A stretch of DNA of 46,015 bases from Candidatus Methylomirabilota bacterium (GCA_046726415.1 JBKPAK010000090.1:1-46015); one strand, 5' to 3'; counted from the stretch's first letter, positions 1 to 46,015 are shown. The notes: generated by a model from the letters alone, not told the origin. Translations and numbers: made by a program.

Positions 1-3000
1 CAGCCATCCGGATCCGCCTTCATCTACTGGGCCAACTTGTCGCCCAACACGATCGGACGCGGCACGATCGACGGCAACCCCGCCAACGTCAACCAGCGCC
101 TCATCACTGTCGGCACTTCCGCTTCAGGCGGCAACTCCGTAAACGTCGTGGCGGTCGATCGCCAGTACATCTACTGGGTCGGGGACCCTGGCGAGATCGG
201 GCGCGCGAACCTCGACGGCAGCGACGTGAACCCGAGCTTCATGACCCTTGTGGACGCCACATGGGTGGCGGTCAACGGCCAGCACATCTACTGGGTCAAC
301 CCTGCCGACGTCGCGATCGGGCGCGCGAACCTCGACGGCAGCCAGGTGAACAGGTCATTCATAACCCTACCCGAGGGGAGCAGTCCCTTCGCAGTGGCGG
401 TCAACGGCCAGCACATCTACTGGACCGCCGTTCCAGGAGTCCTAGACAGCAGGATCGGGCGGGCCAACCTCGACGGCAGCAATGTCAACCCGAACTTCAT
501 CAACCGCTCAGGAGACTTCGTTTTTGGGTTGGCGGTCGACTACCAGCACATCTACTGGACCAACCTACATGCCGGCACGATCGGGCGGGCCAACCTCGAC
601 GGCAGCAATGTCAACCCGAACTTCATCACCGGCGCGAACACGAACAACTCGAACGGTGTGGCGGTCGACTACGAGCACATTTACTGGGCCAGCACCTTGG
701 ACCAGTCGGCATTTCCCCAGGGTCTCGGAACGATTGGGCGGGCGAACCTCGACGGCAGCGACCCCAATCAGAGCTTCATCACCGCAGATACGAGCGTCGG
801 CACCGGCTGCGACCAACAATCACCGAGCCGCTGCGGCCCGGGCGCGGTTGCGGTCAGCGTGCCGACCAGGCCCGTCTGCCTGCGCCAGGATCCCCCACCG
901 CTTCCCACATTCGGGGGCGCGGTCTTTGCCCGACCGCTGGACCCCGCGAGTTCGGACGCCAACGTGGTCGTATTGCCTATCGGTTCCACCTGGAGCGAAG
1001 CTTCCCCTTGCGCTGGGATCGCCCAAGGTGCGGCGAAGGTCATGGCCAACCCCACCTCGATTGCCGTCACGCTCGGGGCGGCCGTCTTATTCAGAGACGA
1101 CACCGGCCTCGTGTCAGCGTGGGGAGCCCAGAACGTCGGGGCGGGCGACCCTGCTCCGATATTCTTCCCTGGCCGCCCCGGCTGGACACCAGCGACGGTC
1201 GACGTCGTGGACCCGAAAACGCTGCTGGACACCTACAACGGCTGCCGGGCCTGCGTGCTGCCGGAGAAGATCAGCTTCACACCTACGCTGTTGAACCCGA
1301 ACGTCGCGTACCAGAGCGACCTCAGCGGCGCGAGCCTTGTCGGCGCCACGCTGACCGGTGACTTCAACGGCTGGGACCTGAGCGGCGCCGACCTGACCGG
1401 CTCGGTCTTGAGCGGCGCCGACCTGACCGGCGCCGACCTGACCGGCGCTGTCTTGAGCGGCGCGATGCTGGACCAGACGGTGGTCGATCGCACTGTGTTC
1501 GACGGAAGCGACCTGCGGGGCACCCACCTTGTCGGGCTGCGGTACAGTGCACCCCCCAGCTTCTCCGGCGTCCGGGTGGGGCCCTTCAACGGATCGTGCA
1601 CGATATTCCAGGACACTGACCTTCTCAACGCCCGCCTGGCACCGATCAAGCCGGACCCTGGCTGCGAGACCAGCCCGCTGCTGCCGGGCAGTACTGTGCC
1701 GCTCGACCTGCTCACGTTGCTGGCACGCACCTACCAGGCCACCGTCGACTTCGCCAACGCCCGTTTCGTGGTCGACGCTGGCAACCGCGCCGGACTCGCC
1801 GGTGCGGACCTGCACGGTATCAACCTGGCCCTGGTCAGCTTCGTCGGGTTCCCCGCCGACTTCTCGCGCACCAACTTCGACGGTGCCTCGCTCCAGCAGA
1901 CGAGCTTCGAGCTGGCCGATCTCTCCGGGGCCACGTTCCGCAATGCCGACGCGACAGCGGCCTCTTTCCGCAACGCTCGCCTGGCCGCCCACGGCAACGT
2001 GCTGGGGGCTAGCTTCGCCGGCTCGACGACCAGCCTGGTGGGCGCCGTCTTCGTCGGGGCAGATGTGAGCGGCGCCAGCTTCCAGAGCGCCGACCTCTCG
2101 GGGGCAGCATTCAACCGGGCCCTGGCCGTGGGCACCGACTTCAACTCGGTCAAGGCCCCCAACGCCGTGTTCAATGGCGCCCACATCTACGGTGACGGCC
2201 AGGCCTTCGACAGCGCCAGAAACCTGCAAGGTGTCGACTTCGTCAATGCCGTGCTCGCCGGCGACGCCAATCAGGGAGGCTTCGATCTGGCCGGTGCCGA
2301 CCTGACCGGGGCCAAGTTCGACGGCGCTCAGTGCATCGGCTGCAACTTCACCGGATCGACTCTTGACGGAGCCAGCTTCTCCGATGCCTACCTGCTCGGA
2401 GCCGTGTTCTCCTCCGCCACCCTCCCGGGCGTCAACCTGGTGGGTGCCTGGCTCTACTGCGGGGACCTGTCGAATGGCTCCTGCGCCAATGTCCCGGGCT
2501 CGCAGCCCCGGTGGGCTTGGCCCCTGGCCCTCGGCTCCGGGGAGGCCTTCGGGCCCGTCCCGTTCGCCACGACCGACCTGACGGGAGTGTCGCTGAATGA
2601 CGTGACCACCTGCCCGGACGGCAAAGACGGGTCGATCCCCCCCATCGGCTGTGATGGCCATCTCCTGCCGGACCCGGGCGAGGCGCCACCGCCACCCACC
2701 ATACCCGCTGCCTGCTCAGCCGCTGGTCTGGGAGCCTGTCCCACCCCTACCTCGACCCTCTTCGACGCCACCTCCATCGGCTCACCCCTGGCCGTGGTGC
2801 CGGCCACTCCGCCCACCTGGGCCACCACGCTGACAGGACGGGGCTACTACGTCGCTCTCGACGATGGGACGCTCCGGCTGGTCGGCGACGGCTCCCCCCT
2901 AGTCGTCGCCGGGCGCCCCGGCCAGCACTGTCCCAGCCCCACCCAGGCCTGCGGGGACGGCGGCCCGGCCACCCAGGCCCTGCTCGGGGCACCTACCGGC

Positions 3001-4143
3001 CTCGCCGTCGGCCTGGACGGGTCGCTGTACCTGGCCGACCCCGTCCTCCACCGCGTCCGTCGCATCGATCCGGCGGGCCGCATCACCACCGTCGCCGGTA
3101 CCGGCGCGAGCTGCAGCGCCAACGCCCTCGGTCGGGCTGATCCCCGGCCGAGAGTCCCGGCGCCCGAACTCCTCCGCCAGGTTCCGCGGCACCCTCGTCC
3201 GCTACTCCCCGGCCAGCCTCTCGTGCGCTCACCGCGTTTCGCCACCCCGGCGGACTGCGGGGACGGCGGGCCGGCCACCGCCGCCGCGCTCAGCGGTCCC
3301 TACGGCGTGTGGGTCGACCCGAGCGGCCACCTCTGGATCGCCGATGGTCGCCGGGGTATCCGCGGGATGCTCCCCGATGGCACCATCACCACCGAGTGCT
3401 GTCAGCGCGGCGCCGGGGGCCTCGGCCTCCTCTGGGCAGTGGTCGGCGACATCGCCGGCAACCTCTACGCCACCTCCAATGACCCCGACTACCTCGTCCA
3501 GATCGACCTCACCGCGGGACAGGCGACCATCGTCGTCGGGACCGGGGCGAGCGGCTACAACGGCAACACCGACCCCAACACGGGACTGCTGCTCCCCGGC
3601 ACCTCCGTCCAGGTCAATCAGCCCAAGGGTCTGTCCGTCGGCCTCAACGGCGACGTGGTCTTTACCGACACCACCAATGACCTTGTCCGGGCCTATGTGC
3701 CCGCCTCCGGCCACGTCGTCAACCTGGGCGGCCTCGTCGCCAACGGTACGCCCCAGGGCGGCTTCAACGGGGACGGCCACTACGCCGACCAGACCGAGCT
3801 CAACCAGCCCCAAGCCGTGACCGTGACCCGCGGGGCATTGTTCGTGATCGCCGACACGCGCAACGCCAGGCTCCGCCAACTCGGGCCCAGCCCTCTGGCC
3901 GAACAGGCCGGCCAGGCTGCCAGCGGCGCGCCTGTCCCCATCGTCATCGTCACACCGACGACGCTGAGGCACCGACCCCATGGCCAGTCACCTCCAATCC
4001 GCGCGATCTCTCCGAACGAAGTTGTTGTGCAGCTCGGCGTCGGGGGCAAGTGGGTCGAGGTCAGGGCGCCTGAGTCCTCTCAGGGAGCAGCCACCACGGG
4101 TTGGCTTCTGCGAGAGTTCACCAAACCCATCGAGCGGCCGTAA
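1..4143 (+). CDS. Large mosaic repeat protein, 5'-partial: about six YWTD/LY-like repeats, pentapeptide repeats, NHL repeats, C-terminal SH3b-like segment
   Basis: Frame is open from base 1 (QPSGSAFIYWANLSP...), so the true start is probably upstream of the window. Repeats IYW..IGRANLDGS..N..FI; long A(D/S)LxG pentapeptide tracts; NHL-type motifs (CGDGGPAT.A.L..P.G, LYLADPVLHRVRRIDPAGRITTVAG); tail GKWVEVR...TGWL. Many paired Cys. Confidence 0.85.
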   Translation, partial: QPSGSAFIYWANLSPNTIGRGTIDGNPANVNQRLITVGTSASGGNSVNVVAVDRQYIYWVGDPGEIGRANLDGSDVNPSFMTLVDATWVAVNGQHIYWVNPADVAIGRANLDGSQVNRSFITLPEGSSPFAVAVNGQHIYWTAVPGVLDSRIGRANLDGSNVNPNFINRSGDFVFGLAVDYQHIYWTNLHAGTIGRANLDGSNVNPNFITGANTNNSNGVAVDYEHIYWASTLDQSAFPQGLGTIGRANLDGSDPNQSFITADTSVGTGCDQQSPSRCGPGAVAVSVPTRPVCLRQDPPPLPTFGGAVFARPLDPASSDANVVVLPIGSTWSEASPCAGIAQGAAKVMANPTSIAVTLGAAVLFRDDTGLVSAWGAQNVGAGDPAPIFFPGRPGWTPATVDVVDPKTLLDTYNGCRACVLPEKISFTPTLLNPNVAYQSDLSGASLVGATLTGDFNGWDLSGADLTGSVLSGADLTGADLTGAVLSGAMLDQTVVDRTVFDGSDLRGTHLVGLRYSAPPSFSGVRVGPFNGSCTIFQDTDLLNARLAPIKPDPGCETSPLLPGSTVPLDLLTLLARTYQATVDFANARFVVDAGNRAGLAGADLHGINLALVSFVGFPADFSRTNFDGASLQQTSFELADLSGATFRNADATAASFRNARLAAHGNVLGASFAGSTTSLVGAVFVGADVSGASFQSADLSGAAFNRALAVGTDFNSVKAPNAVFNGAHIYGDGQAFDSARNLQGVDFVNAVLAGDANQGGFDLAGADLTGAKFDGAQCIGCNFTGSTLDGASFSDAYLLGAVFSSATLPGVNLVGAWLYCGDLSNGSCANVPGSQPRWAWPLALGSGEAFGPVPFATTDLTGVSLNDVTTCPDGKDGSIPPIGCDGHLLPDPGEAPPPPTIPAACSAAGLGACPTPTSTLFDATSIGSPLAVVPATPPTWATTLTGRGYYVALDDGTLRLVGDGSPLVVAGRPGQHCPSPTQACGDGGPATQALLGAPTGLAVGLDGSLYLADPVLHRVRRIDPAGRITTVAGTGASCSANALGRADPRPRVPAPELLRQVPRHPRPLLPGQPLVRSPRFATPADCGDGGPATAAALSGPYGVWVDPSGHLWIADGRRGIRGMLPDGTITTECCQRGAGGLGLLWAVVGDIAGNLYATSNDPDYLVQIDLTAGQATIVVGTGASGYNGNTDPNTGLLLPGTSVQVNQPKGLSVGLNGDVVFTDTTNDLVRAYVPASGHVVNLGGLVANGTPQGGFNGDGHYADQTELNQPQAVTVTRGALFVIADTRNARLRQLGPSPLAEQAGQAASGAPVPIVIVTPTTLRHRPHGQSPPIRAISPNEVVVQLGVGGKWVEVRAPESSQGAATTGWLLREFTKPIERP
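196..759 (+). repeat. Intragenic repeats encoding IGRANLDGS propeller blades
   Basis: Near-identical ATCGGGCG(C/G)GC(G/C)AACCTCGACGGCAGC copies start at about 196, 316, 454, 580 and 733, with a degenerate copy near 52. Confidence 0.9.
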
Positions 4144-4517
4144 CCGATCGGCAGCTCGCCCGGCGTATCGGCGGGCTCCGACCCGAGTCTCTCGACATGG
4201 AAGCGGATGCGCCTCGCCGGGGGAGCTCTTCGGCTTGGATCGCGACGGGCGCCATCCAGGTACCGAGCGCGCTTCGGTAAGGCGTGATGCGCCGCGCGCG
4301 CTACCCCATCGCGGTGCACGCGATCGACGAAGACAGCCTTCGCCTCATCCGGCCAGATGGCTAGATCAGGTTCAGCTCCTGCCCAGCCGAGGGGCGGCCC
4401 TCGCCGACTATCTCCAACGGACGTTCGGATGAGCGCATCCGTCGCACGCCGAGGCGATGCCGCCCATCAGCGGTAAGGCTCGGGGGAGCTTGAAGGCGAA
4501 GCGCCGGGGTCTCGCGG

Positions 4518-5747
4518 TCAGTGGTACTGCAGTGGCGGTGTCTGGACAACCGGGGCCGCGGCGGCGAGGATCTCGCGTCGGTCTCGGGATTGGGGCGGGT
4601 AGATGCGGCGGCAGTTGATCTCCTGCTTCGTCCGTTTGGCCGGCTCCCCTTTGGCCACCAGACGCCGGTCCCAGCCCTCTGTATAGAGCGCTCCCCATGG
4701 GCCCAGGTCCAGGCAGGTGACGTACCAGTCGATCCGTAGAGGAAGCATGGGCTTCCCCAGCAGATCGCACACGACGTTGTGACCGGCGAAGCGTCCCATC
4801 GGCCGGCCGTGCTGGCAGGACATGACCGACGCGTGCGTTTCATCCAGCATGCCTCGCGCGACGTCACCGGCCGCGAACACGCCCTCCACCCCGCGGACAC
4901 GCATGAACTCGTCGACAGGGACGCGGCCGAGGCGGTCTCGATCGACACCGAGAAGCTCGGCGACCGGACTGGCGCGCATGCCGGTACACCAGATGACCGT
5001 GGCGGCGTGGATCACCTCACCCGACGCCAGGGTGGCACCCTCATCGCTGATCGAAGCCACCGACACCCCCATCCTCCTCTCGATGCCCAGCGCCGCCAGT
5101 GCCGTCTCGATCACCGGGCGGGCCTCCTGCCCCATGTCGGAGCCCACGTGCGGACTGCGGTCGGCGAGGATGACCCGCACCGACGTGCGCGCTCCGAGGG
5201 CGGCGCGCAGCTTCCCCGGCACCTCCGTCGCGACTTCCACCCCGGTGAGCCCGGCGCCGACGACCAGCACCGTGTTGCGGGCGGCGGTGGCCTGGCGCTC
5301 GGCCAGCGCTCGGAGGTGCTCGTTCAGTCGAGCCGCCGCGCCGTAGCTGTCGACGTCGAAAGCGTGGTGGGCAAAGCCAGGCAGGAGTGGGCGCACCAAC
5401 TCGCTGCCGAGAGCGAAGACGAGCCGATCGTAAGTCAGGGTCCGCGGCCCATTCGCGCCGCGGACGGTGACCGTGCGCGTGCCGTGGTCCAGGCCGGTCA
5501 CCTCACCTTCCACTCGCCCGACCCCGATCGGTCGCAGCACGTCGTCGAGAGATACGCGGACCTCGCTCAGGTCCTGCTCGTAGTTGCGCACCCGGATGCT
5601 GTGGTAGGCGTCGCGGTTGACGAGGGTCACCTCCACCGCGTCAGGTCCAATCCCCAACTCGTCCAACTTGCGGGCGGCGCCCACCGCACTCCACAACCCC
5701 GCGAAGCCAGCGCCCAGCACGACGATCTTCTGCGGTCCCGCGCTCAT
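4518..5747 (-). CDS. NAD(P)/FAD-dependent oxidoreductase, type II NADH dehydrogenase-like family
   Basis: Two Rossmann motifs (VLGAGFAG, VVGAGLTGVE), YDRLVFALG and VFAAGD; SD GAGGAG upstream. Confidence 0.88.
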   Translation of the reverse strand: MSAGPQKIVVLGAGFAGLWSAVGAARKLDELGIGPDAVEVTLVNRDAYHSIRVRNYEQDLSEVRVSLDDVLRPIGVGRVEGEVTGLDHGTRTVTVRGANGPRTLTYDRLVFALGSELVRPLLPGFAHHAFDVDSYGAAARLNEHLRALAERQATAARNTVLVVGAGLTGVEVATEVPGKLRAALGARTSVRVILADRSPHVGSDMGQEARPVIETALAALGIERRMGVSVASISDEGATLASGEVIHAATVIWCTGMRASPVAELLGVDRDRLGRVPVDEFMRVRGVEGVFAAGDVARGMLDETHASVMSCQHGRPMGRFAGHNVVCDLLGKPMLPLRIDWYVTCLDLGPWGALYTEGWDRRLVAKGEPAKRTKQEINCRRIYPPQSRDRREILAAAAPVVQTPPLQYH

Positions 5748-5841
5748 CCTCTCCTCCTCGCCGAGCCCACAGCAGGGCGGCGCACCACCGCTCCCGCCAT
5801 CCTACACACCCGATCCGCGAACTAGGGTATGCTCCGGGTTC

Positions 5842-6960
5842 ATGACCTCCCAATCGCTCCGCATCGGCATCGTGGGCGCCGGCGCCAATACCCGGAGCCG
5901 GCACATCCCGGGGCTCAAGGCCATCCCCGGGGTCGAGATCGTCAGCGTGGCCAATCGCTCACGCGAGTCGTCGGAGCGGGCGGCGCGCGAGTTCGCGATT
6001 CCGCGGGTGTACGACACCTGGGACGAGCTCGTTCAGGCCAGTGACTCCGACGCCATCTGCATCGGCACTTGGCCGTACCTTCACTGCGAGGCGACCTTGG
6101 CCGCCCTGGCTGCGGGCAAGCACGTGCTGTGCGAGGCGCGCATGGCCATGAACGCCGCCGAGGCGCATCGGATGCTGGAGGCGTCGCGGCGCCACGCACA
6201 GCTCGTGACCCAACTCGTCCCCGCTCCCCAGACCCTAGAGGTCGACAGCACCCTCCAGGCGCTCGTCGCCGAAGGTTATCTCGGTCAGCTGTTGGCCGTC
6301 GAGTTGCGGGGCACGCAAGGCCGCTTCGTCGACCGCGAGGCGCCGCTGCACTGGCGCCAGAACGCCGCCCTGAGCGGCCTCAACATCCTCAACATGGGGA
6401 TCTGGTACGAATCGATGATGCGCTGGGTCGGCCCCGCGGTGAGCGTGACGGCGGCCACTCTGGTGGCCGTTCCCGAGCGCCGCGACGCGGAGGGTGTCCT
6501 CCGCCCGGTCACCGTCCCCGATCACGTGGACATCCTCGCCACTCTCAGCGGTGGCGCCATCGCCCATCTCCGCTTCAGCGCCGTCACCGCGCTGGCCCCG
6601 TCCAACGAGGTGTGGCTCTTCGGCAGTGAGGGCACGGTCCGTCTCGACGTCGATGCTCGCCGCGTCTACGGTGGCCGGCGGGGAGCCAGCGCTCTCGAGG
6701 AGATCGCCATCCCGGCCGAGCGCCGCATCGGCTGGCGAGTCGAGGAAGAGTTCGTCAACGCCGTCCGCGGCGTCGAGAAGGTGACGCGCACGAACTTCGA
6801 GGATGGCGTCCGCTACATGGAGTTCACGGAAGCCGTTGCCCGCAGCGCATCCACTGGCCACGCCGTCGCCCTCCCCTTAGCGGAGAAGGCTGGCAAGTCG
6901 AGGGCGCGAACGAGTCGCCCCCGCGGGTCCGCCGGCGCAAAATCGCCGCGGAACGCGTGA
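5842..6960 (+). CDS. Gfo/Idh/MocA family oxidoreductase
   Basis: IGIVGAG N-terminus and AALAAGKHVLCEARMA motif; start taken at ATG 5842 rather than the ORF-track start. Confidence 0.9.
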   Translation: MTSQSLRIGIVGAGANTRSRHIPGLKAIPGVEIVSVANRSRESSERAAREFAIPRVYDTWDELVQASDSDAICIGTWPYLHCEATLAALAAGKHVLCEARMAMNAAEAHRMLEASRRHAQLVTQLVPAPQTLEVDSTLQALVAEGYLGQLLAVELRGTQGRFVDREAPLHWRQNAALSGLNILNMGIWYESMMRWVGPAVSVTAATLVAVPERRDAEGVLRPVTVPDHVDILATLSGGAIAHLRFSAVTALAPSNEVWLFGSEGTVRLDVDARRVYGGRRGASALEEIAIPAERRIGWRVEEEFVNAVRGVEKVTRTNFEDGVRYMEFTEAVARSASTGHAVALPLAEKAGKSRARTSRPRGSAGAKSPRNA

Positions 6961-6975
6961 CGCGGGGTGGGCGCC

Positions 6976-7006
6976 ATCGGGAGGAGCGGCGGGTCGCTCC
7001 CCCCGA
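6976..7006. terminator. GC-rich imperfect hairpin between convergent genes
   Basis: ATCGGGAGGAGCGGC...TCGCTCCCCCGAT inverted repeat between the stops at 6960 and 7013; no U-tract. Confidence 0.4.
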
Positions 7007-7012
7007 TCCGAA

Positions 7013-8449
7013 TCAATAGCCGCTGAGACAGCGGTCGGCCATGGCCTTGACCGCCGCCCAATCGTACGAGCGGAACATGCGCGTGTTCACCACGGGCTGC
7101 GCCGCGGAGTAGAACATTTCGTACTGGAGCTGGCGTCCCGCGAATTCCGTCCCCACGACGTCCCAGACGAGCTTGAGGACCTTGATGCGCTCGCGCGCCG
7201 AGGCCGTGCTGGAACGATAATAGCGCTCGGTGTCCTCGCGGGTCTCGGGGCTGATGAAGTTCTGCTCGGACGACGGAACAGCTTGAAAGGCCCCTCCGGC
7301 GAGCTCGCGGATGGAGCGCATCATGTCGACGATGAGCCGCCGCTGCAGGCTCATGCCCGCATAGATGTACTGCGGGTGCGGACGGGCCCAGCCGTCGCGC
7401 ACGAGGGGGAACCGCGCAGCCGCATGCACGAGGGCGTCGAAGCTCGCGCACAGGGCGGCGATCTCGCCGCCGAGCTGCGCCTGTACGGCCGGGGTGCCCT
7501 CACTGCCCTGCAGCTCCGCCAGCTTCAGGGTGAGCCCGGCCATGAACTCGAGCTTCACGCCGAAGCGCACGAGTGACTGGAAGTTGGCGAGCGTGTGCGA
7601 GGGTGTGTCGTGGAACTGGCGGTTCACCAAGTCGACGTTGCGATAGATGAACACCTGCTCCCACGGCACGAAGACGTCACGGAGGATGACCACTGTGTCC
7701 ACCTCGTCGAAACGCGACGAGAGCGGGTAGTCGTAGGTGCTGGAGGCCATCTCGCTGAACGGGCGTCGCGGGTACAGGCGAACGCCGTCGGCGGCGATCG
7801 GGATGACCACCGAGATGGCGTAGTCGTCGTCGCCCGGGGCGAGCGGCGTGATGTACGAGAGGAAGAGCCACTCCGACAGCACCGCCGAAGTGGCGATGGC
7901 TTGACAGCCTCGCAGCACGATGCCGTCGTCGCGCTCCTTCACGACTCCCGGGTGAAGGAAAGGCTCGGGATGCTGATGGGCGGCGCGTGTCCGGTCGATC
8001 TGTGGCGGCACGATGGCATAGGAGACGTAGAGGTCCTCACGCCGGGCGCGCTCGTGGAAGCGCACGACGTTGTCGCCGAACGGGGCGCCGCCCTGCGCGA
8101 AGAACGATCGGGCGGTGGCGAAGGCCGTCAGAACGCACGCGACGTGGTCGGGCGTGCGGCCCATGAGGCCGTACGAGCCCTCCGCCCAGAACCGGTGCAC
8201 CGCCTGACGCACGACGATGTCGGCCGCCGAGCGCGGCTTGAGCCACATGGCCCCGATGCGCTCTCCAGTGTCGTGGTCGAGGCAGGTCGTGATGTCCGAA
8301 GCGCCCCGCGCCTCGTCATAGCGGGTGGCGATTTGGCGGATCGGCTCCGCGAAGGCCGGATGCTTGGTGACGTCGGCCACCCGCTCGCCGTCGAGGAAGA
8401 CGGCGCGCCCATCCCGCAAGGCCTCGACGTACCCGTCCCCGCTCCGCAT
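7013..8449 (-). CDS. 4-hydroxyphenylacetate 3-hydroxylase family (HpaB-like) flavin-dependent oxygenase component
   Basis: YVEALRDGRAVFLDGERVADVTKHPAF, GRTPDH, DYPLSSRFDE, VFVPWEQVF and EFAGRQLQYEMFY motifs. Confidence 0.92.
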   Translation of the reverse strand: MRSGDGYVEALRDGRAVFLDGERVADVTKHPAFAEPIRQIATRYDEARGASDITTCLDHDTGERIGAMWLKPRSAADIVVRQAVHRFWAEGSYGLMGRTPDHVACVLTAFATARSFFAQGGAPFGDNVVRFHERARREDLYVSYAIVPPQIDRTRAAHQHPEPFLHPGVVKERDDGIVLRGCQAIATSAVLSEWLFLSYITPLAPGDDDYAISVVIPIAADGVRLYPRRPFSEMASSTYDYPLSSRFDEVDTVVILRDVFVPWEQVFIYRNVDLVNRQFHDTPSHTLANFQSLVRFGVKLEFMAGLTLKLAELQGSEGTPAVQAQLGGEIAALCASFDALVHAAARFPLVRDGWARPHPQYIYAGMSLQRRLIVDMMRSIRELAGGAFQAVPSSEQNFISPETREDTERYYRSSTASARERIKVLKLVWDVVGTEFAGRQLQYEMFYSAAQPVVNTRMFRSYDWAAVKAMADRCLSGY

Positions 8450-8491
8450 GCCCGCAGTATGGAGGGCAGTCCCGGGGGGGTCAATTGGCGG

Positions 8492-9820
8492 TCAGAAGGG
8501 AACCTCGGTGCGCTCGTCCTTCACGCGCCGCGCCTTGTGATCCCAGCGGGGGAGCGCCCCCGACTCGGTCACCTCGACGCTCACGCGGATGCCCAGGCCC
8601 AGGCGGAGACCATCGGCCACCCGTGTGCACAGGGCCTGGCGCTCGGGCCTGGCGAGTGACGGAACAGGATCGAGGCGGATCAAGATGTCGTCGAGGCCCT
8701 CGCGTCGGCGGAAGACGATCTGAAACTCGTCGACGCCGGGGTGCGGTCGCACGAGCTCTTCGATGCGACGCGGATAGACGATGATGCCCCGCACCTTCTT
8801 CATGTCGTCCAGGCGCGCATGGACGCCGCCCTCGAAGGCGACGAGTGTCCGTCCGCACGGACAGGTCCGGTCCGCGCGCTGGACGATATCGCGGGTGCGA
8901 TAGCGCAGGAGCGGCATGGCCTTGCGGTAGAGACTCGTGAAGACCAGCTCGCCCCGCCCCCCGGGACCGACGGCTCGGCCCTCCTCGTCGAGCACTTCGG
9001 GATAGCAGTAATCCTCGTGTACGTGGGTGAGACCCGACCGCGCGTCGCATTCGAATCCCCACGCGGCGATCTCGGTGAGGCCGGGCAGATCATAGGCCTT
9101 GCCGCCGAAGGCCGCTTCGATCTTCGCGCGCGTGGCGGGAATCGACGCCCCTGGCTCGCCCGTGTGCCAGGTGAGTCGGATCTTCGCCTGCTTGGCCAGA
9201 TCGACCCCTTTGCGGGCGGCCGTCTCGGCGAGAAAGAGCGCGTAGGAAGGCGTACAGCCGAGCACCGTGATCGGGTAGTTCAGCAGCGCGTCGATGCGCT
9301 GGTCGGTGGAGAGCCCACCCGCGGGGAAGACCAAGCAGCCCAGGTCCTGAGCGGCGTAGAACCCACTCCAGTAGCCGATCCACGGCCCGTAGGAGAAGGC
9401 GGCCATGACCATGTCGGTCTTGCGGACGCCGAAGGCGTGGAGCGAGCGCGCATACGAGTGATAAAAGCCATGCCAGTCGTCCTCTGTGTCGAGGAAGGCG
9501 AGGGGCCGGCCGGTCGTGGCCGAGGTCAGATGCACGCGCAGCACATCGGCCATGGGGACGGCCAACACGTCGCCCCAGGGCGGGACAGCGGCCTGATTTT
9601 CCTTCAGCTCGTCCTTGGTGGTGAACGGGAGCCTGGCGAGATCGGCAAGGGCTCGCACCTGGTCGGGCCTCACCCGCGCCGCCCTCAGTTTGCGCCGGTA
9701 GAAGGGGCTGTCGTGATACGCGTGTGCCACCTGCCGGCGAAGGCTGGCCGTTTGCCACCTCTCCATCGCGGCGCGCGAGGCCCGCTCGAAGCGCGGCTCG
9801 AGACAGCGCGACGCGGACAC
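8492..9820 (-). CDS. Phenylacetate-CoA ligase family (PaaK-like) adenylate-forming enzyme
   Basis: LPFTTKDEL, TSATTGRP P-loop, TGEPG, PLLRYRTRD and RLDDMKKVRG motifs; probable GTG start at 9820, just after the coxS stop. Confidence 0.9.
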   Translation of the reverse strand: MSASRCLEPRFERASRAAMERWQTASLRRQVAHAYHDSPFYRRKLRAARVRPDQVRALADLARLPFTTKDELKENQAAVPPWGDVLAVPMADVLRVHLTSATTGRPLAFLDTEDDWHGFYHSYARSLHAFGVRKTDMVMAAFSYGPWIGYWSGFYAAQDLGCLVFPAGGLSTDQRIDALLNYPITVLGCTPSYALFLAETAARKGVDLAKQAKIRLTWHTGEPGASIPATRAKIEAAFGGKAYDLPGLTEIAAWGFECDARSGLTHVHEDYCYPEVLDEEGRAVGPGGRGELVFTSLYRKAMPLLRYRTRDIVQRADRTCPCGRTLVAFEGGVHARLDDMKKVRGIIVYPRRIEELVRPHPGVDEFQIVFRRREGLDDILIRLDPVPSLARPERQALCTRVADGLRLGLGIRVSVEVTESGALPRWDHKARRVKDERTEVPF

Positions 9821-9824
9821 CAGC

Positions 9825-10307
9825 TCAGCGCGGGCTCGCCAGCACCGGTGCGGCGGCGGCGATGGCGCGGACGATGCCCTCGTACCCCGTGCAGCGACAG
9901 AGCGAGCCCGCGATGCCCTCGCGGATCTCCCGCTCGGTCGGGTCGGGATTCTCACGCAGGAAATAGAGGGCGGTCATGAGCACCCCTGGCGTACAGAAAC
10001 CGCACTGGAGCCCGTGGTGCTCCCGGAACGCCTCCTGCAGCGGGTGCAAGGTGCCGTCCGGAGCGGCCAGTCCCTCCACGGTCGCCAGCTCCGCCCCGTT
10101 GGCCTGCACCGCGAAGGTGAGGCACGAGCGCACGGGCTCACCGTTCATGAGGACGGTGCATGCGCCGCATACCCCGTGCTCACAGCCGACATGCGTGCCC
10201 GTGAGCTGGCAGACCTCTCGGATGAAATCGGCGAGCAGCAACCGTGGTTCGGCTTCCCCGCGGTAGGCGACGCCGTTGATCGTCAGCGCAACGGTCATTG
10301 TGGCCAT
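9825..10307 (-). CDS. coxS: (2Fe-2S)-binding small subunit, xanthine/CO dehydrogenase family (CoxS-like)
   Basis: [20 protein letters not shown] and LCRCTGY motifs. Confidence 0.93.
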
Positions 10308-10352
10308 GGCAGTCCCCAAAGCCTCAGCCCAGCGTTAGGCAGCGCAGAGTCA

Positions 10353-11228
10353 TCAGAGCCGCACGCCGAGCTTCGCCAGGGCCGCGGTGAGTGCTCGGCG
10401 GGTGAACACGGCGCTCATCTCGCGGCGATACTCGGCCGAGGCGTGGATGTCTTCGGGAGGATCCGTCGCGGCCATGACCGACGTCGACGCCTCGGCCACC
10501 AGAGCGGCGGTGGGCCGCTGGCCGGCCAGCATCCGCTCGGCGGCGTCGCCGCGCACGGGCTTGGGGCCCACGCCGCCCAGGGCAACCCGTGCCGAGGCGA
10601 TGCGCCCAGTTCCATCGAGGTCCACCACGGCCGCCGCCGCCACAATGGCGAAATCGCCATGGCGACGGCTAATCTCCATGAACGCCACGCCCGCCCGTGG
10701 GGCCACGCTCGGGACGCGAATCTCAGTCAAGATCTCGTCGGGCGCGATGATGGTGCTGAGATAGGTGTCGAAGAAGTCTGCCGCCGCGACCCGCCGGGTT
10801 CCCCCCGTGCGCGCCAGGGTCAGCTCGGCGCCCAATGCCACCATCACGACCGGATACTCCGCCGCGGGGTCGGCGTGCACGAGACTCCCGCCAATGGTGC
10901 CACGCGTGCGAATGGGGAGATGTCCGATCCAAGGTGTGGCCTCGGCCAGGAGCGGCGCCAGGTCGCGCACTAGGGCCGACTTTTCGATGGTCCGCTGGCG
11001 CGTCATGGCCCCGACGGCCAGACCGTGATCTTCCGCTCTCACGTACATCAGATTGGAGAGCCCATTGAGGTCCACCAGCACGGCGGGACGCGCCAGTCGG
11101 AAATTCATCATCGGGACGAGGCTCTGCCCGCCGGCGAGAATTTTCGCGTCGTCGCCGCGTTGCCGGAGGACCTCCAGGGCCTCGTCCAGCGAGTCCGGAC
11201 GGACGTACTCGAAGGGGGCTGGCTTCAC
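10353..11228 (-). CDS. coxM: FAD-binding medium subunit, xanthine/CO dehydrogenase family (CoxM-like)
   Basis: MKPAPFEY start, AGGQSLVP, RTRGTIGGS, DPAAE and ASAEYRR motifs. Confidence 0.93.
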   Translation of the reverse strand: MKPAPFEYVRPDSLDEALEVLRQRGDDAKILAGGQSLVPMMNFRLARPAVLVDLNGLSNLMYVRAEDHGLAVGAMTRQRTIEKSALVRDLAPLLAEATPWIGHLPIRTRGTIGGSLVHADPAAEYPVVMVALGAELTLARTGGTRRVAAADFFDTYLSTIIAPDEILTEIRVPSVAPRAGVAFMEISRRHGDFAIVAAAAVVDLDGTGRIASARVALGGVGPKPVRGDAAERMLAGQRPTAALVAEASTSVMAATDPPEDIHASAEYRREMSAVFTRRALTAALAKLGVRL

Positions 11229-11668
11229 GCGGGGCTCTGGAGCAACTCGCTCATCTTCTCGAAAAACTTGTCGGCCATCATCTTGGTCACGCCCCCCAGC
11301 ATGCGCTGGCCGACGCCGGCGATGAGCCCGCCCACCTGGACGTCGGCCGAATAGGACACGCGGGTACCGCCGTCGCTGTCGGTGAGCGTGATGAGAGCGC
11401 TCCCACGCACGAAGCCCGGACCGCCGCTGCCCTCCACGAACATGCGATAGGACTCGGGGGGATTCTTGTCCGAGAGCTTGACCTTGCCCTCGAACGTCCC
11501 CTTGATCGCCGCCACTCCGATTTTCATGGTCGACTTGTACTCGTCGTCCCCGATGGCCTCGAGCTTCTCGCAGCCGGGGATGGCCTGGCGGAGAAGGTCG
11601 GGATCGAAAAACGCCTCCCAGACCTTCGCGTGGGGGGCAGGAACCTCATGCGAGCCTTCGATCTTCAT
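11225..11668 (-). CDS. coxG: CoxG-like SRPBCC family protein
   Basis: VWEAFFDPDLLRQAIPGCE and VGGLIAGVGQRM motifs; overlaps coxM by 4 nt. Confidence 0.9.
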   Translation of the reverse strand: MKIEGSHEVPAPHAKVWEAFFDPDLLRQAIPGCEKLEAIGDDEYKSTMKIGVAAIKGTFEGKVKLSDKNPPESYRMFVEGSGGPGFVRGSALITLTDSDGGTRVSYSADVQVGGLIAGVGQRMLGGVTKMMADKFFEKMSELLQSPA

Positions 11669-11814
11669 GACGCGGTCCTCCTGACGTCGGGGGAACGGGC
11701 AACGCTCCCCTCGATCCCCCCACCGCTATTTGGGCGAACGGCGGGGAGCATTCGCTCCACCCCGTCTCACCGACTGCTCATTGGCGGATTCTCGCGCCAC
11801 CTTCCACGGGATGC

Positions 11815-13014
11815 TCAGGCCAACGTACCGATGGCGCCCCACATGCGGGTCAAGCCCTTGCGGATCAGGTCGGCACTGGTGGCGTACGAAAGGCGCACGT
11901 GGGCGTCGGATCCGAAGTCGACGCCTGGGACGACCGCCACTCGCGCGTGCTCGAGCAGGAAGGCGGTGACGTCTGTGGAGCTGCGGAGCACGGTGCCCTC
12001 TGGTGTGCGGCGACCGAAGAGCCCCGCGATGTTGGCGAACGCATAGAAGGCGCCCTTGGGCATTGCGCAGCGAACGCCGGGGAGCAAGTTGAGTCCCTCC
12101 ACGATCAGCCGGCGGCGGCGGTCGAACTCGCCAGCCATCTTGGCCACGTCGTCCTGGGGTCCGGTCAGCGCTTCGACGGCCGCGTACTGGGCGACTGAGG
12201 ACGGATTGGAGGTGATCTGGCTCTGCACGTCGGTCATGGCCCGGATGAGCGCACGCGGCCCGGCCGCGTAGCCAACCCGCCAGCCCGTCATGGCGTAGGC
12301 CTTCGAGCAGGTGTTGACGACGAGCGTGCGCGACTTGACCTCGGGCCCGAACGACGCCATGGAGACGTGGCGTCCCTCGTAGGTCAACGGCTCATAGCAC
12401 TCATCGGACACCACGAGCAGATCGCGCTCCACCGCCAATCGGCCCACCGCCTCCAGCGTCCCCGTCGAGAAGACCGCGCCGGTGGGGTTGTTGGGGCTGT
12501 TGACGATCACGACTTTGGTTCGCGGCGACACGGCCCGACGCACCGCGTCCAGATCGAGATCGAACCCAGTCGCTTCACTGGTCTCCGCGGTCACCGGCAC
12601 CGCTCCGACCAGTCGTATCTGCTCCGGGTAGGAAACCCAGAAAGGACTGGGGACGATAGCCTCATCGCCGGGGTCGAGGACTGCCACGACCATGTTGTAG
12701 AGTGTGTGCTTGGCGCCGCACGAGACGAGGATCTCGGCCGGATCGTAGTCGAGCCCGCTGTCGCGCTTGAACTTGGCGCAGACGGCCGCGCGCAGTTCGG
12801 GGACGCCGCCCACCTCGGTGTACTTGGTGTGGCCGTGCGCCATGGCCGCCACCGCGGCCGCCTTGATCCGCTCGGGGGTATCGAAGTCCGGCTCGCCGGC
12901 GCCGAAGGAAATGACGTCCACGCCCCCCGCGCGCAACTCTTTGGCCTTGGCCTGGACGGCGAGCGTGGACGACGGAGCGAGGGTGTTCAGACGTTCGGCG
13001 AGCACGACATCCAC
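11815..13014 (-). CDS. PLP-dependent class I/II (aspartate-type) aminotransferase
   Basis: GAGEPDFDTP, NSPNNPTG, SDECY and SKAYAMTGWRVGY motifs; GTG start with SD AAGGA. Confidence 0.95.
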   Translation of the reverse strand: MDVVLAERLNTLAPSSTLAVQAKAKELRAGGVDVISFGAGEPDFDTPERIKAAAVAAMAHGHTKYTEVGGVPELRAAVCAKFKRDSGLDYDPAEILVSCGAKHTLYNMVVAVLDPGDEAIVPSPFWVSYPEQIRLVGAVPVTAETSEATGFDLDLDAVRRAVSPRTKVVIVNSPNNPTGAVFSTGTLEAVGRLAVERDLLVVSDECYEPLTYEGRHVSMASFGPEVKSRTLVVNTCSKAYAMTGWRVGYAAGPRALIRAMTDVQSQITSNPSSVAQYAAVEALTGPQDDVAKMAGEFDRRRRLIVEGLNLLPGVRCAMPKGAFYAFANIAGLFGRRTPEGTVLRSSTDVTAFLLEHARVAVVPGVDFGSDAHVRLSYATSADLIRKGLTRMWGAIGTLA

Positions 13015-13027
13015 TCCTTCCGGCTGG

Positions 13028-13513
13028 TCACTTGAGGGGGAAGCGCTCGATCAGCCGCTTCTCCACGCCGGCCGGCACCATCCCGGCCACCGAGGTGCCG
13101 AAGCTGGCGACCTCCTTGATCAGGCGCGACGAAATGTACGTGTACTTCTCGTGCGGCATCAGGAACACCGTCTCCACGCTGGAGAGCTTGCGGTTCATCA
13201 GGGCCATCTGGAACTCATACTCGAAGTCGGACACCGCGCGGATCCCCCGCACGATGCAGTCGGCCTTCTCGCGAGCCACCAGGTCAATGAGGAGGCCGTC
13301 GAAGGCCAGGATGCGCAGGGTGTTGGCGCTGGCCGGAAGGGCCTCGTCGATCATCTCCAGCCGCTCGTTCGCGGAGAACAAGGGTGACTTACCCGGATTG
13401 GCCACCACCGCCACGATCAGTTCGTCGAACATGCGCAGACTGCGCTCGATGACGTCGAGATGCCCGTTGTGGACGGGATCGAACATGCCGGGATAAACCG
13501 CGCGCTTGGCCAC
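13028..13513 (-). CDS. coaD: Pantetheine-phosphate adenylyltransferase
   Basis: YPGMFDPVHNGHLD, RGIRAVSDFEYEFQMALMN and ISSRLIKEVA; GTG start at 13513. Confidence 0.96.
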   Translation of the reverse strand: MAKRAVYPGMFDPVHNGHLDVIERSLRMFDELIVAVVANPGKSPLFSANERLEMIDEALPASANTLRILAFDGLLIDLVAREKADCIVRGIRAVSDFEYEFQMALMNRKLSSVETVFLMPHEKYTYISSRLIKEVASFGTSVAGMVPAGVEKRLIERFPLK

Positions 13514-13554
13514 AGGACGCCCCTCTATTGTCACCAGGATAGCAGCAACGGAAT

Positions 13555-14112
13555 CTACCCTCCCGCTCGAAAGAAAGTCAAGGTCGTCTCCCCGAATCGG
13601 CGCGCGCGAAAGCGCGTGAGCGCGGGCAGCGGCGCCAGCATCGGCGCGCGCTTGGTGAGGTGTTGCGCCACCACCAAGCCGTCGGGACGGGTCAGGCGAC
13701 CGTGCCCGAGCCACGCGAGTGTCTCGGGCACCAGGGCCGTCTCGTAGGGCGGGTCGAGGAAGATGATGTCGAACGACGCGCCTTCGGCGGCCAGTCGAGG
13801 CAGGGCGCGCTCGACGTCCATGGACAGCACGCGCGTGGACCCCACCAGGCCGAGCACCTCGAGATTATGGCGGAGGGCGGCGCCCGCGCGGCGGTCGCGC
13901 TCCACGAAGGTCGTCCGGGCCGCCCCCCGCGAGAGGGCCTCGATGCCCACCGCCCCTGTTCCCGCGAACAGATCGAGCACCGTGGCCTCGGGGAGGTATG
14001 GCATCAGCGTGTCCATGAGCGCGGTGCGCACCTGGTCGGCGGTCGGACGCGTGCCGTGGCCACGCGGCGTGACCAGGCGCCGCCCCTTGAGTGTCCCCGC
14101 GATGACCCGCAC
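13555..14112 (-). CDS. rsmD: 16S rRNA m2G966 methyltransferase
   Basis: VRVIAGTLKGRRL, TRPT, LDLFAGTG and FLDPPY motifs; conserved recG-rsmD-coaD order. Confidence 0.95.
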   Translation of the reverse strand: MRVIAGTLKGRRLVTPRGHGTRPTADQVRTALMDTLMPYLPEATVLDLFAGTGAVGIEALSRGAARTTFVERDRRAGAALRHNLEVLGLVGSTRVLSMDVERALPRLAAEGASFDIIFLDPPYETALVPETLAWLGHGRLTRPDGLVVAQHLTKRAPMLAPLPALTRFRARRFGETTLTFFRAGG

Positions 14113-14125
14113 GGCGAATCGGCCG

Positions 14126-16237
14126 CTACCCGGCCGAGGCCAGGCGGAGCTTGCCCCGCCAGCGCACGAGCAGGCTGTCCCGGAGTCCGCGGTGGGCGGG
14201 GTCGCGCAGCTCGGGATCCGCGGCCACGATGGCGGCGGCCTCGCGCCGCGCATCCTCGAGAATGGCCGCGTCGCGCCGGAGATCGGCCGCCCGGAATTCG
14301 GGGAGCCCCGACTGCCGCGTGCCGAAGAACTCGCCGGGACCGCGCAGCTCGAGATCGACCTCGGCGATGCGGAAGCCGTCATGAGTCCCCACCATGGCAT
14401 CGATGCGACGCTGGGCGTCGTCGTGGAGGCGGGGGGCGGTGAGCAGGATGCAATAGGACTTCCAGGGGCCGCGGCCCACCCGCCCACGAAGCTGGTGCAA
14501 CTGGGAAAGGCCGAACCGCTCGGCGTGCTCGATGAGCACGACCGAGGCGTTGGGCACGTCGATGCCCACTTCGATGACGGTGGTCGAGACCAGGACGTGG
14601 ATCTCCCCGGCTTTGAAGCGCCGCATGATGGCCTCTTTCTCCTCGAAGCCGAGTCGTCCGTGCAGGAGCCCGACCGTCAGCTCGGAGAACACCACATGCT
14701 GGAGACGGCTGGCCATGTCGGTGGCCGCCTGGAGGTCGATGGCCTCCGACTCCTCGACGAGCGGGCACACGACGTAGATCTGCCGCCCCTGGCGAACCTG
14801 ATCGCGCAGAAACTCGTAGATCGCCTGGCGCTTGGCTTCCGTGCGCGCCACCGTGGTCACCGGTCGCCGGCCCGGCGGGAGGGAGTTGATCACGCTGACG
14901 TCGAGGTCGCCGTACAGGGTCAGCGCCAGCGTGCGCGGAATCGGCGTGGCGGTCATGACCAGGAGGTCAGGATGCTCGCCCTTGTCGCGCAGCCGAGCCC
15001 GGTGCGCCACTCCGAAGCGGTGCTGTTCGTCGACCACGGCCAGGCCGAGTCGGCGAAAGGTCACTCCCTCCTGCACGAGGGCATGCGTGCCCACTGCGCA
15101 CGCGACCTCCCCCGAGGAGAGCGCGGCGCGCCGGGTGTCGCGCTGGCGCGCCGTGAGGGAGGACGTGAAGAGGGCCACCGGCACCCCGAGTGGCGCCAGG
15201 AGCTGCTGGAAGGTCATGAAGTGCTGCTCGGCGAGAATTTCGGTCGGCGCCATGACCGCAGCCTGGTAGCCCGCTTCCACTGCGGTCAGCACGGCCAGGG
15301 CCGCCACGATGGTCTTGCCGGAGCCGACGTCGCCCTGGAGGAGGCGGTGCATGGGAAACGGCGCGGCCATGTCGGCGCGAATCTCGTCCCACACGTGCTC
15401 CTGAGCGGTAGTGAGCGTGTAGGGCAAGCCGGCGCGAAGCCGCGCCACGAGCTGACCCTGGGGCTGGAGCGCGATGCCGCGCGCCCGCGTGGTGCGCGCC
15501 CGCAAGATCGCCAGCCCCAGTTGGAGGAACAAAAAGTCGTCAAAGACCAGCCGGCGGCTGGCCAGCGACAGCGCGCTCTCCGTTTCGGGAAAGTGAGCGA
15601 TGCGAAGGGCGTCGGCCAGCGTGGGAAGGCGTTGGCGATCCCGGATCGGCGCGGGCAGCACCTCGCCCACATCGCGGACGTGGGCGTCGACCAGCGCGCG
15701 CATGAGCGTGCGCAGTGAGCGCTGCGGCAACCCGTCCGTCGTCGAATAGATCGGCACCAGACGCCCCGTGTGCAGCCGCTCGTCGTCGCCGGCCTCGACC
15801 AGCTCCCAGTCCTGAACCTGGATGGTCATCTGACCCCGGTGGGGTTTGGCCTTGCCGTGGAGCACGAGGCGCTGGCCGCGCGAGAAGGCCCGCGCGAGAT
15901 GCCCGCGCCGGCCGAAAAATGCGGCCACCGCGAACCCGCTGTCGTCGCGCAAGAGGGTCGTGAAGGGCGCACGGGATCTCGGCGGGGGCGGGCTGACGCC
16001 GACGATGACGCCCGAACACGTTCGCACGTCGCCCCCCCGGAGCTGGCGAAACGGGGTCAGCTGCGTGCGATCCTCATGACGGATCGGAACAAAGAAGAGG
16101 GCGTCGCCCACCGTGGACAGGCCCTTGCGGGCGAGCAGCTGCGCGCGCCGCGGCCCGATGCCCTTCACGAACTGCAGGGGCACCTGGAGGCCCGCCACGG
16201 CCGCCGTTTGCCTCTCGGGCACGTCTGTGCTATACAA
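14126..16237 (-). CDS. recG: ATP-dependent DNA helicase RecG
   Basis: LLQGDVGSGKT, VVDEQHRFG, MTATPIPRTL, QLHQLRGRVGR and GTRQSG motifs; start may instead be GTG 16222. Confidence 0.97.
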   Translation of the reverse strand: MYSTDVPERQTAAVAGLQVPLQFVKGIGPRRAQLLARKGLSTVGDALFFVPIRHEDRTQLTPFRQLRGGDVRTCSGVIVGVSPPPPRSRAPFTTLLRDDSGFAVAAFFGRRGHLARAFSRGQRLVLHGKAKPHRGQMTIQVQDWELVEAGDDERLHTGRLVPIYSTTDGLPQRSLRTLMRALVDAHVRDVGEVLPAPIRDRQRLPTLADALRIAHFPETESALSLASRRLVFDDFLFLQLGLAILRARTTRARGIALQPQGQLVARLRAGLPYTLTTAQEHVWDEIRADMAAPFPMHRLLQGDVGSGKTIVAALAVLTAVEAGYQAAVMAPTEILAEQHFMTFQQLLAPLGVPVALFTSSLTARQRDTRRAALSSGEVACAVGTHALVQEGVTFRRLGLAVVDEQHRFGVAHRARLRDKGEHPDLLVMTATPIPRTLALTLYGDLDVSVINSLPPGRRPVTTVARTEAKRQAIYEFLRDQVRQGRQIYVVCPLVEESEAIDLQAATDMASRLQHVVFSELTVGLLHGRLGFEEKEAIMRRFKAGEIHVLVSTTVIEVGIDVPNASVVLIEHAERFGLSQLHQLRGRVGRGPWKSYCILLTAPRLHDDAQRRIDAMVGTHDGFRIAEVDLELRGPGEFFGTRQSGLPEFRAADLRRDAAILEDARREAAAIVAADPELRDPAHRGLRDSLLVRWRGKLRLASAG

Positions 16238-16281
16238 CGGATTCGTCTCTGCTACACGTCGTCGACGTCCAAGGGGTGTTC

Positions 16282-16473
16282 ATGGCTCAGCGATGTGACA
16301 TCTGCGCGAAACATCCGGCTGTCGGCAACTCCGTCAGCCACGCTCACAAGCTCACGCGGCGACGGTGGATGCCGAATCTGATCTCCATGCGCATCATGGT
16401 CGGCGGTACGCCGCGGCGGGCGCGCGTGTGCACTCGTTGTCTGAAGGCCGGCAAGGTCACCAAGGTCATTTGA
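16282..16473 (+). CDS. rpmB: 50S ribosomal protein L28, Zn-ribbon (C+) form
   Basis: MAQRCDIC..GNSVSHAHKLTRRRWMPNL...VCTRCLK; both CxxC pairs present. Confidence 0.95.
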   Translation: MAQRCDICAKHPAVGNSVSHAHKLTRRRWMPNLISMRIMVGGTPRRARVCTRCLKAGKVTKVI

Positions 16474-16480
16474 GCACACA

Positions 16481-16506
16481 CGGGAGGGGGGTCCACCCCC
16501 CTCCCG
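16481..16506. terminator. Perfect 11-bp hairpin between rpmB and the convergent micro-ORFs
   Basis: CGGGAGGGGGG-TCCA-CCCCCCTCCCG; a second imperfect hairpin follows at about 16516-16541. Confidence 0.6.
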
Positions 16507-16555
16507 GATGGCATGAGGTGGGAGGCTGCCACCCCCCACCTGGCATGAGCGGTCC

Positions 16556-16597
16556 CTACTTCTTCTTGGCCTTCTTCTTCGTCGCCTTCTTCTTCAT
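16556..16597 (-). CDS. 13-aa lysine-rich micropeptide MKKKATKKKAKKK
   Basis: ATG...TAG read directly from the sequence; SD AGGAGGTG (16607-16614) 9 nt upstream; all Lys codons are AAG. Confidence 0.7.
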   Translation of the reverse strand: MKKKATKKKAKKK

Positions 16598-16651
16598 CGA
16601 GTCTCTCACCTCCTCTCACGCGCTGTTGAATACGGACCAGGCTCGGTCGCC

Positions 16652-16690
16652 CTACTTCTTCTTCTTCTTGGCCGCCTTCTTCTTCGCCAC
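16652..16690 (-). CDS. 12-aa lysine-rich micropeptide MAKKKAAKKKKK
   Basis: GTG...TAG read directly from the sequence; SD AGGAGGTG (16700-16707) 9 nt upstream, the same geometry as the sister ORF. Confidence 0.7.
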   Translation of the reverse strand: MAKKKAAKKKKK

Positions 16691-16733
16691 GGATGAGCTC
16701 ACCTCCTTCCTGTCGCCCCGCGCCATCATCCCG

Positions 16734-17783
16734 TCAGTAGCCCATGGCTTCTCGGCGGAGATGCTGCGCCTGGTCGGCTCCCCGGGGCTCGTAGCGAGCG
16801 AGGTCCACGAACAGCTGAGGAAGTGACGTGACCCGCAGACCGCCCTTCTCGAGCAGTCCGTAGAACACGCCGACGTCGTACGGCGCCAAGAGGTGCAGCG
16901 TCCCGTCTGCCTCGGCCACGGGTCTCAGGCCCAGTCTGGCAGCCACTGGCGCGGGATCTCCCTCGAGGTACGCGTGCGCCGCCGTCATGCGCAGATGCGG
17001 CGCCACCAAAGACAGTCCGGCGCTCATCGTAAACGCGTAACGGCGTCCTTCCGCCTCAGCCGTGTGAGCCACCTCGACCTGGAACTTCCGGGTGATGCGC
17101 TCGGGAACCGCATAGGACGCGATGTCGTTCTCGCGATAGGTGTACGAATCGCTCCAGCTTTCCAGGAGGTCGGCCGGCTTGGTCAGCCGGAGCCGGTCGC
17201 TAGTATCCCGCTCGAGCCAGGCCAGCTCCTCGAGACGCTTCACGACATTGTGCGAATGTCCGAGGCTGATGTCCGCCGCCTTGGCCAATTCCCCCAATCG
17301 CCACGCCCGTCCGATCTCCGAGAGCAGAACGCGAACGACCCGCGTCGCGCGGGGCGCAAAGAGGGACCGGAGGGGCCGGGTGGAGGCGCCGATATTTCGC
17401 TTTCCTTCCTTCTCGATCAGGATGTTCTCGAGGGCGAGATAGCAGTTCCCCGACAGATCGATGTAGCCAAAATTGTGGGATTTCAAGATTCGAGCGCTCT
17501 CGGGGCCGATGTAGACAGCCGCTGCAGCTGGGTAAGCGGACGGCATCTCCCGGCGAAGCTCTGCCAGCCGAGTCACCGCGGCGCGGATCTGTCGAGGTTG
17601 GCCAAGGCTGCTGGCCTCAAGCACCACGGCGTGCTCCTGCTCGCCCACCCGAAATCTGACAAGCAAATTGGCGGTCTGGCGCCCAATTTTCGCATCGAAG
17701 CTCTCCTCCCAGCCTCGCGCCTTCGGGAACAGCTCGCGCAATCGCTGCGAGACTTGCGCCCGAATGTCTGGAAGTTTGAGCAT
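16734..17783 (-). CDS. AbiEi-like (DUF2186/AbiEi_2 type) type IV antitoxin or transcriptional regulator
   Basis: GYIDLSGNCYL, central wHTH (RAWRLGELAKAADISLGHSHNVVKRL), LLESW and C-terminal SLPQLFVDL...RGADQAQHL pattern; family recognised from memory. Confidence 0.75.
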   Translation of the reverse strand: MLKLPDIRAQVSQRLRELFPKARGWEESFDAKIGRQTANLLVRFRVGEQEHAVVLEASSLGQPRQIRAAVTRLAELRREMPSAYPAAAAVYIGPESARILKSHNFGYIDLSGNCYLALENILIEKEGKRNIGASTRPLRSLFAPRATRVVRVLLSEIGRAWRLGELAKAADISLGHSHNVVKRLEELAWLERDTSDRLRLTKPADLLESWSDSYTYRENDIASYAVPERITRKFQVEVAHTAEAEGRRYAFTMSAGLSLVAPHLRMTAAHAYLEGDPAPVAARLGLRPVAEADGTLHLLAPYDVGVFYGLLEKGGLRVTSLPQLFVDLARYEPRGADQAQHLRREAMGY

Positions 17784-17801
17784 GTTTCGCTGACTCCATG
17801 G

Positions 17802-17849
17802 GTTTCAGCATCTGCTGAAACAATAAGAACCACTGAAAACGCCTGTCAA
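17802..17849 (-). promoter_or_regulatory. Sigma70-type promoter with overlapping palindromic operator for the AbiEi-like gene
   Basis: Minus strand TTGACA (17849-17844)-N18-TATTGT (17825-17820); perfect inverted repeat GTTTCAGCA-TC-TGCTGAAAC at 17802-17821; related half-site CACTGAAAAC at 17831-17840. Confidence 0.7.
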
Positions 17850-17949
17850 GCAAAAACTTACGGACCGGGGCGGCGTTGTTACTTACCTACCCAGGACGGA
17901 GGTGTCGCTGAGAGCCTCGAGAACCTGGTGGCGCAGTGGCCACGTCCAC

Positions 17950-17985
17950 CCTTCCGAACTACTCGCCCCTTCCGAACTACTCGCC
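17950..17985. repeat. Exact 18-bp tandem duplication CCTTCCGAACTACTCGCC x2
   Basis: Copies at 17950-17967 and 17968-17985; the second spans the stop codon of the zincin gene. Confidence 0.9.
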
Positions 17986-18351
17986 GTCCTCGATGCGATG
18001 CATCGTCTCGTCGTCGAGGCCGAAGTAATGCCCCAGCTCGTGCATCACGGTGTCGCGCACCAGGCCAGCCATGTCGGCGGGATGGCCAGCCGCCTCCTCT
18101 TCGATGGGACCCTGGTAGATCGTGATGGTGTCCGGCATGACGTTGCCGTAGCCGGAGTTACGATGGGTGATGTCGACGCCGCGGTAGAGTCCGAACAGCG
18201 TGTCGGGGGGCTCGATCTCCAGGTCGGCGAGCGTCTCCGCATCAGGCCAGTCCTCCACGACGACGGCGACATTCGCCAGCTTCGCCCGGAATCGTCGCGG
18301 AAGGCGCCGGAGCGCGCGCTCCACCAGCACTTCGAACTTCCGCCTGGTCAT
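17977..18351 (-). CDS. Minimal zincin-like metallopeptidase (Zincin_1 family)
   Basis: LFGLYRG, PDTITIYQGPI and HELGHYFGL (HExxH) motifs. Confidence 0.9.
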   Translation of the reverse strand: MTRRKFEVLVERALRRLPRRFRAKLANVAVVVEDWPDAETLADLEIEPPDTLFGLYRGVDITHRNSGYGNVMPDTITIYQGPIEEEAAGHPADMAGLVRDTVMHELGHYFGLDDETMHRIEDGE

Positions 18352-18366
18352 GAGAGCGGGGCGTGA

Positions 18367-20526
18367 TCAGAGCCTGACGCCGTTGCCCCCACCGCGCACG
18401 CGCTCGACGTTGATGACGTCGGGAACTTCGCGGATTGCGCTCATGATCTCTTGAAGTTGGCGCAGGTCGGAGACCTCGATCACGAAGTGGTTGATGCCCT
18501 TGCGGTCATCGGTGACGGTGACGTCGGCCTTGGTGATGTTCCCGTTGCGCGAGGAGATGGCGCCGGTGATCTCCGACAGCAGACCCGGGCGATCGGCCCC
18601 GATGTACACGGCAACGCGGACGGGCCGCTTGGCTGGTTCCGCGATGTCCCACTCCACCTCGATGAGCCGTTCTCGGTCCAGGACGCTCCTGGCCACGGTG
18701 AGACAGTCCCGGCTGTGCACGGTGAGGCCCCGGCCCCGCGTGATGAAGCCGACGATGGGATCGCCGGGGAGAGGAGTACAGCACTTGGCGAAGCGCACCA
18801 GCAGGTCTTCCACCCCGCGGATGCGAACGCCCTGGTCGCTGGTAGCCCGCGTGGCCGCCGCCTTCGAGCGATCGGCGGGCTCCGGGGGCGCGGTGGGTAC
18901 CAGCTTGTTGACGAGCTGGTGCACAGAACTCTTGCCATACCCCACGGCGGCCAGCAGATCGTCCGTGGAGGGATAGCCGAGGTCGGCCGCGATTTTCCTC
19001 AGTTCCTCGCCGCCCAGGAGGGCCGTAGCATTCAGGTGGTGCTTCTTGACCTCTCGCTCGAACAGCTCCTTGCCCAGCGCGATGGAGCGCGTGCGCTCCT
19101 CCACCTTCAGCCACTGATTGATCTTGGACCGCGCGCGCGATGACTTGACGATCTGGAGCCAGTCGCGGCTGGGATGCTGGTTCGGCGACGTGACGATCTC
19201 GACGATGTCGCCCTGCTTGAGCGTGTATCGCAGCGGCACGAGCTTCCCGTTGACCTTCGCCCCCACGCAGTGCTCGCCCACCTTGGTGTGGACGGTGTAC
19301 GCGAAGTCTACCGGGGTGGCTCCTTCCGGCAGTGCCTTGACGTCCCCCTTCGGGGTGAAGACGTAGACCTCGTCGGGCTCGAGGTCCACCCGCACCGCGT
19401 CCATCAGCTCCCGGGCGTCCTGTACGTCCCCATGGGTCTCCAGGAGCTGGCGCAGCCACACCAGGGATTCGTCGAGCTTGTCCTTGCCGCTCTTCTTCTC
19501 TTTGTAGAGCCAGTGGGCGGCGATGCCCTCCTCGGCGATGCGGTGCATGTCCCAGGTGCGGATCTGGATCTCCACCGGGTCACCCTTGGGGCCGATGACC
19601 GTGGTGTGGAGCGACTGGTACATGTTCACTTTCGGCATGGCGATAAAGTCTTTGAAGCGGCCGGGGACGGGCTTCCACAGAGAGTGGATCACGCCGAGGG
19701 CGCCATAGCAGTCGCGCACGGAACTGGTGATGACACGGACGGCCGTCAGGTCGTAGATCTCGTCGAACTCGCGCCCCTGGTCGTGCATCTTCTTCCAGAT
19801 GGAGAAGAAGTGCTTGGGGCGGCCGCGGATCTGCGACTCGATTCCCACCTCGGAGAGCTTGCGCTCGATGATGGCGATAACCTGCGCGATGTCGGTCTCC
19901 CGCTCGAGACGGCGCTTGGCCACCCGCTTTTGGAGATCGACGTACGCCTGGGGCTCGAGGGCCCGGAGGGCCAAGTCCTCGAGTTCCGCCTTCACCTTGG
20001 CCATGCCGAGCCGGTGGGCGAGCGGCGCATAGATGTCCAGGGTCTCCTGGGCGATCTTGCGGGTCTTCTCGGGGGGGAGGTAGTCGAGGGTTCGCATATT
20101 GTGGAGGCGATCGGCCAGCTTGATCATGAGCACGCGCAGGTCGCGCGCCATGGCCACCACCATCTTGCGAAAGTTCTCGGCCTGCCGCTGCTCGCGCGAG
20201 GAGAAGTTCAACTTGCCGATCTTGGTCACGCCGTCCACGAGATCGGCGATTTCTCGGCCGAATTCGCGCTCGAGGTCGGCCTTGGTGGCCGAGGTGTCCT
20301 CCAGCACGTCGTGGAGGAGGCCGGCCGTGACCGTGGTGACGTCCATCCTGAAGTTGACGAGGAGATTGGCCACTTCGAGGGGGTGCGAGAGGTACGGTTC
20401 GCCGGAGGCGCGCTGCTGCCCCTGGTGGGAGACCTCAGAGAACCGATAGGCCCTCGTCACCAGGTCCAGGTCGGCACCCGGTTGGTACTTGGGAATCTGC
20501 TCGATCAGCGCCTGGAGCTGAGTCAA
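18367..20526 (-). CDS. relA: Bifunctional (p)ppGpp synthetase/hydrolase Rel
   Basis: Intact HD motif (LLHDVLED), KLADRLHNMRT, RFKD (RxKD), YQSLHT, TGS domain (VFTPKG), CC motif and ACT tail. Confidence 0.96.
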   Translation of the reverse strand: MTQLQALIEQIPKYQPGADLDLVTRAYRFSEVSHQGQQRASGEPYLSHPLEVANLLVNFRMDVTTVTAGLLHDVLEDTSATKADLEREFGREIADLVDGVTKIGKLNFSSREQRQAENFRKMVVAMARDLRVLMIKLADRLHNMRTLDYLPPEKTRKIAQETLDIYAPLAHRLGMAKVKAELEDLALRALEPQAYVDLQKRVAKRRLERETDIAQVIAIIERKLSEVGIESQIRGRPKHFFSIWKKMHDQGREFDEIYDLTAVRVITSSVRDCYGALGVIHSLWKPVPGRFKDFIAMPKVNMYQSLHTTVIGPKGDPVEIQIRTWDMHRIAEEGIAAHWLYKEKKSGKDKLDESLVWLRQLLETHGDVQDARELMDAVRVDLEPDEVYVFTPKGDVKALPEGATPVDFAYTVHTKVGEHCVGAKVNGKLVPLRYTLKQGDIVEIVTSPNQHPSRDWLQIVKSSRARSKINQWLKVEERTRSIALGKELFEREVKKHHLNATALLGGEELRKIAADLGYPSTDDLLAAVGYGKSSVHQLVNKLVPTAPPEPADRSKAAATRATSDQGVRIRGVEDLLVRFAKCCTPLPGDPIVGFITRGRGLTVHSRDCLTVARSVLDRERLIEVEWDIAEPAKRPVRVAVYIGADRPGLLSEITGAISSRNGNITKADVTVTDDRKGINHFVIEVSDLRQLQEIMSAIREVPDVINVERVRGGGNGVRL

Positions 20527-20570
20527 GCCGGCACGACCTCCTCTGCGTAATCACATAGTTTTACACCTTG

Positions 20571-21551
20571 TCAGGTCTTCGCGGCCGCCTTTTTCCCGGT
20601 CGGAGCCGCCGCGCCCCCCGTGCCGCGGTTCCGGGTCGAGCGACGCAGGCGGCCCTCGACGTACAGGGTCCAGTCCACCACGAGAGCCCCCGCGACGTAG
20701 ATCGTCGAGTACGTCCCCGTGATGACGCCCACGAAGAGGACGAAGGCGAAATCCTGGAGGACTTTGCCCCCGAAAATCAGCAAGATGGCCGTGGAGAAGA
20801 AGACGGTGAGTGAGGTCAGGACGGTCCGTGAGAGGGTCTGGTTCACGGCGTCGTTCATCTGCAGGACGAAGGACCGGCCCCGTTGGGAGAGCTTGCTCCG
20901 GTTCTCCCGCAGGCGGTCATAGGCCACAATAGTGTCATTGACGGAGAAGCCGATGATCGTCAGGAGGGCTGCTAGCACGGGCAGCGAGAACTCCCTATGG
21001 GTCAGGGAGAGCGCGCCCAGGCACACCACGACGTCGTGGAGTACGGCGATCACCGCCGCCGCGCCGCCCTTGAGGTCGAAGCGGACGGCGATGTAGATCA
21101 GGATACCCACCAGGCCGGCGAGGACGGCGTACACCGCCTGGAGCTGCAGCTCGCGGCCCACTTGCGGTCCGACATATTCCACCCGCCGGATCTCGAACTT
21201 GCCCAGGCTGGCGTCTGCCCCCAGCGCGTCCTGGATCTTCTTGGTGACCTCCTGGGAGGTGCTGCCGCTCTTGAGCGGCAGACGCGTGATGAACTCTCGC
21301 CGGTCACCGAACTCCTGGATCACGCTGTCCCCGAGGCCAACCCGGCTCAACGCCGTGCGGATTCGGTCCACCGACGGGGCCTGCTCGAAGCGCACCTGAA
21401 CCAAGGTGCCGCCCGTGAAGTCGATGTCGTAGCGCAGTCCTTGCACCACGAGCGACCCGAGGCCAATGAGGAACACGATCGCCGAAAGGAGGTACGCCCA
21501 CTTTCGCTTCCCGATGAAGTCGTAGTTGGGGCTCGCGAAGAGCTGGATCAA
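20571..21551 (-). CDS. secF: Protein translocase subunit SecF
   Basis: IDFTGGT, VGPQVG, GFSVNDTIVAYDRLRE and QTLSRT motifs. Confidence 0.96.
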   Translation of the reverse strand: MIQLFASPNYDFIGKRKWAYLLSAIVFLIGLGSLVVQGLRYDIDFTGGTLVQVRFEQAPSVDRIRTALSRVGLGDSVIQEFGDRREFITRLPLKSGSTSQEVTKKIQDALGADASLGKFEIRRVEYVGPQVGRELQLQAVYAVLAGLVGILIYIAVRFDLKGGAAAVIAVLHDVVVCLGALSLTHREFSLPVLAALLTIIGFSVNDTIVAYDRLRENRSKLSQRGRSFVLQMNDAVNQTLSRTVLTSLTVFFSTAILLIFGGKVLQDFAFVLFVGVITGTYSTIYVAGALVVDWTLYVEGRLRRSTRNRGTGGAAAPTGKKAAAKT

Positions 21552-23104
21552 ATGGAAATCGCCTCCACTCTCCGCCGCCGCATGTAGATCAGGTCGAACA
21601 GCAAACGCGTGAAGAACACGGCGGTAAACAGGCTAGCCGTCAGCCCCACGAACAGCGAGACGGCGAACCCCTTCACGGGCCCGGTGCCGAAGTTGTAGAG
21701 GATGGCCGCCGTCACCAGCACGGTCACGTGCGTGTCGATGATGGTCCGGAAGGCGCGGCTGAAGCCGGCCTCGATGGCCCCCCGCACCGTCTTGCCCACG
21801 CGCCGCTCCTCCCGGATCCGCTCGAAAATCAGGATGTTGGTGTCCACCGCCATGCCGATGGTCAGCGCGATGCCGGCGATACCGGGCAGGGTCAGCGTGG
21901 CCCCGAAGGCGGCCATCGCGGCGAGCAGGATCAGCAGATTGAGTCCCAGGGCGACGTCGGCGATAAGGCCGGACAGCCGATAGTAGACGAGCATGAACAG
22001 GAACACGAGCACGGCCGAGGCCGCGATGGCGATCATGCCTTGGCGAATGGAATCGGCTCCTAGGGACGGTCCCACCGTCCGCTCCTCGAGAATCTGCACG
22101 GGCGCCGGCAGCGCTCCCGCCCGGAGCACGATGGCCAGGTCGCGCGCTTCCTCCACTGTGAATTGGCCCGTGATGACGGCCCGGCCCCCGGGGATTCGTT
22201 CGTTGATCCGCGGGGCCGAATACACGTTGCCGTCGAGGATGATCGCCAGTTGCTTGCCGACGTTCTGCTCGGTGACTTCGCCAAACCGCCGCGCCCCCTC
22301 GGGGCTGAATTCAATGGCGACCTGCCAGTTGCCGGGGGCGTTGGGATCGGCGGATACTTCGGCGCGCGTCAGCTCGGCCCCCGTGAGGAGCGCCCGCCTC
22401 TGGACCACGATGGGGACTTTCTGCTCCGTCTTGGTGTCCTTGTCCACCCGGCGCTGGTAGAGAAGCTCGGAGCCTTCGGGTATTTGCCCGGCCACCGCCG
22501 CGTCCACAGGGGTGCGATCGTCGACGAGCTTGAACTCCAGCAGCGCGGTCCGCCCGATCAGCGCTTTGGCGCGTTCGGGATCTTGCAGTCCGGGGAGCTG
22601 GACGAGGATGCGATTGTCCCCTTGTCGCGTGATGGTCGGCTCCGCCACGCCGAACTGATCGACGCGGTTGCGGATGGTCTCCACGGCCTGCCGGACGAAC
22701 TCGTCGCGAAGGCGCGCCACTTCACTCGGGCGCAGGGCGAGCACGAAGCGCCCCGCCGCCTGGTCCTCGCTCCGGCGCTCCAGGCTGGGGAATTCGCCCG
22801 TCAGGGTCTGGACGTCGTTCCAGTTCTGCGGCGACGCGAGCTGGACGAGGAAGGCGGTGGTCCCCTCGCGGGCCACCCGCGTCACCCCGATGCCCTTGCG
22901 CTCCAGGGCGCCTTTGAAGTCGGCTGCCAGCCGGTCGATTTGCGCCTCCAGCGCCCGATCGATTTCGACACCGAGGACCAGGTGAATCCCTCCCTGCAGA
23001 TCGAGTCCCAGGTTGATCGTCTTCCGGGGCGGGTACAGGTACCAGAGGGAGGCGAGGGTGATCACGACGACGATCGCCATGCGAATCCAGAGATTTCTAG
23101 GCAT
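21548..23104 (-). CDS. secD: Protein translocase subunit SecD
   Basis: LGLDLQGG, RNRVDQFGVAEP, LRAGALP, VGPSLG and GMAVDTNILIFERIRE motifs. Confidence 0.97.
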   Translation of the reverse strand: MPRNLWIRMAIVVVITLASLWYLYPPRKTINLGLDLQGGIHLVLGVEIDRALEAQIDRLAADFKGALERKGIGVTRVAREGTTAFLVQLASPQNWNDVQTLTGEFPSLERRSEDQAAGRFVLALRPSEVARLRDEFVRQAVETIRNRVDQFGVAEPTITRQGDNRILVQLPGLQDPERAKALIGRTALLEFKLVDDRTPVDAAVAGQIPEGSELLYQRRVDKDTKTEQKVPIVVQRRALLTGAELTRAEVSADPNAPGNWQVAIEFSPEGARRFGEVTEQNVGKQLAIILDGNVYSAPRINERIPGGRAVITGQFTVEEARDLAIVLRAGALPAPVQILEERTVGPSLGADSIRQGMIAIAASAVLVFLFMLVYYRLSGLIADVALGLNLLILLAAMAAFGATLTLPGIAGIALTIGMAVDTNILIFERIREERRVGKTVRGAIEAGFSRAFRTIIDTHVTVLVTAAILYNFGTGPVKGFAVSLFVGLTASLFTAVFFTRLLFDLIYMRRRRVEAISI

Positions 23105-23444
23105 CCTTGTCGCTCGTCGGGGTCCCGATGACCCGTCCTACGGCAGCCCGGTCGAATTCCAGCTTCACCTGGTCCGTCACCCGAAGGGTAATCGTTTGCT
23201 CGTTGAGCGCCGTGATGGTTCCGTGCAGCCCGCTGGCGGTCACCACCCGGTCGCCTCGCTTGAGACCGTCGAGCATGCGCTGGCGGTCAGCCTTCTGCTT
23301 CTGCTGGGGACGGATCAAGAGGAAGTAGAAGATCGCAAAGATCGCACCGAAGAAGAGGACTTGGGTGATCCAGGCGCCGGAGCCGCTCCCGCTCGGGGGG
23401 GCCATGCCGGCGAGCACGAGGTCGGCGCCGTACGGAAACGCCAT
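23097..23444 (-). CDS. yajC: Preprotein translocase subunit YajC
   Basis: FYFLLIRPQQK and LKRGDRVVTASGLHG motifs; tgt-yajC-secD order. Confidence 0.95.
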   Translation of the reverse strand: MAFPYGADLVLAGMAPPSGSGSGAWITQVLFFGAIFAIFYFLLIRPQQKQKADRQRMLDGLKRGDRVVTASGLHGTITALNEQTITLRVTDQVKLEFDRAAVGRVIGTPTSDKDA

Positions 23445-23450
23445 GGGAAA

Positions 23451-24614
23451 TTAGGCCTCCCTCTCGGAGATGTGTCCGCCTTCGGGGATACAGCCGAGCG
23501 AGAGGGATGATACTGCATATCGATCGAAAAACCGAGCCTTGAATGCCTCGAATGCGCCTGCCGCGATGGCCTCGCGCACATCCGTCATCAGGCGCGCGAA
23601 GAAGTGCAGATTGTGAAGCGATAGCATCCGGTAGGCTAGCAATTCCTCTGACATCCAGAGATGCCGCAGGTAGGCGCGCGAGCACCGGCGGCAGGCGTAG
23701 CAGGGACATCCTTCCTCGAGCGGCCCCGGATCGCGGGCAAATCGCGCCTGCTTGATGGACAGGGGGCCGTCGGCGGTGAAGCACTGGCCGTTGCGAGCGT
23801 TGCGCGTGGGAAGGACGCAATCGAACATGTCGACGCCGCGTGCCACCGCTTCGATGAGGTCCTCGGGCTTGCCGACCCCCATCAGATAGCGCGCGCGGTC
23901 GGTGGGCAGTGCGGCCGCGGCCTCCGCGGTCAGATCGTAGAGCAATGCCTTCGGTTCCCCCACGGCCAGCCCGCCGATAGCATAGCCGTCGAAGTCGAGT
24001 GCCACCGTTTCCTGCACCGCCCGCCGGCGGAGATCGACAAAGCTGCCGCCTTGCACGATGCCGAACACGGCCTGGACCGACCCTTCATGGGCGCGAGCGG
24101 CGACCAGCGAGCGCCGGGCCCAGCGCAGGGTGAGGTCGAGCGAAGCCTCGGTCGCCGAGCGCGTCGCTGGATAGGCCAGGCATTCGTCGAGCGGCATCAC
24201 GATGTCGGATCCCAACGCGCGCTGGATGGCGATCACCTCTTCGGGAGAGAGTGCGTGCTCGGCGCCATCGAGCGGCGAGCGGAAACGCACGCCGTCCTCC
24301 GAGACTTTCCTGAGCTTCGACAGGCTGAATATCTGAAATCCCCCGGAATCGGTGAGAATGGGCCCGTCCCACCCCATGAAGCGATGCAGACCCCCCAGCT
24401 CGCGGATGAGGGCGGCTCCGGGGCGGAGAGATAGATGGTAGGTGTTGGCGAGCACGATCTGCGCCCCACTGTCGCGCACGTCCTCAGGCGTGAGACTCTT
24501 CACCGCGCCGCGCGTCCCGACGGGCATGAACACGGGGGTCTCCACCACGCCGTGCGAGGTGCCCAAGCGGCCCCTGCGCGCCGCCCCGTCGACAGCTAGC
24601 AGCTGAAAGCTCAT
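23451..24614 (-). CDS. tgt: tRNA-guanine transglycosylase
   Basis: TPVFMPVGT, LANTYHL, LTDSGGFQ, DMFDCVLPTRNARNG and CxCxxC...H zinc site. Confidence 0.97.
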   Translation of the reverse strand: MSFQLLAVDGAARRGRLGTSHGVVETPVFMPVGTRGAVKSLTPEDVRDSGAQIVLANTYHLSLRPGAALIRELGGLHRFMGWDGPILTDSGGFQIFSLSKLRKVSEDGVRFRSPLDGAEHALSPEEVIAIQRALGSDIVMPLDECLAYPATRSATEASLDLTLRWARRSLVAARAHEGSVQAVFGIVQGGSFVDLRRRAVQETVALDFDGYAIGGLAVGEPKALLYDLTAEAAAALPTDRARYLMGVGKPEDLIEAVARGVDMFDCVLPTRNARNGQCFTADGPLSIKQARFARDPGPLEEGCPCYACRRCSRAYLRHLWMSEELLAYRMLSLHNLHFFARLMTDVREAIAAGAFEAFKARFFDRYAVSSLSLGCIPEGGHISEREA

Positions 24615-24701
24615 GAAAATCGCGGGGCGCGGGGCGTCATTGGTAGCGACGGCGCGTGCTCGGCGTGCACCGTGGGTGGCCTGCTCGCGGGGCGCGGGGA
24701 G

Positions 24702-25739
24702 TCATTCGATCAGGGTGGCGTCGCCGTAGGAGTAGAAGCGGTAGCCGGCGCGCACCGCGTAGGCGTAGGCGGCGAGGATGAGCGCGAGGTCGGCGAAGGC
24801 CGACACCAGCACCAGGAGCGACGAGCGGGGGAGATGAAAGTTCGTCAGGAGGGCATCCACCACGCGGAACGCGTGTCCCGGGCGGATGAACAGATCGACC
24901 TCACCGTCGAGGGGTTCCACCCGCCCAGTGCGTAGGGCCGCCGCCTCGAGGGCCCGCGTGGTCGTCGTGCCCACCGCGACCACGCGTCGCCCCTCATCCC
25001 GCGCCGCGTTGACGGCCTGGGCCACCGAAGGCGGGAGAACAGCGCGCTCGGGCGGCAGCGCCTGAGTGTCGACCTCTGCCGCGCGAAGCGGGCGGAAGGT
25101 GGCGACCCCGACGTGGAGGGTGAGCGCATGGACTTCGATGCCCCGCGCCCGAAGACCGTCGAACAGGGCCGGCGTGAAGTGCAATCCCGCGGTGGGAGCC
25201 GCCACGGAGCCCGGAGGGCGCGCGTAGACGGTCTGGTAGCGTTCCCAGTCCTCGTCGCCCGGCTTGGCGTGGCGCGCGATGTACGGCGGCAGCGGGGGTA
25301 ACCCGTGCCGCGCCATGAGGTTCTCGATGGTTCCGTCGAGCCGCTCGACGACGCGGAATCCTTCGCGGTCCACGGCCACCACGCGCAGGCGTGCGCACTC
25401 CTCGCCGCCCGCCCACAGCACGGCCCCGGGACGGGTATGGCGGCCCGGCCGCGTCAGGGCGCGCCAGCGACCGTGGTCCTCTTGAGCGATGAACACGATC
25501 TCGACCGGGCGGTCACTCCCCGTCGCCCGCGCAAACACGCGAGCGGGGATGACGCGCGAATCGTTGAGCACGACGCAATCGCGCGCGCGGAGCAGTTCGG
25601 GCAGGTCCCCGAAGGTCTGGTCGCGAAACTGGCGGGTGGCGCGATCGATGACGAGGAGTCGGGAGGCGTCGCGTCGCTCGAGGGGCGATTGGGCAACGGC
25701 CGAGCGCGGCAGTGCGTACTCGAACGCGGCGAGGTCCAC
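24702..25739 (-). CDS. queA: S-adenosylmethionine:tRNA ribosyltransferase-isomerase
   Basis: PLPPYI, YQTVYA, SVAAPTAGLHFT, VGTTTTRALE, TNFHLPRSS and YRFYSYGDA; GTG start at 25739. Confidence 0.97.
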   Translation of the reverse strand: MDLAAFEYALPRSAVAQSPLERRDASRLLVIDRATRQFRDQTFGDLPELLRARDCVVLNDSRVIPARVFARATGSDRPVEIVFIAQEDHGRWRALTRPGRHTRPGAVLWAGGEECARLRVVAVDREGFRVVERLDGTIENLMARHGLPPLPPYIARHAKPGDEDWERYQTVYARPPGSVAAPTAGLHFTPALFDGLRARGIEVHALTLHVGVATFRPLRAAEVDTQALPPERAVLPPSVAQAVNAARDEGRRVVAVGTTTTRALEAAALRTGRVEPLDGEVDLFIRPGHAFRVVDALLTNFHLPRSSLLVLVSAFADLALILAAYAYAVRAGYRFYSYGDATLIE

Positions 25740-25808
25740 GCCCCGAGTGTACCGCGGGCCGTCGCCGCCACGCCCTGCCACAGGGGCGCCTGGCTCGAAA
25801 CTTTAGGG

Positions 25809-25841
25809 TTGACGTCTTCGGCTGCTTAAGTACACTTAAGC
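25809..25841 (+). promoter_or_regulatory. bfd-bfr promoter with palindromic operator
   Basis: TTGACG (25809-25814)-N16-TACACT (25831-25836); perfect inverted repeat GCTTAAGT-AC-ACTTAAGC (25824-25841) over the -10. Confidence 0.65.
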
Positions 25842-25858
25842 TTGAGCGAGCGCGAATC

Positions 25859-26035
25859 ATGATCGTGTGTTTGTGCACCGGGGTCCCCGAGCATAGAATC
25901 CTCGCGTCGATCGAGCGCGGCGCGTGTCGCGTCGAGGACCTCGTGCAGGACTGTGGTGCTGGCCGGGACTGTGGTGCCTGCGTGGCGTTCCTGGAGGCGC
26001 TTCTCCTCGAGAAGCAGTCGGTCGCTCGGGTCTAG
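25859..26035 (+). CDS. bfd: Bacterioferritin-associated ferredoxin
   Basis: MIVCLC...GAGRDCGAC (CxC...CxxC), 58 aa, directly upstream of bfr. Confidence 0.9.
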   Translation: MIVCLCTGVPEHRILASIERGACRVEDLVQDCGAGRDCGACVAFLEALLLEKQSVARV

Positions 26036-26071
26036 TCCAGCGCGGCGCCCCGGCGCCGGAGGAGGAGACGC

Positions 26072-26551
26072 GTGCGAGGCGACGACCGCATCATCGCGCT
26101 GCTCAACGACATCCTCACCGCCGAACTCACCGCCATCAACCAGTACTTCATCCACGCCAAGATGTGCGACAACTGGGGTTACCACCGGCTGGAGAAGCGA
26201 ATCCGGGAGGAGTCGTTCGGTGAGATGAAGCATGCCGACCGCCTCATCGAGCGGATTCTCTACCTGGAAGGGGTCCCCAACATGCAGCGGCTCGGCAAGG
26301 TCAACGTCGGCGAGACGGTGCCTGAGCAACTCCGCCTCGACCTGGAGCTGGAGCGTGCGGCCATCGCGCTTCTCAATCAGGGCGTGGAGACGTGCCGATC
26401 GCTGGGCGACAACGGAACCCGGTACCTCCTGGAGGACATCCTGCGCGGCGAGGAAGACCATGTGAACTGGATCGAAGCGCAGCTCGCCCAGATCCAGCAG
26501 ATGGGAGAGGCGCATTACCTCGCCCAGCAGGTGAAGAGAGAGGACCGCTGA
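26072..26551 (+). CDS. bfr: Bacterioferritin
   Basis: [31 protein letters not shown] and EEDH ferroxidase motifs; SD GGAGGAG. Confidence 0.97.
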
Positions 26552-26561
26552 GGTCGCGCTC

Positions 26562-26894
26562 TCAGCCGACCTTCTGGCCCGGGCTCACGGCGCGCTCAGG
26601 CTCGAGGAGCACCACCTCATCCGCCTCATCGTAGACCCCGAGGACGAGGACCTCGGAGACGAACGGCCCGATCTGCTTGGGGGGAAAGTTCACGACGGCG
26701 ATCACCTGCCGACCGACGAGAACCTCCGGCGTGTAGTGCCGGGTGATCCGAGCGCTGGAACGCTTGACCCCTAGGGACCCGAAGTCGATCCACAAGCGAA
26801 ACGCGGGCTGACGTGCCTCGGGGAACGGCTTGGCTTGGGTGATGGTGCCGGCCCGGATGTCGACCTTCTCGAAATCTGGCCAGGTGATGGACAT
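26562..26894 (-). CDS. csaA: CsaA/Trbp111 family tRNA-binding protein
   Basis: FEKVDIRAGTI, SSARIT and VVNFPPKQIGPFVSEVLVLG; ATG start at 26894. Confidence 0.93.
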   Translation of the reverse strand: MSITWPDFEKVDIRAGTITQAKPFPEARQPAFRLWIDFGSLGVKRSSARITRHYTPEVLVGRQVIAVVNFPPKQIGPFVSEVLVLGVYDEADEVVLLEPERAVSPGQKVG

Positions 26895-26896
26895 GA

Positions 26897-28051
26897 CTAC
26901 GATCCGTTCAGCACGCCCGGTGTCGTTCCCGGATAGTACGTCTCGAGAATTTGACGGGCGGAGTAGCCCTGCTCGGCCATCGCTTTGGCCCCCCACTGGC
27001 ACAGTCCTACGCCGTGGCCATATCCCCGCCCGGCGAACTGCGCGATGTCGCCGTACACCGCCACCGCGAAGAGCGTGCTTTTCAGCGTGTCGTATCCGAT
27101 GACGCGGCGGAAATCGTTGCCGCGCACCCGGGCGCTGCCCCGCGTGCCGTGCACCGTCACCCAGGTGGCCCGCAGCGACAGGGTGCGCTCGGTGACCTCG
27201 ACGGCGGTCACCTGGCCCACTCCCATTTCGTGGCGTCGGAGCATCTCGCCGAGATCGGCGAGCTTCAGGTCGAACGTCCAGTAGAAATGCGGTGAGGTTG
27301 CCGAGAACGCGCAAAGGACCGGCTTGAGCGCCGGCATGTTCCGCGCGGCGAAGACCGTCCGCGGGTCTTCCGTGAACCCCCCGCTATCCGTGTGGTAGAA
27401 GGCGGGAAAGACGTCGCCCTCCCACAGCAAGACCTGGCCGGCCGTCTCGCTGACCGCCGTCCGCACCGGAGACGTTGGCGCCACTCGACCCGCGTACTGT
27501 TGGTGCGCGGTGGAGGCCACGAGATGGTAGGGCTTGCCCGCCCCGAGCACCCGGTGATGGGCCGCGTACGTTCGCACCGCGATGGCCTGTGCCCGCAAAG
27601 CCTCGATGGGCCAGCGCTCTCCGGCCTCGGCGCGGACGACCCCGGCCACGTAGTCCTCGAGGGGCACTTCGTTGACGATCGCAATGCCGTCGCCGCTCCG
27701 GAGCAGATCGATGGTGCCGCTGTACTCGCGACCATTCAGGCGGATGCGCTCACCGGCCAGCCGGAAGCCGGCGGCGCGAAGCCCCTCCATCTCGAGGCCG
27801 GATCCGCTAGGTACGACGCGGACAGAGTCGCTCCGCCGACTGGCCAGCGGGCGGAGCACATCAGCCCGAGGCGGCTCGCCAAGACAACCCGGACAGCCGA
27901 GCTCGCTGATTTCGAGGCCGTCCCCACGCAGTTCCAGGGCCGTCAGCCGCTCGGCGATGGCCACGCGGATAGTGAGGGGGGCAGGCGCCGTCTGCGCTGC
28001 TGCTCCCGTCACCATCACCAGCGTCCCCAACAGCAGGGCCAGCAATCTCAT
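26897..28051 (-). CDS. SpoIID/LytB domain protein (exported, peptidoglycan hydrolase-like)
   Basis: Signal peptide [49 protein letters not shown] and GRGYGHGVGLCQWGA motifs. Confidence 0.92.
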   Translation of the reverse strand: MRLLALLLGTLVMVTGAAAQTAPAPLTIRVAIAERLTALELRGDGLEISELGCPGCLGEPPRADVLRPLASRRSDSVRVVPSGSGLEMEGLRAAGFRLAGERIRLNGREYSGTIDLLRSGDGIAIVNEVPLEDYVAGVVRAEAGERWPIEALRAQAIAVRTYAAHHRVLGAGKPYHLVASTAHQQYAGRVAPTSPVRTAVSETAGQVLLWEGDVFPAFYHTDSGGFTEDPRTVFAARNMPALKPVLCAFSATSPHFYWTFDLKLADLGEMLRRHEMGVGQVTAVEVTERTLSLRATWVTVHGTRGSARVRGNDFRRVIGYDTLKSTLFAVAVYGDIAQFAGRGYGHGVGLCQWGAKAMAEQGYSARQILETYYPGTTPGVLNGS

Positions 28052-28263
28052 CGGCGGCCGAACAGATAGAAGAGCAGCGACAGCACGACGCTGAGGACGA
28101 GCGATGTGGCGAGGGGAAAGTAGAACGACCAGTTGCCGCGCTGGACGTAGATGTCTCCCGGCAGCCGACCCAGCCAGGGGACCCGACCGACGAACGTGAG
28201 AATGACCCCGATCAGCGCGATCAGGAGACCGAGGACGATGAGGGTCTTGCCGATGTCCGTCAT
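28048..28263 (-). CDS. DUF2905 family small membrane protein
   Basis: [10 protein letters not shown] and FYFPLATS motifs, two hydrophobic segments, located after ruvB. Confidence 0.9.
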
Positions 28264-29306
28264 CCCTCGAACAGACCTGGCTGCGAGCGCCCGGAGACCG
28301 AAGGTGTCCGGCCGAGGTGGGCGTACGCGTCACGCGTCACCCGGCGGCCGGACGGCGTGCGCACCACGAATCCGATCTTGAGCAGATAGGGCTCGACCAG
28401 TTCGGCGAGCGTCTCCGCCTCGTCGTTGATCGTGGCGGCCACGGCTTCTATGCCCACCGGACCCCCGTCATAGTGGTCGACGATGGCCGTGAGGAAGCGC
28501 CGGTCGAGGCGGTCCAGTCCGCGGGCGTCGACTCCCTCCCGATCCAGGGCGTCGGCGGCGAGCGGGCCGGTGATGGTGCCGTCACCGCTCACCTGGGCGT
28601 AGTCGCGCACGCGCTTGAGCAACCGGTTGACGATGCGCGGGGTGCCCCGCGAGCGGCGGGCGATCTCGCGCGCGCCCACCGTATCGATGCGCGCGACGAG
28701 AATGTCGGCCGAGCGCATGACGATCCGGCACAGCTCTTCCTCGGAGTAGAAGTCGAGGTGATGGAAGATACCGAAGCGCTCGCGCAGCGGGGCCGACAGC
28801 ATGCCCGGCCGCGTGGTGGCCGCCACCAGGGTGAAGGGCAGCAGCTGGTACTTGAGGGTCCGCGCGTGGAGCCCCTTGTCGATGACGAAGTTCACGGCGA
28901 AATCTTCCATGGCGGGGTAGAGTAGCTCCTCCACCGCCCGGGGAAGCCGATGGACCTCGTCGATGAAGAGGACGTCGTGCCGGCCCAGGTTCGTGAGGAT
29001 CCCCATGAGATCCGCCCCCCGCTCGATGGCCGGTCCGGAGGTGGGGACGAGATTGGTGCCCATTGCGTTGGCGAGGATACCGGCCAGCGTCGTCTTGCCG
29101 AGACCGGGCGGGCCGTAGAGCAGCACGTGATCCACGCACTCGGCCCGCTGGCGCGCCGCCTCCACTGACACCCGCAGGCTGGCCACGGCCTGCTCCTGGC
29201 CGATATACTCGGCAAAGGAGCGCGGTCGCAGTTGGCGCTCGAACGGGGCTTCCTCCGGCGCGGCCGCCCGGCTCAGCATCGCGTCCCGGGCCGGCGTCGC
29301 GCTCAT
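28260..29306 (-). CDS. ruvB: Holliday junction helicase RuvB
   Basis: [38 protein letters not shown] and SRGTPRI; ATG start at 29306. Confidence 0.97.
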
Positions 29307-29965
29307 GCCGTGGCCTTCGACGTGGCCGGCCAGGCGCGATAGATCTCCTCGAACAACTCTTCGGGTGTGGCCACCTCGGGTCGCCGCGTGAGGGCATCGC
29401 TGATGAGCTGCGATGCCTCGCTCGGGCGGTGACCAAGCTGCTTGACGAGCACCTCCCACACCAGCTCCCGCAGGGCCTCGGTGTCGGCTGGGGCCGCCGT
29501 CGCGACGGGTGCCGCGGTAGCCGTCTCGTCGCGAGTGAGCGCAAATTTGGCCACCTTGCCCTGGAGCTGAGCGACGATATTCTTGGCCTTCTGAGGGCCG
29601 ATGCCGGGCAAGGCTCGCAGGAACTTCTCGTCCTGGCGGGCGATGGCGGACGCCACCTCGCCCACCGAGACGGCCAAGGCGCGCGCCGCGACCATGGGAC
29701 CGATGTCCTTCACCGTGATCAGCTTCTCGAAAAACTCCTTGTCGAGATCGGCGGTGAACCCTATGAGCACGGGGCGTGGCTGGTCGCGCGTGGCGTGGTA
29801 ATAGATGACCAGCTCCAACTGGTCCCCTCTCGGTCCCGCCTCCTCCCGCTCGATCCGCTGCATCACGGTCGGAGGCAGAAACACCTCGTAGCCGACGCCG
29901 CCCACCTCGAGCACGATCCGATCCTCGAGCTTGTGGCGGAGGCGCCCGGACAGCGTGGCGATCAT
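29303..29965 (-). CDS. ruvA: Holliday junction DNA-binding protein RuvA
   Basis: [15 protein letters not shown] and two HhH motifs ([15 protein letters not shown]); SD AGGAGG. Confidence 0.93.
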
Positions 29966-30447
29966 GGAAGACCTCCTGCCCGCGACAGGCCGGTGAGGGC
30001 GAGGGCCAGCGCATCGGCGACGTGCGACGAGCGCGGCGGGCGGTCGAGCTGGAGCAAGCGCTGGACCGACGCCTGGATCTGCTGCTTGGAGGCGGCCCCG
30101 TTCGCCGCGATGGCGCGCTTCACGGTGGCCGGCGGGAGAGTCACGATGGCGACCTGGCACTGGCGCCCGGCCAGACAAATGACGCCGCGCGCATGCGCCA
30201 TGAGGATGGCCGTGCGCGGGAACTTGTACTCGGTGTAGAGGTCCTCCAGCGCCACCACATCTGGCGCGAAGGCCTCGAGGACCTCGACCGTCCCGTCGTA
30301 CACGCGGCCCAGGCGGGTCTCCAACGGCAGGTCCGAGGGGGCGTTGATGACGCCGGTGGTCACCAGCTCGATGCCGCGCGCGCCGCGGGCGAGCACGGCG
30401 TAGCCGGTATCCACGAGGCCGGGATCGATGCCAAGGACGCGCTGCAC
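29962..30447 (-). CDS. ruvC: Crossover junction endodeoxyribonuclease RuvC
   Basis: VLGIDPG, ALEDLY, AHARGV, ASKQQI and ADALALA; GTG start at 30447. Confidence 0.95.
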
Positions 30448-30481
30448 CGCGCGCGCAGGGAATGCCCCTGTGCGAAGATGC

Positions 30482-31234
30482 TCAGGCCGCCGAGATGGCC
30501 TCGATGACGTCGTCCGGAATATCAAAGTTGGAGTACACGTTCTGCACGTCGTCCAGCTCTTCCAGCGCCTCGATGAGACGCAGCACGGCCGGCGCCTCCT
30601 TGCCCTCTACGCGAACCGTCGACTGGGGGACGAACGATACCTCCGCCCGAAGCACGGGGACCCCCTTGGCCTCGAGCGCACCGCGTACGGGGTCTATTTC
30701 ACCAGGAGCGGTGGTGACTTCGAAAGCTTTTTCGACCTGCTTCACGTCGGTGGCGCCGGCGTCGAGGGCGACCGCGAGCAGGTCATCCTCGCCAATCTTG
30801 GTTCCGTCGACCTGGATCACGCCCTTGCGCTCGAACATCCAGGCCACGGCCCCGGCGCCTCCCATGTTGCCGCCGTGCTTCTCGAAGGCGCGCCGCACCT
30901 CGGGCCCCGTGCGGTTGCGATTGTCGGTCACGACCTGCACCATCACGGCCACACCCCCTGGCGCGTAGCCCTCGTACGTGATCTCCTCGTACGACTCCCC
31001 GGGGAGCTCACCGGTACCCTTCTGGATGGCGCGCTTAATGTTGTCCTGCGGCATGTTGGCGTCCCGCGCAGCCTCCACGGCGGACTTGAGGCGCATGTTG
31101 ACCTTGGAATCGCCGCCGCCATTGCGGGCCGCCACGGTGATCTCGCGCAGGATTTTCGAGAAGAGCTTCCCGCGCTCGACGTCCGCCTTGCCCTTCTTTC
31201 GCTTGATCTGTGACCATCGGGAATGCCCAGACAT
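30482..31234 (-). CDS. YebC/PmpR family protein
   Basis: MSGHSRWSQIKRKK, YEGYAPGG, TDNRNRT and LEELDDVQNVYSN; upstream of ruvC as usual. Confidence 0.96.
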   Translation of the reverse strand: MSGHSRWSQIKRKKGKADVERGKLFSKILREITVAARNGGGDSKVNMRLKSAVEAARDANMPQDNIKRAIQKGTGELPGESYEEITYEGYAPGGVAVMVQVVTDNRNRTGPEVRRAFEKHGGNMGGAGAVAWMFERKGVIQVDGTKIGEDDLLAVALDAGATDVKQVEKAFEVTTAPGEIDPVRGALEAKGVPVLRAEVSFVPQSTVRVEGKEAPAVLRLIEALEELDDVQNVYSNFDIPDDVIEAISAA

Positions 31235-31238
31235 CGCT

Positions 31239-32225
31239 CTATCCCCTCTCGTTCTGAATGGCGGCCCGCAGCCGCTTCACCCGTGAGAGCCGCATCGCGC
31301 GCCGGGCCACGGCCGCATCCCAGCGCCTCCGCTGGCCCGGGGTCTCCGGCGTAAAGGGAGGGCACGGTCGCGGGCGCAGGTCAGGGCCGAGGTGGACAAA
31401 GGTGAGAAAGGCCGTACAGGTGTGTCGCACCTCGCCCGTCCACGGTTTCTCTGCGAAGACCCTGACCCCGATCTCCAGCGACGACGTCCCCACGTAATTC
31501 AGGCTAGCCTTGAACGTGACGACCTCGTGACTCCAGACCGGCGAATAGAAGTCCAGGGCGTCCAGACACGCCGTCATCACGAATCCACGGCAGTATCGCA
31601 TCGACAGGATGCCGCCCGCCTCGTCGATATCCATCAGCATCTTGCCGGCAAACATCATGTTGCCGAAGAGCGCGTCCTCCGGAAGCACCGAGCGCACCGT
31701 CTCGAAGTGCCACGGCCCGTTTTCCTCGTCAGTCGAGACCTCCTCGCGCTTCCCCACCGTCCTCCCGCGCAGACGAGTGAGTCGCTGGGCGCGCCGGGCT
31801 TGCGCTGCCTCCACCCGCGCGGCTTCGGCCGCGTCGCGGGGCGCAATCGGCTCGGGCACGGCACGCGGGTGCGCGTCCTCGTCAACGCTCACGAAGACGA
31901 GGTGCGAGTTGAGGGTGACTGTTCGAGTGCCTGTGGTCACGTTCTCCGACCACACCCGCACTCCCACCTCCAGCGAGGTCGTGCCCACGTACTCGACCTG
32001 CGCGCGCAGGATGGCGATCTCGGCGACCTTGACGGGTTCGAGGAAATCGATGTCATCCATGGCGCCCAGGACGACCGTGCCGCGCGCCACGCGCGAGGCG
32101 GCCAAGGTGCCCGCTTGAGCGATCCATTGCATCATGCGGCCCCCGTGGATCTGTCCTGGCGCCCCCGCGTGCTCGGGAAACACCCACTGGATCATCTCGA
32201 CGGTCGTATCGGAGATTGACGGCAT
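31239..32225 (-). CDS. Tandem (double hotdog) acyl-CoA thioesterase
   Basis: Two hotdog repeats (GQIHGGRMM..DFLEPV..VGTTSLEVGV; NMMFAGKML..DFYSPV..VGTSSLEIGV); ATG start at 32225. Confidence 0.88.
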   Translation of the reverse strand: MPSISDTTVEMIQWVFPEHAGAPGQIHGGRMMQWIAQAGTLAASRVARGTVVLGAMDDIDFLEPVKVAEIAILRAQVEYVGTTSLEVGVRVWSENVTTGTRTVTLNSHLVFVSVDEDAHPRAVPEPIAPRDAAEAARVEAAQARRAQRLTRLRGRTVGKREEVSTDEENGPWHFETVRSVLPEDALFGNMMFAGKMLMDIDEAGGILSMRYCRGFVMTACLDALDFYSPVWSHEVVTFKASLNYVGTSSLEIGVRVFAEKPWTGEVRHTCTAFLTFVHLGPDLRPRPCPPFTPETPGQRRRWDAAVARRAMRLSRVKRLRAAIQNERG

Positions 32226-32467
32226 CCGTGTCTGCGGGACGCGCACCCCCGGGCGAGGCGGTACGGATCTTCTATCACGGGCCCCCAGCCCGCGCAACGA
32301 TGCGGCCGGGAACAACCGCGGAAAACCGCTATCACCGAGGAGGCTCTCAGCGTCCGACGGGGGAGGCCCGATCGGGTCAAACCTGGCGCGGCATGGGGAG
32401 AACCTCGCTTCCCCTGGGTTCTCCGAGCCGTGGGGTGGGAGGCCTTTCTGGCCCCGGGTACGTGCTC

Positions 32468-33646
32468 CTAAACCTCGGCCCAGTGCCCCTCGTTGCCGAC
32501 GGTTTCCGCGACTTGAACGAGCCGAAAGGCAAAACGAGCGCCCCGTCCGAATCCGCTCTCGACCCAGATGCGCCCGCCGTGCGCCTCGATGACCCGTCGG
32601 CAGATCAGCAGACCCAGTCCGGTGCCGGACGCTCTCGAACGCCGCCCTTCCTCGGCCTGGCCGAAGCGCTCGAAAAGCAGCGGGATTTCTTCGGATGGGA
32701 TCCCCGGGCCAGAATCGGTGACAGACACTTCGATCTCGCCCTCGACGGAGCACACTCTCACGGCCACCGTGCCGCCCTTCGGGGTGAACTTCAGCGCGTT
32801 GCCCAGGAGGTTCATGAGCACTTGATCGAGACGTCCAGCGTCGCCGAGAACCCGCAGGGGCCGCTCGGTGCCCGAGACCTCGAGCGTGATGCCCCGACGG
32901 CTGGCGGCGGCGGCGAATCGCCCGGCCACACTGGCCACGAAGGCAGCAAGGTCCACTGGTCGGGGCTCGCCGACAAACCGGCCGGCGTCGATCTTGTACA
33001 GGTCGAGGATCTCCGAGAGAAGGCCGGCCATCTGGGTACAGCAGGCCTGCATGTTCCGCAGGTAACGGGCCTGGGCCTCGCGGCCTCCCCTCGGCCCGTC
33101 CTCGATCAGATCCAGATATCCCTGCACGACGGTGAGCGGCGTGCGCAGGTCATGCACGAGCATCGCCAGAAAGTCCACGCGGACGTCACCCAGGTCGCGC
33201 AGCAAGTGAGCTCGGCGGATCGCCCCCCAGACACGGGCGGCAACCAACGCGGATGATACCGGGCGGCAGATGTAATCGACCGCGCCTTCGCCAAGCGTGC
33301 GCTCCATGCTCTCCATGCTTGCCTCTTCCCCGCTCAGCACGATCACGGGAACGTGCCGGGTACGGGGATCCCTGCGCAGTCGGTCCAGGAGCACATCTCG
33401 GTGAAGCCCAGGGAGGCCGGCGTCGAGGAGGAGGCAATCGGGGCGGAGCGTCTGAGCGAGCACGACTCCCGTGCCGACATCGGCCACCTCGACCACCCGG
33501 CCGCGGGAATCCTCGACCAGATCGGCGAGCAGCGCGTGAACGCGGAGATCGTCGTGCATCACCAGAATGGTGGACGCTGGTTCGGGCCGCGCGGTCAGGC
33601 GAGGATCCTGCGGCTCGATGTCCGGACGGGTCTCGATATCGTTCAT
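32468..33646 (-). CDS. Cytoplasmic hybrid histidine kinase (receiver-HisKA-HATPase) with an atypical receiver
   Basis: Receiver PDCLLLDAGLP; H-box VHDLRTPL; N-box NLLGNALKF; G-boxes DSGPGI and GTGLGL; 4-nt overlap with the upstream kinase. Confidence 0.9.
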   Translation of the reverse strand: MNDIETRPDIEPQDPRLTARPEPASTILVMHDDLRVHALLADLVEDSRGRVVEVADVGTGVVLAQTLRPDCLLLDAGLPGLHRDVLLDRLRRDPRTRHVPVIVLSGEEASMESMERTLGEGAVDYICRPVSSALVAARVWGAIRRAHLLRDLGDVRVDFLAMLVHDLRTPLTVVQGYLDLIEDGPRGGREAQARYLRNMQACCTQMAGLLSEILDLYKIDAGRFVGEPRPVDLAAFVASVAGRFAAAASRRGITLEVSGTERPLRVLGDAGRLDQVLMNLLGNALKFTPKGGTVAVRVCSVEGEIEVSVTDSGPGIPSEEIPLLFERFGQAEEGRRSRASGTGLGLLICRRVIEAHGGRIWVESGFGRGARFAFRLVQVAETVGNEGHWAEV

Positions 33647-35532
33647 AGCACCTCGCGTGAGGGAGCGGGCGGGGTGGGAACGAGAGGGAGCAGAATCCGA
33701 AAGGTGGTACCCGCGCCGAGGGTGCTGCTCACCATGATGGACCCCCCGTGGTCCTCGATGATTTTGTGGGTCAGCGCTAGTCCGAGCCCGGTTCCGTTTT
33801 CCTTGGTGGTGAAGAACGGAGTGAAGATGCGGTCCATGGCGCCGGCCGGCATGCCGGAGCCGGTGTCGACGATCTCCACGCGCAGACGGGGGCCAGTGCG
33901 TCCACGCCGAGTTCCGAGGTCCGGTTCCCGCTCATCGCTCCAGCCCACGCGCAGGGTGAGCCAGCCCCCGCCTTCCATGGCGTCGAGCGCATTGGCCACG
34001 AGATTGACGAAGGCCCGATACAGCAGTTCCTCGTCGGCCTCAATCGGCAAGATGGTCGCGGCATACTCCCGGATCACCCGGACTCTCTGGGCGTCGATGC
34101 GGTGGCCGTACAACTCCACCGCCCGGTCGAGCAGGGCCGGCACGAGGATCGCGCCCGGGGTGAGACGTCCCGGGCGAGAGAGCTCGAGTAGGCGTTCCAC
34201 GATCCCGTTGATGCGCTCCAACTCGCGAGGCACGATGCTCTGGAACTTCTCGCGAAAGCCCGCGTCGTCGAAACGCCGCGTCAGGTGCCGCGTGAAGGTG
34301 AGCAGCGACGTCAGCGGGTTTTTGATCTCGTGAGCCAAACCGGCGGCCAAGGTGCCGACCGCGGCGAGCCGGTCGGAGCGCTCGAGCTGCCGCTGGAGCT
34401 CGCGGACGACCGTGAGATCGCGCAGGACTCCCACCACGCCGAGATCCTTGCCATCACCACCCTTGAGGGGAGCCACGCTGAACTCGATAGGCACTGAGGC
34501 CCCGTTCCGCCGAACGAGGGCCAAGGGAACTCCGGGCGCGTCGGAACGGCTGGCCAGGGTCTCCATGAGGATGTCGCCAATGATCGGACTATCCCGGAAT
34601 ACCTCGGTGCAGTAGCGGCCCGCCGTCTCTCCCGCGAAGAAGCCGGTCAGGAGCTCCGCCGCGGGGTTCAGGGTGACGACGCGGCCCTCCAGGTCGACGG
34701 TCACGATCCCCGTCTTCACACTGGCCAGGATGTTGTCGGTGTAGCTCTTGAGGTCAGCCAGCTCCTCGAAACGCTGACGCAGCTCGGCGTGCGCGACCTC
34801 CAGGGCTCTGCGCTGCTGGGCCAGCTGAGCCGCCATATGGTTGAACGCCACGGCGAGACGCCCGATCTCGTCGAGAGTCGTCGGCTCGATGCGGTGGCTG
34901 AGCTCACCGCGCGAGATCGCGGCCACCCCATCGGCGAGCCGCTGGACGGGCCGCGCGATGCGCCTGGCCACGAGGGCCGCGGCCAGTCCGCCCAACACGA
35001 TGGTCACCGCAGTGAGCGCCCCAAGCTCGAGGCGCGTCCTGAGGATCTCGCGCTCCATGCGTCGCTTGGAGAGCCCGACGCGCGCGGTGCCCCAGCGGCG
35101 GTTGTCCACGATCACGGGAACCGTGAAGTCATAGAGGCCCTCGCGATTGGCAGGGTCGCGCGTGTCCTGCACGAGCGGTTCCGGAGCCTGCACAGCCCGG
35201 TGATCTACCTCCGTGCCGAGGGAGCGGCCCACGGTCTCCGGATAGCGACTGTGCGCGGCGACACGCCCCTCGCCGTCCAGCACCAGGGCATAGACCACGT
35301 CCACTTCCCGCGCGATGTGGGCGGCATTTTGCTCGAGCCCGGTGAAGTTGTAGAGGAGAAGGTTGCCCGATGCCATGGCGGCCAGGTTCCGAGAGAGCAC
35401 CCGCCCCCGGGTCTTTACCTGGTCGACGATTGCCGCACTCTGTCGGTGCTCGACCACTGCGAATACCGCGGACATGACGAAGACGATCACCAGAATCGAG
35501 CCCCACAGGAACTTCGCGCGGAGGGAGGTCAT
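33643..35532 (-). CDS. Membrane sensor histidine kinase (TM-extracytoplasmic Cache-like domain-TM-HAMP-PAS-HisKA-HATPase), NtrB-like
   Basis: Two TM segments about 130 aa apart, HAMP (DEIGRLAVAFNHM), PAS (GIVTVDLEGRVVTLNPAA), AHEIKNPL, PFFTTK and GTGLGL; ATG 35532 overlaps the binding-protein stop. Confidence 0.92.
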   Translation of the reverse strand: MTSLRAKFLWGSILVIVFVMSAVFAVVEHRQSAAIVDQVKTRGRVLSRNLAAMASGNLLLYNFTGLEQNAAHIAREVDVVYALVLDGEGRVAAHSRYPETVGRSLGTEVDHRAVQAPEPLVQDTRDPANREGLYDFTVPVIVDNRRWGTARVGLSKRRMEREILRTRLELGALTAVTIVLGGLAAALVARRIARPVQRLADGVAAISRGELSHRIEPTTLDEIGRLAVAFNHMAAQLAQQRRALEVAHAELRQRFEELADLKSYTDNILASVKTGIVTVDLEGRVVTLNPAAELLTGFFAGETAGRYCTEVFRDSPIIGDILMETLASRSDAPGVPLALVRRNGASVPIEFSVAPLKGGDGKDLGVVGVLRDLTVVRELQRQLERSDRLAAVGTLAAGLAHEIKNPLTSLLTFTRHLTRRFDDAGFREKFQSIVPRELERINGIVERLLELSRPGRLTPGAILVPALLDRAVELYGHRIDAQRVRVIREYAATILPIEADEELLYRAFVNLVANALDAMEGGGWLTLRVGWSDEREPDLGTRRGRTGPRLRVEIVDTGSGMPAGAMDRIFTPFFTTKENGTGLGLALTHKIIEDHGGSIMVSSTLGAGTTFRILLPLVPTPPAPSREVL

Positions 35533-37157
35533 CGCGGGCCCTCCAGCCAGATCTTGCGCAGCGGGATGTACGGATCGCCCAGGCCGTTCACCTCGATGCT
35601 CCGCACGTAGGGCTGGAAGAGGCGTTCGTAGGTGTAGTGCCACATGGGAATGATCGGCACGTCGTCGATGATGATCTGTTCGGCGCGGCGGTACAGCTCC
35701 ATTCGGCGCGGAAGGTCATCCTCCTGGCGCGCACGGCTCAGCAGATCGTCCACCTGCGCGTTGGCATAACCGGTGACGTTGCGAGGGCTCTTCGAGAAAA
35801 ACAGCTTGGTGAGGAAGTTATCGGGGTCAGGCACGTCGGCGAACCACGCCTGCAGGAAGAAGGGAAGCTTGCCTTCGGCCAGCAGGCGCGCGAACGTGGG
35901 CCAGTCCGTCTCGTAGCGAACCTCGAGCGGCACGCCGATAGCGGCGAGGGCCGCCTTGATGGCCTGATGCTCGCGACTCAGCCGTTCGCTTCTGACGCTC
36001 GACCACAGGGTCAGTGGCGGGAACCTTCTGCCCTCTCCGTACCCGGCCTCGCGCAGCAGGGCCCGCGCCCGGTCCGGTGCGTACGGTAGGTCGCGCACCT
36101 GAGGGTTGAAGCCCGGTGTCCCCGGTGGAAGAATTCCACGGGCGGGATGATACCGCCTCATGAAAATGACATCGCGGATGCTGTCGCGATCGATCGCGGC
36201 CGCAATGGCCTCCCGGCAACGGCGGTCATCTAGGGGCTTCATCCGCGTATTGAAGCCATAGAACCGCACGCTGAACATAGGCCGCTTTACGTGTTGATAC
36301 GCTCCCGCTCGAGGGCGCGTTTCCGACGGCACCGGGCTGTCCTCGAGATGTCCGGCCTCGAACTCCCGGTAGATGACATCGATCGGCTCGCCCGGGAAGA
36401 TGCGATAGCGCACTTCCGACAAGCGAGGTGGTCCGGCAAAGTACTCGGGATTGGTTGCCAGAACGAGCTCTCGGCCACGGTCCCAACGAACGAACCTGAA
36501 GGGGCCCGTTCCGACCGGATGGTTCCCGAACTTTTCCCCCTGCCGCTCCACGAGGTCGCGAGGAACGATCTTCGCTTGGCCGACGGCGAGGAGAGAGACA
36601 AACGGTGTCAAGGCCTCGGTCAGCGCTACCTGCACCGTGTAGCGGTCGAGGACCGTGATTCCCGGCACAGAGGCCGCCTTTCCCTCGCGGAACGCGCGCC
36701 CCCCCTTGACACCACTGAAGAGGTCGGCGGCCTCCGACTTGACCCGTGGATCGAGCAGCCGGGTGAGCGAATACGCCACGTCGTCGGCAGTCATCTCACG
36801 CCCGTGGTGAAACGCCACGCCTCGGCGTAGGGTGAACGTCCAAGTGAGGCCATCCCGGGACGCCTTCCAGTACGTGGCCAGCGCCGGTGAGATCATGAGG
36901 TTCTGATCGAACTGGACCAGGCCGTCGAAGATCTGTTGGCTCACCGATCGGCTGTAGACATCGCTGATTCGGGCCGGATCCAGCGTGGCTGGCTCGTTTC
37001 CAAGCGGTCGGCGATAGACGCCTCCTCGGCTCGCTCCGTCCTCCTTGACTGTCTCTGCGCCCTGCCCCCACACCGCAACAGGGACAAGGAGCAGGGACAG
37101 TAGAAGGAGCGTAGGCGCGAGGAAGGGCGTGCGACCTCGTAGCGCCGATGAACCTAC
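35529..37157 (-). CDS. Family 5 (OppA/DppA-like) extracellular solute-binding protein; start codon uncertain
   Basis: EPATLDPA, IFDGLVQFD, WTFTLRRGVAFHHG, PVGTGPFRF and WFADVPDPDNFL motifs; signal-like stretch RGRTPFLAPTLLLLSLLLVPVAVWG. The 5' coordinate is approximate. Confidence 0.88.
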   Translation of the reverse strand, partial: VGSSALRGRTPFLAPTLLLLSLLLVPVAVWGQGAETVKEDGASRGGVYRRPLGNEPATLDPARISDVYSRSVSQQIFDGLVQFDQNLMISPALATYWKASRDGLTWTFTLRRGVAFHHGREMTADDVAYSLTRLLDPRVKSEAADLFSGVKGGRAFREGKAASVPGITVLDRYTVQVALTEALTPFVSLLAVGQAKIVPRDLVERQGEKFGNHPVGTGPFRFVRWDRGRELVLATNPEYFAGPPRLSEVRYRIFPGEPIDVIYREFEAGHLEDSPVPSETRPRAGAYQHVKRPMFSVRFYGFNTRMKPLDDRRCREAIAAAIDRDSIRDVIFMRRYHPARGILPPGTPGFNPQVRDLPYAPDRARALLREAGYGEGRRFPPLTLWSSVRSERLSREHQAIKAALAAIGVPLEVRYETDWPTFARLLAEGKLPFFLQAWFADVPDPDNFLTKLFFSKSPRNVTGYANAQVDDLLSRARQEDDLPRRMELYRRAEQIIIDDVPIIPMWHYTYERLFQPYVRSIEVNGLGDPYIPLRKIWLEGPR

Positions 37158-37291
37158 TCTCCGCCTCCGCCTGCATCGGCGTTGCCCACGGCAGCGAAGA
37201 GATTCAGTGAACTGAAGCTTCCGGATTCGACCACGGGAGCGACGAGCACGAAGGACGCGAGGACGAGAAGCACCGCCCAGAGCTTCGTCAT
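37154..37291 (-). CDS. Unannotated 45-aa secreted peptide precursor MTKLWAVLLVLASFVLVAPVVESGSFSSLNLFAAVGNADAGGGGE
   Basis: ATG 37291 to TAG 37154 translated by hand; SD GAGGAG 6 nt upstream; basic N-terminus plus about 17-aa hydrophobic core; first ORF after a sigma54 promoter. Too short to appear in the ORF track. Confidence 0.8.
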   Translation of the reverse strand: MTKLWAVLLVLASFVLVAPVVESGSFSSLNLFAAVGNADAGGGGE

Positions 37292-37367
37292 AGCTGTCTC
37301 CTCTCTGTTGTTGGGGGATCAGCGCCTTCCCACGGCGGGAGACGCATCTGAGCTGGTGGCCCAGTTC

Positions 37368-37383
37368 GGCAATAGCCCTGCCA
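37368..37383 (-). promoter_or_regulatory. Sigma54 (-24/-12) promoter
   Basis: Minus strand TGGCAGGGCTATTGCC versus consensus TGGCAC-N5-TTGC(A/T): GG and GC are exactly 10 nt apart. It lies just downstream of a sigma54 activator gene and about 75 nt upstream of the peptide ATG. Confidence 0.8.
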
Positions 37384-37553
37384 TCGCCTACCGCGAAAAG
37401 TGTTGGATTTTCAGAGACCCGAGAGTTCATCACGTGACCTCTCGCGCCCGCGCAGGGGCAGCCGGGCTCAGGTTGCGGGTCGAATGGTGTGGAAAGGCCC
37501 GATCGCACGGAGGGTTTCGCGCGCTGCCGCGAATCCGTGCACCGTGCACTGCT

Positions 37554-38978
37554 TCATACGTCCCCGCGGCTCGTGTCGTCTCGGCCGGCGGTGAGAAGGC
37601 CCCAGCGGGCGAGCTTGGCCTTGAGGACGTTGCGATGGAGGCCGAGGATACGCGCGGCTTCGCTCTGATTCCATCGAACGCGGTCCAGCACACGGCTGAC
37701 GATCTGCCGCTCGAACTCTTCGGTGGCCTCGCGAAGGGGAAGCATTTCCGCGTGATGCACCGCGTCACGCAAATCGGGCAGGAAGAGGTCGACGGGCAAG
37801 TCGTGGGCGCCGATGACCCCACCATCGACCAGCGCCACCGAACGCTCGACGATGTTCTGAAGCTCTCGGACGTTACCGGGCCAGGAGTACCTATGGAGCA
37901 CGGCCAGGGCCTCGGCGGACATCCCTTCGATCCTTTTGTTGAACGCGTTGTTGTAGCGGCGGATGAAGTGCTCGACGAGAAGGGGGATGTCTTCGCGGCG
38001 CTCGCGGAGGGGCGGCACCACGATGCGCACGACGTTGAGCCGATAGTAGAGATCCTCGCGGAAGCTGCCGCTGGCCACGGCGCGCCGCAAGTCGCTGTTG
38101 GTGGCCGCCAGAATCCGCACGTCGGTGCGGATGGGCCGAGAGCCCCCCACCCGCTCGATCTCTCGCTCCTGGAGCACGCGCAGCAGCTTCACTTGAAGCT
38201 CCGCCTTCAACGTGCCGATTTCGTCGAGGAACAGCGTGCCCCCTTCCGCCATCTCGAACTTGCCCGTCTTGCGCTGATGGGCACCGGTGAAGGCCCCCTT
38301 CTCGTGACCGAACAGTTCGGACTCCAAGAGCGTTTCCGGCATGGCCGCTGGGTTGATGGCCACAAACGGGCGATCGCGTCGGGGCCCCTGGCGGTGAATG
38401 GCCCTCGCCACCACTTCCTTGCCGGTCCCGCTCTCGCCCACGAGGAGGACGGTGGCGGTGGTGCGCCCCATCTGACCGATCAGCCGATAGAGCTTCTGCA
38501 TCTCCGGGTGCTGGCCCACCAGGGCATCGAAGTCGTGCTGGCGCGCCAGCTCCGACCGGAGGAACGCCACTTCGCGCTGGAGGGACTTCCGCTCCAGCGC
38601 GCGACGGACGACGGCCAGGAGCTCATCCTCGTCGAAGGGCTTGGTGAGATAGTCGAGAGCCCCGAGTTTCATGGCCGCCACTGCCGTGCGCACCGTTTTG
38701 ACCGCGGTGACGAGGACGACCTCGACCTGCTCGTCGACGGCCTTGATCTGTTCGAGAACCTGGATGCCATCCATGCCCGGGAGCTTGATGTCGAGGAGGA
38801 CCAGGTCGATCCGGGCGCGCCGGAGGGCCTCCAGGGCTTCGGGACCGCTGGGCGCGTCGAGGACCTCGTGGTCATCCTCGAGGATCAGCCGGAAGGATTC
38901 GCGCAGGCCAGGATCGTCGTCCACGACGAGGACGACCGGCCGCAGGAGACTACTCTCGGCGCGAATCTCGCTGACCAT
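37554..38978 (-). CDS. Sigma54-dependent response regulator (NtrC/AtoC family)
   Basis: Receiver (VVDDD, LLDIKLP, YLTKP), GESGTGKE, ELFGHEKGAFTGA, LFLDEI, WPGNVREL and Fis-type HTH (NQSEAARILGLHR). Confidence 0.96.
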   Translation of the reverse strand: MVSEIRAESSLLRPVVLVVDDDPGLRESFRLILEDDHEVLDAPSGPEALEALRRARIDLVLLDIKLPGMDGIQVLEQIKAVDEQVEVVLVTAVKTVRTAVAAMKLGALDYLTKPFDEDELLAVVRRALERKSLQREVAFLRSELARQHDFDALVGQHPEMQKLYRLIGQMGRTTATVLLVGESGTGKEVVARAIHRQGPRRDRPFVAINPAAMPETLLESELFGHEKGAFTGAHQRKTGKFEMAEGGTLFLDEIGTLKAELQVKLLRVLQEREIERVGGSRPIRTDVRILAATNSDLRRAVASGSFREDLYYRLNVVRIVVPPLRERREDIPLLVEHFIRRYNNAFNKRIEGMSAEALAVLHRYSWPGNVRELQNIVERSVALVDGGVIGAHDLPVDLFLPDLRDAVHHAEMLPLREATEEFERQIVSRVLDRVRWNQSEAARILGLHRNVLKAKLARWGLLTAGRDDTSRGDV

Positions 38979-38990
38979 CGTGCGACCGCT

Positions 38991-40541
38991 CTACCGGGCA
39001 CCTCCGGCGGCACCGTCGGCCGACACCGAGTCGAGGCGATGAAACCCGCTCGGATGGAGCCGCAGTCCTCTCACGTCGGGACGGACGACCGCCCACTGCA
39101 GGCGCACGTAGACAGGCACCCAAAGGAGTTCCTCGGCGAGCATCGCTTGGGCGCGCTGATAGAGGCGCTGGCGCTCGGGGCGAAAGGACAGCTGGCTGGC
39201 GCGGACCAGCACGTCGTCGAGCGTGGCCTGACGCGACAACGAGTACGTTTCGGGACGGGGCATCCGCTGTCGCCCCTCGCTCGTAGACAGCGGATAGAGG
39301 AGAAAATGGGGGTCACCGCCCAGCACGACCGCCTCCGCCAGCACCATCTCGCTGTCGCCACCCGGCACCCGCGAGCGAGGTCCGTCCGGAAGCTCAGTCC
39401 GAACTTGGACGGGAATGTCGACAGCACTGAGCGAGGCCACTACGGTGTCAGCGACCCGCCGGAGATCGAGAACCTCGCTAGGCGGAATGCTCAGGGTGGC
39501 CTTGTGACCTCGGGGCCAGCCACCGTCGACGAGGAGCTTCTTGGCCGCTTGCCGATGCCCGGCCAGGATGGGAGACCCCTCCCGGCGAGCCCATACACCG
39601 GAAGGCAGGAAGGACTGCAGGGGAATGGCATTCCGCGCTAGGGCCGCGCCCAGGGCGGCTGGGTCGATGCCAGTCGCCACCGCCTGCCGGATCTTCTTCC
39701 GGGCGAACGGATCGCGCTCGGTCTGGAAGGCGAGGTAGCCCACGCGGATCCCCGGAATCGACAGCGCCCCCTCGCTCCGGCGGGGCGGGTCGTTCGGAAA
39801 CCACACATCCAGGGCTTGGGCGTCGAGGTCGGCCTCGGCGCGGTCGTCGCTCCCGACGTCGAGGATTACGATGCGTTCGGCGCGGGGCGCGACCGCCCAG
39901 TGACCAGCCTGCGCCTCGAGCACGACACGCCCCGGAGTAGTCTCCGCGATGCGATAGGGTCCGGTGCCAATGAGACGCGAAGCGCCATCCGCCCCGGCCC
40001 CCACTCTCACGACGCCGAAGCCCGGATGGGCGAGCACGGTCAGCAGCACGGCATACGGCTGAACCAGCAGGAACTGAACGGTTCGGGCGTCGGCCGCTCT
40101 CACCTCTTTGATGACCCCAGGGACGCCGCGCAAGAGGGCGGCCCACACGGGTCGGGATGGCGCCCCCCCGCCTTCGGCGCGAAGCTGTCGGGCAAAACTC
40201 TCGGCGACCTCTGCCGCCGTCAGCGGCGTGCCGTCGTGAAAACGAACGCCTTCGCGGATGGTGAACGACCACGTGAGGCCGTCACGGGACACGCTCCAGC
40301 GAACCGCAAGGGCGGGGTCGATATCGGTCGAGGTTGGCGCGTAGGCCACCAACGTCTCGAACACCTGGCGAGCCACGAGGGGGACCGCGCCCGAGAGACC
40401 GGTCGCGGGATCGAGTTCGGTCGGGAGACCTGGGATACCCACGCGAAGCTCACGGCGCGTCTGGGCGGCAGACTCGGTCAGAAATGCGGCAGAAATGAGC
40501 AGAAGTAGACCTACGATCGCACCCCAGCGGCCCTGCAGCAT
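38991..40541 (-). CDS. Second family 5 extracellular solute-binding protein
   Basis: Signal peptide ending ESAA-Q; LPTELDPA, VFETLVAY, WSFTIREGVRFHDGTPLTA and IGTGPYRI motifs. Confidence 0.9.
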   Translation of the reverse strand: MLQGRWGAIVGLLLLISAAFLTESAAQTRRELRVGIPGLPTELDPATGLSGAVPLVARQVFETLVAYAPTSTDIDPALAVRWSVSRDGLTWSFTIREGVRFHDGTPLTAAEVAESFARQLRAEGGGAPSRPVWAALLRGVPGVIKEVRAADARTVQFLLVQPYAVLLTVLAHPGFGVVRVGAGADGASRLIGTGPYRIAETTPGRVVLEAQAGHWAVAPRAERIVILDVGSDDRAEADLDAQALDVWFPNDPPRRSEGALSIPGIRVGYLAFQTERDPFARKKIRQAVATGIDPAALGAALARNAIPLQSFLPSGVWARREGSPILAGHRQAAKKLLVDGGWPRGHKATLSIPPSEVLDLRRVADTVVASLSAVDIPVQVRTELPDGPRSRVPGGDSEMVLAEAVVLGGDPHFLLYPLSTSEGRQRMPRPETYSLSRQATLDDVLVRASQLSFRPERQRLYQRAQAMLAEELLWVPVYVRLQWAVVRPDVRGLRLHPSGFHRLDSVSADGAAGGAR

Positions 40542-40758
40542 CGGCTCAGTTATACGTGGAACCCACGGTGCACGCTACTCGTTTCCGTTCACACCGGCGC
40601 CACAGAGCGCGCGGAATGGAATTTGCTCGTTTCGTGTCGAGAGGGCAAACGCAGCGAGAGTGTGCCGTCCGTGGCGCATCGCGGGAGATGAGAGGGGCTC
40701 GGAGATGCCCGACGGGGAAAAATCATCAGCAATTCAAGCAGATCGTGGCCTGACAACC

Positions 40759-40788
40759 TTGACTTTCTTTTTTTCAGCCGCCTATACT
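40759..40788 (+). promoter_or_regulatory. Sigma70-type promoter of the proteasome cluster
   Basis: TTGACT (40759-40764)-N18-TATACT (40783-40788), followed by SD AGGAGG (40801-40806) 8 nt before GTG 40815. Confidence 0.65.
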
Positions 40789-40814
40789 TCGAGCAGCGGT
40801 AGGAGGCATGCAAA

Positions 40815-42674
40815 GTGGACGACGGCCCACGAGGGAGTCACGAGAGAGGATGGGCTATGAAGGAGTTCGAGAAGAAGGGTAGCCCGGGTCGCGAGGGGCT
40901 CTCCAAGTTCCTGCCCGCATCAATGTCGGACGCTAGCACACGCCGCCGGCTGACCGAGTACGAGATCCAGGTCCAGGACCTCCAGGCTTACGTGCGCTCG
41001 CTAGAGGCAGAGACGGTCCACCTCCGGAAGAAGATCGAGGACTCCCCCAAGGAGTTCATGATCATCGAGAACAAGCTGCGCGAGGCCAATCGCCAGCTCG
41101 TGCAGGCGTTCAATCAGAACGAGAAGCTCGTCAACGCCCTCTACGAGGCGCGGGAGCAGATCACCTCCCTGAAGGAAGAGGTGGACAAGCTGTGCGCGCC
41201 GCCGTCGACGTACGGGGTGTATTTGTCGGTCAACGAGGACGGGACGGTGAATATTCTGGCCCAGGGGCGCAAGGTGAAGGTGAACCTGCACCCCGCGATC
41301 AAGGTGGAGGCGTTGAAGCCCGGGCAGGAGCTGATCCTGAACGAGGGGCTGAATGTCGTGGAGGCGGCCGGCTACGAGATCCAGGGCGAGGTCGTGATCT
41401 TGAAGGAGCAGCTGGACGAGGAGCGCGCGGTAGTGACCCTGCGGGCGGATGAGGACCGGGTGGGGATCATCGCCGACCCGCTGCGGACCCTGCGCCTGAA
41501 GGTGGGCGACCACATCCTGATGGACGCCAAGTCGGGCTACTTGCTGGAGCGGCTGCCCAAGAGCGAAGTGGAGGATCTGTCGCTGGAGGAAGTGCCGGAC
41601 ATCAGCTACGACGACATCGGCGGGTTGAGCACCCAGATCGAGTCGATCAAGGATGCGGTGGAGCTGCCGTATCTGTACGCCGACTACTACAAGGAGCACC
41701 AGCTGACGCCGCCCAAGGGGGTGCTGTTGTATGGGCCGCCGGGCTGCGGCAAGACGATGATTGCCAAGGCGGTGGCCAACAATCTGGCCGAGAAAATCTC
41801 GGAAAAGCGCGGGGAGAAGATCAAGGGGTACTTCCTGAACATCAAGGGGCCGGAGCTGCTGAACAAGTACGTGGGGGAGACCGAGCGGAAGATTCGCGAG
41901 ATCTTCACCAAGGCCAAGGAAAAGGCGGCCGACGACGTGCCGGTGGTGGTGTTCTTCGACGAGATGGACGCGCTGTTCCGGACGCGGGGGACGGGGATCT
42001 CCTCGGATGTGGAGACGACCATCGTGCCGCAGCTGTTGGCGGAGATCGACGGGGTGGAGGGGCTGAAGAACGTCATCGTGATCGGGGCCTCGAACCGGCA
42101 GGACCTGATCGACCCGGCCATTCTGCGGCCGGGACGGCTGGACGTGAAGATCAAGATCGAGCGGCCGGACAAAGGCGCGGCCACCGACATCTTCCTGAAG
42201 TACCTGACGCCGGCCATCCCCATTGCCGCCACGGAGACGCGGCAGCACGGGGGGGCCGCGGCCGCGGCCATCACGGCGATGATCAGTGGCACGGTGGAGG
42301 CGATGTACGCGCTGTCCGAGGAGAACCGGTTCCTGGAGGTGACGTATGCCAACGGGGACAAGGAGGTGCTGTACTTCAAGGACTTCTCCTCGGGGGCGAT
42401 GATCGAGTCGGTGGTGCGGCGGGCCAAGAAGCTGGCCCTGAAGCGGTACATCGGGGCGGGCGAGAAAGGGATCCGGCTGGACGATCTGCTGACCGCCGTG
42501 CGCGAGGAATTCAAGGAGAACGAGGACCTGCCCAACACCACCAACCCCGACGACTGGGCCAAGATCGCCGGCAAGAAGGGCGAGCGGATCGTCTACGTCA
42601 AGCCCCTGATGGGCGAAGCCAAGGAAAAGCAGCGCAGCGTGGAGCGCGTCGTCAACACCGGCCAGTATCTCTAA
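40815..42674 (+). CDS. arc: Proteasome-associated AAA+ ATPase (ARC/Mpa)
   Basis: N-terminal coiled coil, [43 protein letters not shown] and C-terminal GQYL gate-opening motif. Confidence 0.96.
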
Positions 42675-42681
42675 TTAATTG

Positions 42682-42702
42682 GGGGGGACGCCGCGTCCCC
42701 CC
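42682..42702. repeat. GC-rich intergenic hairpin (REP-like or terminator)
   Basis: GGGGGGACG-CCG-CGTCCCCCC immediately after the arc stop. Confidence 0.5.
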
Positions 42703-42772
42703 TGAGCCCCCCGGCTCGCGCGCGGAGCGACGTCCCGGGGGGTTCCTTTCTGCAGACAGTGATGAGGGGCGC

Positions 42773-44269
42773 ATGGCCATCCCGAAAGTCATGGGCATCG
42801 AGACCGAGTACGGCATCATCGTCAGGAATCAGCCTGACTTCAATCCGATCCTGTCCTCTCTGCTCCTGATCAACTCCTACGAGACGTATCGCTCGTCGCG
42901 GATCCGCTGGGACTACGAGGCCGAGAGCCCCCTGCGCGATGCGCGGGGGTTCGAATACATGGAGGAGAAGGAGGGGCCGTCGAAGGAGGAATCGCGGCTC
43001 ATCAACCTCATCCTCTCCAACGGCGCGCGCTTCTACGTGGATCACGCGCATCCCGAGTACTCGAGTCCCGAGACGACGAACCCTCGGGACCTCGTCATCT
43101 GGGATCGAGCGGGTGAACGCATTCTCAACCTGGCCCGACAACGGGCGGAAGCCGTCTCCCCGCCGGAACAGCGCATCCTGATCCACAAGAACAACACCGA
43201 CGGGAAGGGCAACTCGTACGGCACCCACGAGAACTACCTGATGGACCGCCGCGTGCCCTTCGCCCGCATCGTGCAGCACATGATGCCGTTCTTTGCAACG
43301 CGGCAGATCTTCACCGGTTCGGGCAAGGTGGGAGCGGAGAACGGGACGGAGCCCTGCGACTATCAGATCTCGCAGCGGGCCGATTTCCTGGAAACGGAGG
43401 TGGGACTGGAAACCATGCACTCCCGCCCCATCATCAACACTCGCGACGAGCCTCATGCCGACCCCGAGAAGTACCGGCGGCTGCATGTCATCGTGGGCGA
43501 TGCCAACATGAGCGAGGTGACCAACTACTTGAAGACGGGCACCATGGCCATCGTGCTCAGCCTGGTCGAGGACGACGCCATCGATGCGGACTTTTCGCTG
43601 GACAATCCGGTAGCCACCTATCGCGCGGTCTCCCGCGATCTCACGTGCCGCGAACCCGTTCGTCTGAAGGACGGCCGCACCATCAGCCCCATCGATCTCC
43701 AACGGGAGTTTCTGGCCCTGGCCCACCAGTACTACCGGAGCCGCGAGCACGAGGCTTGGGTGCAGGATGTTCTCGCCCGCTGGGAGCGCGTGCTCGACCA
43801 CCTGGCCGAAGATCCTATGCAGCTCGGGCGTGAGCTGGACTGGGTCATCAAGTACCAGCTCATCGACAACTACACGGCCAAGCACGACTTGGAGTGGAAC
43901 GACTCCCGTGCGCAGATGATCGACCTCCAGTACCACGACATCCGTCCCGGCCGGGGGCTCTACTACAAGCTGGAGGAAGCGGAGGCGGTGGAACGAATGG
44001 TCACCGATGACGAGATCTCCAAGGCCATCTACGATCCACCCAAGGATACGCGCGCCTACTTTCGCGGCATGTGTTTGCAGCGCTACGCGGACGAGATCGT
44101 CTCGGCGAGCTGGGACTCGGTAATCTTCGATCTCAAGGAAGGGCCGCTGAAGAAGATTTTCATGCTGGAACCCCTGCGGGGCACGGAGGCGCACGTCCGT
44201 CAGCTCCTCACCGAGTCGCCCACCGCGAGCGCGCTCCTCAAGAACATCTCCTCCAAGACCACTCCCTGA
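42773..44269 (+). CDS. dop: Depupylase/deamidase Dop
   Basis: GIETEYGI, NGARFYVDHAHPEYSSPE (Dop-type rather than PafA-type), KNNTDGKGNSYGTHENY, RPIINTRDEPHAD, DLQYHD and TRAYFRG. Confidence 0.92.
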   Translation: MAIPKVMGIETEYGIIVRNQPDFNPILSSLLLINSYETYRSSRIRWDYEAESPLRDARGFEYMEEKEGPSKEESRLINLILSNGARFYVDHAHPEYSSPETTNPRDLVIWDRAGERILNLARQRAEAVSPPEQRILIHKNNTDGKGNSYGTHENYLMDRRVPFARIVQHMMPFFATRQIFTGSGKVGAENGTEPCDYQISQRADFLETEVGLETMHSRPIINTRDEPHADPEKYRRLHVIVGDANMSEVTNYLKTGTMAIVLSLVEDDAIDADFSLDNPVATYRAVSRDLTCREPVRLKDGRTISPIDLQREFLALAHQYYRSREHEAWVQDVLARWERVLDHLAEDPMQLGRELDWVIKYQLIDNYTAKHDLEWNDSRAQMIDLQYHDIRPGRGLYYKLEEAEAVERMVTDDEISKAIYDPPKDTRAYFRGMCLQRYADEIVSASWDSVIFDLKEGPLKKIFMLEPLRGTEAHVRQLLTESPTASALLKNISSKTTP

Positions 44270-45097
44270 GTGGCTATGAACGATCGCGGGGGAAATGACC
44301 GCTGGCTCGGCGTGTTTCACGACTACGCCACGTCAAGCTTCCTCGACGTGCTGCGCCGCGACGCCCCCCAGCTCCTGCCGGAATCCATGCCCCTCACCGC
44401 CGGGGCTGCGTCCGAGGTGCCGCACGGCACCACCGTGATCGCCCTTCGCTACCGCGAAGGCGTCATCATGGCTGGCGATCGCCAAGCCACCGCGGGGTTC
44501 CAGGTAGCGAGTCGGCGCATGGAGAAGATCTTCAAGTCCGACGAGCTGTCCGGGGTGGGAATCGCCGGCGCCGCCGGACCGGCCATGGAGATGGCCAAGC
44601 TCTTCCAGACCGAGCTCGAGCACTACGAGAAGGTGGAGGGGGAAAACCTCTCCTTGGAGGGCAAGGCCAATCGCCTGGGCCAGATGGTGCGGTTGAACCT
44701 GCCGGCCGCCCTGCAGGGACTGGTGGTGGTCCCCATCTTCGCCGGGTTCGACGAAAAGGCGGCGGTCGGGCGGCTGTTCAAGTACGACGTGACCGGCGGA
44801 CGCTACGAGGAGACCAACTACGACGCGCAGGGCTCCGGATCAAAGGACGCCCGCGACTCGCTCAAGAAGCTCTGGCGCCGCGACCTCTCTCGCGAGGAGG
44901 GATTGCGGGTCGCCCTCGAGGCCCTTTGGGACGCGGCGGACGAGGACGTGGGCACGGGCGGTCCCGACCTCGTACGGGGCATCTTCCCGACCGTGAAGAC
45001 GATCACCCGCGAGGGATTTACCGAAGTGTCGGAGGAGGATATTCGCCGCATCTACGACGTCATCTTGGCTGATCGGCGTAAGCACGAGGAGGCCTGA
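44270..45097 (+). CDS. prcB: 20S proteasome beta subunit
   Basis: Propeptide ending PHG/TTVIAL (N-terminal Thr nucleophile), MAGDRQAT, ELEHYEKVEG and GSGS. Confidence 0.96.
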   Translation: MAMNDRGGNDRWLGVFHDYATSSFLDVLRRDAPQLLPESMPLTAGAASEVPHGTTVIALRYREGVIMAGDRQATAGFQVASRRMEKIFKSDELSGVGIAGAAGPAMEMAKLFQTELEHYEKVEGENLSLEGKANRLGQMVRLNLPAALQGLVVVPIFAGFDEKAAVGRLFKYDVTGGRYEETNYDAQGSGSKDARDSLKKLWRRDLSREEGLRVALEALWDAADEDVGTGGPDLVRGIFPTVKTITREGFTEVSEEDIRRIYDVILADRRKHEEA

Positions 45098-45100
45098 GGC

Positions 45101-45793
45101 ATGCCGCTGCCGTACTACGTGAGCCCCGAGCAGATGATGAAGGACAAGGCGGAGTATGCCCGCAAGGGCATCTCCCGGGGCCGCTCCATCGTCGTGCTCG
45201 AGCATCAGGACGGCATCCTCCTCGTGGCCGAGAACCCCTCGACGTTGCTCCACAAGATCTCCGAGATCTACGACCGCATCGCCTTCGCCGGCGTGGGCAA
45301 GTACAACGAGTTCGAAAACCTTCGCATTGCGGGGATCCGCCACGCCGACGTCAAGGGATACTCCTACAGCCGGGGCGACGTCACCGCCAAAGCCCTGGCC
45401 AACGCCTACTCGCAAGCCCTCGGCAATATCTTCACCCAGGACATCAAACCGTTCGAGGTGGAGGTCTTGGTGGCCGAAGTGGCCCACGGAAATGGGACGC
45501 GCAGCGAGATGTATCACATCCTCTACGACGGGACGATCGAGGATGAGCGCAATTTCGCGGCCATGGGGGGTCAGGCTGACGACATTCGGCGCTTCCTACG
45601 CGACAACTACCGCGAGAACCTCCTGTTGGCCGAGGCCCTTCAACTCGGCGTGCGCGCCCTCACCGTGACCCAGAACAAGTCGCTCAGCGAGAAGGACCTG
45701 GAGGTGGCGGTGCTCGACCGCACGCGACCCCGCCGAACGTTCCGCCGCATCAGCGCCGAGCAGCTCGGTTCCCTGCTGGACACCACCCGCTAG
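45101..45793 (+). CDS. prcA: 20S proteasome alpha subunit
   Basis: YYVSPEQMMKDKAEYARKGISRGRS, KISEIYDRI, GYSYSRGDV and LEVAVLDR. Confidence 0.96.
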   Translation: MPLPYYVSPEQMMKDKAEYARKGISRGRSIVVLEHQDGILLVAENPSTLLHKISEIYDRIAFAGVGKYNEFENLRIAGIRHADVKGYSYSRGDVTAKALANAYSQALGNIFTQDIKPFEVEVLVAEVAHGNGTRSEMYHILYDGTIEDERNFAAMGGQADDIRRFLRDNYRENLLLAEALQLGVRALTVTQNKSLSEKDLEVAVLDRTRPRRTFRRISAEQLGSLLDTTR

Positions 45794-46000
45794 ATCATCG
45801 AAGGACCCTCGACGGAGATTACTCCGACACGCCTCGAGACCGTGATACCCTGACCCTTGAAGTGAGATCGGTGAGACGAACGGAGCCCGGCATGTCCATC
45901 GCTCGTACGCACGGCTCGAGCCTCTCGGAAGAAATGACCACAGTGCCCAGGCTGCCCATCGCTCCACCCCGGCGAGAGCCGTGCTAGCCCCGTCGTTGCC

Positions 46001-46015
46001 ATGAAACGCCGGATC
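46001..46015 (+). CDS. pafA: Probable 5' end of Pup ligase PafA (truncated by window edge)
   Basis: ATGAAACGCCGGATC = MKRRI, matching the usual PafA start (MxRRIxGxETE) at the usual position after prcA. Only 5 codons are visible. Confidence 0.55.

Follow-up and report, generated by a model that had tools for sequence, protein, structure and literature searches.

A conserved gene cassette of Rokubacteria with the layout of a candidate self-made-peptide sensing circuit

The window analyzed in this work is a 46,015-nt stretch of DNA from Candidatus Methylomirabilota bacterium (GCA_046726415.1 JBKPAK010000090.1:1-46015), which carries a cassette on its minus strand at positions 32468..40541. In minus-strand order, with protein domains assigned by Pfam, the cassette comprises a solute-binding protein (SBP1), an NtrC-type activator, a -24/-12 promoter, a 45-aa open reading frame (ORF) with a predicted export signal, a second solute-binding protein (SBP2), a Cache-HAMP-PAS kinase, and a receiver-kinase protein (Table 1). 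An earlier note on this DNA had described the same arrangement, and its domains, promoter, and ORF were all found on the minus strand. Two further observations of that note were reproduced: the last three genes are coupled by 4-nt overlaps (ATGA at 35532-35529 between SBP2 and the kinase, and at 33646-33643 between the kinase and the receiver-kinase), and the window lacks an ABC permease or ATPase, neither domain being detected by Pfam in the 40 ORFs scanned. SBP1 lies 12 nt upstream of the activator gene and is 29% identical to SBP2.

Table 1. Features of the cassette, with positions counted from the first letter of the window
Feature	Position	Strand	Evidence
SBP1, family-5 solute-binding protein	38991..40541	-	Pfam SBP_bac_5, E 4.5e-57
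NtrC/AtoC-type sigma-54 enhancer-binding response regulator (REC, AAA+, Fis-type HTH)	37554..38978	-	Pfam Response_reg + Sigma54_activat + HTH_8, E 1e-71
Two adjacent GTGCAC hexamers, likely enhancer (UAS)	37537..37549	-	sequence reading, orthologue half-site clusters
Sigma-54 promoter TGGCAGGGCTATTGCC, -24 GG / -12 GC	37368..37383	-	motif and conservation
Putative exported-peptide precursor, 45 aa, MTKLWAVLLVLASFVLVAPVVESGSFSSLNLFAAVGNADAGGGGE	37154..37291	-	no Pfam or NCBIfam family
Long RNA hairpin	37021..37125	-	folding versus shuffles
SBP2, orphan OppA/DppA-like family-5 binding protein	35529..37157	-	Pfam SBP_bac_5, E 1.4e-82
Membrane histidine kinase, sCache_3_2 + HAMP + PAS + HisKA + HATPase_c	33643..35532	-	Pfam
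Soluble receiver-HisKA-HATPase protein, fifth operon gene	32468..33646	-	Pfam Response_reg + HisKA + HATPase_c

With more than 100 related genomes sharing it, the cassette arrangement is far beyond chance. In the orthologous loci of Rokubacteria, the conserved core consists of the activator, the promoter, one to five copies of the peptide gene, SBP2, and the kinase. Counts were restricted to loci with room, that is, those whose sequence extends far enough for the gene in question; among 74 peptide-seeded loci, 59 of 60 have SBP2 downstream of the peptide, 48 of 50 have the kinase, and 56 of 59 have the activator on the upstream side. The short ORF with a predicted signal peptide, proposed in the earlier note to recur upstream of orthologous SBP2-kinase pairs, was found in all 30 loci seeded with SBP2. 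The same gene order is kept in a divergent order of the same class, where the peptide has diverged and SBP2 shows about 53% identity; the system is absent from whole genera of the family (g48, 0/10; g50, 0/21). Such strict linkage of peptide, SBP2, kinase, and activator argues for a single sensing cassette.

The two outermost genes, both listed in the earlier note, lie outside the conserved core. Only 1 of 18 wider loci, in a genome of the same genus, has a homologue of SBP1 preceding the activator, and SBP1 is a genus-confined accessory. The receiver-first kinase also recurs in 1 of 18 wider loci, and the receiver-kinase form in the fifth slot is genus-specific: among the 43 loci scanned, the ORF after the kinase encodes a kinase-receiver hybrid (23 loci), a lone receiver (13), or a HATPase domain only (2), with none or another product in the remaining 5.

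The promoter TGGCAGGGCTATTGCC is located 92 nt before the ATG of the 45-aa ORF and has the GG at -24, the GC at -12, the fixed spacing, and the conservation in orthologues that characterize sigma-54 promoters. Its recurrence, likewise anticipated, was confirmed: 68 of 69 loci have the motif TGGY-N7-TTGC 62-113 nt before the start of their first peptide copy, compared with a background of 0.024 per 150 nt, and the motif is restricted to that copy, being found before 0 of 15 later copies of tandem arrays. A pair of GTGCAC hexamers stands directly 3' of the activator stop codon, and clusters of at least three TGCAC/GTGCA half sites are present in 28 of 68 orthologous promoter regions, compared with 1.1% of random 190-nt windows; these clusters are likely the binding sites of the activator. 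The best NCBIfam match of the activator is AtoC (E 9e-145), and LuxO is also among its matches (E 7e-105), both below cut-off. The genome possesses two rpoN genes (two Sigma54_DBD matches above cut-off), and an AAA+ sigma-54 activator, upstream binding sites predicted from sequence, and rpoN are found together in it. Of the 494 promoter-like motifs in this genome, three have a cluster of at least three half sites upstream, the cassette promoter among them; the other two (contigs C227 and C277) seemed intragenic, and neither another convincing target promoter nor an output beyond the loop itself emerged from this genome-wide scan, which is a crude search for regulon members that would miss variant sites. 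A hairpin in the 5' UTR (CCCTC ... GAGGG), noticed by eye in many orthologues, was discarded as not significant in the window (z -0.21).

The 45-aa ORF is preceded by a Shine-Dalgarno stretch, GAGAGGAG, and begins with M-T-K followed by an 18-residue hydrophobic run; a signal-peptidase site is predicted after V-E-S, cleavage at which would yield a 22-aa acidic peptide. Orthologous precursors are 43-48 aa long with a predicted mature part of about 16-22 aa, which has a net charge of -1 to -3 in 118 of 119 sequences, is cysteine-free in 117 of 119, and contains a core, F-x-x-[IV]-G-x-A-[DE]-G-G-G, that is nearly invariant across the phylum. The invariant residues of the precursor in the orthologue alignment are A18, P19, E22, G36, and A38, and the conserved mature residues alternate (F32, A34, G36, A38), as would be expected of a strand bound in extended form. 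The gene is single-copy in its own genome and is under purifying selection (median dN/dS of 0.28 over 223 pairs); this value, the Shine-Dalgarno stretch, and the fixed length point to a product that is translated and constrained. Tandem amplification to up to 5 copies per locus fits a product needed in bulk. The precursor matches no Pfam family (E up to 0.001) and no NCBIfam model (E up to 10), a large protein database holds 1784 relatives (clusters), all unnamed or 'hypothetical', and the ESM Atlas returned unnamed clusters only, the best score of 0.89 being under the 0.9 level. With this many clusters and no family model, the peptide family is missed by current annotation.

Features expected of an export signal are preserved widely: all clades share K3, a hydrophobic run of 18-22 residues, P at -5, I/V at -3, and S at -1. 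The motif I-E/D-S with a proline 4-5 residues before it persists in all three clades, divergent ones included, and fits the usual rule for a signal-peptidase I site. In the annotated loci, the cassette contains no gene for a processing protease or exporter, and a Sec-exported peptide of about 2 kDa would presumably reach only the periplasm of a bacterium presumed to be diderm, which lends no support to the cell-to-cell pheromone role suggested in the earlier note. The possibility that the small ORF is the leader of SBP2 split off by a frameshift was rejected: SBP2 has a second in-frame hydrophobic leader, and most of its orthologues have an ATG of their own behind the peptide stop. Contigs of run X2, which may be the source sample, span 37072-37382 without insertion or deletion and with a single synonymous C>T at 37116.

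SBP2 belongs to the peptide branch of family 5, as indicated by its SBP_bac_5 domain, its nearest relatives, which are peptide binders, and an aligned acidic residue. The closest solved structures are the peptide-binding protein 8upi (E 2.8e-68) and DppA (1dpp, E 1.6e-50), with MppA, OppA, and PrgZ (E 1e-28) among the further PDB matches; the best NCBIfam matches are DppA, GsiB, and OppA, all far below their equivalog cut-offs. In phmmer alignments, the D of the conserved A-W-F-A-D of SBP2 aligns with D408 of DppA, and the R of S-S-V-R aligns, in a gappy stretch, with R355; these two DppA residues presumably hold the two ends of the peptide, the acidic one holding the N-terminal amine. Orthologues of SBP2 share 54-75% identity across the order. 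Its nearest paralogues (37-41% identity) adjoin pairs of BPD_transp_1 permeases in 3 of 3 loci checked, and the SBP2 clade thus appears to have left a transporter context that these paralogues have kept. Apparent fusions of binding-protein and kinase genes among the same paralogues were dismissed, the long 'open frames' being high-GC artefacts at ordinary SBP genes beside two permeases.

The ATG of most SBP2 orthologues lies 7-63 nt after the peptide stop codon. In the window, no in-frame ATG, GTG, or TTG is found between the peptide stop and the hydrophobic leader of SBP2, and the first in-frame candidate start, a GTG at about 37079, would remove the leader; the receptor may therefore be poorly made in the window. 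The long RNA hairpin (MFE of -68.5 kcal/mol, z -2.53; 4 of 200 shuffles fold as well) lies after the peptide stop and before the mature part of SBP2, and it overlaps the leader-coding region. Rfam gave only chance miRNA and IRES matches, far below gathering scores, and the miRNA-precursor ones coincide with this hairpin.

The kinase is predicted to contain a first transmembrane segment at about residues 8-27, a periplasmic sCache_3_2 domain at about 28-168, and then a second transmembrane segment followed by HAMP, PAS, HisKA, and HATPase domains; with a window of 19, its hydropathy is highest at residues 4-13 and 168-175, and its best NCBIfam match is AtoS (E 3e-100, below cut-off). A periplasmic binding protein is conserved beside a kinase with a periplasmic sensor domain, with no permease gene in the window or in the annotated loci.

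The relation between the peptide and SBP2 was addressed by co-folding and by covariation. A co-fold of SBP2 with peptide residues 15-45 gave a median ipSAE of 0.40 (runs of 0.02, 0.40, and 0.70), compared with 0.02 for the best of three controls, with a partner pLDDT of at least 37 and at least 63% shared contacts. Of 80 solved complexes used for calibration, 58 reached the mark, only 7 of the 80 with scores of at most 0.60, and of 110 mismatched pairs 2 did; the model may also have memorized solved OppA-peptide complexes. The peptide binding postulated in the earlier note passes weakly, with one of the three runs at 0.02. The processed acidic peptide of about 20 aa is most likely the ligand of SBP2. 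Covariation of peptide and binding protein, also postulated there, did not materialize at the level of whole-protein mirror-trees: over 39 loci, the partial correlation between the mature peptide and SBP2 was -0.16 given the activator and -0.11 given the cytoplasmic part of the kinase, and that between the mature peptide and the kinase sensor was 0.06 and 0.02.

The reading that we favour, tentatively and at slightly under an even chance, is a self-contained, autoregulated sensing cassette, in which the peptide is bound by SBP2 and the signal passes via the kinase to the activator and back onto the peptide operon. The activator would be transcribed on its own; once phosphorylated, it would bind the TGCAC-type sites immediately behind its stop codon and fire the sigma-54 promoter, from which the peptide gene or genes, SBP2, the Cache kinase, and the receiver or hybrid kinase would be expressed as one operon. 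We infer that Sec exports the 43-48-aa precursor, that cleavage after I-E/D-S releases the acidic peptide of about 16-22 aa, and that this peptide serves as the ligand of SBP2. Liganded SBP2 would then signal to the periplasmic Cache domain in the way known for LuxP, TorT, AioX, and the Vibrio chitin-binding protein with their kinases, and the kinase, if paired with this activator, would set its phosphorylation and so close the loop; the induced fifth gene may provide a branch to other outputs. Of the feedback loop proposed earlier, the wiring onto the peptide operon is well supported, because the promoter motif recurs (68/69) and the likely activator sites lie just upstream, and the closing step, peptide binding by SBP2, is weakly suggested by the co-fold. 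Counting against this reading are the negative mirror-tree result, a hydrophobic N-terminus that would suit a membrane anchor equally well, the lack of a protease or exporter gene in the annotated cassettes, the missing canonical start codon before the SBP2 leader in the window, the lack of a further convincing target promoter in the crude genome scan, and the absence of the system from whole genera of the family.

In a more specific and rather unlikely form, the unmodified, Sec-exported ribosomal peptide would be a shared autoinducer of Rokubacteria, read in the periplasm by SBP2 and amplified through the kinase and the activator. Such a system would perform quorum- or confinement-sensing in diderms, with the receiver or hybrid kinase as the exit to downstream behaviour.

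The alternatives differ in what they make of the peptide. It may be a regulated product only, in which case SBP2 and the kinase would sense an outside cue (peptides or another small solute), and the secreted acidic, glycine-rich peptide would act elsewhere, on the surface or matrix, on metals or minerals, or by interference with neighbours, with no feedback on the sensor. Two-component operons commonly autoregulate along with their target genes, the peptide gene, in some loci multi-copy, comes first behind the sole promoter of the cassette, and the lack of covariation with SBP2 or the sensor domain counts in the same direction. We nevertheless consider this explanation unlikely: the short, anionic, and nearly cysteine-free mature part is unlike cationic or amphipathic antimicrobial peptides, no linked immunity, exporter, or modification gene was seen in the annotated loci, and both the invariable adjacency to a peptide-binding protein and the weak co-fold pass would become coincidence.

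Alternatively, the peptide might resemble MgrB, that is, remain uncleaved as a single-pass inner-membrane protein with its N-terminus in and its C-terminus out, whose periplasmic tail of about 20 residues, and possibly also its helix, contacts the kinase directly or together with SBP2 and damps or boosts it after induction, the input of SBP2 being something else, such as environmental oligopeptides. The 18-22 hydrophobic residues nearly span a membrane and are long enough for an anchor. Conservation of the C-terminal half of this segment (S-F-L-L-V-A-P-V) equals that of the mature part (mean distances of 0.347 and 0.344), this half and the P-x-x-E motif are invariant or nearly so, and the signal part evolves no faster than the tail, so that length and conservation fit a membrane anchor as well as a cleaved signal. 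The near-invariance of the core across the phylum, unlike that of diversifying pheromones, and the control of the gene by the system that it would regulate speak for the same idea; mgrB, likewise, is controlled by PhoP. Against these points stand the signal-peptidase-I-like motif with its proline kept in three clades, arrays of up to 5 copies, which are odd for a stoichiometric regulator, the lack of a Pfam match to MgrB or any small-protein family, and the constant next-gene peptide-binding protein, which would be left unexplained; we regard this explanation as improbable, too.

Cache domains usually bind ligands themselves, and the kinase could sense its ligand in this way if SBP2 were the transport protein of an Opp/Dpp permease encoded elsewhere and owed its place in the kinase operon to co-regulation. 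Although the genome contains about 100 family-5 look-alike stretches, so that spare permeases may exist, and the Vibrio chitin-binding protein both transports and signals according to a review (PMC8050422), this is very improbable given that in 48 of 50 loci with room the SBP2 orthologue is accompanied by the kinase, the two genes often overlapping or closely spaced, and that SBP2 orthologues never adjoin permeases in annotated loci, as the nearest paralogues do.

A full-text literature search, judged by titles and abstract openings, revealed no published description of the cassette, and the autoregulated sensing cassette appears to be a so far undescribed means by which bacteria with two membranes sense a self-made peptide. 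If true, it would offer a first handle on cell signalling in Rokubacteria, a large uncultured soil phylum, and in its shared-autoinducer form it would represent a route distinct from Agr/Com (direct kinase binding) and RRNPP (import). Its parts are few and all of known kinds, and the idea is therefore testable by reconstitution in a cultivable rpoN+ host.

Several known systems were compared with the cassette. For ribosomally made and modified peptides (RiPPs; geopeptide TIGR04229, YcaO-TfuA), there was neither a precursor-family match nor, in the annotated loci, a linked maturase or radical-SAM gene; YcaO, TfuA, and an FG-GAP protein upstream of the activator were seen in one genome only (L042, the same as L093) and are absent from the other loci L040-L131 and from the genome of the window, and this reading was dropped. 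MgrB-PhoQ, as well as SafA and MzrA, share with the peptide gene a product of less than 50 aa that combines a single hydrophobic helix with a short tail in the periplasm and is controlled by the system on which it could act; mgrB lies outside the kinase operon and is not known to be tandemly amplified or to have a binding-protein partner, and, with no Pfam family in common, the likeness is functional only.

Closer in logic are the systems with binding-protein co-receptors. In LuxP-LuxQ-(LuxU)-LuxO, a binding protein beside a kinase serves as co-receptor for a self-made signal, and the pathway ends in a sigma-54 response regulator; unlike SBP2, LuxP comes from a different family of binding proteins and recognizes a furanosyl borate rather than a peptide, the signal synthase is encoded outside the operon, a phosphotransfer protein stands between kinase and regulator, and LuxO acts on small-RNA genes rather than on the operon of the signal (see also PMC8895600). 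AioX-AioS-AioR, listed in the table of the review mentioned above (PMC8050422), follows the same three-part logic as the cassette, with a binding protein, a kinase, and an NtrC-type sigma-54 activator together and AioX lacking a transporter. However, AioX, a member of the phosphonate-binding family, recognizes arsenite, which comes from outside, and the Aio system encodes no ligand gene and targets the arsenite oxidase operon. Within family 5, the same review lists the chitin-binding protein with ChiS in Vibrio and DppA with Tap in E. coli, the latter with peptides, as proteins signalling to membrane sensors (PMC8050422). In contrast to SBP2, both have environmental ligands and serve ABC transporters as well. 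ChiS has no sigma-54 activator paired with it in this manner, and Tap is a chemoreceptor.

The Gram-positive systems Agr, ComCDE, ComQXPA, and RRNPP/Phr resemble the cassette in that a ribosomal precursor is encoded with the sensor and induces its own operon, and in Phr, PrgZ, and Opp-dependent systems a family-5 protein handles the pheromone, PrgZ being a solved relative of SBP2. Agr and Com peptides bind the membrane domain of the kinase directly and need dedicated processing and export genes, whereas the cassette has no exporter or protease gene, a periplasmic Cache kinase, and a sigma-54 activator as its regulator. RRNPP peptides enter the cell through Opp and bind receptors in the cytoplasm, whereas no permease, ATPase, or TPR receptor was found in the window or in the annotated orthologous loci, and the host is presumably diderm. 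Peptide signalling through two-component systems is textbook knowledge in Gram-positives, by direct kinase binding or by import, and Gram-negative binding-protein co-receptors are, to our knowledge, known for non-peptide or environmental ligands. If true, a cassette in which a kinase and a sigma-54 activator are encoded together with an orphan peptide-binding protein and an exported peptide of its own would join both worlds.

The arrangement described in the earlier note was confirmed in full by Pfam searches and inspection of the sequence: the gene order, the sigma-54 promoter motif, the small open reading frame (ORF) and the gene overlaps are all present, and no ABC permease or ATPase was found among the 40 window ORFs scanned against Pfam. 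The small ORF has a ribosome-binding stretch, GAGAGGAG, and encodes the peptide MTKLWAVLLVLASFVLVAPVVESGSFSSLNLFAAVGNADAGGGGE. ATGA overlaps link the gene for the second binding protein (SBP2) to the kinase gene, and the latter to the receiver-kinase gene. Two hydrophobic stretches of the kinase, at about residues 8-27 and 170-190, flank its Cache domain, so the sensor, spanning about residues 28-168, is predicted to be periplasmic.

Features of the cassette and its neighbors in the window
Feature	Position	Strand	Source
SBP1, family-5 binding protein	38991-40541	minus	Pfam
Activator: receiver, sigma-54-interaction and Fis-HTH domains	37554-38978	minus	Pfam
Two GTGCAC hexamers, immediately past the activator stop	37549-37537	minus	
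Sigma-54 promoter motif TGGCAGGGCTATTGCC	37383-37368	minus	
Small ORF, 45 aa, without family	37154-37291	minus	Pfam
SBP2, family-5 binding protein	35529-37157	minus	Pfam
Kinase: sCache_3_2, HAMP, PAS, HisKA, HATPase	33643-35532	minus	Pfam
Receiver-HisKA-HATPase protein	32468-33646	minus	Pfam

The window has a high GC content (63-71%), and sigma-54 is encoded twice in its genome. The flanking genes are housekeeping genes: ruvC, yebC, a thioesterase gene, secDF, tgt, queA, relA/spoT, recG and a Pup-proteasome cluster. This cluster (40815-45793, plus strand) encodes a proteasomal AAA ATPase of the Mpa/ARC type, a Pup ligase/deamidase family protein (42773-44269) and two proteasome subunits; a 549-aa minus-strand ORF at 42671-44320 is the shadow of the Pup-ligase gene. 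Positions 1-4143 (plus strand) encode a very large protein of more than 1368 aa, open at the window start, with pentapeptide repeats and NHL/teneurin-NHL repeats. At 16734-17783 (minus strand), beside unannotated ORFs, lies an ORF with a weak AbiEi antitoxin-like domain (E 4.6e-07), around which, at 16-22 kb, the GC content dips to 0.63-0.65.

Conservation of the cassette was assessed from both of its ends. A search of 60 related genomes with SBP2 yielded orthologues of 54-75% identity; 30 loci were fetched, and a homologous small ORF lies directly 5' of SBP2 in all 30 (in 27 under a stricter first filter, and in 29/29 without L029, the locus from the unpublished genome G025). A search with a pattern derived from the peptide alignment, with one genome per species, gave 74 loci; the label is Rokubacteria or Methylomirabilota for nearly all of them. 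Where the contig extends far enough, the activator lies 5' of the peptide in 56/59 of these peptide-seeded loci, SBP2 lies 3' in 59/60, and the kinase comes next in 48/50. Among the exceptions, L068 lacks an activator match and L071 an activator or kinase match; L131, a weak partial peptide match on a contig labelled Bryobacteraceae, has no other cassette part.

Across the phylum, with the unpublished genomes G025 and G135 counted in, the peptide is present in 118 of 251 genomes (54 of the 104 of high quality). By family, it was found in 90/158 genomes of f1, the genera g48 (0/10) and g50 (0/21) being among those without it, in 19/21 of f4, 5/21 of f7, 0/15 of f8 and 0/20 of f13. Family f7, which belongs to the same class but lies outside the window's order, keeps the order of activator, peptide (1-3 copies), SBP2 (about 53% identity) and kinase. 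Such cassettes with a diverged peptide, found beyond the order but still within the class (L138-L143, from genus g61 of f7 and from f12), help define the minimal conserved core.

The flanking housekeeping genes recur together with SBP1 and the receiver-first kinase in a same-genus genome only (1 of 18 wider loci), and neither SBP1 nor this kinase belongs to the conserved core. The slot 3' of the kinase is almost always filled by a two-component protein: the 43 ORFs scanned there comprise 13 lone receivers, 23 kinase-receiver hybrids, 2 proteins with HATPase only, 4 without family and 1 amidohydrolase, and five further loci have no ORF of at least 100 aa in this slot. Neighbors outside the cassette vary by genome (Liv-type ABC genes, ABC-F, RecQ, Mg-chelatase-like and others). 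Past the kinase end, 4/7 annotated loci have a Liv-type branched-chain amino-acid ABC operon, convergent with the kinase in L041 and L042, and downstream of it on the strand opposite to the cassette in L051 and L055; this proximity may be synteny only. Genes for TfuA, YcaO and an FG-GAP repeat protein directly 5' of the activator in L042 (11896-15746; the same locus as L093) were set aside, as they occur in one genome only and have no link with the cassette in other genomes.

The peptide orthologues are 41-54 aa long, and the gene has a median dN/dS of 0.28 over 223 same-length gene pairs, which argues that the small ORF is translated and constrained. Residues A18, P19, E22, G36 and A38 are invariant in 47 sequences (similarly with 57), and M1, L15, V20, S23, F32 and A34 are conserved in at least 90% of the 47. 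No match to Pfam or NCBIfam models was found. Of 8000 candidates scored from a large protein collection, 1784 are relatives at E up to 0.001; the best 120 are all unnamed or 'hypothetical', the named ones coming from Rokubacteria or Methylomirabilales. In 119 of these 120, A-P lies 17 residues from the start. The segment that follows I-E-S in them is 19-24 residues long, begins with G-T and has a net charge of -1 to -3 (each in 118/119), is cysteine-free in 117/119 and contains F-x-[AST]-x-G-x-A in 119/119. The diverged f7 peptide has a hydrophobic leader followed by P-A-M-E-I-D-S-S-T-Q-V-F-S-R-V-G-M-A-E-G-G-G-G. All clades keep I-[ED]-S preceded at a short distance by a proline, which fits a candidate signal-peptidase I site by the -3/-1 rule for such sites. 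In the window's precursor, the predicted mature peptide corresponds to residues 24-45. Only one copy is present in the window's genome (E 2e-22; the next match has E 3.8), and one genus carries 2-5 tandem copies ending in G-N-A-C-D-G-G-G-G-G-W.

In 68 of 69 loci a TGGY-N7-TTGC motif stands 62-113 nt (mode 89) 5' of the start codon of the first peptide gene, against a background of 0.024 per 150 nt, and it precedes none of 15 later tandem copies; the exception, L071, has partial copies farther upstream. Thus the small ORF and the sigma-54 motif both recur ahead of binding protein-kinase pairs, as the earlier note had expected. Between the activator stop and the promoter, at least three TGCAC/GTGCA half sites occur in 28/68 regions (1.1% of random windows) and at least two in 42/68 (4.4%), and related palindromes were seen by eye in other loci. 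A crude scan of the window's genome gave no convincing second target promoter for the activator. The best NCBIfam matches of kinase and activator are the AtoS/AtoC pair, in line with a cognate pair. It is well supported by these sequence comparisons that the activator, through the nearby sites, would act on the sigma-54 promoter of one operon comprising the peptide(s), SBP2, the kinase and the receiver or hybrid. A short 5' UTR hairpin (C-C-C-T-C A-T-G-G-G G-A-G-G-G) recurs upstream of the Shine-Dalgarno stretch, e.g., in L058, L062 and L070, with a G-C-rich equivalent in genus g40; in the window itself it is not significant (z -0.21).

By both family and structure, the best matches of SBP2 are peptide binders: DppA, GsiB and OppA in NCBIfam, all far under the equivalog cut-offs, and 8upi (E 2.8e-68) and DppA (E 1.6e-50) in the PDB. 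In phmmer alignments, the D of the conserved A-W-F-A-D of SBP2 stands opposite DppA D408, and the R of S-S-V-R opposite R355, the latter in a gappy stretch; in DppA these two residues are taken to hold the peptide ligand at its two ends. The nearest paralogues (37-41% identity) adjoin two BPD_transp_1 permeases in 3/3 loci checked, which suggests that the SBP2 clade has left a transporter context. About 100 stretches resembling family-5 binding proteins are scattered over many contigs of the 7.6-Mb genome, a large family expansion.

The reading frame of SBP2 extends without a stop from far upstream and includes a typical leader (R-G-R-T-P-F-L-A-P-T-L-L-L-L-S-L-L-L-V-P-V-A-V-W-G), with no ATG, GTG or TTG in any frame between the peptide stop and this leader (37079-37157, minus strand); the first canonical start is a GTG at about 37079, within the leader. 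In most orthologues an ATG lies 7-63 nt past the peptide stop; a well-placed start is also missing from L063 (first only at +120) and from L088, L111 and L127 (none). Public contigs over 37072-37382 carry no insertion or deletion, the sequencing run behind them possibly being the source sample. SBP2 translation in the window may rely on a rare start codon or on translational coupling. Right after the peptide gene, over the leader-coding region, lies a long, stable RNA hairpin (37125-37021, minus strand; -68.5 kcal/mol, z -2.5), which may govern how much peptide is made relative to SBP2. The start codon of SBP2 in L058 is itself enclosed in a hairpin (A-T-G-A-G-G-A-A-A-G-G-G-G-G ... C-C-C-C-C-T-T-C-C-T-C-A-T).

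We propose, as a possibility that falls somewhat short of probable, that the exported and processed peptide is the ligand of SBP2, which relays to the Cache domain of the kinase. The activator, bound at the nearby sites, would fire the operon promoter; the peptide would be exported, processed and bound by SBP2; and the relay from the loaded SBP2 to the kinase would close the loop, with positive or negative feedback. This reading is favored by the fact that an exported peptide and an orphan peptide-binding protein are invariably encoded side by side, by the alternating conserved peptide residues, as expected of a strand bound in extended form, by the tandem amplification of the peptide gene and by a weak co-folding pass. 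SBP2 with the peptide gave a median ipSAE of 0.40 against 0.02 for the best of three controls, with a partner pLDDT of at least 37 and at least 63% of contacts common between runs, but one run scored 0.02 (the others 0.40 and 0.70). In calibration, the mark was reached by 58/80 solved complexes and 2/110 mismatched pairs; since only 7 of those 80 complexes scored at or below 0.60, a pass in that range is correct less often than not, unless the pairing was likely from the start, and the model may remember solved OppA-peptide complexes.

The covariation of peptide and binding protein predicted in the earlier note did not appear in a whole-protein mirror-tree analysis of 39 loci, whose power is low because whole proteins are compared with a 20-residue peptide. 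The mature peptide displayed no excess co-evolution with SBP2 (partial r -0.16 given the activator, p 0.95; -0.11 given the cytoplasmic part of the kinase) or with the kinase sensor (0.06 and 0.02), and little covariation is expected of a peptide core that is nearly invariant. That the peptide is solely a regulated product of the circuit is a serious rival, though an unlikely one. A membrane-anchored, MgrB-like feedback regulator, likewise improbable, has to be taken seriously because the hydrophobic N-terminus of the precursor is long and its second half is conserved as much as the tail. Peptide binding by SBP2 is a plausible mechanism, and a role as a cell-to-cell pheromone, as first suggested, is unsupported so far; after export by Sec, a peptide of roughly 2 kDa would stay in the periplasm, the organism being a presumed diderm.

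A literature search at the level of titles and abstract openings returned no description of a system that encodes its own exported peptide alongside an orphan family-5 protein, with a kinase and a sigma-54 activator as the other parts. The three-part scheme of the cassette, with a kinase between binding protein and sigma-54 activator, is also that of AioXSR and, more loosely, LuxPQ-LuxO. Family-5 co-receptors, as proposed for SBP2, include DppA with Tap, AibA with TlpB and the chitin-binding protein with ChiS (review PMC8050422). In Gram-positive bacteria, self-induced precursor peptides operate with kinases, and the peptide is either taken up by the cell or bound directly by the kinase (PMC8895600). 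The cassette would unite two known kinds of system, binding-protein-dependent two-component sensing and peptide autoinduction.
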